NCBI RefSeq assembly: GCF_964355755.1
Contig: NC_092674.1
Location: 7,874,001 to 7,938,000 of the forward strand
Length of the DNA stretch: 64,000 bases
Source of the DNA: Antedon mediterranea
Lineage: Eukaryota; Animalia; Echinodermata
Direction: 5' to 3'
Below are positions 1 to 64,000 of the stretch, in pieces. The notes beneath the pieces are model-generated. The model did not search any database and was not told the DNA's origin. It worked only from the letters and a program-made list of their open reading frames with translations. The stretch's first letter is position 1. The number at the start of each line of letters is the position of its first letter. The translations under genes and the position numbers were made by a program.

Positions 1-251
1 ATTATAAATATTATATTTGTGCAGCTGATCTAATACTGCCAAAACTTATTGGATTACACATAATTATTTATTACATTTTCTCATTTTCATTCGTCTGAAC
101 TAAATAAATATTCTAAAATTAATTATCTTTAGAAGGTTGAAGCTATGTTAATTTTTATTGATAATCACTAATTTCCTCATAATGTTTCATAATGTTTCAT
201 AATGTTTCATAGGTAATTTATATTTCATTATACAGACTTATTCGTTGTTAA

Positions 252-345
252 AACAAGGCCACATAGGTGGCTGCAGTCGCGTGCATAAGTTAGTGTTTAC
301 CGACCGACAAACCGACCGGCATAGTGAGCTGTAGAGTCGCGTTGC
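252..345 (-). mobile_element. Short Helentron-associated (HINE/DINE-like) element
   Basis: AACAAGGCC..GGCTGCAGTCGCGTG end hairpin, CCGA microsatellite and TAGAGTCGCG subTIR. Same family as 12754-13508; homologue at 55660-56565. Confidence 0.5.
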
Positions 346-1149
346 GTTTATCATACAAAACATACACAAATGCCGATTTACATATTTTAGTCAAAAAGCG
401 CTAACGATCGTTTACGAGAAATGTCCGAAATAAAGGTAGATTCCATTTGTATAAAAATAAAAAATGATATATGATAGAGGGCTCTCGCATCCGGACGGTA
501 AATGAAGCGAGCGTGACGGTTATTTGGAGACAAACACGACGGCGGTCAATATATCCCTCCCCTTCCTTCCTCTCCTAGACATAGTCCGCAGAGCCTGTAC
601 ACGTTGGTTTATGGGCGTGGTTGACAAGTTTTTTAGTTAGCAAAGTTCAAATGGATGGACTTTAAAACCTCAAAAGAGGCGTACAAGGGATGCTTATTTT
701 GTTTAATGAATCTATAGGATCAAAGTGAAGTTACAATCTACAGATAAATTAAATATATAAACAAAATGCTGTAGTGGGTATTATAGGTTGGCACTCCTGT
801 ATTAATTACTACAACTAAATTGAAAAACCTGCCACGTGCATTCGCTTCGACCATTTACTGTTCCGATGAGAACTGAACGGAGTATACTGTCTACAAATGC
901 GCAGATTAATATTTTGTATACATCATCGAATCCATTCATATCTATACCGCCCCCTTTCGCTTACCGTCCTGAAGTGAAAGCTCACTAGTGTTGTTGTTGC
1001 TGCTTGCACTGTATAAAACATTGATTTTACCTGTCAACTTCTCATGTTGTTGTACTGTATACAACTTTTCTTCTACTTGTCAGCCTCATAACTTTTCATG
1101 TTATTGACTGTTACTTGAGCTGTTCGTCCCTTGATTTGCATAGTATGTG

Positions 1150-1590
1150 GACAAACCAGGTTGGGACGGTTCTTGAACTGATGATGAAATTGTATTTCTG
1201 AAATACTAACTGTATTTCATTTTTTTTTTTTTGCAGAAGAGTTTTTATTTGAAGAATTCATTCTATTTTTGACTGCAACTTTATTTCCAATTTCGGTATT
1301 CGTGTTCCCGCCCGTAATTTAAAAAACAACAATATCCTTTGTGTTCCCTTTTGCAGAGTCAATGTTCTTAAAAATGGTTACATCAGTAGATTAAGTTTAT
1401 CTTATAATAGTTTAGTCCAGGCCCATCCCCATATCGACATTTTTAATTCCAATCTTTATCTGTTACGTCGTAATTTAAGTGTTTCTGAGTTGTTGTAATT
1501 GTCTTTGTATCTGTTAAACCAAGCTGTAAGTGGTGGATTTGTTTCTGCTGTTGTTTCTGGTTTTAAAAATAAAATAAAATAAAAATAAAA
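1150..1590 (+). mobile_element. CR1-group LINE 3' remnant (duplicated at about 57370-57770)
   Basis: Translates IHSIFDCNFISNFGIRVPARNLKNNNILCVPFCRVNVLKNGYISRLSLSYN, typical of a CR1 ORF2 C-terminus, followed by a (TAAAA)n tail. Confidence 0.5.
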
Positions 1591-2527
1591 GGAATACAAA
1601 ATTAAAATTGTTTTAGATAGGCATAGACCTCAATTTAAATTATATTAAAAGAGGAGTCAACCAGCGTATTGAAAAGCAACATTCTTTATCATTCCCGACA
1701 ACTAAAAGTTTATTATATACTGCACCCCCTTTCCTTCACTCCTGAACAAATAATTTTTCAAAAGTTATTTGAGCCATTTTATTACTGTATAATATAGGTA
1801 TTTACTTGGACCGAAAATTGGAAAAAAATTATTTGCTGATTTGAAGATCTGATGAAGAAAAAAACTAGTCAATGGTCTGAAAGTCAATGGGTTTTGGTTC
1901 ATTTAATTGTTTATTTAATTTTTTCATAAGCGAAATCATTATTATCATTTTTTTTAGCAAAAGTGAAAAAATATTAAATTAAAAATGGCCTATTAAAAGA
2001 TTTAGTCATCTCACAATGTACTTTTAATCAGTGAAATGTTATTAAATTATAGTCGCGGAATAGTCGGGAATGCCTGGGATATATTTTTCCTATTGTTAAA
2101 CCTTGTGGAATCTATATTTTGAGTTTTCTTCTATATTTCGAATTTTAAAAATGTTTTTCTTTAGGCTAGCCTATTACTTGTTTCAGTTCCAGCAAAGTCT
2201 TAATTGTTGTATCTAGATCATCCTATCAAATTATTTATTTATTTTGATTCCAATTAAATCTTACTGTAAGCTATTTTACACGTGTCTGCTCTAATGATTA
2301 ATATTCATATATGTTAACACTAAAAATTGCAATTCTCTAATATACCAACGAGAACGTGAGAATTAGCGGGGTTGCTTTTCAAACTACCACATCTAAAAAA
2401 AAAAAAATTGTATTTACATTATTTACATCAGTTGATTTTGATGTAGTATGACAGCATCGATTTGATTGTTTTCCCTTCAGTATTTCTTCTCTAATAAGGG
2501 GAACTCAGTAGTAGTATTTTTCATTTT

Positions 2528-5500
2528 TCAATGATTACTATAAACATGATCCTGTACAGAATCAGACTCGGAGTTTGCATAAATGAATTCAGGCGGACAC
2601 GTAGTAACAGTAAGCTCAATATCTTCATATACACTTTGTTCATATTTTTCCGACAAACTGTGATAATCAGTATCTATTGTGCATACATTTTTTTGAACAG
2701 TAGAGGATTCACCAGCGTCTTTTTCTGAATCTATACGTCTACATCTAAAATAAACAAAGTGTATGTATATTTATTTCATCAAAGGATCTCCTTTTTTCAG
2801 AATTAATTTGATCGTAACATTCATAAGTCATAGTCATTATCTAAAGTTTTTTCATTTTCAACCACAGTAACAATCTAGGAGTGATACTTTACCGTTTCGA
2901 TATCATCAAGGTGATAACAACTGTGAGAATTATCAAGAGTACTGATGATCCAATTACAACTCCTATTAGTATTACGTAATCTGAAAAACATGAAACATGT
3001 CACATTGTTATAGTTGTCATTTTTAATGTATGTAGAATTCTAGGTCTAAATCTCTTCGACTGTTTTCATTAACAATACTAACATTTTATCTCAATCAATC
3101 TCAATACACACCTAATTGCTCCTTCTGGCTTGGATCACAATTGGTTCCAAACCAAAATTTCTTTGTGTCAGATGTACTGTTATTGTTTACATATGATGCA
3201 AATACTGTGAATGTATATTCTATACTTGGCTCAATTTCTTCACCAAATAATACAAGTTCAGTTTCTGTTGTACTTCCTTGCTGAAAGATTCTACCTGACA
3301 ATTCATAATAGTAGATCAGCTGATAGTCTGTGATTCCACACGTAGGAGATTTCCACTTTATCACAAAATGTGTTCCATTTGTGAATGGCCCAATTTTAAT
3401 CGCTGGTTCTAGCATTACAAAATAGAATATAAAATAAATATTGTAAGCCTAATTTGTTTCTTACAAGGATAGACATAGACATCGCTTTATTCATCCTTAG
3501 ATTTGAATATTACAGTGTTCTTATCTTTCTCTCTTAATAATTATAAAAACAGTATTAAATAAAGACAAAAGAATATAACTAACGAACATATCTTCTATTG
3601 AAAAGGCCAAAAAGGATGGTATTATGTTTATTAGAATAGGGAAGAGTAAACATTCCACTCTTTCGGATTAGGACTGTTATTATTTTAGTTAATGGTCAAC
3701 CAACCTGACGGAGCTGTTTGTATCTTTGTATTTTGTCCCCAATTACCGGCAATATCCATATTATTAATAACTCGAGCGTTTACGACATATTCAGTACAAC
3801 TTGATAATCCTGATAGTTCAACTTCTAATTGAGAACTGTTTGTTGTGTTGACAACATCTTGTGTATTTCCATCAATGTCCGAGTATTGCACTTGATATCG
3901 AAGAATATAGTTACATTGGATGCTATCATAATTACTAGATACAGGCTGAAAATACAACAAAAAAATTCAGGTAAGGTAAAATGGGTATGACAGCTATGAC
4001 ATGGAAACCTGGGGCCGGGGAGAATTGGACGGCCCAAAACAACATGGCGGAAAACAGTGGAAAAAGTGGGAGAAACCCTTAGATGGGAGGACATGTAACG
4101 AATCAAAACTATAACCAACTAGAACATTGCCATTGCAGCCTTATGGCCCACGAGGTCTGAAGAGGTTAGGTAAGGTAAAATATAACCAAAATACAGTAAA
4201 TGACAAATACCGTTGTTTGGATATGATACAGGTAACCGTTAACAATTTTCGATTTAATATTTAAAATCTAAAAAAAAATAGAAAATACTTTGACACCTAG
4301 CTACTACTGAACTACAGGCAATGAATTATTTGCGGACCATTTTAAAAACTATTTACGTCATTAAAACCTAAAACAGCAACATAATGTATACCTTTAGGTG
4401 ACAGAACATTTGCGGAACCTTTGAGAAACCATTTACGTCATGAAAACTATGTAATACTTTCACTGAACATACATAAATACCAATAACGTAATGTATAATG
4501 TTTGAAACATTATAACAAACAAAAATAAATCTATATTAAACAATGTACCTTTACACTCACGATCATCTGATTATCTTCAACGGTTTCTAATTCTATCTCA
4601 GGTTCTTCTAAAGGTTCTATTTCATAATACAAAAAAATCAATTTCAAACAGTAGGTAAGTCGATGTTATAGATTTACGCCCTATTATAGATATAAAATAA
4701 ATGCATTTGGTTAATTTGCTGATCGCAGTAATATAACTAATATACTTTGTATTGTTTTACATGATTTTGGTGTAATAATAGAGTTTACCTAAACAGATTG
4801 TATTTGTTGTTCCAAGTGTACTTCTTGGTCCATCTATCTCAATACCACCAACCACCCTCGAAAATTGAGAGTAGAACTGAACTTGAGTATTTGGGATGAG
4901 ATTATCAATAACAATAAATACATCGTTTTCTGGTTTAACTATAGATGTAAATGAATCCATCTGCGATGATTTATATGAAAGCTTTCGTCTTGTAATTGTT
5001 CCTGTTCCATAGTCTTCACCAGGAATCCAAATGACATCAAATGCTATATTTGTTGCTGTCTGGTTTACAACACTTGGCGGTTCAGAACGATATGGCAATG
5101 CTAATTGTTATAAATACAAAATGTTTTGTAAAAACTGTAAGTTTTAACTAACTAAGTAACTCATTTGAATAGGGTATAGCAGAAAATGCTGATCATGTGT
5201 CATTATGGAGGATCTTGAATATGTCACATATTAACAGATTGTATGTTTTATAATTTAATAGAATTACCACTGGAGTCACATTTGATTACGGGAAAGCATC
5301 AAGTGCTCGACTACAATAGTTGATGCTAATGCTAGTAGTAGGCCTACCAATACCATGCTTGCATCAAGCTACTGCAGTATTATGTTGTATTATGCCTATC
5401 TATCCAAACTGAAAAATACACTTTTTATATTTGTTTATTATCGTTACCTATGCTGCATTCATCTCCCGTCCATGCCTCATGACATCCATTAGGGCAAATT

Positions 5501-8500
5501 CCATCTCGATTGCAATTTACAGAATGTTTGCAGTGACATGGATAGTTACACAAAACACCAAAGAATCCGGATGGACAGAACGGCGGTACTATTATAAACA
5601 AAACAGGTACATATAATTTTAAAAACAAAACAGTTTTTTAAATCTTTGGTCCGTAAATACATTTTTTAAATAGATTTTCTTTTAAAAATATGACTATAAA
5701 ACGTTATTTTTGGGATTTAAAGTAAAAAAAAAAACTATTATGGAGCCATGGTTTTGAATATTGAATAATATTTATATAGTAAGTTAACTTTAGTTTGCAA
5801 AGTGAAGATAAACCAAACAACCTAAATAAATCAGAAATTAAGCGAAATACTTGGCAATATAGAGATAGCAACAGAGGGCGTGCTGTTTATTATTTTGGCC
5901 CATATATTGAATATATATATACAAATAACTCCAGATTTTAATCAGAATTTGTCACCAATACATCAATTGTTCTGACAATCAACAGACATGTCTGGAAGTA
6001 TATACCCATTAACGCCTAACAATTCAGGAAGAAGATTTTGGGCGCAACCGTGCAAACAAACAAACAAAAACAAACAAACAAAAGACACAAAGCAAGTACT
6101 ATAAATTTATACTTTGCTAAGTAACAATTGTGGTTAATTGTGGTACAGTAGTATCATAAAGTGTATACTTTTAGAGTATACAGTACCTTGACAAGTATCA
6201 CCAGTGTATCCATCCAAACGGTTTGACCCGGATGAACATCCTGTGTGTTTATCACAAACACTATCATCACAGTGACATTCTTGGCGACAATCTGCTCCAT
6301 AGTATCCAGCCCCACACACTATAAAACGTAGTTCAATATTATTCCATCACAGATAATATTATGTTTACAGTTTTCACATCTTATTCTATCATTATTTCTT
6401 ATCTTACTTGAGTGAACATGTAATAATCATTACAATAATATTATATTATAATCATATTATAGCAATAATTCTAATACAGTATTAATTATAAACTTTTTAA
6501 ATCTATATATAAATTTACATAGGGGAACATTTTTGTAACAATAACCTGTACTACAATCGTTTCCTCCAAAACCATTGATGCATGTACAACCAACTGGATC
6601 AGGTGGACAAAAAAGTATTCCAGTACAATTCGCACCCTCGCTGCTACACACAGAGTCACATTTACGACCCCAGTTGTTATTTCCACAACCTATCGAAAAT
6701 AAAATACATAAAATAACGTTCAATGTATGTTTATTTGTTAATTACACGTCCACGTATTTTAGCAGTTTATATTTAGGCCTACCGTTTTCACAAGAATCGC
6801 CGTTGAATCCTGCTTGGCAAATACAAACACCCGTTTTATCGTCACACACTCCACCATTATAACATACGGGACAGTCCATTTCACAGTCTGGAGGGTTCCA
6901 CTTTGGCGAGGGACAAGCTAATAAAGACAACATTTAAAATGAATACACTACTGTATACGATTATATTGGTCGGTATATTTTTGCTTAGTACAAACAGAAT
7001 ACTGTGACTAATGTATGGCTCAAGGCAGTTTATACTTCATGTTTTTCAAACTAGCATTTCGAATCTCAAAAACCACATATAAAAAAAAAATAGTTTAACA
7101 ATAAAGTATTTTTTAAATGATTTTATGTATTGTCCCTTGAAACACAAAATAATGAAGGTCAAAATATTCTAAATTTAAAGTGGCCATATCAAAGTAATAT
7201 TAAAGTTATTCACTTTAAGTCGAAAATTCGAGCAAAAAACAACAAGTTTACGTAATTAACAGGTAAATTAGTTTGATTACATTTCATCTGGAAAATCGTC
7301 ACGAGCGAAAGTAAACAAAGATTTCAAACCATGAGTACTCATTATGCATGTGCTAAATTAGGGTTGTTTACAACTCGTCACGGTTAAGAAGGTATTTTCA
7401 CACAGATCATGAGGAAGTTTTATGATTATGCATACAGAGTAGCCAAACAAGCGCGTTTCATTATGGGATATGTTTTTATTGAAAAGTTTGACTGGAAGTC
7501 AAAGTAATTTTTTTAACAAAAAAACGTTTGTATTTCAGTTAAATTATTTTTTTTTCTAACAATTTTTGGTGATAGTTAATAAGTATTATGATACTTCAAA
7601 ATGACCCACCTTTTTTCGAAATCTTTTATTTTTTATTTTTTGGGAATTAGTCAAAGGGACAATACATATTTAACGATACAATTTAATTAATGTAATTAAT
7701 TTTAAAATGTCCTTTTCCTTTGTGTCATGTTTTAATAATATCCCTATAAATCTGTATCAATACGGTTTATTTAAAAAAAATAGAATTATTATTATATCAA
7801 CCAGCCACATTAAATAGTTCCCATGTATATACAAGAAACTATTTTATCGGACGTGTTTCCATTTCATTAGAATTTGCATCTGTATAATTGATTTGTAATA
7901 AATGTTATAACTTACTTCTAACAATAAGTCTCATGATACCATCGGTACCATCAGGGCTATCACCTGTATAACATTCATATACGCCATCATCTTTCCCTCG
8001 TATTTTTTCTATCACAGCAGACATATTACCCCTCAGATTGTGTATTTCCTTTCCATAATTATGTCTCCAGCGTAAATCGTCAAGATCACCACCTTTACTG
8101 AGATTGATAGTGACAGACTCCCCTATACCGACCGTAATCGTTCTGTGCTCCATTTCAATATTGGCTGTAAAAATTGAATCAATAGGTCATACAAACTAAA
8201 CGTAATCATGTAATGGGCTGATGTGTTTTTCTAGTTAACAATCACCTCTATAAAAAAAATTAATTGATAATTTAAGGACGGGATTGCATGGCATTACTCA
8301 CCAGAAGCAGATTTCAATATTATTGCTGTATGTGTGACTACTCCATTTTTCTTTGCTTCAAATGAAAAGACACCAGTCTGAGTTTGTAAGTTATTAACAC
8401 CTAGAAAAGTGAAATATTGGTGTGTTCGGAATCTAATTATGCTGTCGGTAGAAAATATTTTACCGTCTGGCATATCTTTTGTTTGCTGCCTAGAGCTTGG

Positions 8501-9079
8501 GCCTTTAAAATTATCAGTATCAGCCCAAGTCACGTTATCGTTTCCATTAATATTCTTGTACAATATTCCAACAGATAAATCTCTGATGTCTTTGTCTTTT
8601 TGAAGTGCGAATCCTTGAAACCAACCATTACTATTCGCGTCAACTAGAGGTGTTCCAGAAAGTGCTGTTATATCTAATGGCTCTTAAAGAATAAAAAAAA
8701 AGTAATTCTTAATGAAGTTCAATCTGGTGAATAATGGCTAGTACTGTAGACCATTTTCGGGAATACGGTATACATGTAGAATAAATAGATTATAGTAATA
8801 TAACAATGTGACAAAATTAGCAGTGGCTGTTTGCAGATTAGAGGTAACCTTATGATTTGTTATTTCTATTGTTACAGCAATTTGCAGATAGTTTTTGCTT
8901 CCACACACAAAAAATAGCCATGTATATTTCAATACAAACTAATGAATAAAAATAGAAGCCCCCGATTTTAAAAAAAATGTAAGCAAGTCAGTATAAAACA
9001 TACCTGATAATCCTGAATTAAACGTAAAATATAGAGTCACAAGCAGGTGGAACAAGTGTGAAAAACGTATAGCTAACAT
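2528..9079 (-). CDS. Tie/angiopoietin-receptor-like type I membrane protein, kinase-less, ITAM tail (copy A), 13 exons, 826 aa
   Basis: Exons assembled by hand with GT-AG sites and consistent phases: 9079-9004 (signal MLAIRFSHLFHLLVTLYFTFNSGLS), 8682-8302 (Ig1, EPLDITALSGTPLVD...GVFSFEAKKNG), 8164-7916 (Ig2, ...MRLIVR), 6917-6783, 6689-6546 (FCPPDPVGC), 6318-6187, 5588-5448 (4 EGF), 5100-4789, 4616-4549, 3945-3705, 3408-3112 (3 FN3), 2980-2893 (TM YVILIGVVIGSSVLLIILTVVITLMISKR), 2744-2528 (tail, TGA). Total 2481 nt, open frame. EGF and Ig motifs resemble vertebrate Tie1/Tie2. Confidence 0.9.
3970..4180 (+). mobile_element. RTE-clade LINE 3' fragment in an intron (also at about 60300-60500)
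   Basis: Encodes AMTWKPG..GRPKTTWRKTVEK...AALWPTRSEE, an RTE C-terminal motif, with a GGTAA tail. Absent from copy B's homologous intron. Confidence 0.65.
7124..7673. mobile_element. MITE (Kolobok-like) specific to copy A
   Basis: TIR TATGTATTGTCCCTTGA (7124-7140) pairs with TCAAAGGGACAATACATA (7651-7668), with TTAA at the right end. The homologous intron of copy C is about 600 bp shorter. Confidence 0.6.
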
Positions 9080-9225
9080 CTTCACTAAGCTCACAGGTAC
9101 CAGAATTAGTAGCTGACTAGTCCTAGTAGTACGCTCATTTAAAACTCAATATTCGATTAGCAAATGTGCCATAGGCCTAATATTCAAAAATGTGTAATAA
9201 TGACATTAGCAGTTGAATTAGTGAA

Positions 9226-10700
9226 TGTTCGGATTTCCGAAATTGACGTTTGGGGAGGTAGATATTGGTGTTGGGTTGTTGAAGAATTATAGTAGTGGAA
9301 GTTATTATAGTAGATAATAATTATATTCTTATTCCTGAAGGCCGATGCCGAATTATGATTTGAATACATGCGGCAAATAAAGCCAGAATCAATAGTTCAG
9401 TAGGCATGTTTGTATCATATTAATATATAAAAGTATTAATGTCATACCGTATTTTATTTCTCAAATTGTATTCAGTATAGTAATTAAAAGTAATTTACTT
9501 TAGCTATTTTCATATTTATCTTGTGCATTTATATATTCTATTTGTTAATGGTATGTGTCTTTTAGGGGGATGTGGATAGAGAAGCTTGTCACATGTTCAT
9601 CCATTTCTTTTTGCTGCCTATATGTTATATTATGTGCAGTGATAAAGCTTAATAAATTTTAAAAAAATAAACGATACAAAGTTCGATCTTATTTTTACGA
9701 AATAAAACTGAAACAAGGGAACACCGAGTATGTCATATTACTGGACCAATTATTGGATTTTCTATCATTAGAATCATTAATTAATTGTGTGGAGACGATT
9801 TTTCTGCTCTCGAGGGATCCACCCTGTAACCGTTTTAGTGATCGTGGCCGTAAAACCTGTATGCGCACAGCAGTAGCTGAGAGATTGGATCAAATAGTGG
9901 ACGTCGTATAGCCGATTACCATCATTTTAGTGCCCTTGAATTGCAGACTATTTTTGGTGAAGTGACATATAGAGTCAACTCACAACCATTGTTTGCGGAT
10001 GGAACTGATCCCTGAATCATCACCAATTACTTTCTTTTACCACACGAACAACCTGTAATTGTGCAACCCAACTCGGACGTGCTAACGAATCAGAAAGGTA
10101 TTTTCGACATGGCACAACGACCTATCCTTGCATTCTGGAATTGCTCAAATAGTATACAACGTTCAAAGATTGGATATTTGGTGCTAGTACTTGAACCTGG
10201 GTTAACGGGGGCACAGTACCTTGATTAACGGTGTATAATTGTTGTGGATGTGAAGCCTGGGAAGGACAATCTTATTCTTAGGGCCATGTAATGGTAATGG
10301 TAATGTAGAAAGATCAAATAAGTACACTGGGACGGCCTGTACATAAACTGTGTTTGATTGCAACTGTGAAAGAACACAATTTTTCTTCGAAATAAGATAA
10401 TATATTACGTAAAAGTCCTTCAGACGTCTGAACATTGAATTACTGTAATATTATTAAATATAGATTTGTTTTGTAGTGGTTATTCGAAATCATTGTACGT
10501 ACTGTGACTCATTTTAATTCGTCACAAAGCGGGAGCGTTTCGGATTTCCGAACATTGGCGTTTGGGGTGTGAATATTTTGGTTGTAGACGAATTGACAGC
10601 AAGAAAGTCAGGGTTATCTAATAATATATAGGTGGACGTAAGTTATTATATTATAGTTTGTGTATTCAGACTTTTCCTAAGGATAAAGTACGGCTAAAGT
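9226..10700 (+). mobile_element. Degenerate BEL/Pao LTR retrotransposon remnant
   Basis: Broken frames give ELQTIFGEVTYRVNSQPL, VKPGKDNLI and RPVHKLCLI (BEL integrase C-terminus). Diverged direct repeats GTT(T)CGGATTTCCGAA..TTG.CGTTTGGGG occur near 9227 and 10537, the second preceded by purine-rich AAAGCGGGAG. Confidence 0.65.
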
Positions 10701-11889
10701 AACTATAACGAATTCGTTGTATCATCATCCGGATGGATGATACGTAGGTCTACGGATTATAATACAAAGTTTTTCCTTGTGTGGTTTTATCAACTCGTGA
10801 CTATATCTTTTACAAATAATTGTCTTATATTTAACACTTAAATGGAACAGTTATGGTTTTGACATTCATTCGCAAAAATAATCTACTATCATTTAAACGT
10901 AAACTTAAATTAAATGGTTTCCTTTTTTGACAGTTTATACTGTACCATAATAATAATTATAATTATTTAAAATGTGTTGTGCATGTGCGCGGACGCAGAC
11001 GAGAAGTAAGACAGTGAGTTGATCTGGGTCTCCGTATTAAAGTTAATTTATTTAATTAATTAGTTAAATTAAACTTAATGCCGTTAATTGTAGATCTTAA
11101 TTTAGTTGGTTGACTATCGTAACTAATTTGCCTTTCAAATTTGTTTGTTTTGGTATTGACAGATAAATAAATGTATTTTTTTTTTAAATAACAATTTTAT
11201 ATAAATAATTTCATGTGATTTCAGTCTGTTAATTAAGATTGGATTGATTTAAATTAAAAAATAAAAACACGCAAGCATAAGATAAACGTATACAGTATAT
11301 ACCAGGTAAATACAACAAAATACATTAAAGCCATCTTTTTTTTAATGCATTCTAACTTCATTGTTTGTAAAATGCTACCGATTAATATTTGAGGTTATTT
11401 TTTATTATTTATTATTTAGTGACATTTCATTAATTCAATCATTAAAGAGTCGTGAAGAAATGCTTGCTAAACAGTTATTAATATAGTAGAAAAGCTGACT
11501 AATTTTAACTAGTGATTTGATTATTTAATTAGTACTGACAATGCTATACTGTTGTAAAACAGTTTAATAGGACTAGGACGACATCATATTTCTGTTATAT
11601 ATGAAGATTATAAGAGATAGCCTACAGTGAAATAAGCATTTTTTTTATCCTTTTGTTTATACTAATTTAATTTTGTATTTAAGCCTATTCTGCATTCATA
11701 GAAATGTTCGTAAACAGTTATTAAATTACGCTGTATATAATACTTCTAGTTAAAGTCATATACAGCTTTCAAAAGAAATGGTTGCTATATCTATATAATA
11801 ATTGTATTTTCGTTTAAATCTTACTGTAGAAAGACTACTTCAAAGTGTCTGTTCTATAAATGATTAATATGGATCTTTCGATTTGCCAT

Positions 11890-12019
11890 GACCAAACTAG
11901 GTCATGTCAGTTCATTGTACGGACAAGTTAGGACGCCCTTCTTCGCTCTCCATCTCGACGCTTGGTGGCTTGTAAGTTCAGATGATAATCGACCGTCGAT
12001 TGACATGACCTAGCTTGGT
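11890..12019. repeat. Small inverted-repeat element (MITE-like)
   Basis: ACCAAACTAGGTCATGTCA pairs with TGACATGACCTAGCTTGGT. Confidence 0.5.
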
Positions 12020-12264
12020 TCAGATCGTCATCGCAAATCTGCAGCTCCTCTTATTTTCTATTTTACATATTTTATTTAATGCAGTTTATTGGTTAATCGT
12101 TTTGGATAGGAGCACTTAAGAATGGTCGTTTATTTTGCAAACTACCAGTTTTGTTGATAAAATTGTATTATATTTACATTTTGTTGATTGTTTTTAGACT
12201 ATGCTTAATTATAGCTATAGATTTACTTCTGTACTGTAACTACATTTTTTATTTCTTCAGTACT

Positions 12265-12315
12265 TAGGCTAGGCTAGGCTAGGCTAGGCTAGGCTAGGTA
12301 CTACTACTACTACTA
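12265..12315. repeat. (TAGGC)n plus (TAC)n microsatellite in the 3' UTR of copy B
   Basis: Seen directly in the sequence. Confidence 0.85.
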
Positions 12316-12340
12316 ACTCAATAGGTTTATTTTTGATTTC

Positions 12341-15300
12341 TCAATCAACTGTATTAACATAAACATGTTCCGGTGCAGGCTTGGTGTTTGCATAAACATG
12401 TTCACCAGATGAGGATTCAACAGCAGGTTTAATTCCTTCATACTCACTTTCTTCATATTTCTTAGATAGACTTTGATAATTTGTATCTATTGTGCATACA
12501 TTTTGTTGAACATCAAATTTAGCAGCGTGTTTTCCTGAATCTATACGTCTAAATCTAAAAGAGACCAAATGTATTTATATCAATCAATTAATAAAAAAAA
12601 AAAAAATGAAAAATAAATATTTCATCAATATCAAAAAACTTAAAACTTAACAGAAAAAGAACAAGATTAGTCGAGGCGAAGGTAAAGGCTCAAGGCAAGT
12701 GTCTTACGGTTTTTTAGATTGAGCCTTTACTTTCGCCTCGAGTAATCTCAATCTTTTTAGTCGCGTGGAAGCGACTCTATAGTTCACTATGTCGGTCGGT
12801 CGGTCGGTCTGTCTGTCGGTCTGTCGGTCTTTCGGTCTGTCGGTCTGTTGGTCCGGTATCAATATGCGTTTTATCGCTTTCTGACCTTATCTTGATATCA
12901 GTTTAATCTAACTAAGTCAGTATATTCCTTATGGCCAGGAATCGATGTTGTTATGTTTTCACGGTGCGCAATAAAAAATTACGCAATAAAAAATTACGTG
13001 GTCTACGCACGATTTAACGAAATCACGTTTGTAATCATATCTTCACAACCATGAATCACAATTAAATAAAATGTGGTACTCATAAATTTCAGGGCATAAA
13101 TCATCATATGGCAATACAATTACATGCGTAGCGCATGTAACGCATGCGTACGCGCGCTTAAAATTTTCAAAATTTATTTTCGATGAAATAAGAGTACGTT
13201 TCAGTCAATTTTAAGCGTTTACAAAATTGCCATGAGTGCGCAGATTTTTACGCGCGCACTGCGCGTTAATTGTTATTGCGCACTCTTTTTGCCCGATGTC
13301 TGTTTTCTTGACTTACTTTTCAACTCGAAACTACGTTATACGAGCTCGTCAAAAGTGACAGGCTACGCACGTGTAAATTAAAAAATATAACTGTTTTTAA
13401 ACATTTCAACATTTTTAAACATGTTCAGTCATTTCGGTCAGTTGGTAGGTTGGTCGGTCGGTCGGTAAACACTAAGCACGCGACTGCAGCCATCTATATG
13501 GCCTTGTTCTGTTAAGTTTTAAGTTTTGTGATATGGATGAAATATCAAGCATAGTAACAGTTTCAGTGTGTGATACTATATGGATGAAATATCAAGCATA
13601 GTAACAGTTTCAGTGTGTGATACTATATGGATGAAATATCAAGCATAGTAACAGTTTCAGTGTGTGATACTATATGGATGAAATATCAAGCATAGTAACA
13701 GTTTCAGTGTGTGATACTATATGGATGAAATATCAAGCATAGTAACAGTTTCAGTGTGTGATACTATATGGATGAAATATCAAGCATAGTAACAGTTTCA
13801 GTGTGTGATACTATATGGATGAAATATCAAGCATAGTAACAGTTTCAGTGTGTGATACTATATGGATGAAATATCAAGCATAGTAACAGTTTCAGTGTGT
13901 GATACTATATGGATGAAATATCAAGCATAGTAACAGTTTCAGTGTGTGATACTATATGGATGAAATATCAAGCATAGTAACAGTTTCAGTGTGTGATACT
14001 ATATGGATGAAATATCAAGCATAGTAACAGTTTCAGTGTGTGATACTATATGGATGAAATATCAAGCATAGTAACAGTTTCAGTGTGTGATACTATATGG
14101 ATGAAATATCAAGCATAGTAACAGTTTCAGTGTGTGATACTATATGGATGAAATATCAAGCATAGTAACAGTTTCAGTGTGTGATACTATATGGATGAAA
14201 TATCAAGCATAGTAACAGTTTCAGTGTGTGATACTATATGGATGAAATATCAAGCATAGTAACAGTTTCAGTGTGTGATACTATACCGTTTATACATCAT
14301 CACGATGACAGCAACTGTGATAACTGCCGCGATTAGTGAGCCAATTACAACACCTATGATGTAACCTGGAAAATATAAAAGGACAAATTTTCTTGTTTTA
14401 TTTACATTACTGGTACTGAATCTAATAAGAATTCCAAACAATGAACTATGTGATACACACCTAGCTTCTTTTGGTCACAATTTGATCCAAAAATGAATTT
14501 ATTTGTGTCAGATGTCCCATTAACGTTTAAAAATGATGCCAATACTGTGAATGTATATTCTGTACATGACTCAATTCCTTCACCAAACAAAACTTGAGTT
14601 TCTGTAGTATTTCCTTGCTGAAATATTCCACCTGACAGTTCATAATGGTAGGTCACCTGATAGTCTGGAATGTCACATGTAGAAGCGTTCCATTTCATCA
14701 GTATATGTGTTCCATTTGTGAATGGATTGCTTTTTATCGATGGCTCTATTATTGTAACATAGAATATTAAACAGATTTATAATAAATGAATTATACTATA
14801 CATTAAGAATTGTTTCAATTGGTCGATATAATCTTTTACCCATTTTTTATATATAAACTTTACACTAAATGACTAACTAGGCCTAAATGTTAGTAAAATA
14901 CACTCAAACATTTAATGACTTAAGCATACCTGATGGTGCTGTTTGGATCAATATGTCCTCTCCCCAATTTCCAGCAATATCTATGTTATTAACAACTCGA
15001 GCATTTACGACATAAGCAGTACAACTTGATAATCCTGATAGTTGAACTTCTAATTGAGAACTGTTTGTTGTGTTGACTACATCTTGTATATTTCCATCTA
15101 TGCCCGAGTATTGCACTTGATATCGAAGGATGTAGTTACACTGGATTGTATCATAATCACTAGATACAGGCTGAAATACAGAAAAAAGACAAATACCGTT
15201 ATTTGAATCTGATACTGGTAACCAATTTCTGCAGTTTGATAATATGTTATATTGTAAGGACAAACAATTAGAGAATACTTTACAACTTTACTTGCTTGAA

Positions 15301-18300
15301 CTTACTTAGTTCATTTACAAATACCAATAACGTAATGTATACGGTATTTACATTCACTACTTAAATTAGACTTTCTAGTAGGCCTCTAGTTCCTTAATAA
15401 TTAATTTGTTGATTGTGGAACTTACGATAATGAAGAACAAACAAGAACAATAAAAACATCTCTAGTGTACCTTGAAACTCACTATCACCTGATTATCTCC
15501 AATGGTTTTTAATTCCATCTCAGGTTCTTCTGAAGGCTCTATTTCATAATATGTAACACAACGGATTAGAACTGACATACAAAATACAACGTGGTGTGCT
15601 ATGGTAGATATCATAATAATTTTTTTAACAACAAAGAATACTACTACTACTACTACTACTGCGTCGAGCTTGCTCGGATCAAAGAATAAATAAAGTAATA
15701 TCTAATATATTCCAACAAAAAATTAGCATACTGTAAAACAAGTAAAAATTAATAATCTGTGAATGATAAAATCCTTAAAACAAATGTTGGCAATCTTTTA
15801 ATTCTAGAATTAATAAATAGATCTATAGATACTAGATTTATAAAATCAGTTGACGCGTTGCTGATTACATGGCTTGGCAGTTTGTTAACTGATTATCTGT
15901 AATGTTAGATCTTGCCTGAACATATTGTGTTGGTTGATCCAAGTGTACTTCTTGGTCCATCTACCTCAATACCACCAACCATCCTCAAAAACTGAGAGTA
16001 GAATTGAACTTGCGTAATTGGGATGAGTTTGTCAATGACAATACATAAATCATTATATGATTCAGTTATTGATATAAATGAATCCATCTCCGATGATTTA
16101 TACGAAAGTTTCCGTTTTGTAATTGTTCCTGTTCCAAAGTCTTCACCAAGAATCCAAGTGACGTCAAATGTTATACTTGTTGCTGTCTGATTTACAACAG
16201 TTGGTGGTTTAAAGTTGTATGGTAATGCTATTTATGAAAATAGAAAACACACTGAACTATTAAAACAGAATACATGTAGGCCTATGTGTTGTTCTGCCGT
16301 ATAAACTTTACTAAATCATCTGCATATCTAATTAGATGGTTTTACTCGCATTATAGTCGGATGTATAGAGACTATAATGACTTCAGAGATATAGATAATA
16401 TATGGGCAAGGCAATTGAGAATAATTGATAGAGAAACATACGATAAATGTTCATGTGGAGCAATTTGTCGATAAGCAAGTGTAACTATGATTATGACTAT
16501 CAATTTGTTTGTGTGTGCATCATAATGTTTGTGCAAATTAATTAATTATTCTCTTTATGTGTATATAATCAGGTTTTAAATGTTTTTTTTATATTTACAT
16601 AATTGACTATTGTGTAGTTTTTGTAGGGCTGTGGATACTCGCATGTTGCGCATTGTTGCTTTCGCAACCTCTATTTTTGACCGATTGTGTCGATAAAATA
16701 AATGGAATGAATAAATAAAACTGTAAAACATGGAAACATTTGATGATCCTAGTTGCCTATTGTGAATTTTCTAAATGAGAAATCAAATTAACTGCATCTT
16801 CAGTTATACAATGTGGTACTACAGAGAAAAGTCAAGATGTATGTATGTATGTGTATGTATTTAATTAATTAACTTTCATGACAAAATATGTAACTAATAA
16901 TCCAATCCCTCTCTCTCTCCCGATAATTCTTCAGGCTACTTTGAATAGCTGAACGTATATGACATATAGTTTAATTTCGTGTAGTTACCTATGCTGCAGT
17001 TTGGTCCAGCCCAAGCTTCGTGGCATCCATTATCGCAACCTCCATCTCGATTACAATCTGCCGAAGCTTTGCAGTGACACGGGAAATTACACAAATCACC
17101 AAAGAATCCAGACGGACAGAACATGGCCACTATACACAAAGCGGAGATATGTGTGTTACAAAAGTAAGTGAGATTTGCACAAAAGCAGGCACCGTATACA
17201 CACAGAACACAAGAAAAAGAGCCAACAACAATCAGCACAAAATAATTATAAAGCGTCTTGCATTGAATTTTAATTAAATTCGATTTATATTTGCGTGCGA
17301 TACACAGTGTTAATGTGAAGTATAGTCTATAACTAGTTGATAAATCTGATATTGCTAGCTGTCATCAGGCCCGGGCATCAGGCTTGGATTGTCACTCATT
17401 GTCATCATGAGGTTGTGAGTTGAAGTCCGTCTCTCGTAATTACTACAAAAACAAGATTACATTTAAACATAATATTGAGGTAGATATACGCAGGTTTTTG
17501 ACATACAGTACCTTGACAAGTATCACCAGTGTATCCAGACGAACAGACTGATCCGAGAGAACATCCCGTGTGTTTATCACAATAACTGTAGTCACAATGA
17601 CATTCTTGGCGACAATCAGCTCCATAGTATCCAGCTGCACACACTATAAAATTAAGTATATTTTATCACATATACCTGTATTATCATTAATAATATTACA
17701 ATTATTACTAATTATAATAGTAGGCCTACAGTACTGAACTATCATTTATTAACCTTTATTACAATCGTTTCCTCCAAAACCATTGATGCATGCACACCCA
17801 ACTGGATCAGGTGGACATAAAACAGTTCCTCTACAATCCCCAACAGAAGAAGAACACACAACGTTGCAGTCACGACCCCAATCGTTATTTCCACAACCTA
17901 TCCAAAATGAAATACTGTTTTACTTAATGTTTCTTTATTTTATTTACACCACCACCAACATGAACAATGTTTATTTATTACCGTGTGCACAAGTGTCGCC
18001 GTCGAATCCTGCTGGACAAATACACACACCCGTCTCATCGTCACACGCTCCGCCATTATAACATACGGGACATTCCATTTCACAGTCTGGAGGATTCCAT
18101 TTTGGTAAAGGACAAGCTAATAGATTTTTATTAAAATAAATACATGCAATTTTATAAATCTTGATATCAATTATAGAACAGAAAGTAAATTTATATTCGG
18201 AAAATTTCAGGCAGTTTAGAGTAAATAGGCTTAATGTTAATCTTTTCCCTTTAAAGTAATGGTTTAAATGAAAGAAATATAAACTAATATTAAATATCCA

Positions 18301-19910
18301 TACCAGAAAAAAAAACAATTTTAGTATCTGTATACTTATTTCTTTTCTCGCACGCCTATTTTATCAACAGAATAGGAATTCATTATTGGATCCAGATGAA
18401 ATTATTTCAAAATATAAACTTTTGGAAACACAAACAAGTTATTTGCCAAGGAAACCTTTAAACAACATTGTACAGTAATCAAATATTTGTGGTGGTTTGA
18501 CGTGTTAGGCCTACACTTTTTACAGATTTTTTTTGTATTATTCATTTGTAATGTAATAACACTTACCTCTAACAATCAACCTCATGACACCATGGTTACC
18601 ATCCGGGCTATCACCTGTATAACATTCATATACGCCATCATCTTTTCTTCGTATGTTTTCAATCACAGCAGACGTATTACCCCTCATATTGTATATTTCT
18701 TCACCGTAATTATGTCTCCAGCGTAAATCGGTAAGATTACCACCTTTACTGAGATTGATAGTGACAGACTCTCCTATACCGACTGTTATCGTTCTGTGCT
18801 CCATTTCAACATTGGCTGTAAAATTATACCAGTATGAACTAATAGTAGGCCTATATTTTTTAGTTTCTATTTAACCACCATGGAATTATAACATTTTCTA
18901 ATTTTATAGCTCTATGATTTAAAATCTTAAATTCATAATGTTATAATATCTTTATGAAGACACAAATAAGGATACCATGCCATTACTCACCAGAAACGGA
19001 TGTCAGTACAATTGCTGAGTTGGTGACTTCACCATTTTTCTTAGCTTCGAATGAAAAGACACCAACTCTGTCTGCAGCCCGTAAGCTACTAACGCCTAGA
19101 TACGTAAAATATGAATTGTGTAATCGGTATATAACTACACTTTCGGTGGGAAATATTTTACCGTCTGGCATATCCTTTGTCCTCGGTCTAGAGGAACCGT
19201 TATAATTACCAGTATCAGCCCAGGTCACGTTATTTTTGCCATCAACATTCTTGTATAATATTCCAACTGATAAATCTCTAATGTCTCTGTCGTCCTTAAG
19301 TGCGTATCCACTAAACCAACCAATACTATTATCGTCAACTAGTGGCGATCTAGAACTAATTGTTATATCTAATGGATCTATAAAAAATAAGATTGTATTA
19401 ATGTATTTATTTAAATTTCACGAGGCAGATACAGAATGTCCGTACATACATACATACATACATACATACATACATACATACATACATGGCATTCAATTTA
19501 CGCGGAGTTAAATTAATTATGTAGGTCAAAAAGTAGAACATTTGCCTCGAAAAGTGTCTAATAGCAATTTATTCTCGGCTTATGACATTCGTTCACGGTA
19601 CTGAAAGAGCGTAATTTATGATTTGGTTTGGATGTCTATTTCCTGCTATTTAAGAGCATAGTAGTTCTGCTTTAGGCTTTTCAGTTGGTTTGTGACATTA
19701 TGAAAGAATGTTAACAGTCCTTATTACTACCGACATATATCTTTATATGAATTCATGATAAAATAATTAATGAAACACTATAATAGGTTATCTAAATCTT
19801 GTGATATTATTTTAACCGTTTAGCTTACCTGTAGATTCTAATGGACAACCAAAATAGATAATTGCTACAACCAGATGGCACACATTTGACGTATATTTAA
19901 CGAAAATCAT
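12341..19910 (-). CDS. Tie-like kinase-less ITAM receptor (copy B), 13 exons, 822 aa
   Basis: Exons 19910-19829, 19377-18991, 18815-18567, 18116-17982, 17897-17754, 17643-17512, 17129-16989, 16227-15916 (GC donor), 15538-15471, 15170-14930, 14745-14461, 14365-14287 (TM GYIIGVVIGSLIAAVITVAVIVMMYKR), 12554-12341. Same phases as copy A; 2469 nt, open frame. Tail ends ...DTNYQSLSKKYEESEYEGI...HVYAN...HVYVNTVD*. Confidence 0.9.
12754..13508 (+). mobile_element. HINE/DINE-1-like element in the last intron of copy B
   Basis: Starts TTTTTAGTCGCGTGGAAGCGACTCTA, contains a (GTCG/GTCT)n microsatellite at 12791-12855, and ends CACGCGACTGCAGCC...GGCCTTGTT. Confidence 0.6.
13531..14282. repeat. Perfect minisatellite, 16 x 47 bp
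   Basis: Unit ATATGGATGAAATATCAAGCATAGTAACAGTTTCAGTGTGTGATACT; 752 bp equals 16 identical copies. It abuts the donor of copy B's TM exon. Confidence 0.95.
19443..19486. repeat. (TACA)n microsatellite
   Basis: Seen directly in the sequence. Confidence 0.9.
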
Positions 19911-20664
19911 TTCAATGTTCACCTTCTATGTTCACTTATGTCTAAAAAGACCAGTATAGTGTAGCAGTCCTAGACTTATTCCTTGTATACTCAATCTAAC
20001 TTTGACATTATATTATTTTACAAGAATTATTACTCAAATGAAACTGAAAGAAAAATTAATGGTTAAAAGAACACGTTTCGACAATAAACGTTTTGTCTTA
20101 TTAGTCAATGAAATTAAAACATGGTATCGCATGGACATGTACTTGTTTATTTATAGACATCTGTTTAGTGGTGCCAATTATTTATACATAATTGAACTAT
20201 AATAACGTAATTGTAAACTTAAATGACTAGTAAGCAAAGAAAACCGTAGAGTACGGTTGCAAATAAGGCCAAACAAAGCAATGTTTCAATACCTTTACCT
20301 ATATATTTAAACTAATTTTAATTGTTAGCAATACCCGGTAGCTGCGTAAGTCGTAATTTTTATTTGAAAGCGGTAATGACATAGCGGCTTGACTAAATTA
20401 AACAATAATACATATTATTGTTTACAAGCGGGATCAGCAAATAAATAGTCTAGTTTGCGTGTTGAGAATAATATAAAAACCAAAGTGTCGATCCGTGTTT
20501 TAAAGTATAGTTTTAAAGATGTAGCCTATTGTCCCAAAAATATGAAAAATAAAGATTAATAAAATCAGACTTTAAATAGGCCATTTTGCAGTTTTAATAA
20601 AGCTGTTCACTTCTGTAAAAAAAATAAACGAAAACAAAATTATTTCACTTATAAAAAGACAAAA

Positions 20665-21245
20665 GACTATAATGTACTCTGTATATTATTTCACTTGTGG
20701 GAGTAAATATTTTATCGTTTAGCATAGGCTTATTTTGAAAATCTGTATAAATAGTATTACCACCCGTATGCCCAGTGTCATTCCAAGTCACGTTATCTTT
20801 CTCTTCGATTTTCTTGTACATTATTCCAACTGATAAATCTCGAATGTTTTTGTCGCCTCAAAGTATGTATCCAGCAAACCAACTACCACTAGGCGTCGTT
20901 AGTGGTGTCGTAGAAAATAATGTTATATCTAATGGATCTGCAAATGGATAGTAAGTGATTCATTTTCAATTATAAACTTTCAACAAACTTTAGTTAAACC
21001 TAAAAGAGATTTAAAACTGAAAAGAGAGGAACAAGAAATGCATTTGATTAAAATTTCCATTCTGAAAGTAGGCTACATTGTTAGTTCACTTTATTTCCAT
21101 TGTCACTCTTTGTGTCTGATAAAACTGGCTAAACAAATTCGCAAGCTTTAAATATATTACTCCTACTCTGTATCGTTCGACAACCAAAACTGAGAACTGC
21201 TAAAACCAGATAAAGAATATTTAACAAATAGTTTACGGAAAACAT
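20665..21245 (-). pseudogene. 5' relic of a fourth Tie-like paralogue (signal exon plus disrupted Ig1 exon)
   Basis: ATG at 21245 gives MFSVNYLLNILYLVLAVLSFGCRTIQ. After an acceptor near 20938 the sequence reads DPLDITLFSTTPLTTPSGSWFAGYIL*GDKNIRDLSVGIMYK...NVTWNDTG...NDKIFTPTSEIIYRVH with an in-frame TGA. No downstream exons before copy B's first exon. Confidence 0.75.
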
Positions 21246-23532
21246 GATTTTGAATGAGAATGTAGAATAATGATACAACCCAGAAAGCACTACCATTATA
21301 AGTTCTTTATGATGAATATCACTATAAATAACCGTTATTTACCTTGTGTCGCTGTGTCAGACAATGGTTACATTGTAGGACATTGTGATCTGGCACTTAA
21401 CAAATAATAGTAGCATGTATATACATACAGAAAATGTATTGCAATTAAAACTGGATGGACACGCAAGCAACGTATACAAAGATGGTGGAATAGCGCAGAT
21501 GTCTGAATAATTATAACTTTTTTATTTGCTTTCCTTTATTTTTTTGCTGAAATTGTTTATATATTACTGTCAGTGGTATCGTGCAAATAATTGCTGCTAA
21601 GCTAATCACAAATCAGAACATTGTATCGTATTATCTTACATGCTCATACGACATGTTGAATACTACTGTGGCGGCGCTATTTACACTATTATTTATGGCG
21701 CAAGTTATTGGTATTGATCACTAGAATGAAGTAATGTATAAATAGCATAAAGACGGAGAACAAATTGGTAGGGATATGTGTTGTAAATAAAGTACGAATA
21801 AATTTAGCTGATTGTCGTTATTGTGTACGCTTACTTGTCAGAAGTTTATAGACCGACATTCTACTACTACATACGTCGAGGTATTGATTTGTACATACAA
21901 GGTTAAGGTGAAACCCAATTCATAGAAAATAATTAAATATATATATATCGGTATCTTTATTTCAATAAAAAACATCAGAAGTACAATATAAAAAATAAAA
22001 AATAAATTAAATGAAAAAAGTTGAATTAGGGTACTTATTTACAATTTTTTATATTATAAAAAATATATAAAAAGCGTACATAAACAAGAAATATTTCTTA
22101 CAAAAAACGCCGCTCGACATTTTTAAATTAATCATTGTTCTTTTGATTAATTTATGAGAATTATTAAAAAGATGTCCTTTAATCGCATACAAATCACAGA
22201 TAGTTCTTTAATTATGAATCACATGCCCATTTTTTCACTAATTACTTGTATACACAGCATTTGAAAGAAGATATGTGTACCTTTCCAAAAATGTATTATT
22301 TGCCAACAAATATTATTCTACTAATTAAAAAATGGCATTTAAAAATGGTCAATTTTAAAATGTAATGTGCTGTAGCCTGTTTGTCTGTGACCTCAACCTG
22401 AACTGTAGGCATGCAACTGAATACCCTCTAGAGACAACGTGACTTCAAGTTGGTACAAGTGGAAATTCTTCTACAATCTGTTGATTCGCGTCAACCAATC
22501 AAAGGGCAAGAATCCAAAATCATTCAACCGTGAGCCCTCATAGACTCTTTTCCCAGAGGATTTTTGGGTCCAGCAGCTGGGACCTATAAATTATAGTCGA
22601 GTATGCATTTTAGCCAAAAACGTCAGTCTCTAGTACTATAAATGCTGCTTGCGTTCAGCTTATACATGAGTCATCTCTTGTGACGTAGCGGGCTAGAGCA
22701 GCAGCGTGAAAAATATTTCACGGAAAAAAAACAAGAAAAAAACAGAGCAAAAGGATTTCAAAGTGACTTAAAAAATAACTTGCCTCAGGAATGCGTGAGC
22801 CACCACACATTGAAGGCAGAGCAAGAACCAGGGCAATTCCCTCAACCACCCAGACAATGGTGTCCCAGCAACCTCCGGATGTCAAGAGTAAAATAAGTAA
22901 TTCAAAATGCTGTACTTAAAAACAAAATTGTCATTTAACTATTAATTATTATTTTTATTCTACTGCAATCTGTATTTACAAGCACAAAACACACACACTC
23001 ATAAAAGACAAACTGATTTTGTGTAGTGTAAAATATCACCCGATTCTGCTGCTCTACACAGGTGCTATCTGTAAAACTATAGCAAGTTATACACGTTGTT
23101 GTCTGCTATAATTGCTGTACTTTTAACACACGGTACACTGTCTGTAGCACATTGTCTGTTGACAATTTACAATGATGTACAACCATAGGCAGGTTTTCGT
23201 ACTGCCATGCAAGAATGGATAGGTGCTTTCCGCCGCTTTTAGGCCTTCTTGTCAATTATTGTTATTATTATACGAATACGTAATTAGTTTAGTAGCTCAT
23301 CTACCTTTTTAGCAGGGCATAATGAATATTGTAGCTAGGCTAGGCCTACTAGTCTAGCGGGAAATCAACCAATTATTTGGTTGGATACGAGTTTAGGGTA
23401 GGAAGTTAAGTACGAGTTGGCATGGGTACGAGTCGACCAGGGGTGAATCGACCAGGGTACACCCGGCCGCCCTACTAGAGCATAGGCTACAGGCCTGCAG
23501 GAATGGGAAATCTGTCCTAGCTATAGGCATAG

Positions 23533-24626
23533 GGGTGTCACGAAAGCTCAGACCACGAAAGCTCAGACCCCCTAAGACCTAAGATCACGAAAGCTAAGAC
23601 CCAACACCTAAGATTACAAATATTTATCTTTCGCACCTGCCTTGTATTTTAACTCCCAACATTTTTATTCTGAATACCACACCTTAGAATTGGCACTCTC
23701 ATGAAAAAGAATCACATAAAAAGTAACAAATACATTTTTAAATTGATGATTTTACAGACGTTTTTCTCGCACACAAAATGACTAGCCTACAGTACAGTAG
23801 GCCTACCCCATGGGCCATGTTCAATGTTTTTGTTTCTATGGAACGTCAAAAGAGCAAAAATTATATAGAGGGCTGAAAACTCTGTGGAGTCCATATCTAC
23901 AGTGTGGATGGAACAATGTAAAATTAAAATTGTTATGATAATAGTATAATCATGCAAGTACGAAGAAATAAATACTGGCAAATAAATTTTAATTTAAAAA
24001 TCATGATAAGTTTTTTTGTTTCGTTTTCTTTCTGTTTTTATACTTGTACTATTATTGTTGCTCTTTTGGCGCTCCATAGAAACAAAAACATTGAGCCTGG
24101 ATGGGGAGCTCGAGGAGTTACATTGTCATTACAGTATACAAAGAAACACATCTGTAAAATCATCAATTTAAAGGATTTATTTATTTGTTATTATGTGTTT
24201 CTCCTTCTGAAAGTACTTATAAGTCCTAATTTTAAAGTGTGGTGTTCAGGATAAAGTTAGTCAACAAATTTGGAGTCAAAATACAAGAAAGGCAGGTGCG
24301 TAAGAAAAACATCCTCTGAAGCAACACAATGGAGTAAATATATACCAACAAACAACCCGTCAAGTTTGTTTGTTGTAAAGAAAAAATATACATTTACTCA
24401 ACGGGCGAAAATAATGTGAGTTTATCTATGTTTTTCGGTAGTATTAAATTATATTTATGGTAATAAATGAAACCTACTGTGTTTAAAATTATGTATCGAT
24501 AAACAAGTATTGTTTTTAAGCTGTAGTATATCTTAGTATTTGTAATCTTAGGTGTTGGGTCTTAGCTTTCGTGATCTTAGGTCTTAGGGGGTCTGAGCTT
24601 TCGTGGTCTGAGCTTTCGTGACACCC
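23533..24626. mobile_element. Non-autonomous Mutator/MULE-type MITE
   Basis: About 90-bp TIRs GGGTGTCACGAAAGCTCAGACC... with internal subrepeats; 10-bp TSD ATAGGCATAG; empty site in the right arm (41463-41472). Confidence 0.85.
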
Positions 24627-24667
24627 ATAGGCATAGGCCTACATTGGGACGCCCAAAAAAGCCATCC

Positions 24668-27600
24668 TGTTTGGGTATGTTGCTTCGTCAATACCACAAT
24701 AATAAAACTATACACAAAGATGTGCTATAACTAACTTTAATAACAACTCAAGTCAAACGAACAATATGGCGGTCTACGCACGTTGTTTCTCTTTCTCTCC
24801 AACTACATACGTCATACGTATGGGCGGCCTTAAGGGCCTCACACCTCCCCTTAGATCCAAAGTGCTTATGGCCATTTTGGATCTTCAATCAATCTTGCAG
24901 GGGCCTTAATGGTGCTGCGCATATACCTATGCCTTTTGGGCAGGTCCACTGGGACAAAGCCAATGGATTGCGGCGTACGTTTACGTATAAAGCGTCGGTT
25001 TCTAACTAACACCCTTCCCCCCGATGTTTTGATGAAGTATCTCCTGTTTGGTTTGATATCAATTATTGTTCCGTAAATGTTAAACAGTTTATCTAAATGA
25101 TTATATACTGCAACATGGTTATGAAGCTTTAAATATGACAGTTCTTTGGTGTGAAGGTCAAAGTATTGTTTCTCTTTCACCTTCCCCTTTTCCAAGATGA
25201 TTTGGGCTTCCTTAATATCTTTCTGGAAGTCGGCATTAAAGGCGCGATGGTGCGTTGGTAGTGTATCCTGAATAGGTCGTCCAAATAACTTTATAGCAGG
25301 AGATAATCCATCTTTCCTACATGGAATATTTCTGTAGTGCAATAGCGCTTTTGCTAACTGTTCTTTGTCTGGTAATGTATGATTTGAAGATGATGAGCGG
25401 ATAAGCTTTTCCATGGATTTGACTGTAGCTTCAGCTTTCCCATTAGATTGTTGGTGATAAGGTGAGCTGTATTTTATGGTGAACTGCCAGTTATTAGCGA
25501 ACTGGTTAAAACCATTGGAGGTGAATTGTGGTCCTCCGTCGCACCAAAATACTTCAGGTACACCAACATTACAGAATATGTCTCTTAGCTTTTCAGTCGT
25601 AGCTGCTGCAGTAGTATTCTTACCCATATCTTCAATAATTGGCCAGTCAGTTAGGCAATCAACCACGATCAGATAATTTCTACCATTCACAAAGGCAAAA
25701 TCTGCTGCAAGTTGCTGGAAGGGTCTGGTTGGTTGGGGTTTCTGAATCAGTGGTTCTCTGGGATTGACAGGTAAGTTATCCTGACAAAACTTACAGTTTG
25801 AAGTCATGTTCTCAATATCTCGATCAATGTTCGGCCAATATAAAATCATACGGGCCCTGTCTTGAGCTCGTCGAATTCCAGGATGTGCATGATGAAGCTT
25901 GTCTAACATGATTGGTCGAAGGGCTTCTGGAACAAATAGTCTGCATCCATATACAAGAAGGTCTTGTTCAACTGACAATTCAGCTCGAATACACCAGTAT
26001 TTCTTTAGATTATCAGGCATACTCGTCTTTGTTGCTGGGAAGCCATCTGTAGATACCATTTGTTTCAGTGTCTGATATTCATTGTCATCATTTGCGGCCT
26101 TCAATATTTTGAGCAATCTGGCATTATCAGCGTCCACACTGTCCGTGGCTGCTCGAATGGCAGCCAATGTAGGTATTGGACTAGATTCTTGACCGTTGAA
26201 TGCTAATTGTTCAGCTAATTCATCTGTACTCGAAGGATTCGCATGTGGGTAACGTGACAGTGCGTCTTCTGCGTAGTTGTCTTTGCCTTTAACCCACTGT
26301 GCAGTGAAGTTGTATCGAGACATTCTAGTTTTAAGTCGTTGTAATCTGACATTGACGATTTCATCTAATCTATGAGTGTTCAATATAGGAATAAGCGGAT
26401 GATGATCATTTCAAAATGGTGTAATCCATCTAAAAACATATAGCATTTCTGTGCTGCCCAAGCAACGGCTAACATTTCAAGTTCTATCACTGCGTATCTG
26501 CTTTCTGCATCTGTCAGATATCGCGAACCGGCCTGTACTGTTTTCCACTCATCACCATCATGTCTTTGAGATAGAATATAGCCAATGCCATGTCTGCAGG
26601 CATCAGTGGTCAATCTCGTTGGCTTTTTTAAGTCAAAAAACGCCATTGTGGGTGCTATAGAAAGTTCATTCTTAACGTTATCAAAAGCTTGATCATGAAC
26701 AGCATTCCACATGAATTCGTTCTTTTCAGATAGCAAGGGTCGCAGTGGAGTCATCAGCTCTGCGATCTTACTAGTCGAGGAGGCAAGTTGGTTTACAAGT
26801 CCACTAAATGCCCTCAAATCTGATCTGGAACTGGGCTTTGGAAATTTATTGATCGCTTCCATGGTTTTAGGACCGATCGAATATCCATTACGTGATAAGG
26901 TGAAACCTGCAAAGGCAACTGTAGTTTTACATAACTGTACCTTATCAGTTGACAGCGCAATATGGTGTTGTTGACATCTCTTGAGATATTCTGTAACCAC
27001 TTTCTGATGCTCTTGTCTGGTTTTACTGAAAATAACCACGTCGTCGACTATGCGTCTATGATTAGTTAAACCTTGAAGCGCCTCATCCATTCGACGATTA
27101 TAATGGTCCGAAATAGATGTGATACCGTATGGTGCTCGCAAATATTTATACCGTCCGAAGGGAGTTGTGAACGTTGTATAAGATTGGCTTTGTTTCTCTA
27201 ATAGAATTTGGTGATATCCTTTCAGCGCATCGATTACAGTAAAGAACTGAGCATCGGATGCAGCAATATCTGCTACAGCTTCCTGTGGAGTAGTATGAGG
27301 ATAATACTCGCGTTTTACACTTTTATTTAGTTGAGATAAGTCAACACACATTCTGATTTTGTCAGTGTCCTTCTTTGGTGCAATGACGATTGGAGCACAC
27401 CAATTGGAATGTTCAGTAGTCTTGACAATGATGCCTTGGCTTTCAAGCGTTTCAAGCTCTGCTTTCAGCTTATCATTGTAGGCATACGGTATCTTTCGTG
27501 GGGTGCTAACACAAAATTGTTTAGCATCATCTGCTATCTTGATTGTGAATTTTTCACCAGGCATCGAGCGAATTATACCATCAAACACTTCTGGAAATTC

Positions 27601-29056
27601 CTTGGACAAGTTAGTCAGATTGAAACGTGGCGCAGCAATCGGACTAATGTTAGTAACTGATGCAACGTTTGCGTGACACAGTGGCTCAGGGTAAGCTGGT
27701 GAGAGAAATCCCAACTGCTTTGATGCATCCCATGATAAAATAATGTCATCGATGTCATCAGAAAAATAAATTGTAACACTCACGCAACGTTCGTCGGTTG
27801 AAAAGATTAGTGGTAATTTTCCTGCAATCTGAATTCTGCTACCTTCGACAGTTTCAGGTCGTATTTTGCAAAGGATGAGATTCTCTACGTGGTCATTAAT
27901 TTGTTCGAGCAGTGATGTAGGAGCGAGACAAATATCTGAACCGGAATCAGGAAGAACAAGAGCGTCTACGGCATGTTCCCTGTGTGTTATCATTACTGTG
28001 GTTCGAGGTGCATGTGTAAACTGATCGTACTGACTGCACGTATTGATCCGTATCGCTCCATTTTGGGGCTTAGAGCGGCATACGGTTGAAAAATGTCCGC
28101 GTTTCCTACACGTATTACACGTAGCATCTGCAGCGGGGCAGTGCTGCCTTCCACGTTGGAGGACCTTGCCACAGTAGTTACATTTATCATTATTACTAGA
28201 AGATGGTTGTTGCTTACCCTGCTGCTTATTAATATGCTGCTTTTCTGGTTTTTTACTGTGATGTTTTCTCATATTATTGGACTTTCTTACAGCCGCAGTA
28301 GTGCTTGTCTGGTCTAGGCTTAGCTGTTGAGGATTTATTTCATCCCTTTGTCGTTTAGCGGCCTCTAACGCACGTACCGTTGATATGGTTTTGGTCAAAT
28401 CCAATTTGTCAATCGCTAAGAGTTTTTCAACAATTGTATTATCAGAGAGTCCCTCGATGATTTGATCTCTTATGGCATTCTTAGCACATTGATCATTACA
28501 GAAGTTGCATTCACGCACAAGGTCGCGTAGGCTAACAAGGTAGTCGTCAAATTCTTCGCCAGGTTTTTGTACCCTGGATCGAAACTTTTTCCGTTCAACG
28601 GATTCGTTCAGTTGACCTTGAATATGCGTTTCCAACGCCGTAATAATGTCCGTAGGTGACTTGAGCTGAGCCTGAGTAAGGCCTAGGTACATTAAAATCT
28701 TTATAGTGTCAACAGAAAGGCTCAAACTGAGCACGTTTACCTGTGCTTGGTTGGGCTGTTGATCAAGTTCAGTGACAGCATTGTACGCTTCCCATTGAGT
28801 TTTCCATACACGAAACTCCGACAGTCTGTCGCTCGCTAAATCTAGCTTGGGAGGCTGAACTTTGATTGCTCGCAGCGCCATGTTTGGGTATGTTGCTTCG
28901 TCAATACCACAATAATAAAACTATACACAAAGATGTGCTATAACTAACTTTAATAACAACTCAAGTCAAACGAACAATATGGCGGTCTACGCACGTTGTT
29001 TCTCTTTCTCTCCAACTACATATGTCATACGTATGGGCGGCCTTAAGGGCCTCACA
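24668..29056 (-). mobile_element. Ty3/Gypsy (Mag-like) LTR retrotransposon, full length, recent
   Basis: 176-bp LTRs at 24668-24843 and 28881-29056 (TG...CA, one difference seen); 5-bp TSD CATCC; PBS TGGCGCTGCGAGCA (tRNA-Ser-like); PPT AAGGGGAGG. Confidence 0.95.
24866..28881 (-). CDS. gag-pol polyprotein (gag, Cys-His knuckles, protease, RT, RNase H, integrase) with one frameshift near 26400
   Basis: CNTCRKRGHFSTVC; LPDSGS; DALKGYHQ and IVDD; TDACRHGIG; HHAH...CKFC and DGGPQF..AEATVK. RNase H 'DHHPLIPILN' is shifted out of frame between ORFs 26380..28881 and 24866..26383. Confidence 0.9.
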
Positions 29057-32000
29057 CATCCCATGAGCATAAAAAGGCCTCGTAGAACCAGACGTGTTAG
29101 CCTATACTACACTAGTACGTCTACCATTTATTATAGTTCCATGGTACTATACTACGGATCACTACTATCTAGGCCTAGCTAGTGTGCTAGAGTTCCAGTA
29201 ATTTCGGTCGCGTTTTCGGCCTACTTATCAGGAGGGCATGTGAGAGGTGAGGTAGGTTAGCCCAGCTAGGCTAAACTAACCTGTAAGTAGTATTCTAGCA
29301 TGGGAACGAGTTGGCAGAGTGGTACGGGTTGACCCTTATCATTTTCTAGGGTGCTGGTCAACCCGTGCTTATGCCAACTCGTACCCAATTTGGCTAACCC
29401 GTACTCAAATAATTGGTCAAATCGTACCAACTTTGGCTAACCTGTACCCAAACTTTTAATAGAATTAAACATGGATACTGGTCAGCCCATGAAGAGTACG
29501 AGCCAGCCCTTGATGATTGCGAGAGTGAGCCAACATTTTGGGTACGAATATACCAAAATTTGGTTACGAGTTGGAATTGGTACGGGTTGACCTGTATTCC
29601 TTCTAGCTAATCTTACTAGGCCTCGAGTAGGTCTACGCTAAATTCCGGCTACAATAATGGTCTATTCTGTTTATAGCTTTATTGATACTGGGTTCAAATC
29701 TGGGTTGGGATGGCTTTTTCTCATTCAAAAACAGATTTCCTTATAATAATAAAATAATATCGGCCTATGAATTTAACTTAATATTGTATTGTTTACATAA
29801 TATTAGTAATTCCCATTGCATTTATTATTATTATTATATATTTTACGGTTACCCCTTAATTATAGTAAATATAGTATAACTTCCTTGTTATATTTTACAA
29901 TATTTTCTTCATAATTCAGCAATTTTTTTTTCACAGCACAAATTATCATACTGAATCATCACACACCAAGTCTCATGAAATCTCTACTGTATTTCTGCAA
30001 GCTAATGCAGCTACATGGTATTGCCTTGAGGCTAAATTACACTGTATACTGGCACTACCATCATTCCTAGCCCACACATAAGTACAGTCGTTTACTACTG
30101 ATTCCATCCTGTGGTCAAGGCTTTATTTTGCTCTTATGCTTATTTCCTCTAACATACAGAGTACGTATGGCTTCTAATTTGCTTTTATACCGGTTAATTT
30201 AAAAACCATTTATGCCTATTGGTGCATAAAGATCAAATTTAGACTGTAAATACTGGAATAATCACCCAAAATTTATTTCACAGCTAGAAAAAAGCATACA
30301 GAGTTTTTTGTTTGTTTTATTCATAACTGTTGAATTGCATCCCAATACATGGTACCTATTGGTTTTATATCTATAAATATAAAGTACTCTCTTATAAATA
30401 GATGTATCTCTCCAAACTACTCCAACTACCTAATCTAATAATAATAATAGTACTGTACACTTTGTAGACAAGAAATATGTTGTATCCACCTAGAGGACTT
30501 ATGGTAGTACTGTACAGTCGATCGTCCTCTCACTGGCCTGGTCAACATAATCTACGCCTAGATTATTACAGTAATTAAAAAGTACATTATTACAGAGATT
30601 ATTTTTTTTGCAGAAATCAAAGTTATGTGTATAGAAAGCAGTACTCGTATTAAAAACTAAGCAGGTTGTACTGAACGCAAACTGGCAGGATATTTTGAAT
30701 ATTTTTTTTTCATTTTCCACGAACTGGAGACAAAGACATATTCCGACCCTTTTATTTAAATTTATTTGGATAGACCTCCATGAAAATTCATTAAAGGCTA
30801 TATGATTGTTTTATATTTTAATAATGTGATAGTAGAAAACCATTGTGCATAATGAGGACTATGAATCTAATATTTACTTGCATTCTAATCTTTTTAACAT
30901 TTTGTTTGTAATGCTGGTAATGAATTTACTATTGAAAAGGTCATGTTTCCACTTATCTCAAATGTTGGCACCCGGCCCACGTCTAACCTTGGTAGAACTG
31001 ACTGTGTTCTACATGAGTACATATAGTAGTGTTTCCACCATACTACTTCAACCTGGTAATTGAATAAATTTCATTGGGGTAACATTTAAACTAATTATCA
31101 CCGTTAACATAAAGTATCCTCCTGAAACATGTATTTGTACTGTACTTCATCTAATATCCATTACTTAATACTAATTTATGTGATTTATGTCTAACTTCAG
31201 GAATGATCTGAGGCTAGAAGAACGAATTTATGTACACATATAAAAAATAAACCAATGTTTTCCTAATAATTTAACCCCTAGGTTGATAACTAACAAAGAA
31301 ATTATTGAAATTATGTTCTCACAATATATAGGTGTACTGTATCTACATATGCATGCTGCTGTACTTGTTTTTAACCGCATAATGGCATTGAAAACAAGAA
31401 TGTTTTATAATTATTATAGGTTATTTCCAAATATTAAAGGTCTGAAACAGAAACTAAATGTTACCAAACTATGTTTTTGAAAATCTCTATGATATAATAT
31501 AATAATATGAACATAATATTAAATTATATTGATAATCATCATGTCCTTATAAATTCATTTATATTTCTTTTGTGTAATATAGTTCATATATTATGTATTA
31601 AATAAATTGGTAAGGCCCTATACTGTTTATATTTAAGGAAAGTTTATATACACTATTATTTTATGCCTACCAATATTAGTATTAATTTTTTATGTAACTA
31701 TTTTGTCTAATTGCATTGATTTTTTGTATAGGCCAATGGCATTAATGTTTTTCTCAAAGCAAATTAGCCTAATATCGTAATGTGGGGGTGTGGGAGTTAT
31801 CAATAAGTATAGCCCCTCAGATCGTAAAGAATCCAAATAAAGTGAATACGATTAAGTATAAAATTTTGCAACAGTTTAAAAAGTAATACAAAACAGTATC
31901 AACACTTCTTTGTCTTGAACTAAAACAATTCCAATATCAGTAACACTTCAACCATGGCAAGCTTCAACGACCTTGATCCGTTGATAACATTGAATACAAA

Positions 32001-32509
32001 TTAACAAACTTTTCGTATAGTAATCTACTCTAAATCTATGAAATCCTTTACAATCCATGTAAGTTCAAACTACAGTAAACATCTTCACACTCGAATTCTA
32101 TTTCCAACGTCGTATTATACCTCTTAAACATCAAATTATTAACTAACAAGTAATATAAACATCAATTATTACTCGGAAATGTCCATTCAACTCTATTCGT
32201 CGTGTTCATCTCCTCTCTCGTGCGTTCTCCTCCTCCGCACAAAATATCTCAAATCCATGGGGGGCGCCCTTCACCTCCCGTCAATTTTCCTGTTTGAAAA
32301 ACATTCGTCCCCGAATGTAAAATACAAATTAAAAAAAATGTTTCTCTGAAAACTTAACAAAAAAACAAATTTAAAAAATTTCAAATTACTTGTCATCTAT
32401 GTAAAGTAAACCTCATAAATTATCTGCAATATCAACATAACAACTATTAAAGATAATTCAAGCTAATCCCTAATACTCAAGTGATCTTCTAACAGAGTAG
32501 CATACAATT

Positions 32510-33523
32510 TTAATCATGAACCCCTACTGCCGATGTCGGCAAATGACATGGATTTCCATGTTTCCCTTTATTCAATCTACTTGATCGTGTCAACCCTTTA
32601 TCCCTATCTTCAATATTCTTAACTTGATTTTCTACCTCCTTGTTCTCTACAGAAGTAATATTGTCTATCTCTTCGTTTTCTACAGAAGGAGTAAACACTA
32701 ATTGTAACAAAGCATCACCCTCGTCATCTCCTTCTTCACTACCCTCACTATTCTCATCTGATACAAATATAGGAAGATGATCTTCCAAGGCATCTGATTC
32801 CTGACCACGTGGATCAAGGTGCAATTGACGTCGATTTACCCATTTGGAAATTCCACCCATTGCTGGTCTAACTTCATAAATATCCTGTTCTTCATTCATG
32901 TCTATAATCACATGAGTTACTTCTTGAAATTTATCTGATAACTTATGAAGTCCAGTAAACGCATTTCGTTTCAACAACACTCTATTCCCAACCTCCAATT
33001 TAAAGTCTGTAGTGCGACCATCATGTCGTGCGGCTTCTCGGTTTGCTGCCTCTTTTTGTTCATCTTCCGTCTTAAAAACAGCTGCCTTCCCTGTTTGTTT
33101 GTTGGTCATCCCTGTAGTTACCGCGTGTAAAGGTACCGCGATTCTTGGAATCAACGATGGATTAATCCTTCTATATGGAAATCTAATTAGTGGTCCTTCT
33201 GTAACTTTGATTTGGTGAGAATTCACAGCACATCTACTAACATCTAAGTTTCCTTTAGATAAAACGTCTTCATTCTTTTGTAGTAATTTCTGCAGTCCCG
33301 CCTCCTCTTGTTGTGAAAGGTCACCAAGTTCCACTCCTGTTGGCAATAAGTTGTCACTTTCCGCCGTCGACAACGCAGGCGTCGCACATTTGTTATGAAC
33401 ATCACCCTCATTCATGACTTTGCACGATGCTAATAACATTTTATCCTCATCTGACGCAAGTATGACTTTGTATTTCCGAATAGCTGTTACCACATCCTTA
33501 CTGCTCTGTATTGGCGAATTCAC
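32510..33523 (-). pseudogene. Residual pol: fused RT-leader, connection and integrase C-terminal fragments
   Basis: HQIKVTEGPLIRFPYRRI joined to IAVPLHAVT joined to EVGNRVLLKR...KLSDKF. No YxDD, RNase H core or DDE. Confidence 0.75.
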
Positions 33524-33530
33524 TAAATGT

Positions 33531-34868
33531 CTAAGAATATTGCAGCCGATTACAAGAGGTGTTATTCTGTGTACAAGACTGATCTGCTACAACTAGGAAA
33601 CTTCCCGTCAAGTTCTGACCATTCACTTCAATCGGTACCTCGATGTAGCCTTCAATTGGAATTTCAATCCCGCCTACTCCAATAACATTTAGGAATATTC
33701 CAGATGCGGGCTGTAATTCACCAAGATTCTTTTTTAGTTTATCGTGATACAGTGACGATGGTATAATCGATGCTTCTGCACCCGTGTCAAAAATGCAACC
33801 CAGCATGATGCCTCCAATTTCCACATCACCAGAAGGATTTTTTGCGACCAGTCGATCTACCAACTCTGTATTTTCCATTGGTGTGGTTGACATCCGCTTT
33901 GTTCCCGGTCCTTTAGCTTCCTTCTCTTTAGGTTTCTCCGGACAGTTTCTACTGTAATGCCCTCTTCCTTTACAATTAAAACACAACGTTTCCTCTGTAC
34001 AGTCTGTCTTTGCATGTCCATTTTTGCCACAATTGTAACACTTTAACTCTTTAGCTCGTTCCATGTCAGCACTCTGAATATTTATCAAGCTCTGGACACT
34101 CTTCGTTAGCATCGCTACGTCATTTTTTAATGCAGCAATTTCTTCTTTTAGTGCTGGTTCTTCTACCCTTCTTGCCTCTACTGAATGTTCCATAGACACC
34201 TCACAAACTCTGGCCTGATGCCTTGGCTCTTCATCCTTAAAAAATTCTAACACTTCCTCCCGCATTTCCAAAAATGTCTTATCTTTACACTGCATTTCTA
34301 TTCTCCTTAGTTCTCTCCTAACCCAACCTTCTTTGGAACCATGAACAAATCTTTCCTTCAATGTATAATCCCTCAGCCTCTTCAAAGCATCCTTATCTTC
34401 TTCTACTGCAGCTGCCTTTACCATCTTTGTATATAATCTCATTAGAACACGGCTAAAATCTGCTAGCGACTCAACATCTTTTTGGTTCCGGTTGTGGAAT
34501 TCTCGAGTTAGAGAAGGTACTGTTTCTATTGGTCCGAACAAAGACTTTAACACTGTCACTATTTGGTCATAGTCTTCTCTCACGTTTCCTTCTCTGCAAA
34601 GAATCTCTTCTTTCGCTGAACCTGCTAGATGATCCAATAATGACTGCGCTTTTGCTTTTCCTGTCAGGTTATAGTGGTTGGCATAACTCTGAAAGTCATC
34701 TAACCATTCTTTTAGTGACAAATCTCCATCTGCTTTCGTAGACCCTCTATACTTGGCTATTTTCACTGGAGGTGGAGCTTGCTGAACTCTTAACCCTTGT
34801 AGGACATCAGTCAAAGCCTGCATCATCCCCTGCATGGATGCTTGATCTTCTGCTTGTTCTTCTGCCAT
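33531..34868 (-). CDS. Gag (PNMA-like capsid, 2 CCHC knuckles) plus aspartic protease
   Basis: CYNCGKNGHAKTDC, CFNCKGRGHYSRNC, IFDTGA. Frameshift near 33570 before PLVIGCNIL. Confidence 0.85.
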   Translation of the reverse strand: MAEEQAEDQASMQGMMQALTDVLQGLRVQQAPPPVKIAKYRGSTKADGDLSLKEWLDDFQSYANHYNLTGKAKAQSLLDHLAGSAKEEILCREGNVREDYDQIVTVLKSLFGPIETVPSLTREFHNRNQKDVESLADFSRVLMRLYTKMVKAAAVEEDKDALKRLRDYTLKERFVHGSKEGWVRRELRRIEMQCKDKTFLEMREEVLEFFKDEEPRHQARVCEVSMEHSVEARRVEEPALKEEIAALKNDVAMLTKSVQSLINIQSADMERAKELKCYNCGKNGHAKTDCTEETLCFNCKGRGHYSRNCPEKPKEKEAKGPGTKRMSTTPMENTELVDRLVAKNPSGDVEIGGIMLGCIFDTGAEASIIPSSLYHDKLKKNLGELQPASGIFLNVIGVGGIEIPIEGYIEVPIEVNGQNLTGSFLVVADQSCTQNNTSCNRLQYS

Positions 34869-37800
34869 AATTGCAGACTGAGCTCTTACAGTACAAATAC
34901 ATTCTTATTACACAATATTATATACTACTGAGCTTATCTCTAACATGTACCTTAATGCACCAAAATCTTAAAAAACATCTATCGGGTAATGTATACAATT
35001 TTTGTTTTTACCCTTATTCTACCATAAATATTACACTTATACCATCAATCAATCAAAATAATTCCAATCAATCAACAAATAAAAATGTTTCATAAATATA
35101 GTGCTTAAAAGTCAAAATAGTTCTAGCTTCAACAATACAGTATTATTAGTCCAAATCTTGATAGGTGGCGTCCTTCACAATCAAAATATCTGCACAAAAG
35201 TATATCCACACGTAACTTGATCTCTTATTCCAAATTAGAATTAATACTATAGTTCAATCATAACTAGGTGGCGCACTTCACAATCGCCAAACTGTCATTA
35301 AACAAAAACACTGCAACGGTAAAACACAACAATCCGTTTATATCACACGTACGCCACGTCGTAAAATCCTTCCTTTTATAAATGAATCGCTAAACCGCTT
35401 CCTAGTTTACTTTCGGAAATGTCAATAATCGTAATCGGGATCTAGGCCTATGCTAGAAGTTTACAAATGGTAATTGTACAGTACTTACAAACTGCTACAT
35501 CCCATCATCGTCGCCATTTGTCGTAATGTGGGGGTGTGGGAGTTATCAATAAGTATAGCACTTCAGATCGTAAAGAATCCAAATAAAGTGAATACGATTA
35601 AGTATAAAATTTTGCAACAGTTTAATAAGTAGTACAAAACAGTATCAACAATTCTTTGTCTTGAACTAAAACAATTCCAATATCAGTAACACTTCAACCA
35701 TGGCAAGCTTCAACGATCTTGATCCGTTGATAACATTGAATACAAATTAACAAACTTTTCGTATAGTAATCTACTCTAAATCTATGAAATCCTTTACAAT
35801 CCATGTAAGTTCAAACTACAGTAAACATCTTCACACTCGAATTCTATTTCCAACGTCGTATTATACCTCTTAAACATCAAATTATTAACTAACAAGTAAT
35901 AAAAACATCAATTATTACTCGGAAATGTCCATTCAACTCTATTCGTCGTGTTCATCTCCTCTCTCGTGCGTTCTCCTCCTCCGCACAAAATATCTCAAAT
36001 CCACGGGGGGCGCCCTTCACCTCCCGTCACTAATAATGCCATATTTAGACACATAATTCATTGATTTTTGATATTCTGTACTTGTGTATGCATTACTAAA
36101 ATAGTAGTTATTTTATTTCATTTATAATGTATGTATAAACATTTATTCAGTTTTTTTTTTACCTTTTTAAGTTTAAAAAATATTAAAATACCTATCAACC
36201 TTTCTGTTATTGTTACTATTATAATATTTTTTGCAGAAGATTGATTTCAATAAAAAAATTTAAAACATTTAATTTGACTTATACTGTACTATGTTAGTTC
36301 AGGAGATGAAGTGTGTGTTGGTAGAATCTGGTGTGTTTGAAGTTGGTGATGTGAGGTGTATTTTTGTGACTTTAAAACCTAAATTAGATGTTTTCTGAAG
36401 AAAAGAAGCGAATAGGCTTCCCAATAAAATAGTATGTAACAGTGTATATTAAAGTACATTGAATGAATTCGAGCGGAAAAATAACACACACAAAAAAACA
36501 TTCATTTCCTTGTCGAAAAGCGCCCTCTCTAGTTTTCTAATAATTTATTAATAATTATTATTAATTAATGAGTAATATAAACATTTTTTTAACATTTCAT
36601 GCTTGAAGCTGATTCTACTCCAAACAAAGTTTCATACCTCCAAATTTCATCAACGTATTCAAAGCACTTCAATAAATATCACATTGAACATTAAAAATTA
36701 GGGTTATGGATAGAATTTTGCTTAAAACATATACAAAAAACATCGATAACAAATATTTTTCGTATTCAAAAACATTTGATACTTGGTATAAATGTTCAAT
36801 ATAGGTTGCTCCATCCATATTGCAAAAAAAAAAATAACTATCGAGCCATTATTACTGATTTTTTAAATTTACGTTTTTACAAAATGTACACTTATGAAAG
36901 ACCATGCAATTCCAATGCATTTTTAAAACCTAATAACGATTTTGAAAAAAACAACCAACAAAAAACGTTCATGAATGAAATTTTGTTTCTGTGAATAGAG
37001 CAACCTATATTGAACATATAAAAGAAGTTTCAAATGTTTTTAAATTCGAAAAGTATTTTTTATCGATGTTTTTTGTATATGTTTTTAAGCAAAATTCTAT
37101 CCATAACCCTAATTTTTAATGTTCAATGTGATATTTATTGAAGTGCTTTGAATACGTTGACGAAATTTGGAGGTATGACACCTTGTTAGGAGTAGAATCA
37201 GCTTCCAGCATTAAATGTTAAAAATAAGTTTATATTACTCATTAATTAATAATAATTATTAATAAATTAATAGAAAACTAGAGAAGGCGCTTTTCGACAA
37301 GGAAATGAATGATTTTTTATGTGTGTTATTTTTCCGCTCGAGTTTATTCAATGTAGTGTAATATACACTGTTACATACTATTTTATTGGGAAGTAGTTAT
37401 TTTTGTGTGAATCTTCTTGGAGTTGTTTGAAAGCCTATCCACTTAGGCCTACTTCTTTTCTTCAGAAAACATCTAATTTAGGTCTTAAAGTGACAAAAAT
37501 ACACCTCACATCACCAACCTCCAACACACCAGATTCTACCAACACACACTTCATCTCCTGAACTAACATAGTACAGTATAAGTCAAATTAATTGTTAAAA
37601 TTTTTTTTATTGAAATCAATCTGCCTCAAAAAATATTATAATAGTAACAATAACAGAAAGGTAGACAGGTATTTTAATAATTTTTAAACTTAAAAATGTA
37701 AAAAAAAACTGAATAAAAGTTTATACATAGGCCTAAATTATAAATGAAATAAAATAACTACTATTTTAGTAATGCATACACAAGTACAGAATATCAGAAA

Positions 37801-37870
37801 TCAATGAATTATGTTTCTAAATATGGCATTATTAGGCTAATTTGATTTGACAAAACATTAATGCCATTGG

Positions 37871-37872
<2 letters not shown>

Positions 37873-37945
<73 letters not shown>
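37873..37945. repeat. (TA)n microsatellite
   Basis: Seen directly; it replaces about 100 bp present in the left arm (about 31625-31730). Confidence 0.95.
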
Positions 37946-37947
<2 letters not shown>

Positions 37948-40181
37948 CCTATAATATATAGGGCATTACCAATTTATTTAATACATAATATATGAACTAT
38001 ATTACACAAAAGAAATATAAATGAATTTATAAGGACATGATGATTATCAAAAATAGTCAATATAATTTAATATTATGTTCATATTATTATTTTATATCAA
38101 TCATAGAGATTTTCAAAAACATAGCTTGGTAACATTTAGTTTCTGTTTCAGACCTTTAATATTTGGAAATAACATAATAATTATAAAACATTCTTTTTTT
38201 AATGCCATTATGCGGTTAAAAACAAGTACAGCAGTATGCATATGAAGATACAGTACACATATATTGTGAGAACACAATTTCAATAATTTCTTTTAGGAAA
38301 ACATTGGTTTATTTTTTATATAAATTATATGTGCAGAAATTCGTTCTTCTAGCCTCAGATCATTCCTGAAGTTAGACATAAATCACCCAAATTAGTATTA
38401 AGTAATTAAATGAATAGTAGATGAAGTACAGTACAAATACATGTTTCAGGAGGATACTTTATGTTAAAGGTGATAATTTTACCCCGATGAAATGTATTCA
38501 ATTACCAGGTTGAAGTATGGTGGAAACACTACTATATGGCAAATTAAATGTACTCATATAGAACACAGTCAGTTCTACCAAGGTTACAGGTGTGTCACAA
38601 TTTGAGATAAGTGGACACATGACTTTTTCAATAGTAAATTCATTACCAGCATTATAAATAAAATTTTAAAAAGATGAGAATGTAAGTAAATATCAGATTC
38701 ATAGTCCTCATTATACACAATGATTTTCTACTATCACATATTAAAATATAAAATAATCATATAGCCTTTAATTAATTTACATGGAGGTTTATCCAAATAA
38801 ATTTAAATAAAAGGGTCGTAATATGTCTTCGTCTCCAGTTCGTGGAAATTGAAGTTAGGATTCCATCATTTCAACAACAAAAAATATTCAAAATTTTCCT
38901 GCCAGTTTGCGTTCAAAAGTACAACCTGCTTAGTTTTTAATACGAGTACTGCTTTCTATACACATAACTTTGATTTCTGAAAAAAAAATCCCTGTAATAA
39001 TGTACTTTAATTACTGTAATAATCTAGGCGTAGATTATGTTGACCAGACCAGTGAGAGGACGATCGACTGTACAGTACTAACATAAGTCCTCTAGGTGGA
39101 TACAACTTATTTCTTGTCTACAAAGTGTACAGTAGTATGCTAATAGTACTATTATTAGATTAGGTAGTTGGAGTAGTTTGGAGAGATACATCTATTTATA
39201 AGAGAGCACTTTATTATTATAGATATAATACCAATAGGTACCATGTATTGGGATGCAATTCAACAGTTATGAATAAAAAAAACTCTGTATGCTTTTTTCT
39301 GGCTGTGAAATATAAAATTGTTAAATGAAAAAGAAAATTTAGGGTGATCATCCCAGTATTTACAGTCTAAATTTGATCTTTATGCAACAATAGGCATAAA
39401 CGATTTTTTAATTAACAGGTATAAAAGCAAATTAAAAGCCTTACGTACTCTGTATGTTGGAAGAAATAAGCATAAGTGCAAATAAATCCTTGACCACAGG
39501 ATGTAATTCACTATTTGGAATCAGTAGTACACGATACTGTGTTGGACCATAATGTGGTCCAGGTTGACGGGCCAGGAATGATGGTAGTGCCCAGTATACA
39601 GTGTAGTTTAGCCTCAAGGCAATACCATGTAGCTGGATTAGCTTGGAGAAATACACTAGAGATTTCATGAGATTTGGTGTGTGATGATTCAGTTTGATAA
39701 TTAGCTGTGAAAAAAAAGTGTTGAATTATGAAGAAAATATTGTAAAATATTACAAGGAAGTTATACTATAGTATAATTAAGGGGTAACTGTAAAGTATAT
39801 TATAATAATAAATGCAATGGGAATTACTATTACTACTTATTATTATGTATACAATACAATATTACAGTTAAATTCATAGGTCGATATTATTTTATTATTA
39901 TAAGGAAATCTATTTTAGAATGAGAAAAAATTGCCCCAACCTAGATTTGAACCCAGCTATCAATAGAGCTATAAAGCTATTGGTACGAGTTGACCAATTA
40001 TTTTGGTACGAGTTAGCCAAGTTTGGTACGGGTTGACATGGGTACGTTACGGGTTGACCAGCACCCTAGAATACGGATAAAGATCAACCCGTACCCCCAT
40101 GCCGACTCGTTCCCATCCCATGGTAGAATACTACTTACATGTTAGTTTAGCCTAGCTGGGCTAACCTACCTCACCTCTCAC

Positions 40182-41252
40182 GGGTGTCACGAAACCTAAG
40201 ACCACGAAAGCTCAGACCCCCTAAGACCTAAGATCACGAAAGCTAAGACCCAACACCTAAGATTACAAATACTAAGATATACTACAGCTTAAAAACAATA
40301 CTTGTTTACCCATACATAATTTTAAACACAGTAGGTTTCATTTATTACCATAAATATAATTTAATACTACCGCAAAACATAGATAAACTCACATTATTTT
40401 CGCCCGTTGAGTAAATGTATATTTTTTCTTTACAACAAACAAACTTGACGGGTTGTTTGTTGGTATATATTTACTCCATTGTGTTGGTTCAGAGGATGTT
40501 TTTCTTACGCACCTGCCTTTCTTGTATTTTGACTCCAAATTTGTTGCCTAACTTTATCCTGAACACCACACTTTAAAATTAGGACTTTCAGAAGGAGAAA
40601 CACATAATAACAAATAAATAAATCCTTTAAATTGATGATTTTACAGATGTGTTTCTTTGTATACTGTAATGTAACTCCTCGAGCTCCCCATGCTCAATGT
40701 TTTTGTTTCTATGGAGCGCCAAAAAAGCAACAATAATAGTACAAGTATAAAAACAGAAAGAAAACGAAACAAGAAAACTTATCATGATTTTTAAATTAAA
40801 ATTTATTTGCCAGTATTTATTTCTTCGTACTTGCATGATTATACTATTATCATTACAATTTTAATTTTACATTGTTCCATCCACACTGTAGATGGACTCC
40901 ACAGAGTTTTCAGCCCTCTATTTAATTTCTGCTCTTTCGACGTTCCATAGAAACAAAAACATTGAACATGGCCCATGGGGTAGGCCTACTGTACTGTAGG
41001 CTAGTCATTTTGTGTGCGAGAAAAACGTCTGTAAAATCATCAATTTAAAAATGTATATGTTACTTTTTTATGTGATTCTTTTTCATGAAAGTGCCAATTC
41101 TAAGGTGTGGTATTCAGAATAAATGTTAGGAGTTAAAATACAAGGCAGGTGCGAAAGATAAATATTTGTAATCTTAGGTGTTGGGTCTTAGCTTTCGTGA
41201 CCTTAGGTCTTAGGGGGTCTGAGCTTTCGTGGTCTGAGGTTTCGTGACACCC
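40182..41252. mobile_element. Second copy of the MULE-type MITE (inverted relative to 23533-24626)
   Basis: Same TIRs and interior; 10-bp TSD CACCTCTCAC; empty site in the left arm at 29240-29249. Confidence 0.88.
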
Positions 41253-41911
41253 CACCTCTCACATGCCCTCCTGAAAAAACGCGACCGAAATTACTGGAAC
41301 CCTACCCTAGTCTACTAGACCTAGATAGTAGTGATCCGTAGTACCATGGAACTATAATAAATGGTAGACGTACTAGTACTGTGTAGTATATGTTAACATG
41401 TCTGGCTCTACGAGGCCTTTTTATGCTCACAGGATGACTTTTTTGGGCGTCCCAATGTAGGCCTATGCCTATAACTAGGACAGATTTCCCATTCCTGCAG
41501 GCCTGTAGCCTATGCTCTAGTAGGGCGCCCGGGTGTACCCTGGTCGATTCACCCCTGGTCGACTCGTATCCATGCCAACTCGTACTTAACTTCCTACCCT
41601 AAACTCGTATCCAACCAAATAATTGGTTGATTTCCCGCTAGACTAGTAGTAGGCCTAGCCTAGCTACAATATTCATTATGCCCTGCTAAAAAGGTAGGAG
41701 CTACTAGACTAATTACGTAATTCGTATAATAATGTAATATAGTGTTGCGTTGTTGAGGTACTAATGAAGACTCTGACTCGCTTGACTGTCGTAACACATA
41801 TATTGTTTATTCAGTATAATACTTCAGTACAATATACAACTTGTTTACTTACTTGTTTACTTGTTTCCGGAGCTCAGCAATGCTGGGTCCGGAGTCGAAG
41901 CTAGGCTATGC

Positions 41912-44780
41912 CTATAAGCCCCTCTTGATAATTACATCAACTCTTGAATATGGCGCAAATTTAAGAGGGTGGTTGGACCATGCCCGTTCAAGACCGGACT
42001 TAAATTGATTGGTTGATCTTGAAGCTACTACATCCTCCGATAACGAATTCCATAATATAATAGCTTTTCGACCAAATGAGTCCCTCATCCAATTTGTGCG
42101 TGAGAACTTAAATTTTAATTTAAAAGAATGACCACGTGTTCTAACATCTTCATCACGCTCAAAAAAAGAATCAGCAGAAATACTATCCACTCCATGTAAA
42201 ATTTTAAAAATCTGTATCAAATGTATCTGTATGCGAGAGTAGGTAGGTTGAGAATTTTCAGCCTTTCTGAATAAGGTAAATGACGAATGGAAAAAATAAG
42301 CTTGGTGGCACGTTCTTGGACTTTTTCCAATAGGTCTTCCTCCTTACAATGTAGCGAGTTAAAAACAACGTTGCAGTATTCCAAGGTCGGACGAATAATA
42401 GCTTTATATAAACGAAGAAACCCATCCATATTTAAAAACTTGAAAGCTCGATATACCATGCCCAACTTCCGATTTGCTCTCATTGCTACATCTGCCACAT
42501 GTACATTAAAAACAAGTTTAGAGTCAATAGTAACACCGAGGTCTTTTTCATGATCAACTTCATTCAATAAGAAACCACGCATGGCATACAGATGTTTGTT
42601 GTTTTTCTTCCCAAAGTGCATTACTTTGCACTTACCCTCGTTAAAAGGTAATTGCCATTTGTCAGACCAGTCACATGCTTTCTCTAAATCTTCTTGTAGA
42701 ACTTGAGCATCATTCACAGTGTTAACTACTCTATACAATTTAGTATCATCTGCAAACATGCGTACAGAGGAAGAAATAACAGAAGATAAATCATTTATAA
42801 ACATAATGAAAAGAACAGGTCCAACGACGCTTCCTTGCGGGATACCACTACGAACATCAGCCCAATCTGAAACACATCCATTGACACTAACCCGTTGTTG
42901 TCTATCGTTAAGAAATTCTTGAAACCAGTTTAGAAGTTTACCTCTAATACCCAATGCACTCATTTTCAGAAGGAGTCTATGATGAGGCACACTATCGAAA
43001 GCCTTCTTGTAGTCAAGGTAGATACAATCAAAACAATCCTGATTATCAAAATAAGAAAACCAGTTTTCAAGAACATCAAGTAATTGTAAAGCACAGGAAC
43101 GACCTTGCCGGAAACCAAATTGCTCATAACAAATAAGTGAGTGATGTTCAAGAAAGTCCAATAATTCCTTCCTGATAATTCTCTCCATAATTTTACCAAC
43201 TACCGAAGTTAAACTCACAGGTCTATAGTTGCTTGGGTCAGACTTCACTCCTTTTTTAAAAATCGGTACCACTGTAGCCCGTTTCCAACTATTAGGGACG
43301 GCTCCTTCTTGAAACAATTTCGTAAAAATAATATGGAGGGGATAGCAAATGATATCCTTTAGTTCGACTAAGATGCGTGGGTGAATACCATCAGGTCCAG
43401 CTGTTTTAGTAATATTCAACGTTGATAAAATATTTAAGATTTCGTCACAAGGAAAGTCAACTTGAGATAAAAAATCCTCTGAAATGTCATCAATAGCCGG
43501 TACATTCGAAAAATTTTCATCGACAAATACACTACTAAAAAACGTGTTTAGCAACTCAGCCTTATCCTTGTCATCAGACACATGCCTTCCATTACTATCA
43601 GTTAAGTTGGGTATACCAGACTTTATATTGATCTGAGAACTGAGATACCTCCTAAAAGACTTTTCATTAGATTTGATCTCAATTGCTATTTTATTTTCGA
43701 AGTCAGATTTACTACATCGAATCAGATCTACTGTTTGATTTCTTACTTGGACAAACTTTGACCATTTTGCTGACACACATACTTTTTGTTTTCTCTTGGC
43801 CTTTACATACTGTTTCCAACATTTATTCTTTTTGGCAATCTGCTTTTCAATTTTTTTGTTCATCCAAAGAGGTTTTCTTCCGTGGCAAACCTTCCTCATC
43901 GGGATACACTCATCAATATTCTTCGCAAGAATATGCTCGAATTCGTCCCACGATTGAATACCTGATTTGTCATTGAAAACCACATCCCAATCTACCAAAC
44001 CAATTTTCTCGCGCAGCAAATCATAGTTACCATGCCTGTAACTTCGAATATTTGTTTCAATTCTGTCATCTCTTACAAGATCCAATGAAAATTGTAACAC
44101 CATATGGTCGCTTTTACCCAGTGGTGGAGACTGCATAATGCCATTTATAGTATTCTCTTTGTCTGTAAAAACCAGATCCAAAACATTGGGTGTTTCGCCT
44201 TCTCTGTATCTAGTAGGTTCCATAACGTGTTGAATTAAAAATAGATCGTTGATGGTGTCAAAGAAACTTCTGCTGGAATCTCCATCTTCCGAAGACACAC
44301 AATTTAATTCCCAGTTAATACTTTTATAGTTAAAATCGCCGACAACGATTAAATCAGAAAAAGATAATTTATATACTTCACGGAACAATGAGTTCAGCTT
44401 GATATTATTATCCATACTACAAGTCGGGCTACGGTAAACACAACCTAATAAAAGATCCGTTTTTACTTCTTTTACTCTAACCCAAACTGACTCTACAAAC
44501 TTATTCTTCTTAAAGAAAATTTGAGAAACTGAAATTCCATTTCTGACATAAATTAAAACACCACGACCAGAAGTAAAATCCTCATTCGAAAAAAATGCTT
44601 GGTAACCTTGGACACGAAATTCATTTATCAGTGGCGGGTACAAACAATGCTTTGGTAAAATCTCTGTCAATGCAATAAAATCAACTTTTTCTGAAACCAA
44701 ACGGGAAAGTAACTCTGACTTCTTATTTAGAAAACCATCACAATTTGAGTACCAAAAGTTAAATTTCTGATTGGAAAACG
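41912..44780 (-). CDS. CR1 ORF2 (APE endonuclease plus reverse transcriptase), frameshift near 42220
   Basis: IALTE, YRSP, GDFN, LDL, SDH (APE); NYRPVSLTS, KAFDSVPH, GIPQGS, FADD (RT); RTRGHSFKL C-terminus in a shifted frame. Confidence 0.92.
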
Positions 44781-44821
44781 TACTTTCTTTTAAATTAGAG
44801 AACTTTCTGTTTTTATTTTCT

Positions 44822-45676
44822 TTATTGGGAACGAAAAAGCTTCACAATCTTCCCACTTCGGATAACTATGTCTTTCTCACCTGCATCTAATCGCGTTTTT
44901 AATTCACCTTTTAACTTAGTGAATGCTTCTCTTTCTTTCATGGTTCTATCATTACTAACAGCAAAACCCTTTTGAATTGCTAGAGAAAAAACTTGACGTT
45001 TAATAGACTCCTTTCTGAAAACTAATTTCAAAGGCCTCTTAATATCCTTCTCAGCTTTTCCAACACGATAGATAACTTTCATTTCGGCGTCGATATCAAC
45101 TGAACCGTTAAAAAAAGAACGGATAACAGATAAGTCATGTTGTTTGCGGATCATGGGATCACTACTTGTATTTTCCTCAATATTATATAACATTAGGTTA
45201 CACCTTCTTCTTTCCTTCTCAGCTTCATCTTCAAATCTCTCATTTATTGCTGTTAACAAATCAATCTTATCAGTTGAATCCTTAGCCTTGAGATCAGCAA
45301 TATCACTTGAATTTCGTGTGATAGTATCATCTATACGTTTTATGTCTTTCAGAATATTTTCTTGTGTTTTACCGATCGTCGACAACGCTTTCAAAAAACC
45401 ACAAGCCGACTTATTACAGGTACGACAATACCAATGAAGGCCCTGTTCACCAGATGAAATAACATCAAATAAAGACTTTCCTACGTCTTGACATGAACAA
45501 TGAAAACAAAACCCACACATGCCACACGTTACTGATTGATTGTCAACAGCTTTACTACAACTACCACATAGGCCTAGATGAGGTATCGAATCATCCCCCG
45601 CTGGGGTTAACGCCGACCTAAGCTTACGAGCTGTCTTAGGCCTACCACCACCTCCAATATAGCCTCCACTAGCCAT
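44822..45676 (-). CDS. CR1 ORF1 (PHD finger, coiled coil, RRM-like C-terminal part)
   Basis: CGSC...CGMC..CFHCSC...WYCRTC PHD; RRCNLMLYNIEE, RVGK, RPLKL, SNDRT motifs. Confidence 0.88.
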   Translation of the reverse strand: MASGGYIGGGGRPKTARKLRSALTPAGDDSIPHLGLCGSCSKAVDNQSVTCGMCGFCFHCSCQDVGKSLFDVISSGEQGLHWYCRTCNKSACGFLKALSTIGKTQENILKDIKRIDDTITRNSSDIADLKAKDSTDKIDLLTAINERFEDEAEKERRRCNLMLYNIEENTSSDPMIRKQHDLSVIRSFFNGSVDIDAEMKVIYRVGKAEKDIKRPLKLVFRKESIKRQVFSLAIQKGFAVSNDRTMKEREAFTKLKGELKTRLDAGEKDIVIRSGKIVKLFRSQ

Positions 45677-48600
45677 CCTTAAAAATCACAACAATCCTTG
45701 AACAAAAAAGCTTGTTTTCAATGAATCCGTCAAGCAATAATACTAAAGAGCAAATAGCGTTATGTTTTTTAAATACTTGCGATCGAAAAGTGTAAAAATT
45801 ATGATAGTAAAAAGATCTCCAGACTACGAAATCACAAACACGACCAACCACCGCTAGTGCGCCCTCTATAAGTATAGATAAGGAACGGAGGATCAATGAT
45901 GCTGTCGGTTAGGTGTGAAGTGTGTAGGTCTGCTTCTGAAGAAGTGGCTGTGAGGTGTGTAGGTCTGCTTCTGAAGAAGTGGCTGTGAGGTGTGTGCTCC
46001 GTGAAGTGGCTGTAAGGTGTGTGCTCCGTGAGGTGGCTGTAAGGTGTAGATGTTCTTCTGAAGAAGTGGCTGTGAGGTGTGTCTGGGCCCTTCTGAAACT
46101 TGGGAGTATATTGGCCCTCGGTTCATTTGCATATGTCACTACGTAATCTGTGAGGGTAACGATTGGTCCTAAGTTGATCCAGGGGTGTTTAAGTGGGAAT
46201 GATTGATCTTATCTTGGGAGGTTACAATGATGAATTGGCCCTGTCGAATCTCTGCTTAAAACTGTCAATATCTAATTGTTTTACGATGGGAACAGTCACA
46301 AAATTAAGCTAAGTGTTTTCTTTAGGGATTCTATTATAAACTAAATGGTCATTAAAACATCTGGACAAACTCTCCTCTGGACTTTCTGGGTCAAGTTTGT
46401 GAACCTATTTGAATTCCGATACAAAGGTCAATTTCTTAAATATAAAAGTATATCGTTATATTACATCCCTCTGTTTCCCTTTTTTTTGTAATCTATTTTA
46501 AATATAAAAATGGTTATAATAGTGGCATGCAAAATTAAAGTTATATAAAAGAAAAAAAAACATTATTATACATATATGCAAAATTGAGTTAGCCAATATC
46601 AAATCAAACATAAATCAGTTAAAAAATAAAATTACAAAACTTAAAAATAGTATGTTACATTGAACATACATCAAATCGTGCGACAACTCATCGCGTTCTA
46701 ATGGCCTTCAAACATAAATCAATCAAATCAAAACATAAAACTCAAGAAACTGTGGCTGATTAGCCTAAAATCAAATATCAAACTCATTCACTTTAAAACT
46801 TTAAAAGAAACAAATGTGTGTGTCCCGTTGACACAAACTTATCCACAATTTATCGTTATCATCACAACTTTATCGATTTAAGCATTTATATTCACAGGTA
46901 ATACGATTTCAATCAATCGACAAATTCGACTTTTGTACTCAATGTCAAAAAAAATTACACTTAAAAGTACTAAGAAAATCTCCTGTTTTTGTATATCAAT
47001 TAAGTAATGCTTGAGATTAACGACTCAAGGGTTAAACAAAATATTTGTTACAAAATGCTTGTCGTTCTTTTCAATATCTCAATATATCGATCATCAAAAT
47101 TCAAAATTAATCTTTATAAAAAAAACTCGTTACAAATCAATACTTAAACATAAATTCAATTCTCTTTTAACTGTAATCACATCATTACTAAACAAATCTC
47201 ATCAAATACGTAGACTATGCTATCATTAATTTAGCAAATGTCGTGATTTAAAAATAACCTTGCAAAAAAAATTAAATCAGTAACTTGTTGCATTATACAA
47301 ACGTTTTATGAAACGTTTTGGCGATCCACTTATCGGTATCTGTTTATCATTAATGATCTCTTTAATCAATTTATCTGTATCGTTATATCTGTCAATATTC
47401 CACCAAAATTTGCGATCATTAGATTCGTGTTTTGTTTTATCGGTGTTGCTTTTGGCTGAAGTCGGTTTAGAATATGAAACTAAAACTTGGAAATGTCCTG
47501 CTTTAAATCTACCTCGGTTTAATGTCATATTTGAATCGTTAGGTGCTGTCATAATTAGATTAGTTTGTTCCTTAATTTGTTCTTCTTTCATTTGGAATGG
47601 GGCTGCTAATCCCATGTTATTCTCTACACAGTCAAAGTAAGGTTGCAAGTTAAGGGGTTCTACTTTAGTTGGATGTGTAAGGGTATCTGATTGCAATTGG
47701 GCAGGTGTCCTATCATGTTCGTCGATAAATTAAACATTGTTTTCGTCATTTACTACGTTAACGGTGTTCTGAATTTTCTCATTATTATCGGCGGGTTTAT
47801 TCAACAATTATTTTAACAATTTAAAAAACAATTTTAGTGTGTATATATGTAAACTCTCACTTTTTCAATCAAGGTTACAAATCAAAAATCAAAATGGTTT
47901 TGACTTACCCCAAATGCTTCGGATCCAATTAAAAATGAATTAAAGGAATGCAAAAAGTGTTAAAAAATGTTTAAATGTTCAAACAACGAATTAAAGAAAG
48001 GTTAAAGGTGCTCATCAATGTTCAAATTTTCAAACAACGAATTAAAAAAATGCGAAAGGTGTTCATCAATGTTCAAAATGGTCAAAAAGGTAAATGTCGA
48101 AAAAAAAACGGCGTGAAGTTGAAAGTGTCCAAACGAAACAGTTCTTGTCCGCTTGCTTCTGTTTTGATTCTTTTTGGGTCTTCCTCGATTATCTTCTTTG
48201 TCTTTATCCAATGGTTATAATTTCATAAAATTTCTGCTTGTCTCGATCTCATTCAAATATAATTTCAGCTTGTCTTTTGTGTCTTCCTCGATTATCTTCT
48301 TTGTCTTTTGTGTAAAAGTAAATTTCTGGTTTTCTCCTTTCAAACAAATATGGTTATTTTTGTCTTCGTCTTCGTGTCTTGTTAAGTGTTTTTTTCTTGT
48401 TTTCTTGTTATTCTGTTTTCTCACTCTGTTCCTTATGAAATTTGGGTCTTCCACCATGTAATATAGTGTTGCGTTGTTGAGGTACTAATGAAGACTCTGA
48501 CTCGCTTGACTGTCGTAACACATATATTGTTTATTCAGTATAATACTTCAGTACAATATACAACTATAAGTATAGATAAGGAACGGAGGATCAATGATGC

Positions 48601-49742
48601 TGTCGGTGAGGTGTGAAGTGTGTAGGTCTGCTTCTGAAGAAGTGGCTGTGAGGTGTGTAGGTCTGCTTCTGAAGAAGTGGCTGTGAAGTGTGTGCTCCGT
48701 GAAGTGGCTGTAAGGTGTGTGCTCCGTGAGGTGGCTGTAAGGTGTAGATGTTCTTCTGAAGAAGTGGCTGTGAGGTGTGTCTGGGCCCTTCTGAAACTTG
48801 GGAGTATATTGGCCCTCGGTTCATTTGCATATGTCACTACGTAATCTGTGAGGGTAACGATTGGTCCTAAGTTGATCCAGGGGTGTTTAAGTGGGAATGA
48901 TTGATCTTATCTGGGGAGGTTACAATGATGAATTGGCCCTGTCGAATCTCTGCTTAAAACTGTCAATATCTAATTGTTTTACGATGGGAACAGTCACAAA
49001 ATTAAGCTAAGTGTTTTTCTTTAGGGATTCTATTATAAACTAAATGGTCATTAAAACATCTGGACAAACTCTCCTCTGGACTTTCTGGGTCAAGTTTGTG
49101 AACCTATTTGAATTCCGATACAAAGGTCGATTTCTTAAATATAAAAGTATATCGTTATATTACAATAATAACAATAATTGACTAGGCCTAGAAGGCCTAA
49201 AAGCGGCGGAAAACACCTATCCATGCTTGCATGGCAGTACGAAAACCTATGATTGTACATCATTGTAAATTGTCAACACACACTGTGCTACAGACAGTGT
49301 ACCGTGTGTTAAAAGTACAGCATTTAGGCCTATAGCAGACATCAACGTGTATAACTTGCTATAGTTTTACAGATAGCACATGTGGACAGTAGCAGATCAC
49401 AGTTCTACTTAACCGATGTTACGACAAAATTCGGTATAGGGCTATTTGCAACAGATAAATCATTTATCACATTGACAATGTGACATCCACTCTGTCTTGT
49501 ATGAGCGTATTTCAATCAGGTGGGTTATGAAATTAATAACATCTTTAACGTTTCAGTATTTATAAGACAGAGCATGGTGCAACCGTGCCACAAAATGATT
49601 GCTTCCGTACACCTACACTTCAACAAGAATAGTATTTGTAATACAAAGATTATTTTAATGAATACAAATTAGAACCCTGAGTAAATAGTGAACAAGATAT
49701 ATACAATTATAATAATATGCCTGTATAATTATAAAACACTAC

Positions 49743-49806
49743 CTGCGAATCCAAAATGGAATGTCAAAGACAGAGCTATAACCAGCCGGAACAAGATTAA
49801 GTCCAA
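49743..49806 (-). pseudogene. Orphan signal-peptide exon of a probable fifth paralogue
   Basis: Reads (TTG)DLILFRLVIALSLTFHFGFAG followed by a phase-1 GT donor, like exon 1 of copy A. Upstream 49826-49872 resembles copy A's upstream 9125-9165 (ACGCTCATTTA...AAACTCAATATTCG.TTAG). Confidence 0.5.
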
Positions 49807-50832
49807 TTTGTGGCTTAATATTCGTATTAGTGGACGCTCATTTACGTGTGTCTAAACTCAATATTCGGTTAGTAAGCTGTATTATATTTAACAATGTAAA
49901 GCAATGAAATTAACCGAAATTAATAGATTAGGCCTACTCAATCTTAACAACATACCTATAAGGTACTCGATCAATAATCTATATATAAATTTACGTAAGG
50001 GCTAAATTCGGTAAATCTCGGTTTATTTCTAGAATTTTTATTCGATGGTATGTAAAGTTGGTTCGTACTTTCGGTACTGATTTTAACCAACTGATTTAGT
50101 AACCCTGTTTACTAATTAAATTAAGTTAGATAATTAGTTATTGACGATTAAAACGAATTTAGGTTCAACGATTTGCCCCAGATAGGGGTGTTTTCCGATC
50201 GTGGTATACACTGTCTAATGGATGTCCATCTTGAAAAATACCCGCCACAAAAATGCGAGGAGGCTTCGCATTTTCCTATCTCCTCCTACGATAATTGTTT
50301 TTAATAGCTGAAAACCGGTTGAACAGCTCGAGTACAGTATCATAATGTTGAAGACAGGCCGATTTTAATTAAAATACTATTTTGATAGATTTAATATACG
50401 TTTATGCAAATGTATTGATTTGAAATGAATGGAACATTCCAATCTCTGTTCCACAAGTGTCTATTCCCTCAGGTGTCGTAAAGGCAAGTACTGTATACTC
50501 ATAACAGAAATTCGATCCATTTCTTTTTCAATCTGTGCTGCAGAGGTTGGATATAGATTTTTTTTAACGGATAATGAGCTAGCGTTTTCAGTCGCCGTAT
50601 ATTATGTACAAATCTCTATTATTGCAGTTAAACCACCCACGTGACATCATCACCCTTCCCTCACTGGCATGAGTAGCGTTGTAAAGCAAGTAGAGGATAG
50701 GCCTACGGTGCATCACATGCCCTAAACACAGAACAACTTTGGTGAGTAGGGTTAGGAACCAACTTAAGTATGAATTGGCTCTAAGAAACAATTGAAACCC
50801 ATTAGGCCTACTAATTAAGTTGAGTTAGATAA

Positions 50833-53800
50833 TGTAATATAACGATATACTTTTATATTTAAGAAATTGACCTTTGTATCGGAATTCAAATAGGTTCACA
50901 AACTTGACCCAGAAAGTCCAGAGGAGAGTTTGTCCAGATGTTTTAATGACCATTTAGTTTATAATAGAATCCCTAAAGAAAACACTTAGCTTAATTTTGT
51001 GACTGTTCCCATCGTAAAACAATTAGATATTAACAGTTTTAAGCAGAGATTTGACAGGGCCAATTCATCATTGTAACCTTCCCAGATAAGATCAATCACT
51101 CCCACTTAAACACCCCTGGGTCAACTTAGGACCAATCGTTACCCTCACAGATTACGTAATTGACATATGCTAATGAACTGAGCCAATATACTCCCAAGTT
51201 TCAGAAGAGCCCAGACACACCTCACAGCCACTTCTTCAGAAAAACATCTACACCTCACAGCCACTTCTTCAGAAGATTATCTACACCTCACAGCCACTTC
51301 TTCAGAAGCAAACCTACACACTTCACACCTCACCGACAGCGTCATTGATCCCCCGTTCCTTATCTATACTTATAGTTATATATGTGTGTTACGACAGTCA
51401 AGCGAGTCAGAGTCTTTCATTAGTACCTCAACACAACATTATATTACATGGTGGAAGACCCAAATTTCATAAGGAACAGAGTGAGAAAACAAGAAATAAA
51501 CACTTAACAAGACACGAAGACGAAGACGAAGACAAAAATAACCATATTTGTTTGAAAGGAGAAAACCAGAAATTTACTTTGACTCAAAAGACAAGCTGAA
51601 ATTATATTTGAATGAGATCGAGACAAGCAGAAATTTTATCAAATTATTACCATTGGATGAAGACAAAGAAGATAATCGAGGAAGACACAAAAGACAAGCT
51701 GAAATTATATTTGAATGAGATCGAGACAAGAAGAAATTTTATCAAATTATAACCATTGGATACAGACAAAGAAGATAATCGAGGAAGACCCAAGAAGAAT
51801 CAAAACAGAAGCAAGCGGACAAGAACTGTTTCGTTTGGACACTTTCAACTTCACGCCGTTTTTTTCGATCGTTTTTTTTAACATTTATTTTTTTTGACCA
51901 TTTTGAACATTGATGAACACCTTTCGCATTTTTTTAATTCGTTGTTTGAACATTTAAACATTTTTGAACACTTTTTGCTTTCCTTTAATTAATTTTTAAT
52001 TGGATCCGAAGCATTTGGGGTAAGTAAAAACCATTTTGATTTTTGATTTGTAACCTTGATTGAAAAGTGAGAGTTTACATATATACACACTAAAATTGTT
52101 TTTTAAATTGTTAAAATAATTGTTGAATAAACCCGCCGATAATAATAATGAGAAAATTCAGAACACCGTTAACGTAGTAAATGACGAAACCAATGTTGAA
52201 TTTGTAGATGAACATGATATGACACCCACCCAATTGCAATCAGATACCTTTACACATCCAACTAAAGTAGAACCCCTTAACTTGCAACCTTACATTGACT
52301 GTGTAGAGAATAACATGGGATTAGCAGCCCCATTCCAAATGAAAGAAGAACAAATTAAGGAACAAACTAATCTAATTATGACAGCACCTAATGATTCAAA
52401 TATGAAATTAAACCGAGGTAGATTTAAAGCAGGACATTTCCAAGTTTTAGTTTCATATTCTAAACCAACTTCAGCCAAACGCAACACCGATAAAACAAAA
52501 CAAGAATCTAATGATCGCAAATTTTGGTGGAATATTGACAGATATAACGATACAGATAAATTAATTAAAGAGATTATTAATGATAAACAGATACCGATAA
52601 GTGGATCGCCAAAACGATTCATAAAACGTTTAAATAATGCAACGAGTTACTGATTTAATTTTTTTTTGCAAGATTATTTTTATATTACGACATTTGCTAA
52701 ATTAATAATAGCATAGTCTACGTATTTAATGAGATTTGTTTAGTAATGATGTGATTTCAGTTAAAAGAGAATTAAAATTATGATTAAGTATTGATTTTGT
52801 AACGAGTTTTTGATAATGATTAATTTTGAATTTTGATGATCGATATATTGAGATATCGAAAAGAACGACAAGCATTTTGTAACAAATATTTTGTTTAACC
52901 TTTTAGTCGTTAATCTCAAGCATTAATTGATATACAATAACAGGAGATTTTCTTAGTACTTTTAATTGTAATTTTTTTTTTTGACATTGAGTACAAAAGT
53001 CGAATTTGTCGACCGATTAAAATCGTAATTACCTGTAAATATAAATGCTTAAATCGATAAAGTTGTGACGATAACGATATATTGTGGATAAGTTTGTGCC
53101 AACGGGACACACACATTCGTTTCTTTAAAGTTTTAAGTGATTAAGTTTGATATTTTGATTTTAGGCTAATCAGAAACAGTTTCTTGAATTTTATGTTTTG
53201 ATTTGATGATTTATGTTTGAAGACCATTAGAACGCGATGAGTTGTCGCACGATTTGATGTATGTTCAATGTAACATACTATTTTTAAGTTTTGTAATTTT
53301 ATTTTCTAACTGATTTATGTTTGATTTACGCGAATTTTATACCAAATTCATATTTAATTTTAATCTTTTTTAAGAGAGAGAAGAGAGAGAGAGTGAAAGT
53401 GATAAGGTTACACTTCAGAGTCAATGGTTTTGGCTAACTCAATTTTGCATATATGTATAATAATGTTTTTTTTCTTTTATATAACTTTAATTTTGCATGC
53501 CACTATTATAACCATTTTTATATTTAAAATAGATTAGAAAAAAAAGGGAAACAGAGGGATGTAATATAACGATATACTTTTATATTTAAGAAATTGACCT
53601 TTGTATCGGAATTCAAATAGGTTCACAAACTTGACCCAGAAAGTCCAGAGGAGAGTTTGTCCAGATGTTTTAATGACCATTTAGTTTATAATAGAATCCC
53701 TAAAGAAAACACTTAGCTTAATTTTGTGACTGTTCCCATCGTAAAACAATTAGATATTAACAGTTTTAAGCAGAGATTTGACAGGGCCAATTCATCATTG

Positions 53801-54207
53801 TAACCTCCCAAGATAAGATCAATCACTCCCACTTAAACACTCCTGGATCAACTTAGGACCAATCGTTACCCTCACAGATTACGTAATTGACATATGCTAA
53901 TGAACTGAGCCAATATACTCCCAAGTTTCAGAAGAGCCCAGACACACCTCACAGCCACTTCTTCAGAAGAACATCTACACCTCACAGCCACTTCTTCAGA
54001 AGAACATCTACACCTCACAGCCACTTCTTCAGAAGCAGACCTACACACTTCACACCTCACCGACAGCATCATTGATCCTCCGTTCCTTATCTATACTTAT
54101 AGTTGTATATTGTACTGAAGTATTATACTGAATAAACAATATATGTGTTACGACAGTCAAGCGAGTCAGAGTCTTTCATTAGTACCTCAACACAACATTA
54201 TATTACA
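50833..54207 (+). mobile_element. Non-autonomous LTR element, copy 2
   Basis: LTRs at 50833-51448 and 53560-54207 with 33-bp internal subrepeats (CACCTCACAGCCACTTCTTCAGAAG); same PBS and PPT as copy 1; TSD ATAA. Confidence 0.92.
52120..52653 (+). CDS. Orphan ORF inside the non-autonomous LTR element (homologue at 47277-47696, minus strand); possible integrase C-terminal or chromodomain-like remnant
   Basis: Frame largely open in both copies; LNRGRFKAGHFQVLVSY...KFWW. No canonical ATG at the ORF start. Confidence 0.35.
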   Translation: MLNKPADNNNEKIQNTVNVVNDETNVEFVDEHDMTPTQLQSDTFTHPTKVEPLNLQPYIDCVENNMGLAAPFQMKEEQIKEQTNLIMTAPNDSNMKLNRGRFKAGHFQVLVSYSKPTSAKRNTDKTKQESNDRKFWWNIDRYNDTDKLIKEIINDKQIPISGSPKRFIKRLNNATSY

Positions 54208-55714
54208 ATAATTTAGTATTATTGACGATTAAATCGAATTTATGATTTGCCACGAATAGGGGTGGTTTTCACAAATTGTTTTACAATATATAAACATATT
54301 ATACACGTCGTAGTGATGTATCGTTACATGTAGTGTACTATTTCAATCAACTAGGACGGTGATAGTTTCAACAAAGTATTACATCGCAATGTTTTACTGT
54401 GTTTAGTGGTATATTATTTGTAAAACATGAAAACAATTAATATTTCGTTACTACATCGATAAAGAATATATTTAAAAATTGTTCCTCTTTGCACCCATTC
54501 TCTTTCCCATCCCTCAACCTAATGTTACATACAAAACACAAATTAAGTTTGTTTAAATTTGACTTAAACAATTGGTCTCATTTTGTGACAAGTTTCTCTT
54601 TCGGAAGTAATTCCCAGGGTGCTAATTTTAGTTCAGTACATAAATCACAGTGTCTATGTATTCGTTCCCGTAAACGACATGTATTATTGTCCTGCGGTAC
54701 GTATATTTGAAATCGCCAGTTTTTTAACGCTGAAATTATTATGTATTCGAGAACCATCTGTGGGCACGACCTAGATGGTACACGAGCGAAGCGTACCATT
54801 TCCACCATACAATGAACCCGTTCTAAAAACGAAAAAAAAATGTGGAAAATGGAGGGAAATGTAGAAGAAATGAATATGATATATGCTGAATCGACAAGGT
54901 GAGAATAATGTATGATCCTATGAAGAAAATGAAGGGCCTAGAGAGAAGGGATGGGGTAGATGATGATTACAATAATATATAGTCCTACTTTACATCAAAA
55001 CTGAAACCACTGAATATGTATATATGTTTTGCTTCTTTATTCATCAAACTGATAACTTTACAACCATTTTTTATTTACTGTATATGTTTTTGAATACCAT
55101 AACCTTTTATCACTACGTACAAAAATTATTCATATATATATAGGTCTTGGGGTGAGGAAAGGGTTTTCCGTCAAAAGAAAACTAAAAAATAAATACAAAT
55201 TTTAAAATAAGTGGCGTGGATCGAACATTGGTGTTTATAAAGAGATTCGTTTTGTATTTTTGACAATTGTGACGATATGCATCAATACATTTTTATAATA
55301 ACAATAGACTATCAAGCTTAGCTATTTACTTAAGAACTGACTTAATATTAACAATAATTATAGAACGTAAACATGTTATACTTAGGTGGTATGGGTTTAT
55401 GTTCACTAATATTTCTAAATACACTGATATAAATATTATTATTGTGCAGCTGATCTAATACTGCCAAAACTTATTGGATTACACATATTTATTACATTTT
55501 ACATTTTACGTCTGAACTTTTATGCAAAATAAGTAAATATGCTAAAATTAATTACCTTTATAAAGTTGAAGTTATGTTAATTTTATTTATAATCACTAAT
55601 TTCTTCATAATGTTTCATTGGTAATTTATATTTTATTATACAGAATTATTCGTTGTAAAAAGAAAGCCATATATATGGCTGCAGTCGCGTGCTCAAGTTA
55701 GTGTTTACCGACTA

Positions 55715-56541
55715 AAGCCCTTTTCTCACAGAGCTGAGTGCCAGGAATATTGCGGGAATATACCATTACCATGCCGGTATGGTTTTCTGTGAGAACGGGT
55801 CGTCTTGACATCATGCCGGCACCATGCTGGCATCGACATGACCTGCTTTAGACCTAGTAATATTCTAGGGATATTCCCCGCAATGCCAGACGGGCATTCT
55901 GTGAGAACGTAACGCCGTTATATTCCGGGGTTCCCTGTCGAGGCTTCAGACACCTTGCGCGGTCAAGTGTATCACTTTGGCGCCGATTCAATTCAATTAA
56001 CAATAATAATGTTGAACTGGAGGGATAATGAGATAAGAGAGCTGCTTAAAATAAGGGGACAAGAAGAAATTTGTAGCATAATCTATAGCAGGCCTAGGCC
56101 ATATAGGCCTAGCTCTTTGTTGGTGCCTAACTAGCCTGACCCTTCGTCGCCTTGTAAATTGTACAGCCTTCTAAGGTGTTTTACAGATTGCCGATCGGCT
56201 AATTAATTGCTGTACCTGTATAATATATGCACAATATACTGTACATAGCATGTATTGCATAAATATGCTATAAAGGAAGATAACAATCTGTAACCTAACA
56301 TTCGCCTACATTATATCCCTAGACAAAAATAATAACAATAAAGGATGCCCTCAATAATTATTTTGTCAGAGACTTTTTATTGGCCGAATATGCCCGACAC
56401 CTTTCTCACAGAAAGCCGGTATATACCGGTTATATTTCCGGCACGATAGTCCGATGAGAATGGGTATATGCCGGTAACGATACCGGCACGACGCCAGCAC
56501 TGTACCGGTATATTGCAGTAACATCTGTGAGAAAGGGGCTT
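55715..56541. mobile_element. MITE (PIF/Harbinger-like TIR) inserted in the HINE of the copy C segment
   Basis: TIR AAGCCC(T/C)TTTCTCACAGA at both ends, flanked by TA (or TWA). Absent at the homologous site near 310. Confidence 0.75.
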
Positions 56542-58713
56542 TAGTGAGCTGTAGAGTCGCGTTACGTTTATCATACAAAACATACACAAATTCCGATTTA
56601 CATATTTTAGTCAAAAAGCGCTAACGAACGGTTACGAGACATGTCCGAAATAAAGGTAGATTCCATCTGTATAAAAATAACAAATGATATTATGTCGGTG
56701 TATAATACTGTAGTACTTTTGCCGATAGAGGGCTATCGCATCGGGACGGTAAATGAAATGGACGGTAATTAAGCGAGCGTGGCGGTTATTTGGAAACAAA
56801 CACGATGGCGGTCAATATACCCTTCCCCTTCCTTCCTTTCCTGGACATAGTCCGCAGAGCCTGTACACGCGGGTTTATGGGCATGTTTGGCAAGTTTTTT
56901 AGTTAGCAAAGTTCAAATGGATGGACTTTAAAACCTCAAAAGAGGCGTACTTGTAGTGGGTATTATAGGTTGGCACTCCTACATAAAACATATGATGTAT
57001 TAATTACTACAACTAAATTGAAAAACCTGCCACGTGTATTCGCTTCGACCATTTACTGTTCCAATGAGAACTGAACGGAGTATACTGTCTGCACATGCGC
57101 AGATTAATATTTTGTATAAATCATCGTATCCATTCATCTATACCGCCCCCTTTCGCTTACCGTCCTGAAGTGAAAGCTCACTACTGTTGTTGTTGCTGCT
57201 TGCACTGTATACAACATTTATTTTACCTGTCAACTTCTCATGTTGTTGTACTGTATACAACTTTTCTTCTACTTGTCAGCCTCATAACTTTTCATGTTAT
57301 TGACTGTTACTTGAGCTGTTCGTCCCTTCATTTGCATAGTATGTGGACAAACCAGGTTGGGACGGTTCTTGAACTGATGATGAAATTGTATTTCTGAAAT
57401 AATAACTGTATTTCATTTTTTTTTTTTTGCAGAAGAGTTTTTATTTGAAGAATTCATTCTATTTTTGACTGCAACTTTATTTCCAATTTCGGTATTCGTG
57501 TTTCCGCCCGTAATTTAAGAAACAACAATATCCTTTGTGTTCCCTTTTGTAGAATCAATATTCTTAAAAATGGTTACATCAGTAGATTAAGTTTATCTTA
57601 TAATAGTTTAGTCCAGGCCCATCCCCATATCGACATTTTTAATTCCAATCTTTATCTGTTACGTTGTAATTTAAGTGTTTCTTTGTATCTGTTAAACCAA
57701 GCTGTAAGTGGTGGATTTGTTTCTGCTGCTGTTTCTGGTTTTAAAAATAAAATAAAATAAAAATAAAAGGAATACAAAATTAAAATTGTTTTAGATAGGC
57801 ATAGACCTCAATTTAAATTATATTAAAAAAGAAGTCAACCAGCGTATTGAAAAGCAAGATTCTTTATCATTCCCGACAACTAAAAGTTTATTATATACTG
57901 CACCCCCTTTCCTTCACTCCTGAACAAATAATTTTTCAAAAGTTATTTCAGCCATTTTATTACTGCATAATATAGGTATTTACTTGGACCGAAAATTGGA
58001 CTTTAAAAAATTATTTGCTGATTTGAAGATCTGATGAAGAAAAAAACTAGTCAATGATCTGAAAGTCAATGGGTTTTGGTTCATTTAATTGTTTATTTAA
58101 TTTTTTCATAAGCAAAATCATTATTATCATTTTTTTTTAGCAAAAGTGAAAAAATATTAAATTAAAAATGGCCTATTAAAAGATTTAGTCATCTCACAAT
58201 GTACTTTTAATCAGTGAAATGTTATTAAATTATAGTCGCGGAAGAGTCGGGAATGCCTGGGATATATTTTTCCTATTGTTAAACCTTTTGGAATCTATAT
58301 TTTGAGTTTTCTTCTATATTTCGAATTTTAAAAATGTTTTTCTTTAGGCTAGCCTACTACTTGTTTCAGTTCCAGCAAAGTCTTAATTGTTGTATCTAGA
58401 TCATCCTATCAAATTATTTATTTATTTTGATTCCAATTAAATCTTACTGTAAGCTATTTTACACGTGTCTGCTCTAATGATTATTATTCATATATGTTAA
58501 CACTAAAAATTGCAAATCTCTAATATACCAACGAGAACGTGAGAATTAGCGGGGTTGCTTTTCAAACTACCACATCTAAAAAAAAATTGTATTTACATTA
58601 TTTACATCAGTTGATTTTTATGTAGTATGTTTAGCGACAGCATCGATTTGATTGTTTTCCCTTCAGTATTTCTTCTCTAATAAGGGGAACTCAGTAGTAG
58701 TATTTTTCATTTT

Positions 58714-61700
58714 TCAATGATTACTATAAACTTGATCCTGTACAGAATCAGACTCGGAGTTTGCATAAATAAATTCAGGCGGACACGTAGTAACAGTAAC
58801 CTCAATATCTTCATATACACTTTGTTCATATTTTTCCGACAAACTGTGATAATCAGTATCTATTGTGCATACATTTTTTTGAACAGTAGAGGATTCACCA
58901 GCGTCTTTTTCTGAATCTATACGTCTACATCTAAAATAAACAAAGTGTATGTATATTTACTTCATCAACGGATCTCTTTTTTTAGAAATAATTTGATCGT
59001 AACATTCGTAAGTCATAGTCATTATCTAAAGTCTTTTCATTTTCAACCACAGTAACAGTCTAAGAGTGATACTTTACCGTTTCGATATCATCAAGGTGAT
59101 AACAACTGTGAGAATTATCCAGAGTACTGATGATCCAATTACAACTCCTATTAGTATTACGTAATCTGAAAAACATGAAACATGTCACATTGTTATAGTT
59201 GTCATTTTTAATGTATGTAGAATTCTAGGTCTAAATCTCTTCGACTGTTTTCATTAACAACACTAACACTTTATCTCAAGCAATCTCAATACACACCTAA
59301 TTGCTCTTTTTGGCTTGGATCACAATTGGTTCCAAACCAAAATTTCTTTGTGTCAGATGTACTGTTATTGTTTACATATGATGCAAATACTGTGAATGTA
59401 TATTCTATACTTGGCTCAATTTCTTCACCAAATAATACAAGTTCAGTTTCTGTTGTACTTCCTTGCTGAAAAATTCTACCTGACAATTCATAATAGTAGA
59501 TCAGCTGATAGTCTGTGATGTCACACGTAGGAGATTTCCACTTTATCACAAAATGTGTTCCATTTGTGAATGGCCCACTTTCAATCGCTGGCTCTGGCAT
59601 TACAAAATAGAATATATAATGAATTATTATAAGCCTAATCTGTTTGTTATAAGGATGGTAACATGTCTAGAATAGGAAATAGTAAACATTTCACTCTTCC
59701 CTGATTAGGACTATTATATATTTTAGTGAATGGTCAACCAACCTGACGGAGCTGTTTGTATCTTTGTATTTTGTCCCCAATTACCGACAATATCCATATT
59801 ATTAATAACTCGAGCGTTTACGACATATTCAGTACAACTTGATAATCCTGATAGTTCAACTTCTAATTGAGAACTGTTTGTTGTGTTGACAACATCTTGT
59901 GTATTTCCATCAATCTCCGAGTATTGCACTTGATATCGAAGAATATAGTTACATTGGATGCTATCATGATTATTAGATACAGGCTGAAAATACAACAACA
60001 AACATTCAGGTAAGGTAGATTGATTGATTGATTTTATTCGATATTCATACATAAAAAGTTAAAATATACAATGTATTAAAAGAATACCTGGATAACCCAT
60101 TAAGTCGACAAAAAAGTAAACTTATTTCCAATGGGGTCCAATCCGTAATGACTGAAAAGTGAGTGGTTGGGCCTAGTACAATTATCATTAAGTATGACTC
60201 AGTAAAAATGAAAAAAACAAGAAAATACATACAAGACAAGATAACATCAAAAAAACAATATTAAAAATAACTTAATTAAACTGAAATTCCAAGCTGTAAA
60301 ATGTGTATGACAGCTATGACATGGAAACCTGGGGCTGGGGAAAGTCGGACGGCCCAAAACAACATGGCGGAGAACAGTGGAATAAGAGGGAGAAACCCTT
60401 AAATGTAGGACATGTAACGAATCAAAACTATAACCAACTGGAAAATTGCCATTGCAGCCTTATGGCCCACGAGGCCTGAAGAGATTGGGTAAGGTAAAAT
60501 ATAACCAAAATACAGTAAATGACAAATACCGTTGTTTGGATATGATACTGGTAACCGTTAACAATTTTCGATTTAATATTTAAAATCTAAAAAAAATAGA
60601 GAATACTACTACTGAACTATAGGCAATGGAATATCTGCGGACCATTTTAGAAACTATTTACGTCATTAAAACCTAAAACAGCAACATAATGTATACTTTT
60701 AGGTGACAGAACATTTGAGGAACCTTTGAGAAACCATTTACGTCATGAAAACTATGTAATACTTTCACTAAACATACATAAATACCAATAACATAATTTA
60801 TAATGTATGAAACATTCTAACAAACAAGAATAAATCTATATTAAACAATGTACCTTTACACTCACGATCATCTGATTATCTTCAACGGTTTTTAATTCTA
60901 TCTCAGGTTCTTCTAAAGGCTCTATTTCATAATACAACAAATCAATTTCAAACAGTAGGTAAGTCGATGTTAGTAGTTATAGATTTACGGCCTATTATAG
61001 ACCTAAAATAAATGCAGTTGGTTAATTTGCTGATCACAGTAATATAACTAATATACTTTGTATTGTTTTACATGATTTTGGTGTAATAATAGAGCTTACC
61101 TAAACAGATTGTGTTTGTTGTTCCAAGTGTACTTCTTGGTCCATCTATCTCAATACCACCAACCATCCTCGAAAATTGAGAGTAGAACTGAACTTGAGTA
61201 TTTGGGATGAGATTATCAATAACAATAATTACATCGTTTTCTGGTTTAACTATAGCTGTAAATGAATCCATCTGCGATGATTTATACGAAAGCTTCCGTT
61301 TCGTAATTGTTCCTGTTCCATAGTCTTCACCAGGAATCCAAGTGACGTCAAATGCTATATTTGTTGCTGTCTGTTTTACAACACTTGGCGGTTCAGAACG
61401 ATATGGCAATGCTAATTGTTATAAATGCAAAGTGTTTTGTAAAAACTGTAAGTTTTAACTAAGTAACTCATTTGAATAAGGGATAGCAAAAAATGCTGAT
61501 CATATGTCATCATGGAGGATCTTGAATATGTCACATATTAACAGATTGTATTTTTTATAATTTAATAGAATTACCACTTCACCACGTCACATTTGATTAC
61601 GGTAAAGTATCAAGTGCTCGACTACAATAGTTGATGCCAATGCTAGTAGTAGGCCTACCAATACCATGCTTGCATCAAGCTACTGCAGTATTATGTTGTA

Positions 61701-64000
61701 TTATGCCTATCTATCCAAACTGAAAAATACACTTTTTATATTTGTTTATTATCGTTACCTATGCTGCATTCATTTCCAGTCCAAGCCTCATGACATCCAT
61801 TAGGGCAAATTCCATCTCGATTGCAATTTACAGAATGTTTGCAGTGACATGGATAGTTACACAAAACACCAAAGAATCCGGATGGACAGAACGGAGGTAC
61901 TATTATAAAAAAAACAAGTACATATAATTTTAAAAACAAAACGTTTTTTTAAATAGATTTTCCATAAAAGATATGACTATAAAACGATATCTTTTGGATT
62001 TAAGGTAAAAAAACTATCATGGAGCCATGGTTTTGAATATTGAATAATATTTATATAGTAAGTTAACTTTAGTTAGCAAAACCAAACAACCTAAATAAAT
62101 CAGAAATTGAGTGAAATACTTGGCAATATAGAGATAGCAACAGTGCTATTTATTATTTTGGCCCATATATTGAATATAATATATATATAAATAACTCGAG
62201 ATTTTAATCAAAATTTGTCACCAATACATCAATTGTTCTGACAATCAACAGATATGTCTGGAAGTATATACCTATTAACACCTAACAATTCAGGAAGAAG
62301 ATTTTGGGCGCAACCGTGCAAACAAACAATCAAAAACAAAGAAACAAAGCAAGTACTATACTTAGCAAATTTATACTTTGCTAAGTAACAATTGTGGTTA
62401 ATTGTGGTACAGTAGTATCACAAGGGTGTATACTTTTAGAGTATACAGTACCTTGACAAGTATCACCAGTGTATCCATCCAAACAGTCTGACCCGGATGA
62501 ACATCCTGTGTGTTTATCACAAACACTATCGTCACAGTGACATTCTTGGCGACAATCAGCTCCATAGTATCCAGCCCCACACACTATAAAACGTAGTTAA
62601 ATATTATTCACAGATAATATTATGTTTACAGTTTTCACATCTTATTCTATCATTATTTCTTATCTTACTTGAGTGAACATGTAATAATCATTACAATAAT
62701 ATTATAGTATAATCATATTATAGCAATAACTCTAATACAGTATAAATTATAAACTTTTTAAATCTATATATAATTTTACATAAGGGCACATTTTAGTAAC
62801 AATAACCTGTACTACAATCATTTCCTCCAAAACCATTGATGCATGTACAACCAACTGGATCAGGTGGACAAAAAAGTATTCCAGTACAATTCGCACCCTC
62901 GCTGCTACACACAGAGTCGCATTTACGACCCCAGTTGTTATTTCCACAACCTATCGCAAATAAAATACATACAATAACGTTCAATGTATGTTTATTTGTT
63001 AATTACACGTCCACGTATTTTAGCAGTTTATATTTAGGCCTACCGTTTTCACAAGAATCACCGTTGAATCCTGCTGGGCAAATACAAACACCCGTCTTAT
63101 CGTCACACACTCCGCCATTATAACAAACGGGACAGTTCATTTCACAGTCTGGAGGGTTCCATTTTGGTGAGGGACAAGCTAAGAAAGCATTTAAAATAAA
63201 TATAACTATACGATTATATTGGTTTGTATATTTTTGCTTAGTACAAACAGAATACTGCGACTAATGTTTAAGTTTTAAGTTTGTACATCATGTTTTCCAA
63301 ACTAGCATTTCAAATCTCAAAACTACATTATAAACTAATTTTAAACTAAAATAAACGTATTTCATTTCAAAATGTACTTTTCTTTTGTACCATTTTTCAA
63401 TAATATTCCTATAAATCTTTGTCAATGCTGTTTTTTTTTTTAACGTAGAATTATTATTATATCAACCGACCACATCAAATAATTCTCATTTGTATATAAG
63501 GAACTATTTTATCTGACGTTTTTCCATCTGTTTAATTAATATGTAATAAATGTTATAACTTACTTCTAACAATAAGTCTCATGATAACATGGTTACCATC
63601 AGGGCTATCACCTGTATAACATTCATATACGCCATCATCTTTTCTTCGTATGTTTCCAATCACAGCAGACGTTTTACCCGTCATATTGTGTATTTCCTTT
63701 CCATAATTATGTCTCCAGCGTAAATCGTCAAGATCACCACCTTTACTGAGATTGATAGTGACAGACTCCCCTATACCGACCGTAGTCGTTCTGTGCTCCA
63801 TTTCAATATTGGCTGTAAAAATTGAATCAATAGGTCTTACAAACTAAACGTAATTATGTAATGGGCTGATGTGTTTTTCTAGTTAACAATCACCTCTATA
63901 AAAAAAATTAATTGATAATTTAAGGACGGGATTGCATGGCATTACTCACCAGAAGCAGATTTCAATATTATTGCTGTATGTGTGACTACTCCATTTTTCT
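58714..64000 (-). CDS. Tie-like kinase-less ITAM receptor (copy C), 5' end outside the window
   Basis: Exon-for-exon near duplicate of copy A (ORF track 59286, 59723, 61068, 61736, 62381, 62793, 63553). Stop TGA at 58714-58716; ITAM at 58804-58851. The window ends inside the Ig1 exon. Confidence 0.88.

Follow-up and report, generated by a model that had tools for sequence, protein, structure and literature searches.

Three minus-strand genes, here called A, B and C, in a 64,000-nucleotide stretch of the Antedon mediterranea genome (the window) are, with a probability that we put at about 0.6, descendants of a Tie-ectodomain receptor phosphatase truncated by a stop codon where its phosphatase region begins, and likely act as activating receptors paired with dampening, phosphatase-bearing relatives. 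The genes touch an open question, namely the origin of ITAM receptors and the repeated birth of paired activating and inhibitory families in animals. They appear to record another route, from a phosphatase to an ITAM, with both a 3' fossil and living intermediates, so that the order of events and the switch of sign are directly testable. A, B and C are candidate recognition receptors for crinoids and, if our reading is true, feather-star paired immune receptors arose by a route without precedent in the literature searched.

Gene models and Tie-like ectodomain

Gene B extends from 19910 to 12341 in 13 exons (19910-19829, 19377-18991, 18815-18567, 18116-17982, 17897-17754, 17643-17512, 17129-16989, 16227-15916, 15538-15471, 15170-14930, 14745-14461, 14365-14287 and 12554-12341). 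It encodes 822 aa with zero internal stops, comprising a signal peptide, Ig1, Ig2, four EGF-like and three FN3 domains, a transmembrane segment (TM) and a tail of 72 aa. Acceptors are AG in 12/12 introns, and donors are GT in 11 and GC in one, after exon 8. The tail exon is 99% identical to an A. mediterranea RefSeq model (P0014). Gene A has the same layout in 13 exons from 9079 to 2528 (9079-9004, 8682-8302, 8164-7916, 6917-6783, 6689-6546, 6318-6187, 5588-5448, 5100-4789, 4616-4549, 3945-3705, 3408-3112, 2980-2893 and 2744-2528), predicted to encode 826 aa; its exon 1 was the sole candidate to pass the filter applied, and one Cys of EGF3 is replaced by Arg (6220-6218). Gene C comprises 12 exons from 64000 to 58714, its 5' part lying beyond the window. 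The 13-exon models given for A and B in a preliminary description of this DNA were borne out by open frames and intact splice sites, as predictions obtained by coordinate slicing of genomic DNA.

The same description counted three paralogues. Three gene models are indeed present, but A and C share 95% protein identity, so the window holds two independent lineages rather than three. Their divergence is 2.6% across exons and 5.2% across introns, and C may be either a recent duplicate or an uncollapsed allele of A; A-type and C-type variants are mixed in the contigs of one sequenced sample. Upstream of gene B, an isolated Ig1 relic with an in-frame stop (20959-20672, minus strand) is evidently the remnant of a fourth copy. 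Matches to region 2300-7600 in four sequencing runs were all contigs with introns covered, and no exon-exon junction of model A occurred among the 15 of 77 joints listed. In these runs exon bins were approximately 10-30x deeper than intron bins, a depth that is not a copy number but hints at many paralogues. An expanded family, as had been proposed, is supported.

The genes overall are under purifying selection, with dN/dS of 0.47 (A-B) and 0.39 (A-C) and a dS of 0.39 between A and B, although the low ectodomain values could stem in part from gene conversion with other paralogues. In the tail, the ratio approaches neutrality (dN/dS 0.81 for A-B, 0.95 for C-B), so that the case for selection there rests on the motif residues alone.

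The Tie-like character of the ectodomain holds: its Ig-Ig-EGF(3) part is homologous to that of Tie2, with a profile of relatives matching Tie2 residues 70-321 at E 5e-70 and one relative (P0011) matching across Ig2-EGF3 at E 1e-36 (phmmer). The HMMER check suggested beforehand succeeded in part for gene B: searched exon by exon, Ig2, EGF1, EGF3, FN2 and FN3 matched Pfam families, mostly below the curated cut-offs, while Ig1, EGF2, EGF4 and FN1 were unmatched. For the first Ig, the alignment to Tie2 is confined to the C-terminal half of the domain and Ig_Tie2_1 has no Pfam match in the window exons; a distant relative (P0070) matches PF10430. The AlphaFold model of Ig1 is of low confidence (pLDDT 59) and its best fold-search hit (Z 3.4) is uninformative. 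In Tie2, a third Ig domain lies between the EGF and FN3 repeats. Here an EGF-like exon occupies that place, and EGF3 is not separated from FN1 by any Ig exon. Much deeper in time, this ectodomain is common to kinases and phosphatases.

An ITAM-bearing tail

In all three genes the tail stops 72-73 residues in, as had been described, and carries an exact ITAM (YxxL/I-x(6-9)-YxxL/I, the consensus used in PMC9546547) followed by two YxN motifs. The ITAMs lie where the preliminary description had placed them: YHSL-x8-YEDI in A (2665-2618) and C (58851-58804), and YQSL-x8-YEGI in B (12478-12431). A further tyrosine, the fifth of the tail, falls inside the ITAM spacer, as the third Tyr of the ITAM in B. 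The YxN pair consists of YAN (2581-2573) and YSN (2542-2534) in A and of YAN (12394-12386) and YVN (12361-12353) in B. Across 200,000 shuffles of the tail, an ITAM arose by chance in 0.4% (A) and 0.17% (B) of cases, and an ITAM together with two YxN in 0.003%.

The A and B tails are 53% identical, with 5/5 tyrosines kept. Among five aligned tail lineages, 19 of 67 ungapped columns are invariant, and 5/5 keep both ITAM tyrosines, the Leu and Ile at +3 and a spacer of eight residues. The tyrosines are conserved in further paralogues, as the earlier claim that they persist while the remainder diverges would have it, yet the claim is too broad in its second half: conservation covers the whole ITAM block, and divergence is limited to the distal part. 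Eleven Antedon-clade models (three from the window, eight from RefSeq) have a TM but lack a phosphatase domain; of these, seven have an exact ITAM, one a near-ITAM and three (P0004, P0006 and P0085, which look cut short) none. Four RefSeq models (P0011, P0014, P0015 and P0025) end at about the same place as A and B. The ITIM-bearing counterparts that the preliminary description had proposed to seek did not appear among the 12 clade proteins scanned, with 0 ITIMs in 10 juxtamembrane regions and stub tails in two further models; single ITIM-like matches occurred in more distant relatives.

Phosphatase relatives and origin of the tail

The tail is evidently what remains of the juxtamembrane region of a receptor tyrosine phosphatase with a Tie ectodomain, as three lines of evidence show: a fossil behind the stop of gene B, homology of the tails to phosphatase-bearing paralogues, and trees. 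Past the B stop (TGA 12343-12341), the minus-strand frame continues with EIKNKPIEL (12340-12314). This stretch is a fossil of the motif next to the phosphatase region, Y-[KRT]-PIEL in relatives that still have a phosphatase, and lines up exactly with it; the adjoining N and K codons read AATAAA (12331-12326). In tblastn, the cytoplasmic part of P0017 aligns across this stop as far as 12314. The last Tyr of B precedes the motif position by 10 codons, the same offset as in 5/8 distinct motif-carrying phosphatase-type relatives. The chance of KPIEL at a fixed place is about 5e-7, and it is the sole KPIEL in six frames (0.06 expected). The stop of gene A (2530-2528) aligns by eye with that of B, and the remnant behind it has decayed. 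The window contains no phosphatase gene, neither a phosphatase exon nor a PTP domain with HCxxGxxR being found, with downstream spans of 2.5 kb for A, 3.3 kb for B (to gene A) and about 39 kb for C.

By sequence comparison, A, B and C are closest to crinoid receptor tyrosine phosphatases that share their ectodomain. Of 13 Ig1 homologues, two carry Y_phosphatase domains, including the best match (P0001, 71% identity), and none a kinase. A kinase domain occurs in 5/64 relatives, all from Patiria and at 31-39% identity, compared with 64-82% for the closest Antedon members. Among the 126 relatives retrieved, the Tie-type ectodomain sits on a phosphatase in 23 and on a kinase in eight, so that database names like 'Tie-1-like kinase' or 'angiopoietin-1 receptor-like' give a false picture of these genes. 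Such phosphatases are present, unnamed, in RefSeq for Antedon (XP_071950701) and Anneissia (XP_033097302), and further models come from sea star, sea cucumber, amphioxus and scorpion. The D1-D2 region of one relative matches PTP-alpha (E 2e-91), and P0016 and P0017 align with the tails in their juxtamembrane regions (best E 1e-10). Trees nest the ectodomains of A, B and C among the crinoid phosphatases. A quick tree was built from 64 rows, leaving out nine with <50% coverage. In a careful tree of 20 rows chosen by the analyst, A, B and C group at 99/98 support with P0017 and with P0001, whose D1-D2 is intact, and forcing tail-only and kinase proteins together was rejected (p-AU 1.4e-6). An FN3-TM-tail tree gives no clear attachment point for the tail-only genes. 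Together these results point to descent of the window genes from a D1-D2 receptor phosphatase.

The view of the preliminary description, in which the starting point was a Tie receptor tyrosine kinase whose kinase gave way to an ITAM tail, is accordingly very improbable, even with an ectodomain homologous to Tie2 and Tie-like kinases in echinoderms (5/64 and 8/126 relatives): the fossil, the tail homology to phosphatase juxtamembrane regions and the AU test all indicate that a phosphatase was lost instead. As the immediate origin, a Tie kinase is refuted by the fossil and the AU test. The absence of a downstream kinase exon, implied by the same description, holds for the 64-kb window, where the best kinase tblastn match has E 0.88.

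The juxtamembrane region of phosphatase-type relatives also accounts for the YxN pair, which is evidently inherited from it: the pair occurs in P0009, P0020 and P0024, with VYAN/IYGN in the Anneissia protein P0009. This inheritance favours a rival explanation with the same origin but a different role, in which the tail-only proteins serve as decoys without a phosphatase or as adaptor subunits. They would take up ligand competitively or associate with the intact phosphatase, and would dock Src or Grb2 during adhesion, growth or regeneration without triggering immune activation of the Syk type. Receptor phosphatases are known to carry YxN sites (PMC5336234), and the enzymes that the D1-D2 region resembles most are PTP-alpha and those of the LAR type. 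Nevertheless, the ITAM is invariant in 5/5 tail lineages, absent in 3/3 intact-D1 relatives and needless for a pure decoy, and we consider this explanation unlikely, though the strongest of the rivals.

Antedon RefSeq models form a series from an intact phosphatase without ITAM, through an ITAM or near-ITAM with a damaged or deleted D1, to a tail only. KNRY, WPD and HCSAGAGRT are kept in P0001 and P0009, and KNRY and the HC motif in P0074, whose assignment as intact rests on these two motifs; an ITAM is found in 0/3 of them. P0202 has a near-ITAM and KNRY changed to KNQN, and may be active as a phosphatase since the catalytic Cys and WPD are kept. P0017 has a near-ITAM and P0016 only the first ITAM half, D1 being deleted in both, while P0028 combines an exact ITAM with a catalytic Cys changed to Ser, WSD and loss of the KNRY loop. 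In the D2 tree these four group together (SH-aLRT 99), and their clade falls among the intact proteins. Among relatives, an ITAM or near-ITAM is restricted to proteins in which catalytic or substrate-binding motifs of D1 are lost, an association that probably reflects one evolutionary event, not several. Seven models covering all these types lie on a single contig of 31.9 Mb, their accessions spanning 10 consecutive RefSeq numbers. Two further models, P0019 and P0203, look like one split gene, so some RefSeq 'tail-only' models may hide phosphatase exons.

The exact ITAM of the phosphatase-bearing P0028 suits another rival, that A, B and C are truncated by-products of birth-and-death evolution, silent or decaying, with an ITAM left over from an ITAM-plus-phosphatase ancestor of this kind; the near-neutral tail (dN/dS 0.81-0.95), the Cys-to-Arg change in EGF3 of gene A and the Ig1 relic with its stop would fit as well. 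Against it, the A and B stops are aligned and a dS of 0.39 has accumulated since, yet 13/13 exons are open with splice sites intact in both, the sequence behind the stop has decayed while the exons stay open, and four RefSeq models end at about the same place. We regard this explanation as improbable.

Returning to descent from a phosphatase, the order of events would have begun with an intact D1-D2 enzyme with YxN sites, continued with a clade gaining an ITAM while D1 decayed, and ended with the stop codon and the loss of the phosphatase exons. We advance only tentatively, at somewhat below even odds, the fuller proposal that a paired-receptor system arose as an 'off' enzyme became an 'on' receptor, every step surviving in one cluster, with the intact paralogues as ITIM-free partners that dephosphorylate ITAMs directly. 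Similar ectodomains with putatively opposite cytoplasmic modules occur at about 70% identity (to the phosphatase-bearing P0001), on the same 31.9-Mb contig and with neighbouring accessions, adjacency itself not being seen. Following established ITAM biology, ligand would cluster the receptor, a Src-family kinase would phosphorylate both ITAM tyrosines, Syk or Shark would bind the phospho-ITAM through tandem SH2 domains, and pYxN would recruit Grb2. A paralogue whose D1 is intact and whose ectodomain is similar would be recruited by the same ligand and remove the phosphates itself, needing neither ITIM nor SHP-1 for inhibition. A role in immunity, phagocytosis or allorecognition, perhaps in coelomocytes, and a fibrinogen-domain ligand of the angiopoietin kind are, as in the preliminary description, putative. 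Syk, HTK16 and Grb2 are present in a sea-star egg transcriptome, according to the accessible part of PMC11593052.

Comparison with known receptor systems

The literature searched holds no description of this receptor family or of any phosphatase-derived ITAM receptor, the sea-urchin phosphatase survey of Byrum et al. 2006 lying outside its coverage, and nothing was found under the names PTPRiz, PTPRLec and PTPRtie. That survey may describe the phosphatase parent.

Like Tie1 and Tie2 (TEK, the angiopoietin receptors), with SpTie1/2 as their reported counterpart in sea urchin, A, B and C have an Ig-Ig-EGF array, followed in the window genes by three FN3-like exons and a TM. Unlike them, they lack a kinase, have a fourth EGF-like exon at the Tie2 Ig3 place and have, on our reading, a phosphatase as immediate ancestor. 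With the tandem-domain receptor phosphatases (PTP-alpha/epsilon, LAR type and CD45) and the RefSeq Tie-ectodomain phosphatases, the comparison extends to the ectodomain (about 70% to P0001), the juxtamembrane segment and the fossil of the phosphatase start; with the loss of both phosphatase domains and the presence of an ITAM, however, the predicted output is reversed.

In vertebrate paired receptors (KIR, Ly49, SIRP, Siglec, CEACAM3), the activating members derive from inhibitory paralogues, usually ITIM receptors, whose ectodomains resemble theirs, and in CEACAM3 and Draper (Draper/MEGF10) the ITAM lies in the receptor's own tail. The window genes likewise carry the ITAM in their own tail, and inhibitory paralogues with similar ectodomains are proposed for them. 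The Antedon inhibitory ancestor would differ in being an enzyme rather than an ITIM receptor, with intermediates of decaying D1 surviving in the same family. Among invertebrates, Hydractinia Alr (PMC9546547) and Botryllus FcoR (PMC12582321), as described in the available portions of these papers, are clustered Ig-superfamily receptors with tyrosine-motif tails and the same ITAM consensus, a likeness for which we claim no homology; their inhibitory arm, in those portions, is an ITIM, and its Antedon counterpart would be the receptor's own phosphatase.

Gene models and ectodomain

The window consists of AT-rich DNA from an animal (GC 0.34). Exons sliced from it by coordinate give open frames for three tandem Tie-like receptor genes on the - strand: B (19910-12341; 13 exons, 822 aa), A (9079-2528; 13 exons, 826 aa) and C (64000-58714; the 3' 12 exons, with the 5' end outside the window). 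Every intron ends in AG and begins with GT, apart from a single GC donor in B. The three genes of the preliminary description are present, but A and C represent one lineage, because their exons differ by only 2.6% and their introns by 5.2%; A and B share 72% protein identity. Contigs from sequencing runs aligned to the gene A region cover the introns. In each gene the stop codon falls 72-73 residues past the transmembrane segment (TM), the tails being as short as claimed, and a motif scan returned the proposed ITAMs (A 2618-2665, B 12431-12478, C 58804-58851) and YxN pairs. When each tail was shuffled 200,000 times, 0.2-0.4% of the shuffles contained an ITAM and 0.003% an ITAM plus two YxN. 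A 47-bp tandem repeat (13531-14285, 16.1 perfect copies) begins exactly where B's TM exon has its splice donor, and between C and B there are long ORFs (26383-28920, 33534-34904, 42220-44841, -) that are retrotransposon-like by eye, two of LTR and one of LINE type, with more repeats nearby.

From the proposed Ig1-Ig2-4xEGF-3xFN3 layout, exon-by-exon Pfam matches, mostly under curated cut-offs, back Ig2, two of four EGF-like and two of three FN3 domains, while the structure model of Ig1 is too poor to confirm its first half. Likeness to Tie was borne out by a profile of 18 relatives matching Tie2 residues 70-321 (E 5e-70); a close relative matches at E 1e-36. Tie2 has its Ig3 between EGF and FN3, at the place of the fourth EGF-like exon here. 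EGF3 of gene A has Arg (6220-6218, -) where B and C have Cys, and contigs of all four sequencing runs compared show the C-type letter. The Ig2 exon (A 8164-7916, C 63812-63564), corresponding to the ligand-binding Ig2 of Tie2, is where A and C diverge most (87% amino acid identity, with 11 non-synonymous against 2 synonymous changes; dN/dS 1.6, based on few sites), possibly through selection or gene conversion. Additionally, P0115, P0134 and P0175 (P-numbers denote relative proteins) seemingly fuse Tie-like ectodomains to multi-pass membrane regions resembling adhesion GPCRs, which suggests a widely shuffled module.

Relatives and origin of the tail

With the Ig1 exon as query, all 13 protein matches were crinoid, two with phosphatase domains and none with a kinase; the top match is P0001 of Antedon mediterranea, a protein with two phosphatase domains. 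B's tail exon had four matches, among them a phosphatase-bearing protein, and shares 99% identity with an Antedon model, which makes Antedon or a close relative the likely source of the window. A crude script assigned 126 further representatives to phosphatase (23), kinase (8), TM with neither (39) and no clear TM (56). The ten phosphatase forms examined came from sea stars, sea cucumber, amphioxus and scorpion, and Tie-ectodomain phosphatase forms include a hemichordate too. Ectodomain trees (a quick one of 64 rows and a careful one of 20 chosen rows, support 99/98) group A, B and C with P0001 and P0017, both phosphatase-bearing, in a clade of Antedon proteins whose starred parent group also includes Anneissia phosphatase forms.

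Past B's stop codon, the frame reads on as EIKNKPIEL (12340-12314, -). In eight distinct relatives Y-[KRT]-[PS]-IEL starts the phosphatase region, and B's last tail tyrosine lies 10 codons ahead of this motif position, an offset shared by five of the eight. KPIEL has a chance of ~5e-7 at a fixed place and occurs nowhere else in the window's six frames. By eye, the stop codons of A and C align with B's, with a decayed remnant behind. The 64-kb window holds no phosphatase exon and, as the original proposal required, no downstream kinase exon. We read the KPIEL sequence as the decisive sign of origin; together with the trees and the missing enzyme exons in the window, it shows that the tail is the juxtamembrane segment of a receptor phosphatase, cut by a stop codon. 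The competing origin, direct replacement of a kinase by the tail, is extremely improbable: kinases do occur in 5 of 64 relatives found with the P0011 query (all Patiria, 31-39% identity), but grouping tail-only with kinase proteins was rejected (p-AU 1.4e-6, 20 chosen rows), and KPIEL indicates that a phosphatase was lost instead. An AATAAA 10 nt past B's stop (12331-12326, -), made by an ancestral Tyr codon changing to Asn, is a possible polyadenylation signal, one that may have contributed to transcript termination, though the hexamer is frequent there (5 in 700 nt).

Intermediate forms and conserved tyrosines

RefSeq protein models form an intermediate series between phosphatase and tail. 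In P0001 and Anneissia P0009 the motifs of the first phosphatase domain (D1) are intact and there is no ITAM; P0074, also without ITAM, has KNRY and the HC motif, and the YxN pair is already found in P0009, P0020 and P0024. P0202 combines a near-ITAM (YxxL-x8-YxxV) with altered KNRY but kept Cys and WPD, P0028 an exact ITAM with a D1 lacking the catalytic Cys, WPD aspartate context (WSD) and KNRY loop, while P0017 (near-ITAM) and P0016 (half ITAM) have no D1. These last four are one clade inside intact enzymes (D2 tree, SH-aLRT 99). P0016 and P0017 have repeated VY-x-x-P units in the juxtamembrane region and then a lone D2, and are possible multi-site adaptor scaffolds. A run of 10 successive accessions on a single 31.9-Mb contig includes seven models of the series types, from which we infer adjacency. 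Exact ITAMs occur in 7 of 11 phosphatase-less models with TM, a near-ITAM in one and none in three; since a single gene seems to have been split into P0019 and P0203, absence of phosphatase exons is established for the window genes only.

Overall dN/dS is 0.47 (A-B) and 0.39 (A-C). In the tail it reaches 0.81-0.95, a range in which the tail-only genes could be taken for decaying duplicates; yet A and B still share all five tail tyrosines, and we consider such decay distinctly unlikely. The conservation proposed for the tyrosine motifs extends to further paralogues: the 19 invariant columns among 67 ungapped ones in five tail lineages include both ITAM tyrosines, the Leu and Ile at their +3 positions, the first YxN and the last tyrosine, P0025 having lost the spacer tyrosine and last Asn. 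Among more distant relatives, two of 39 tail forms have an exact ITAM; short tails of this kind in P0121/P0204/P0205 (Lytechinus pictus) and P0113 (Anneissia japonica) look unlike those of A/B/C and possibly arose independently in other echinoderms.

Proposed signalling and known systems

We give roughly 60% probability to tail-only proteins and intact-D1 paralogues being paired receptors. By established ITAM biology, receptor clustering would let Src-family kinases phosphorylate the tail-only proteins, whose tails would then bind Syk or Shark as well as Grb2; the intact-D1 paralogues would directly reverse this signal. That the tail-only proteins instead serve the phosphatase as a decoy or as an adaptor subunit seems rather doubtful to us. 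In their accessible portions, PMC11593052 includes Syk, HTK16 and Grb2 in a sea-star egg transcriptome, and PMC13409769 places a receptor phosphatase, along with a Tie-2-like protein, in sea-star coelomocytes.

YxN sites are already known in receptor phosphatases (PMC5336234, accessible text), and PMC10855541, as far as its accessible text goes, merely lists a Tie-1-like kinase. The literature searched held no account of the family, and an earlier publication may already cover the phosphatase parent, because most subscription papers lay outside this search. The feature is real, with its origin corrected from kinase to phosphatase. A, B and C are not among the Tie kinases, are no longer receptor phosphatases and, by motif, class as ITAM receptors. 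In vertebrate paired receptors the counterpart acts via an ITIM; A/B/C would work alike, but with an enzyme as counterpart. The same likeness and the same difference would apply to the Hydractinia Alr (PMC9546547) and Botryllus FcoR (PMC12582321) families, as described in the accessible parts of those papers.
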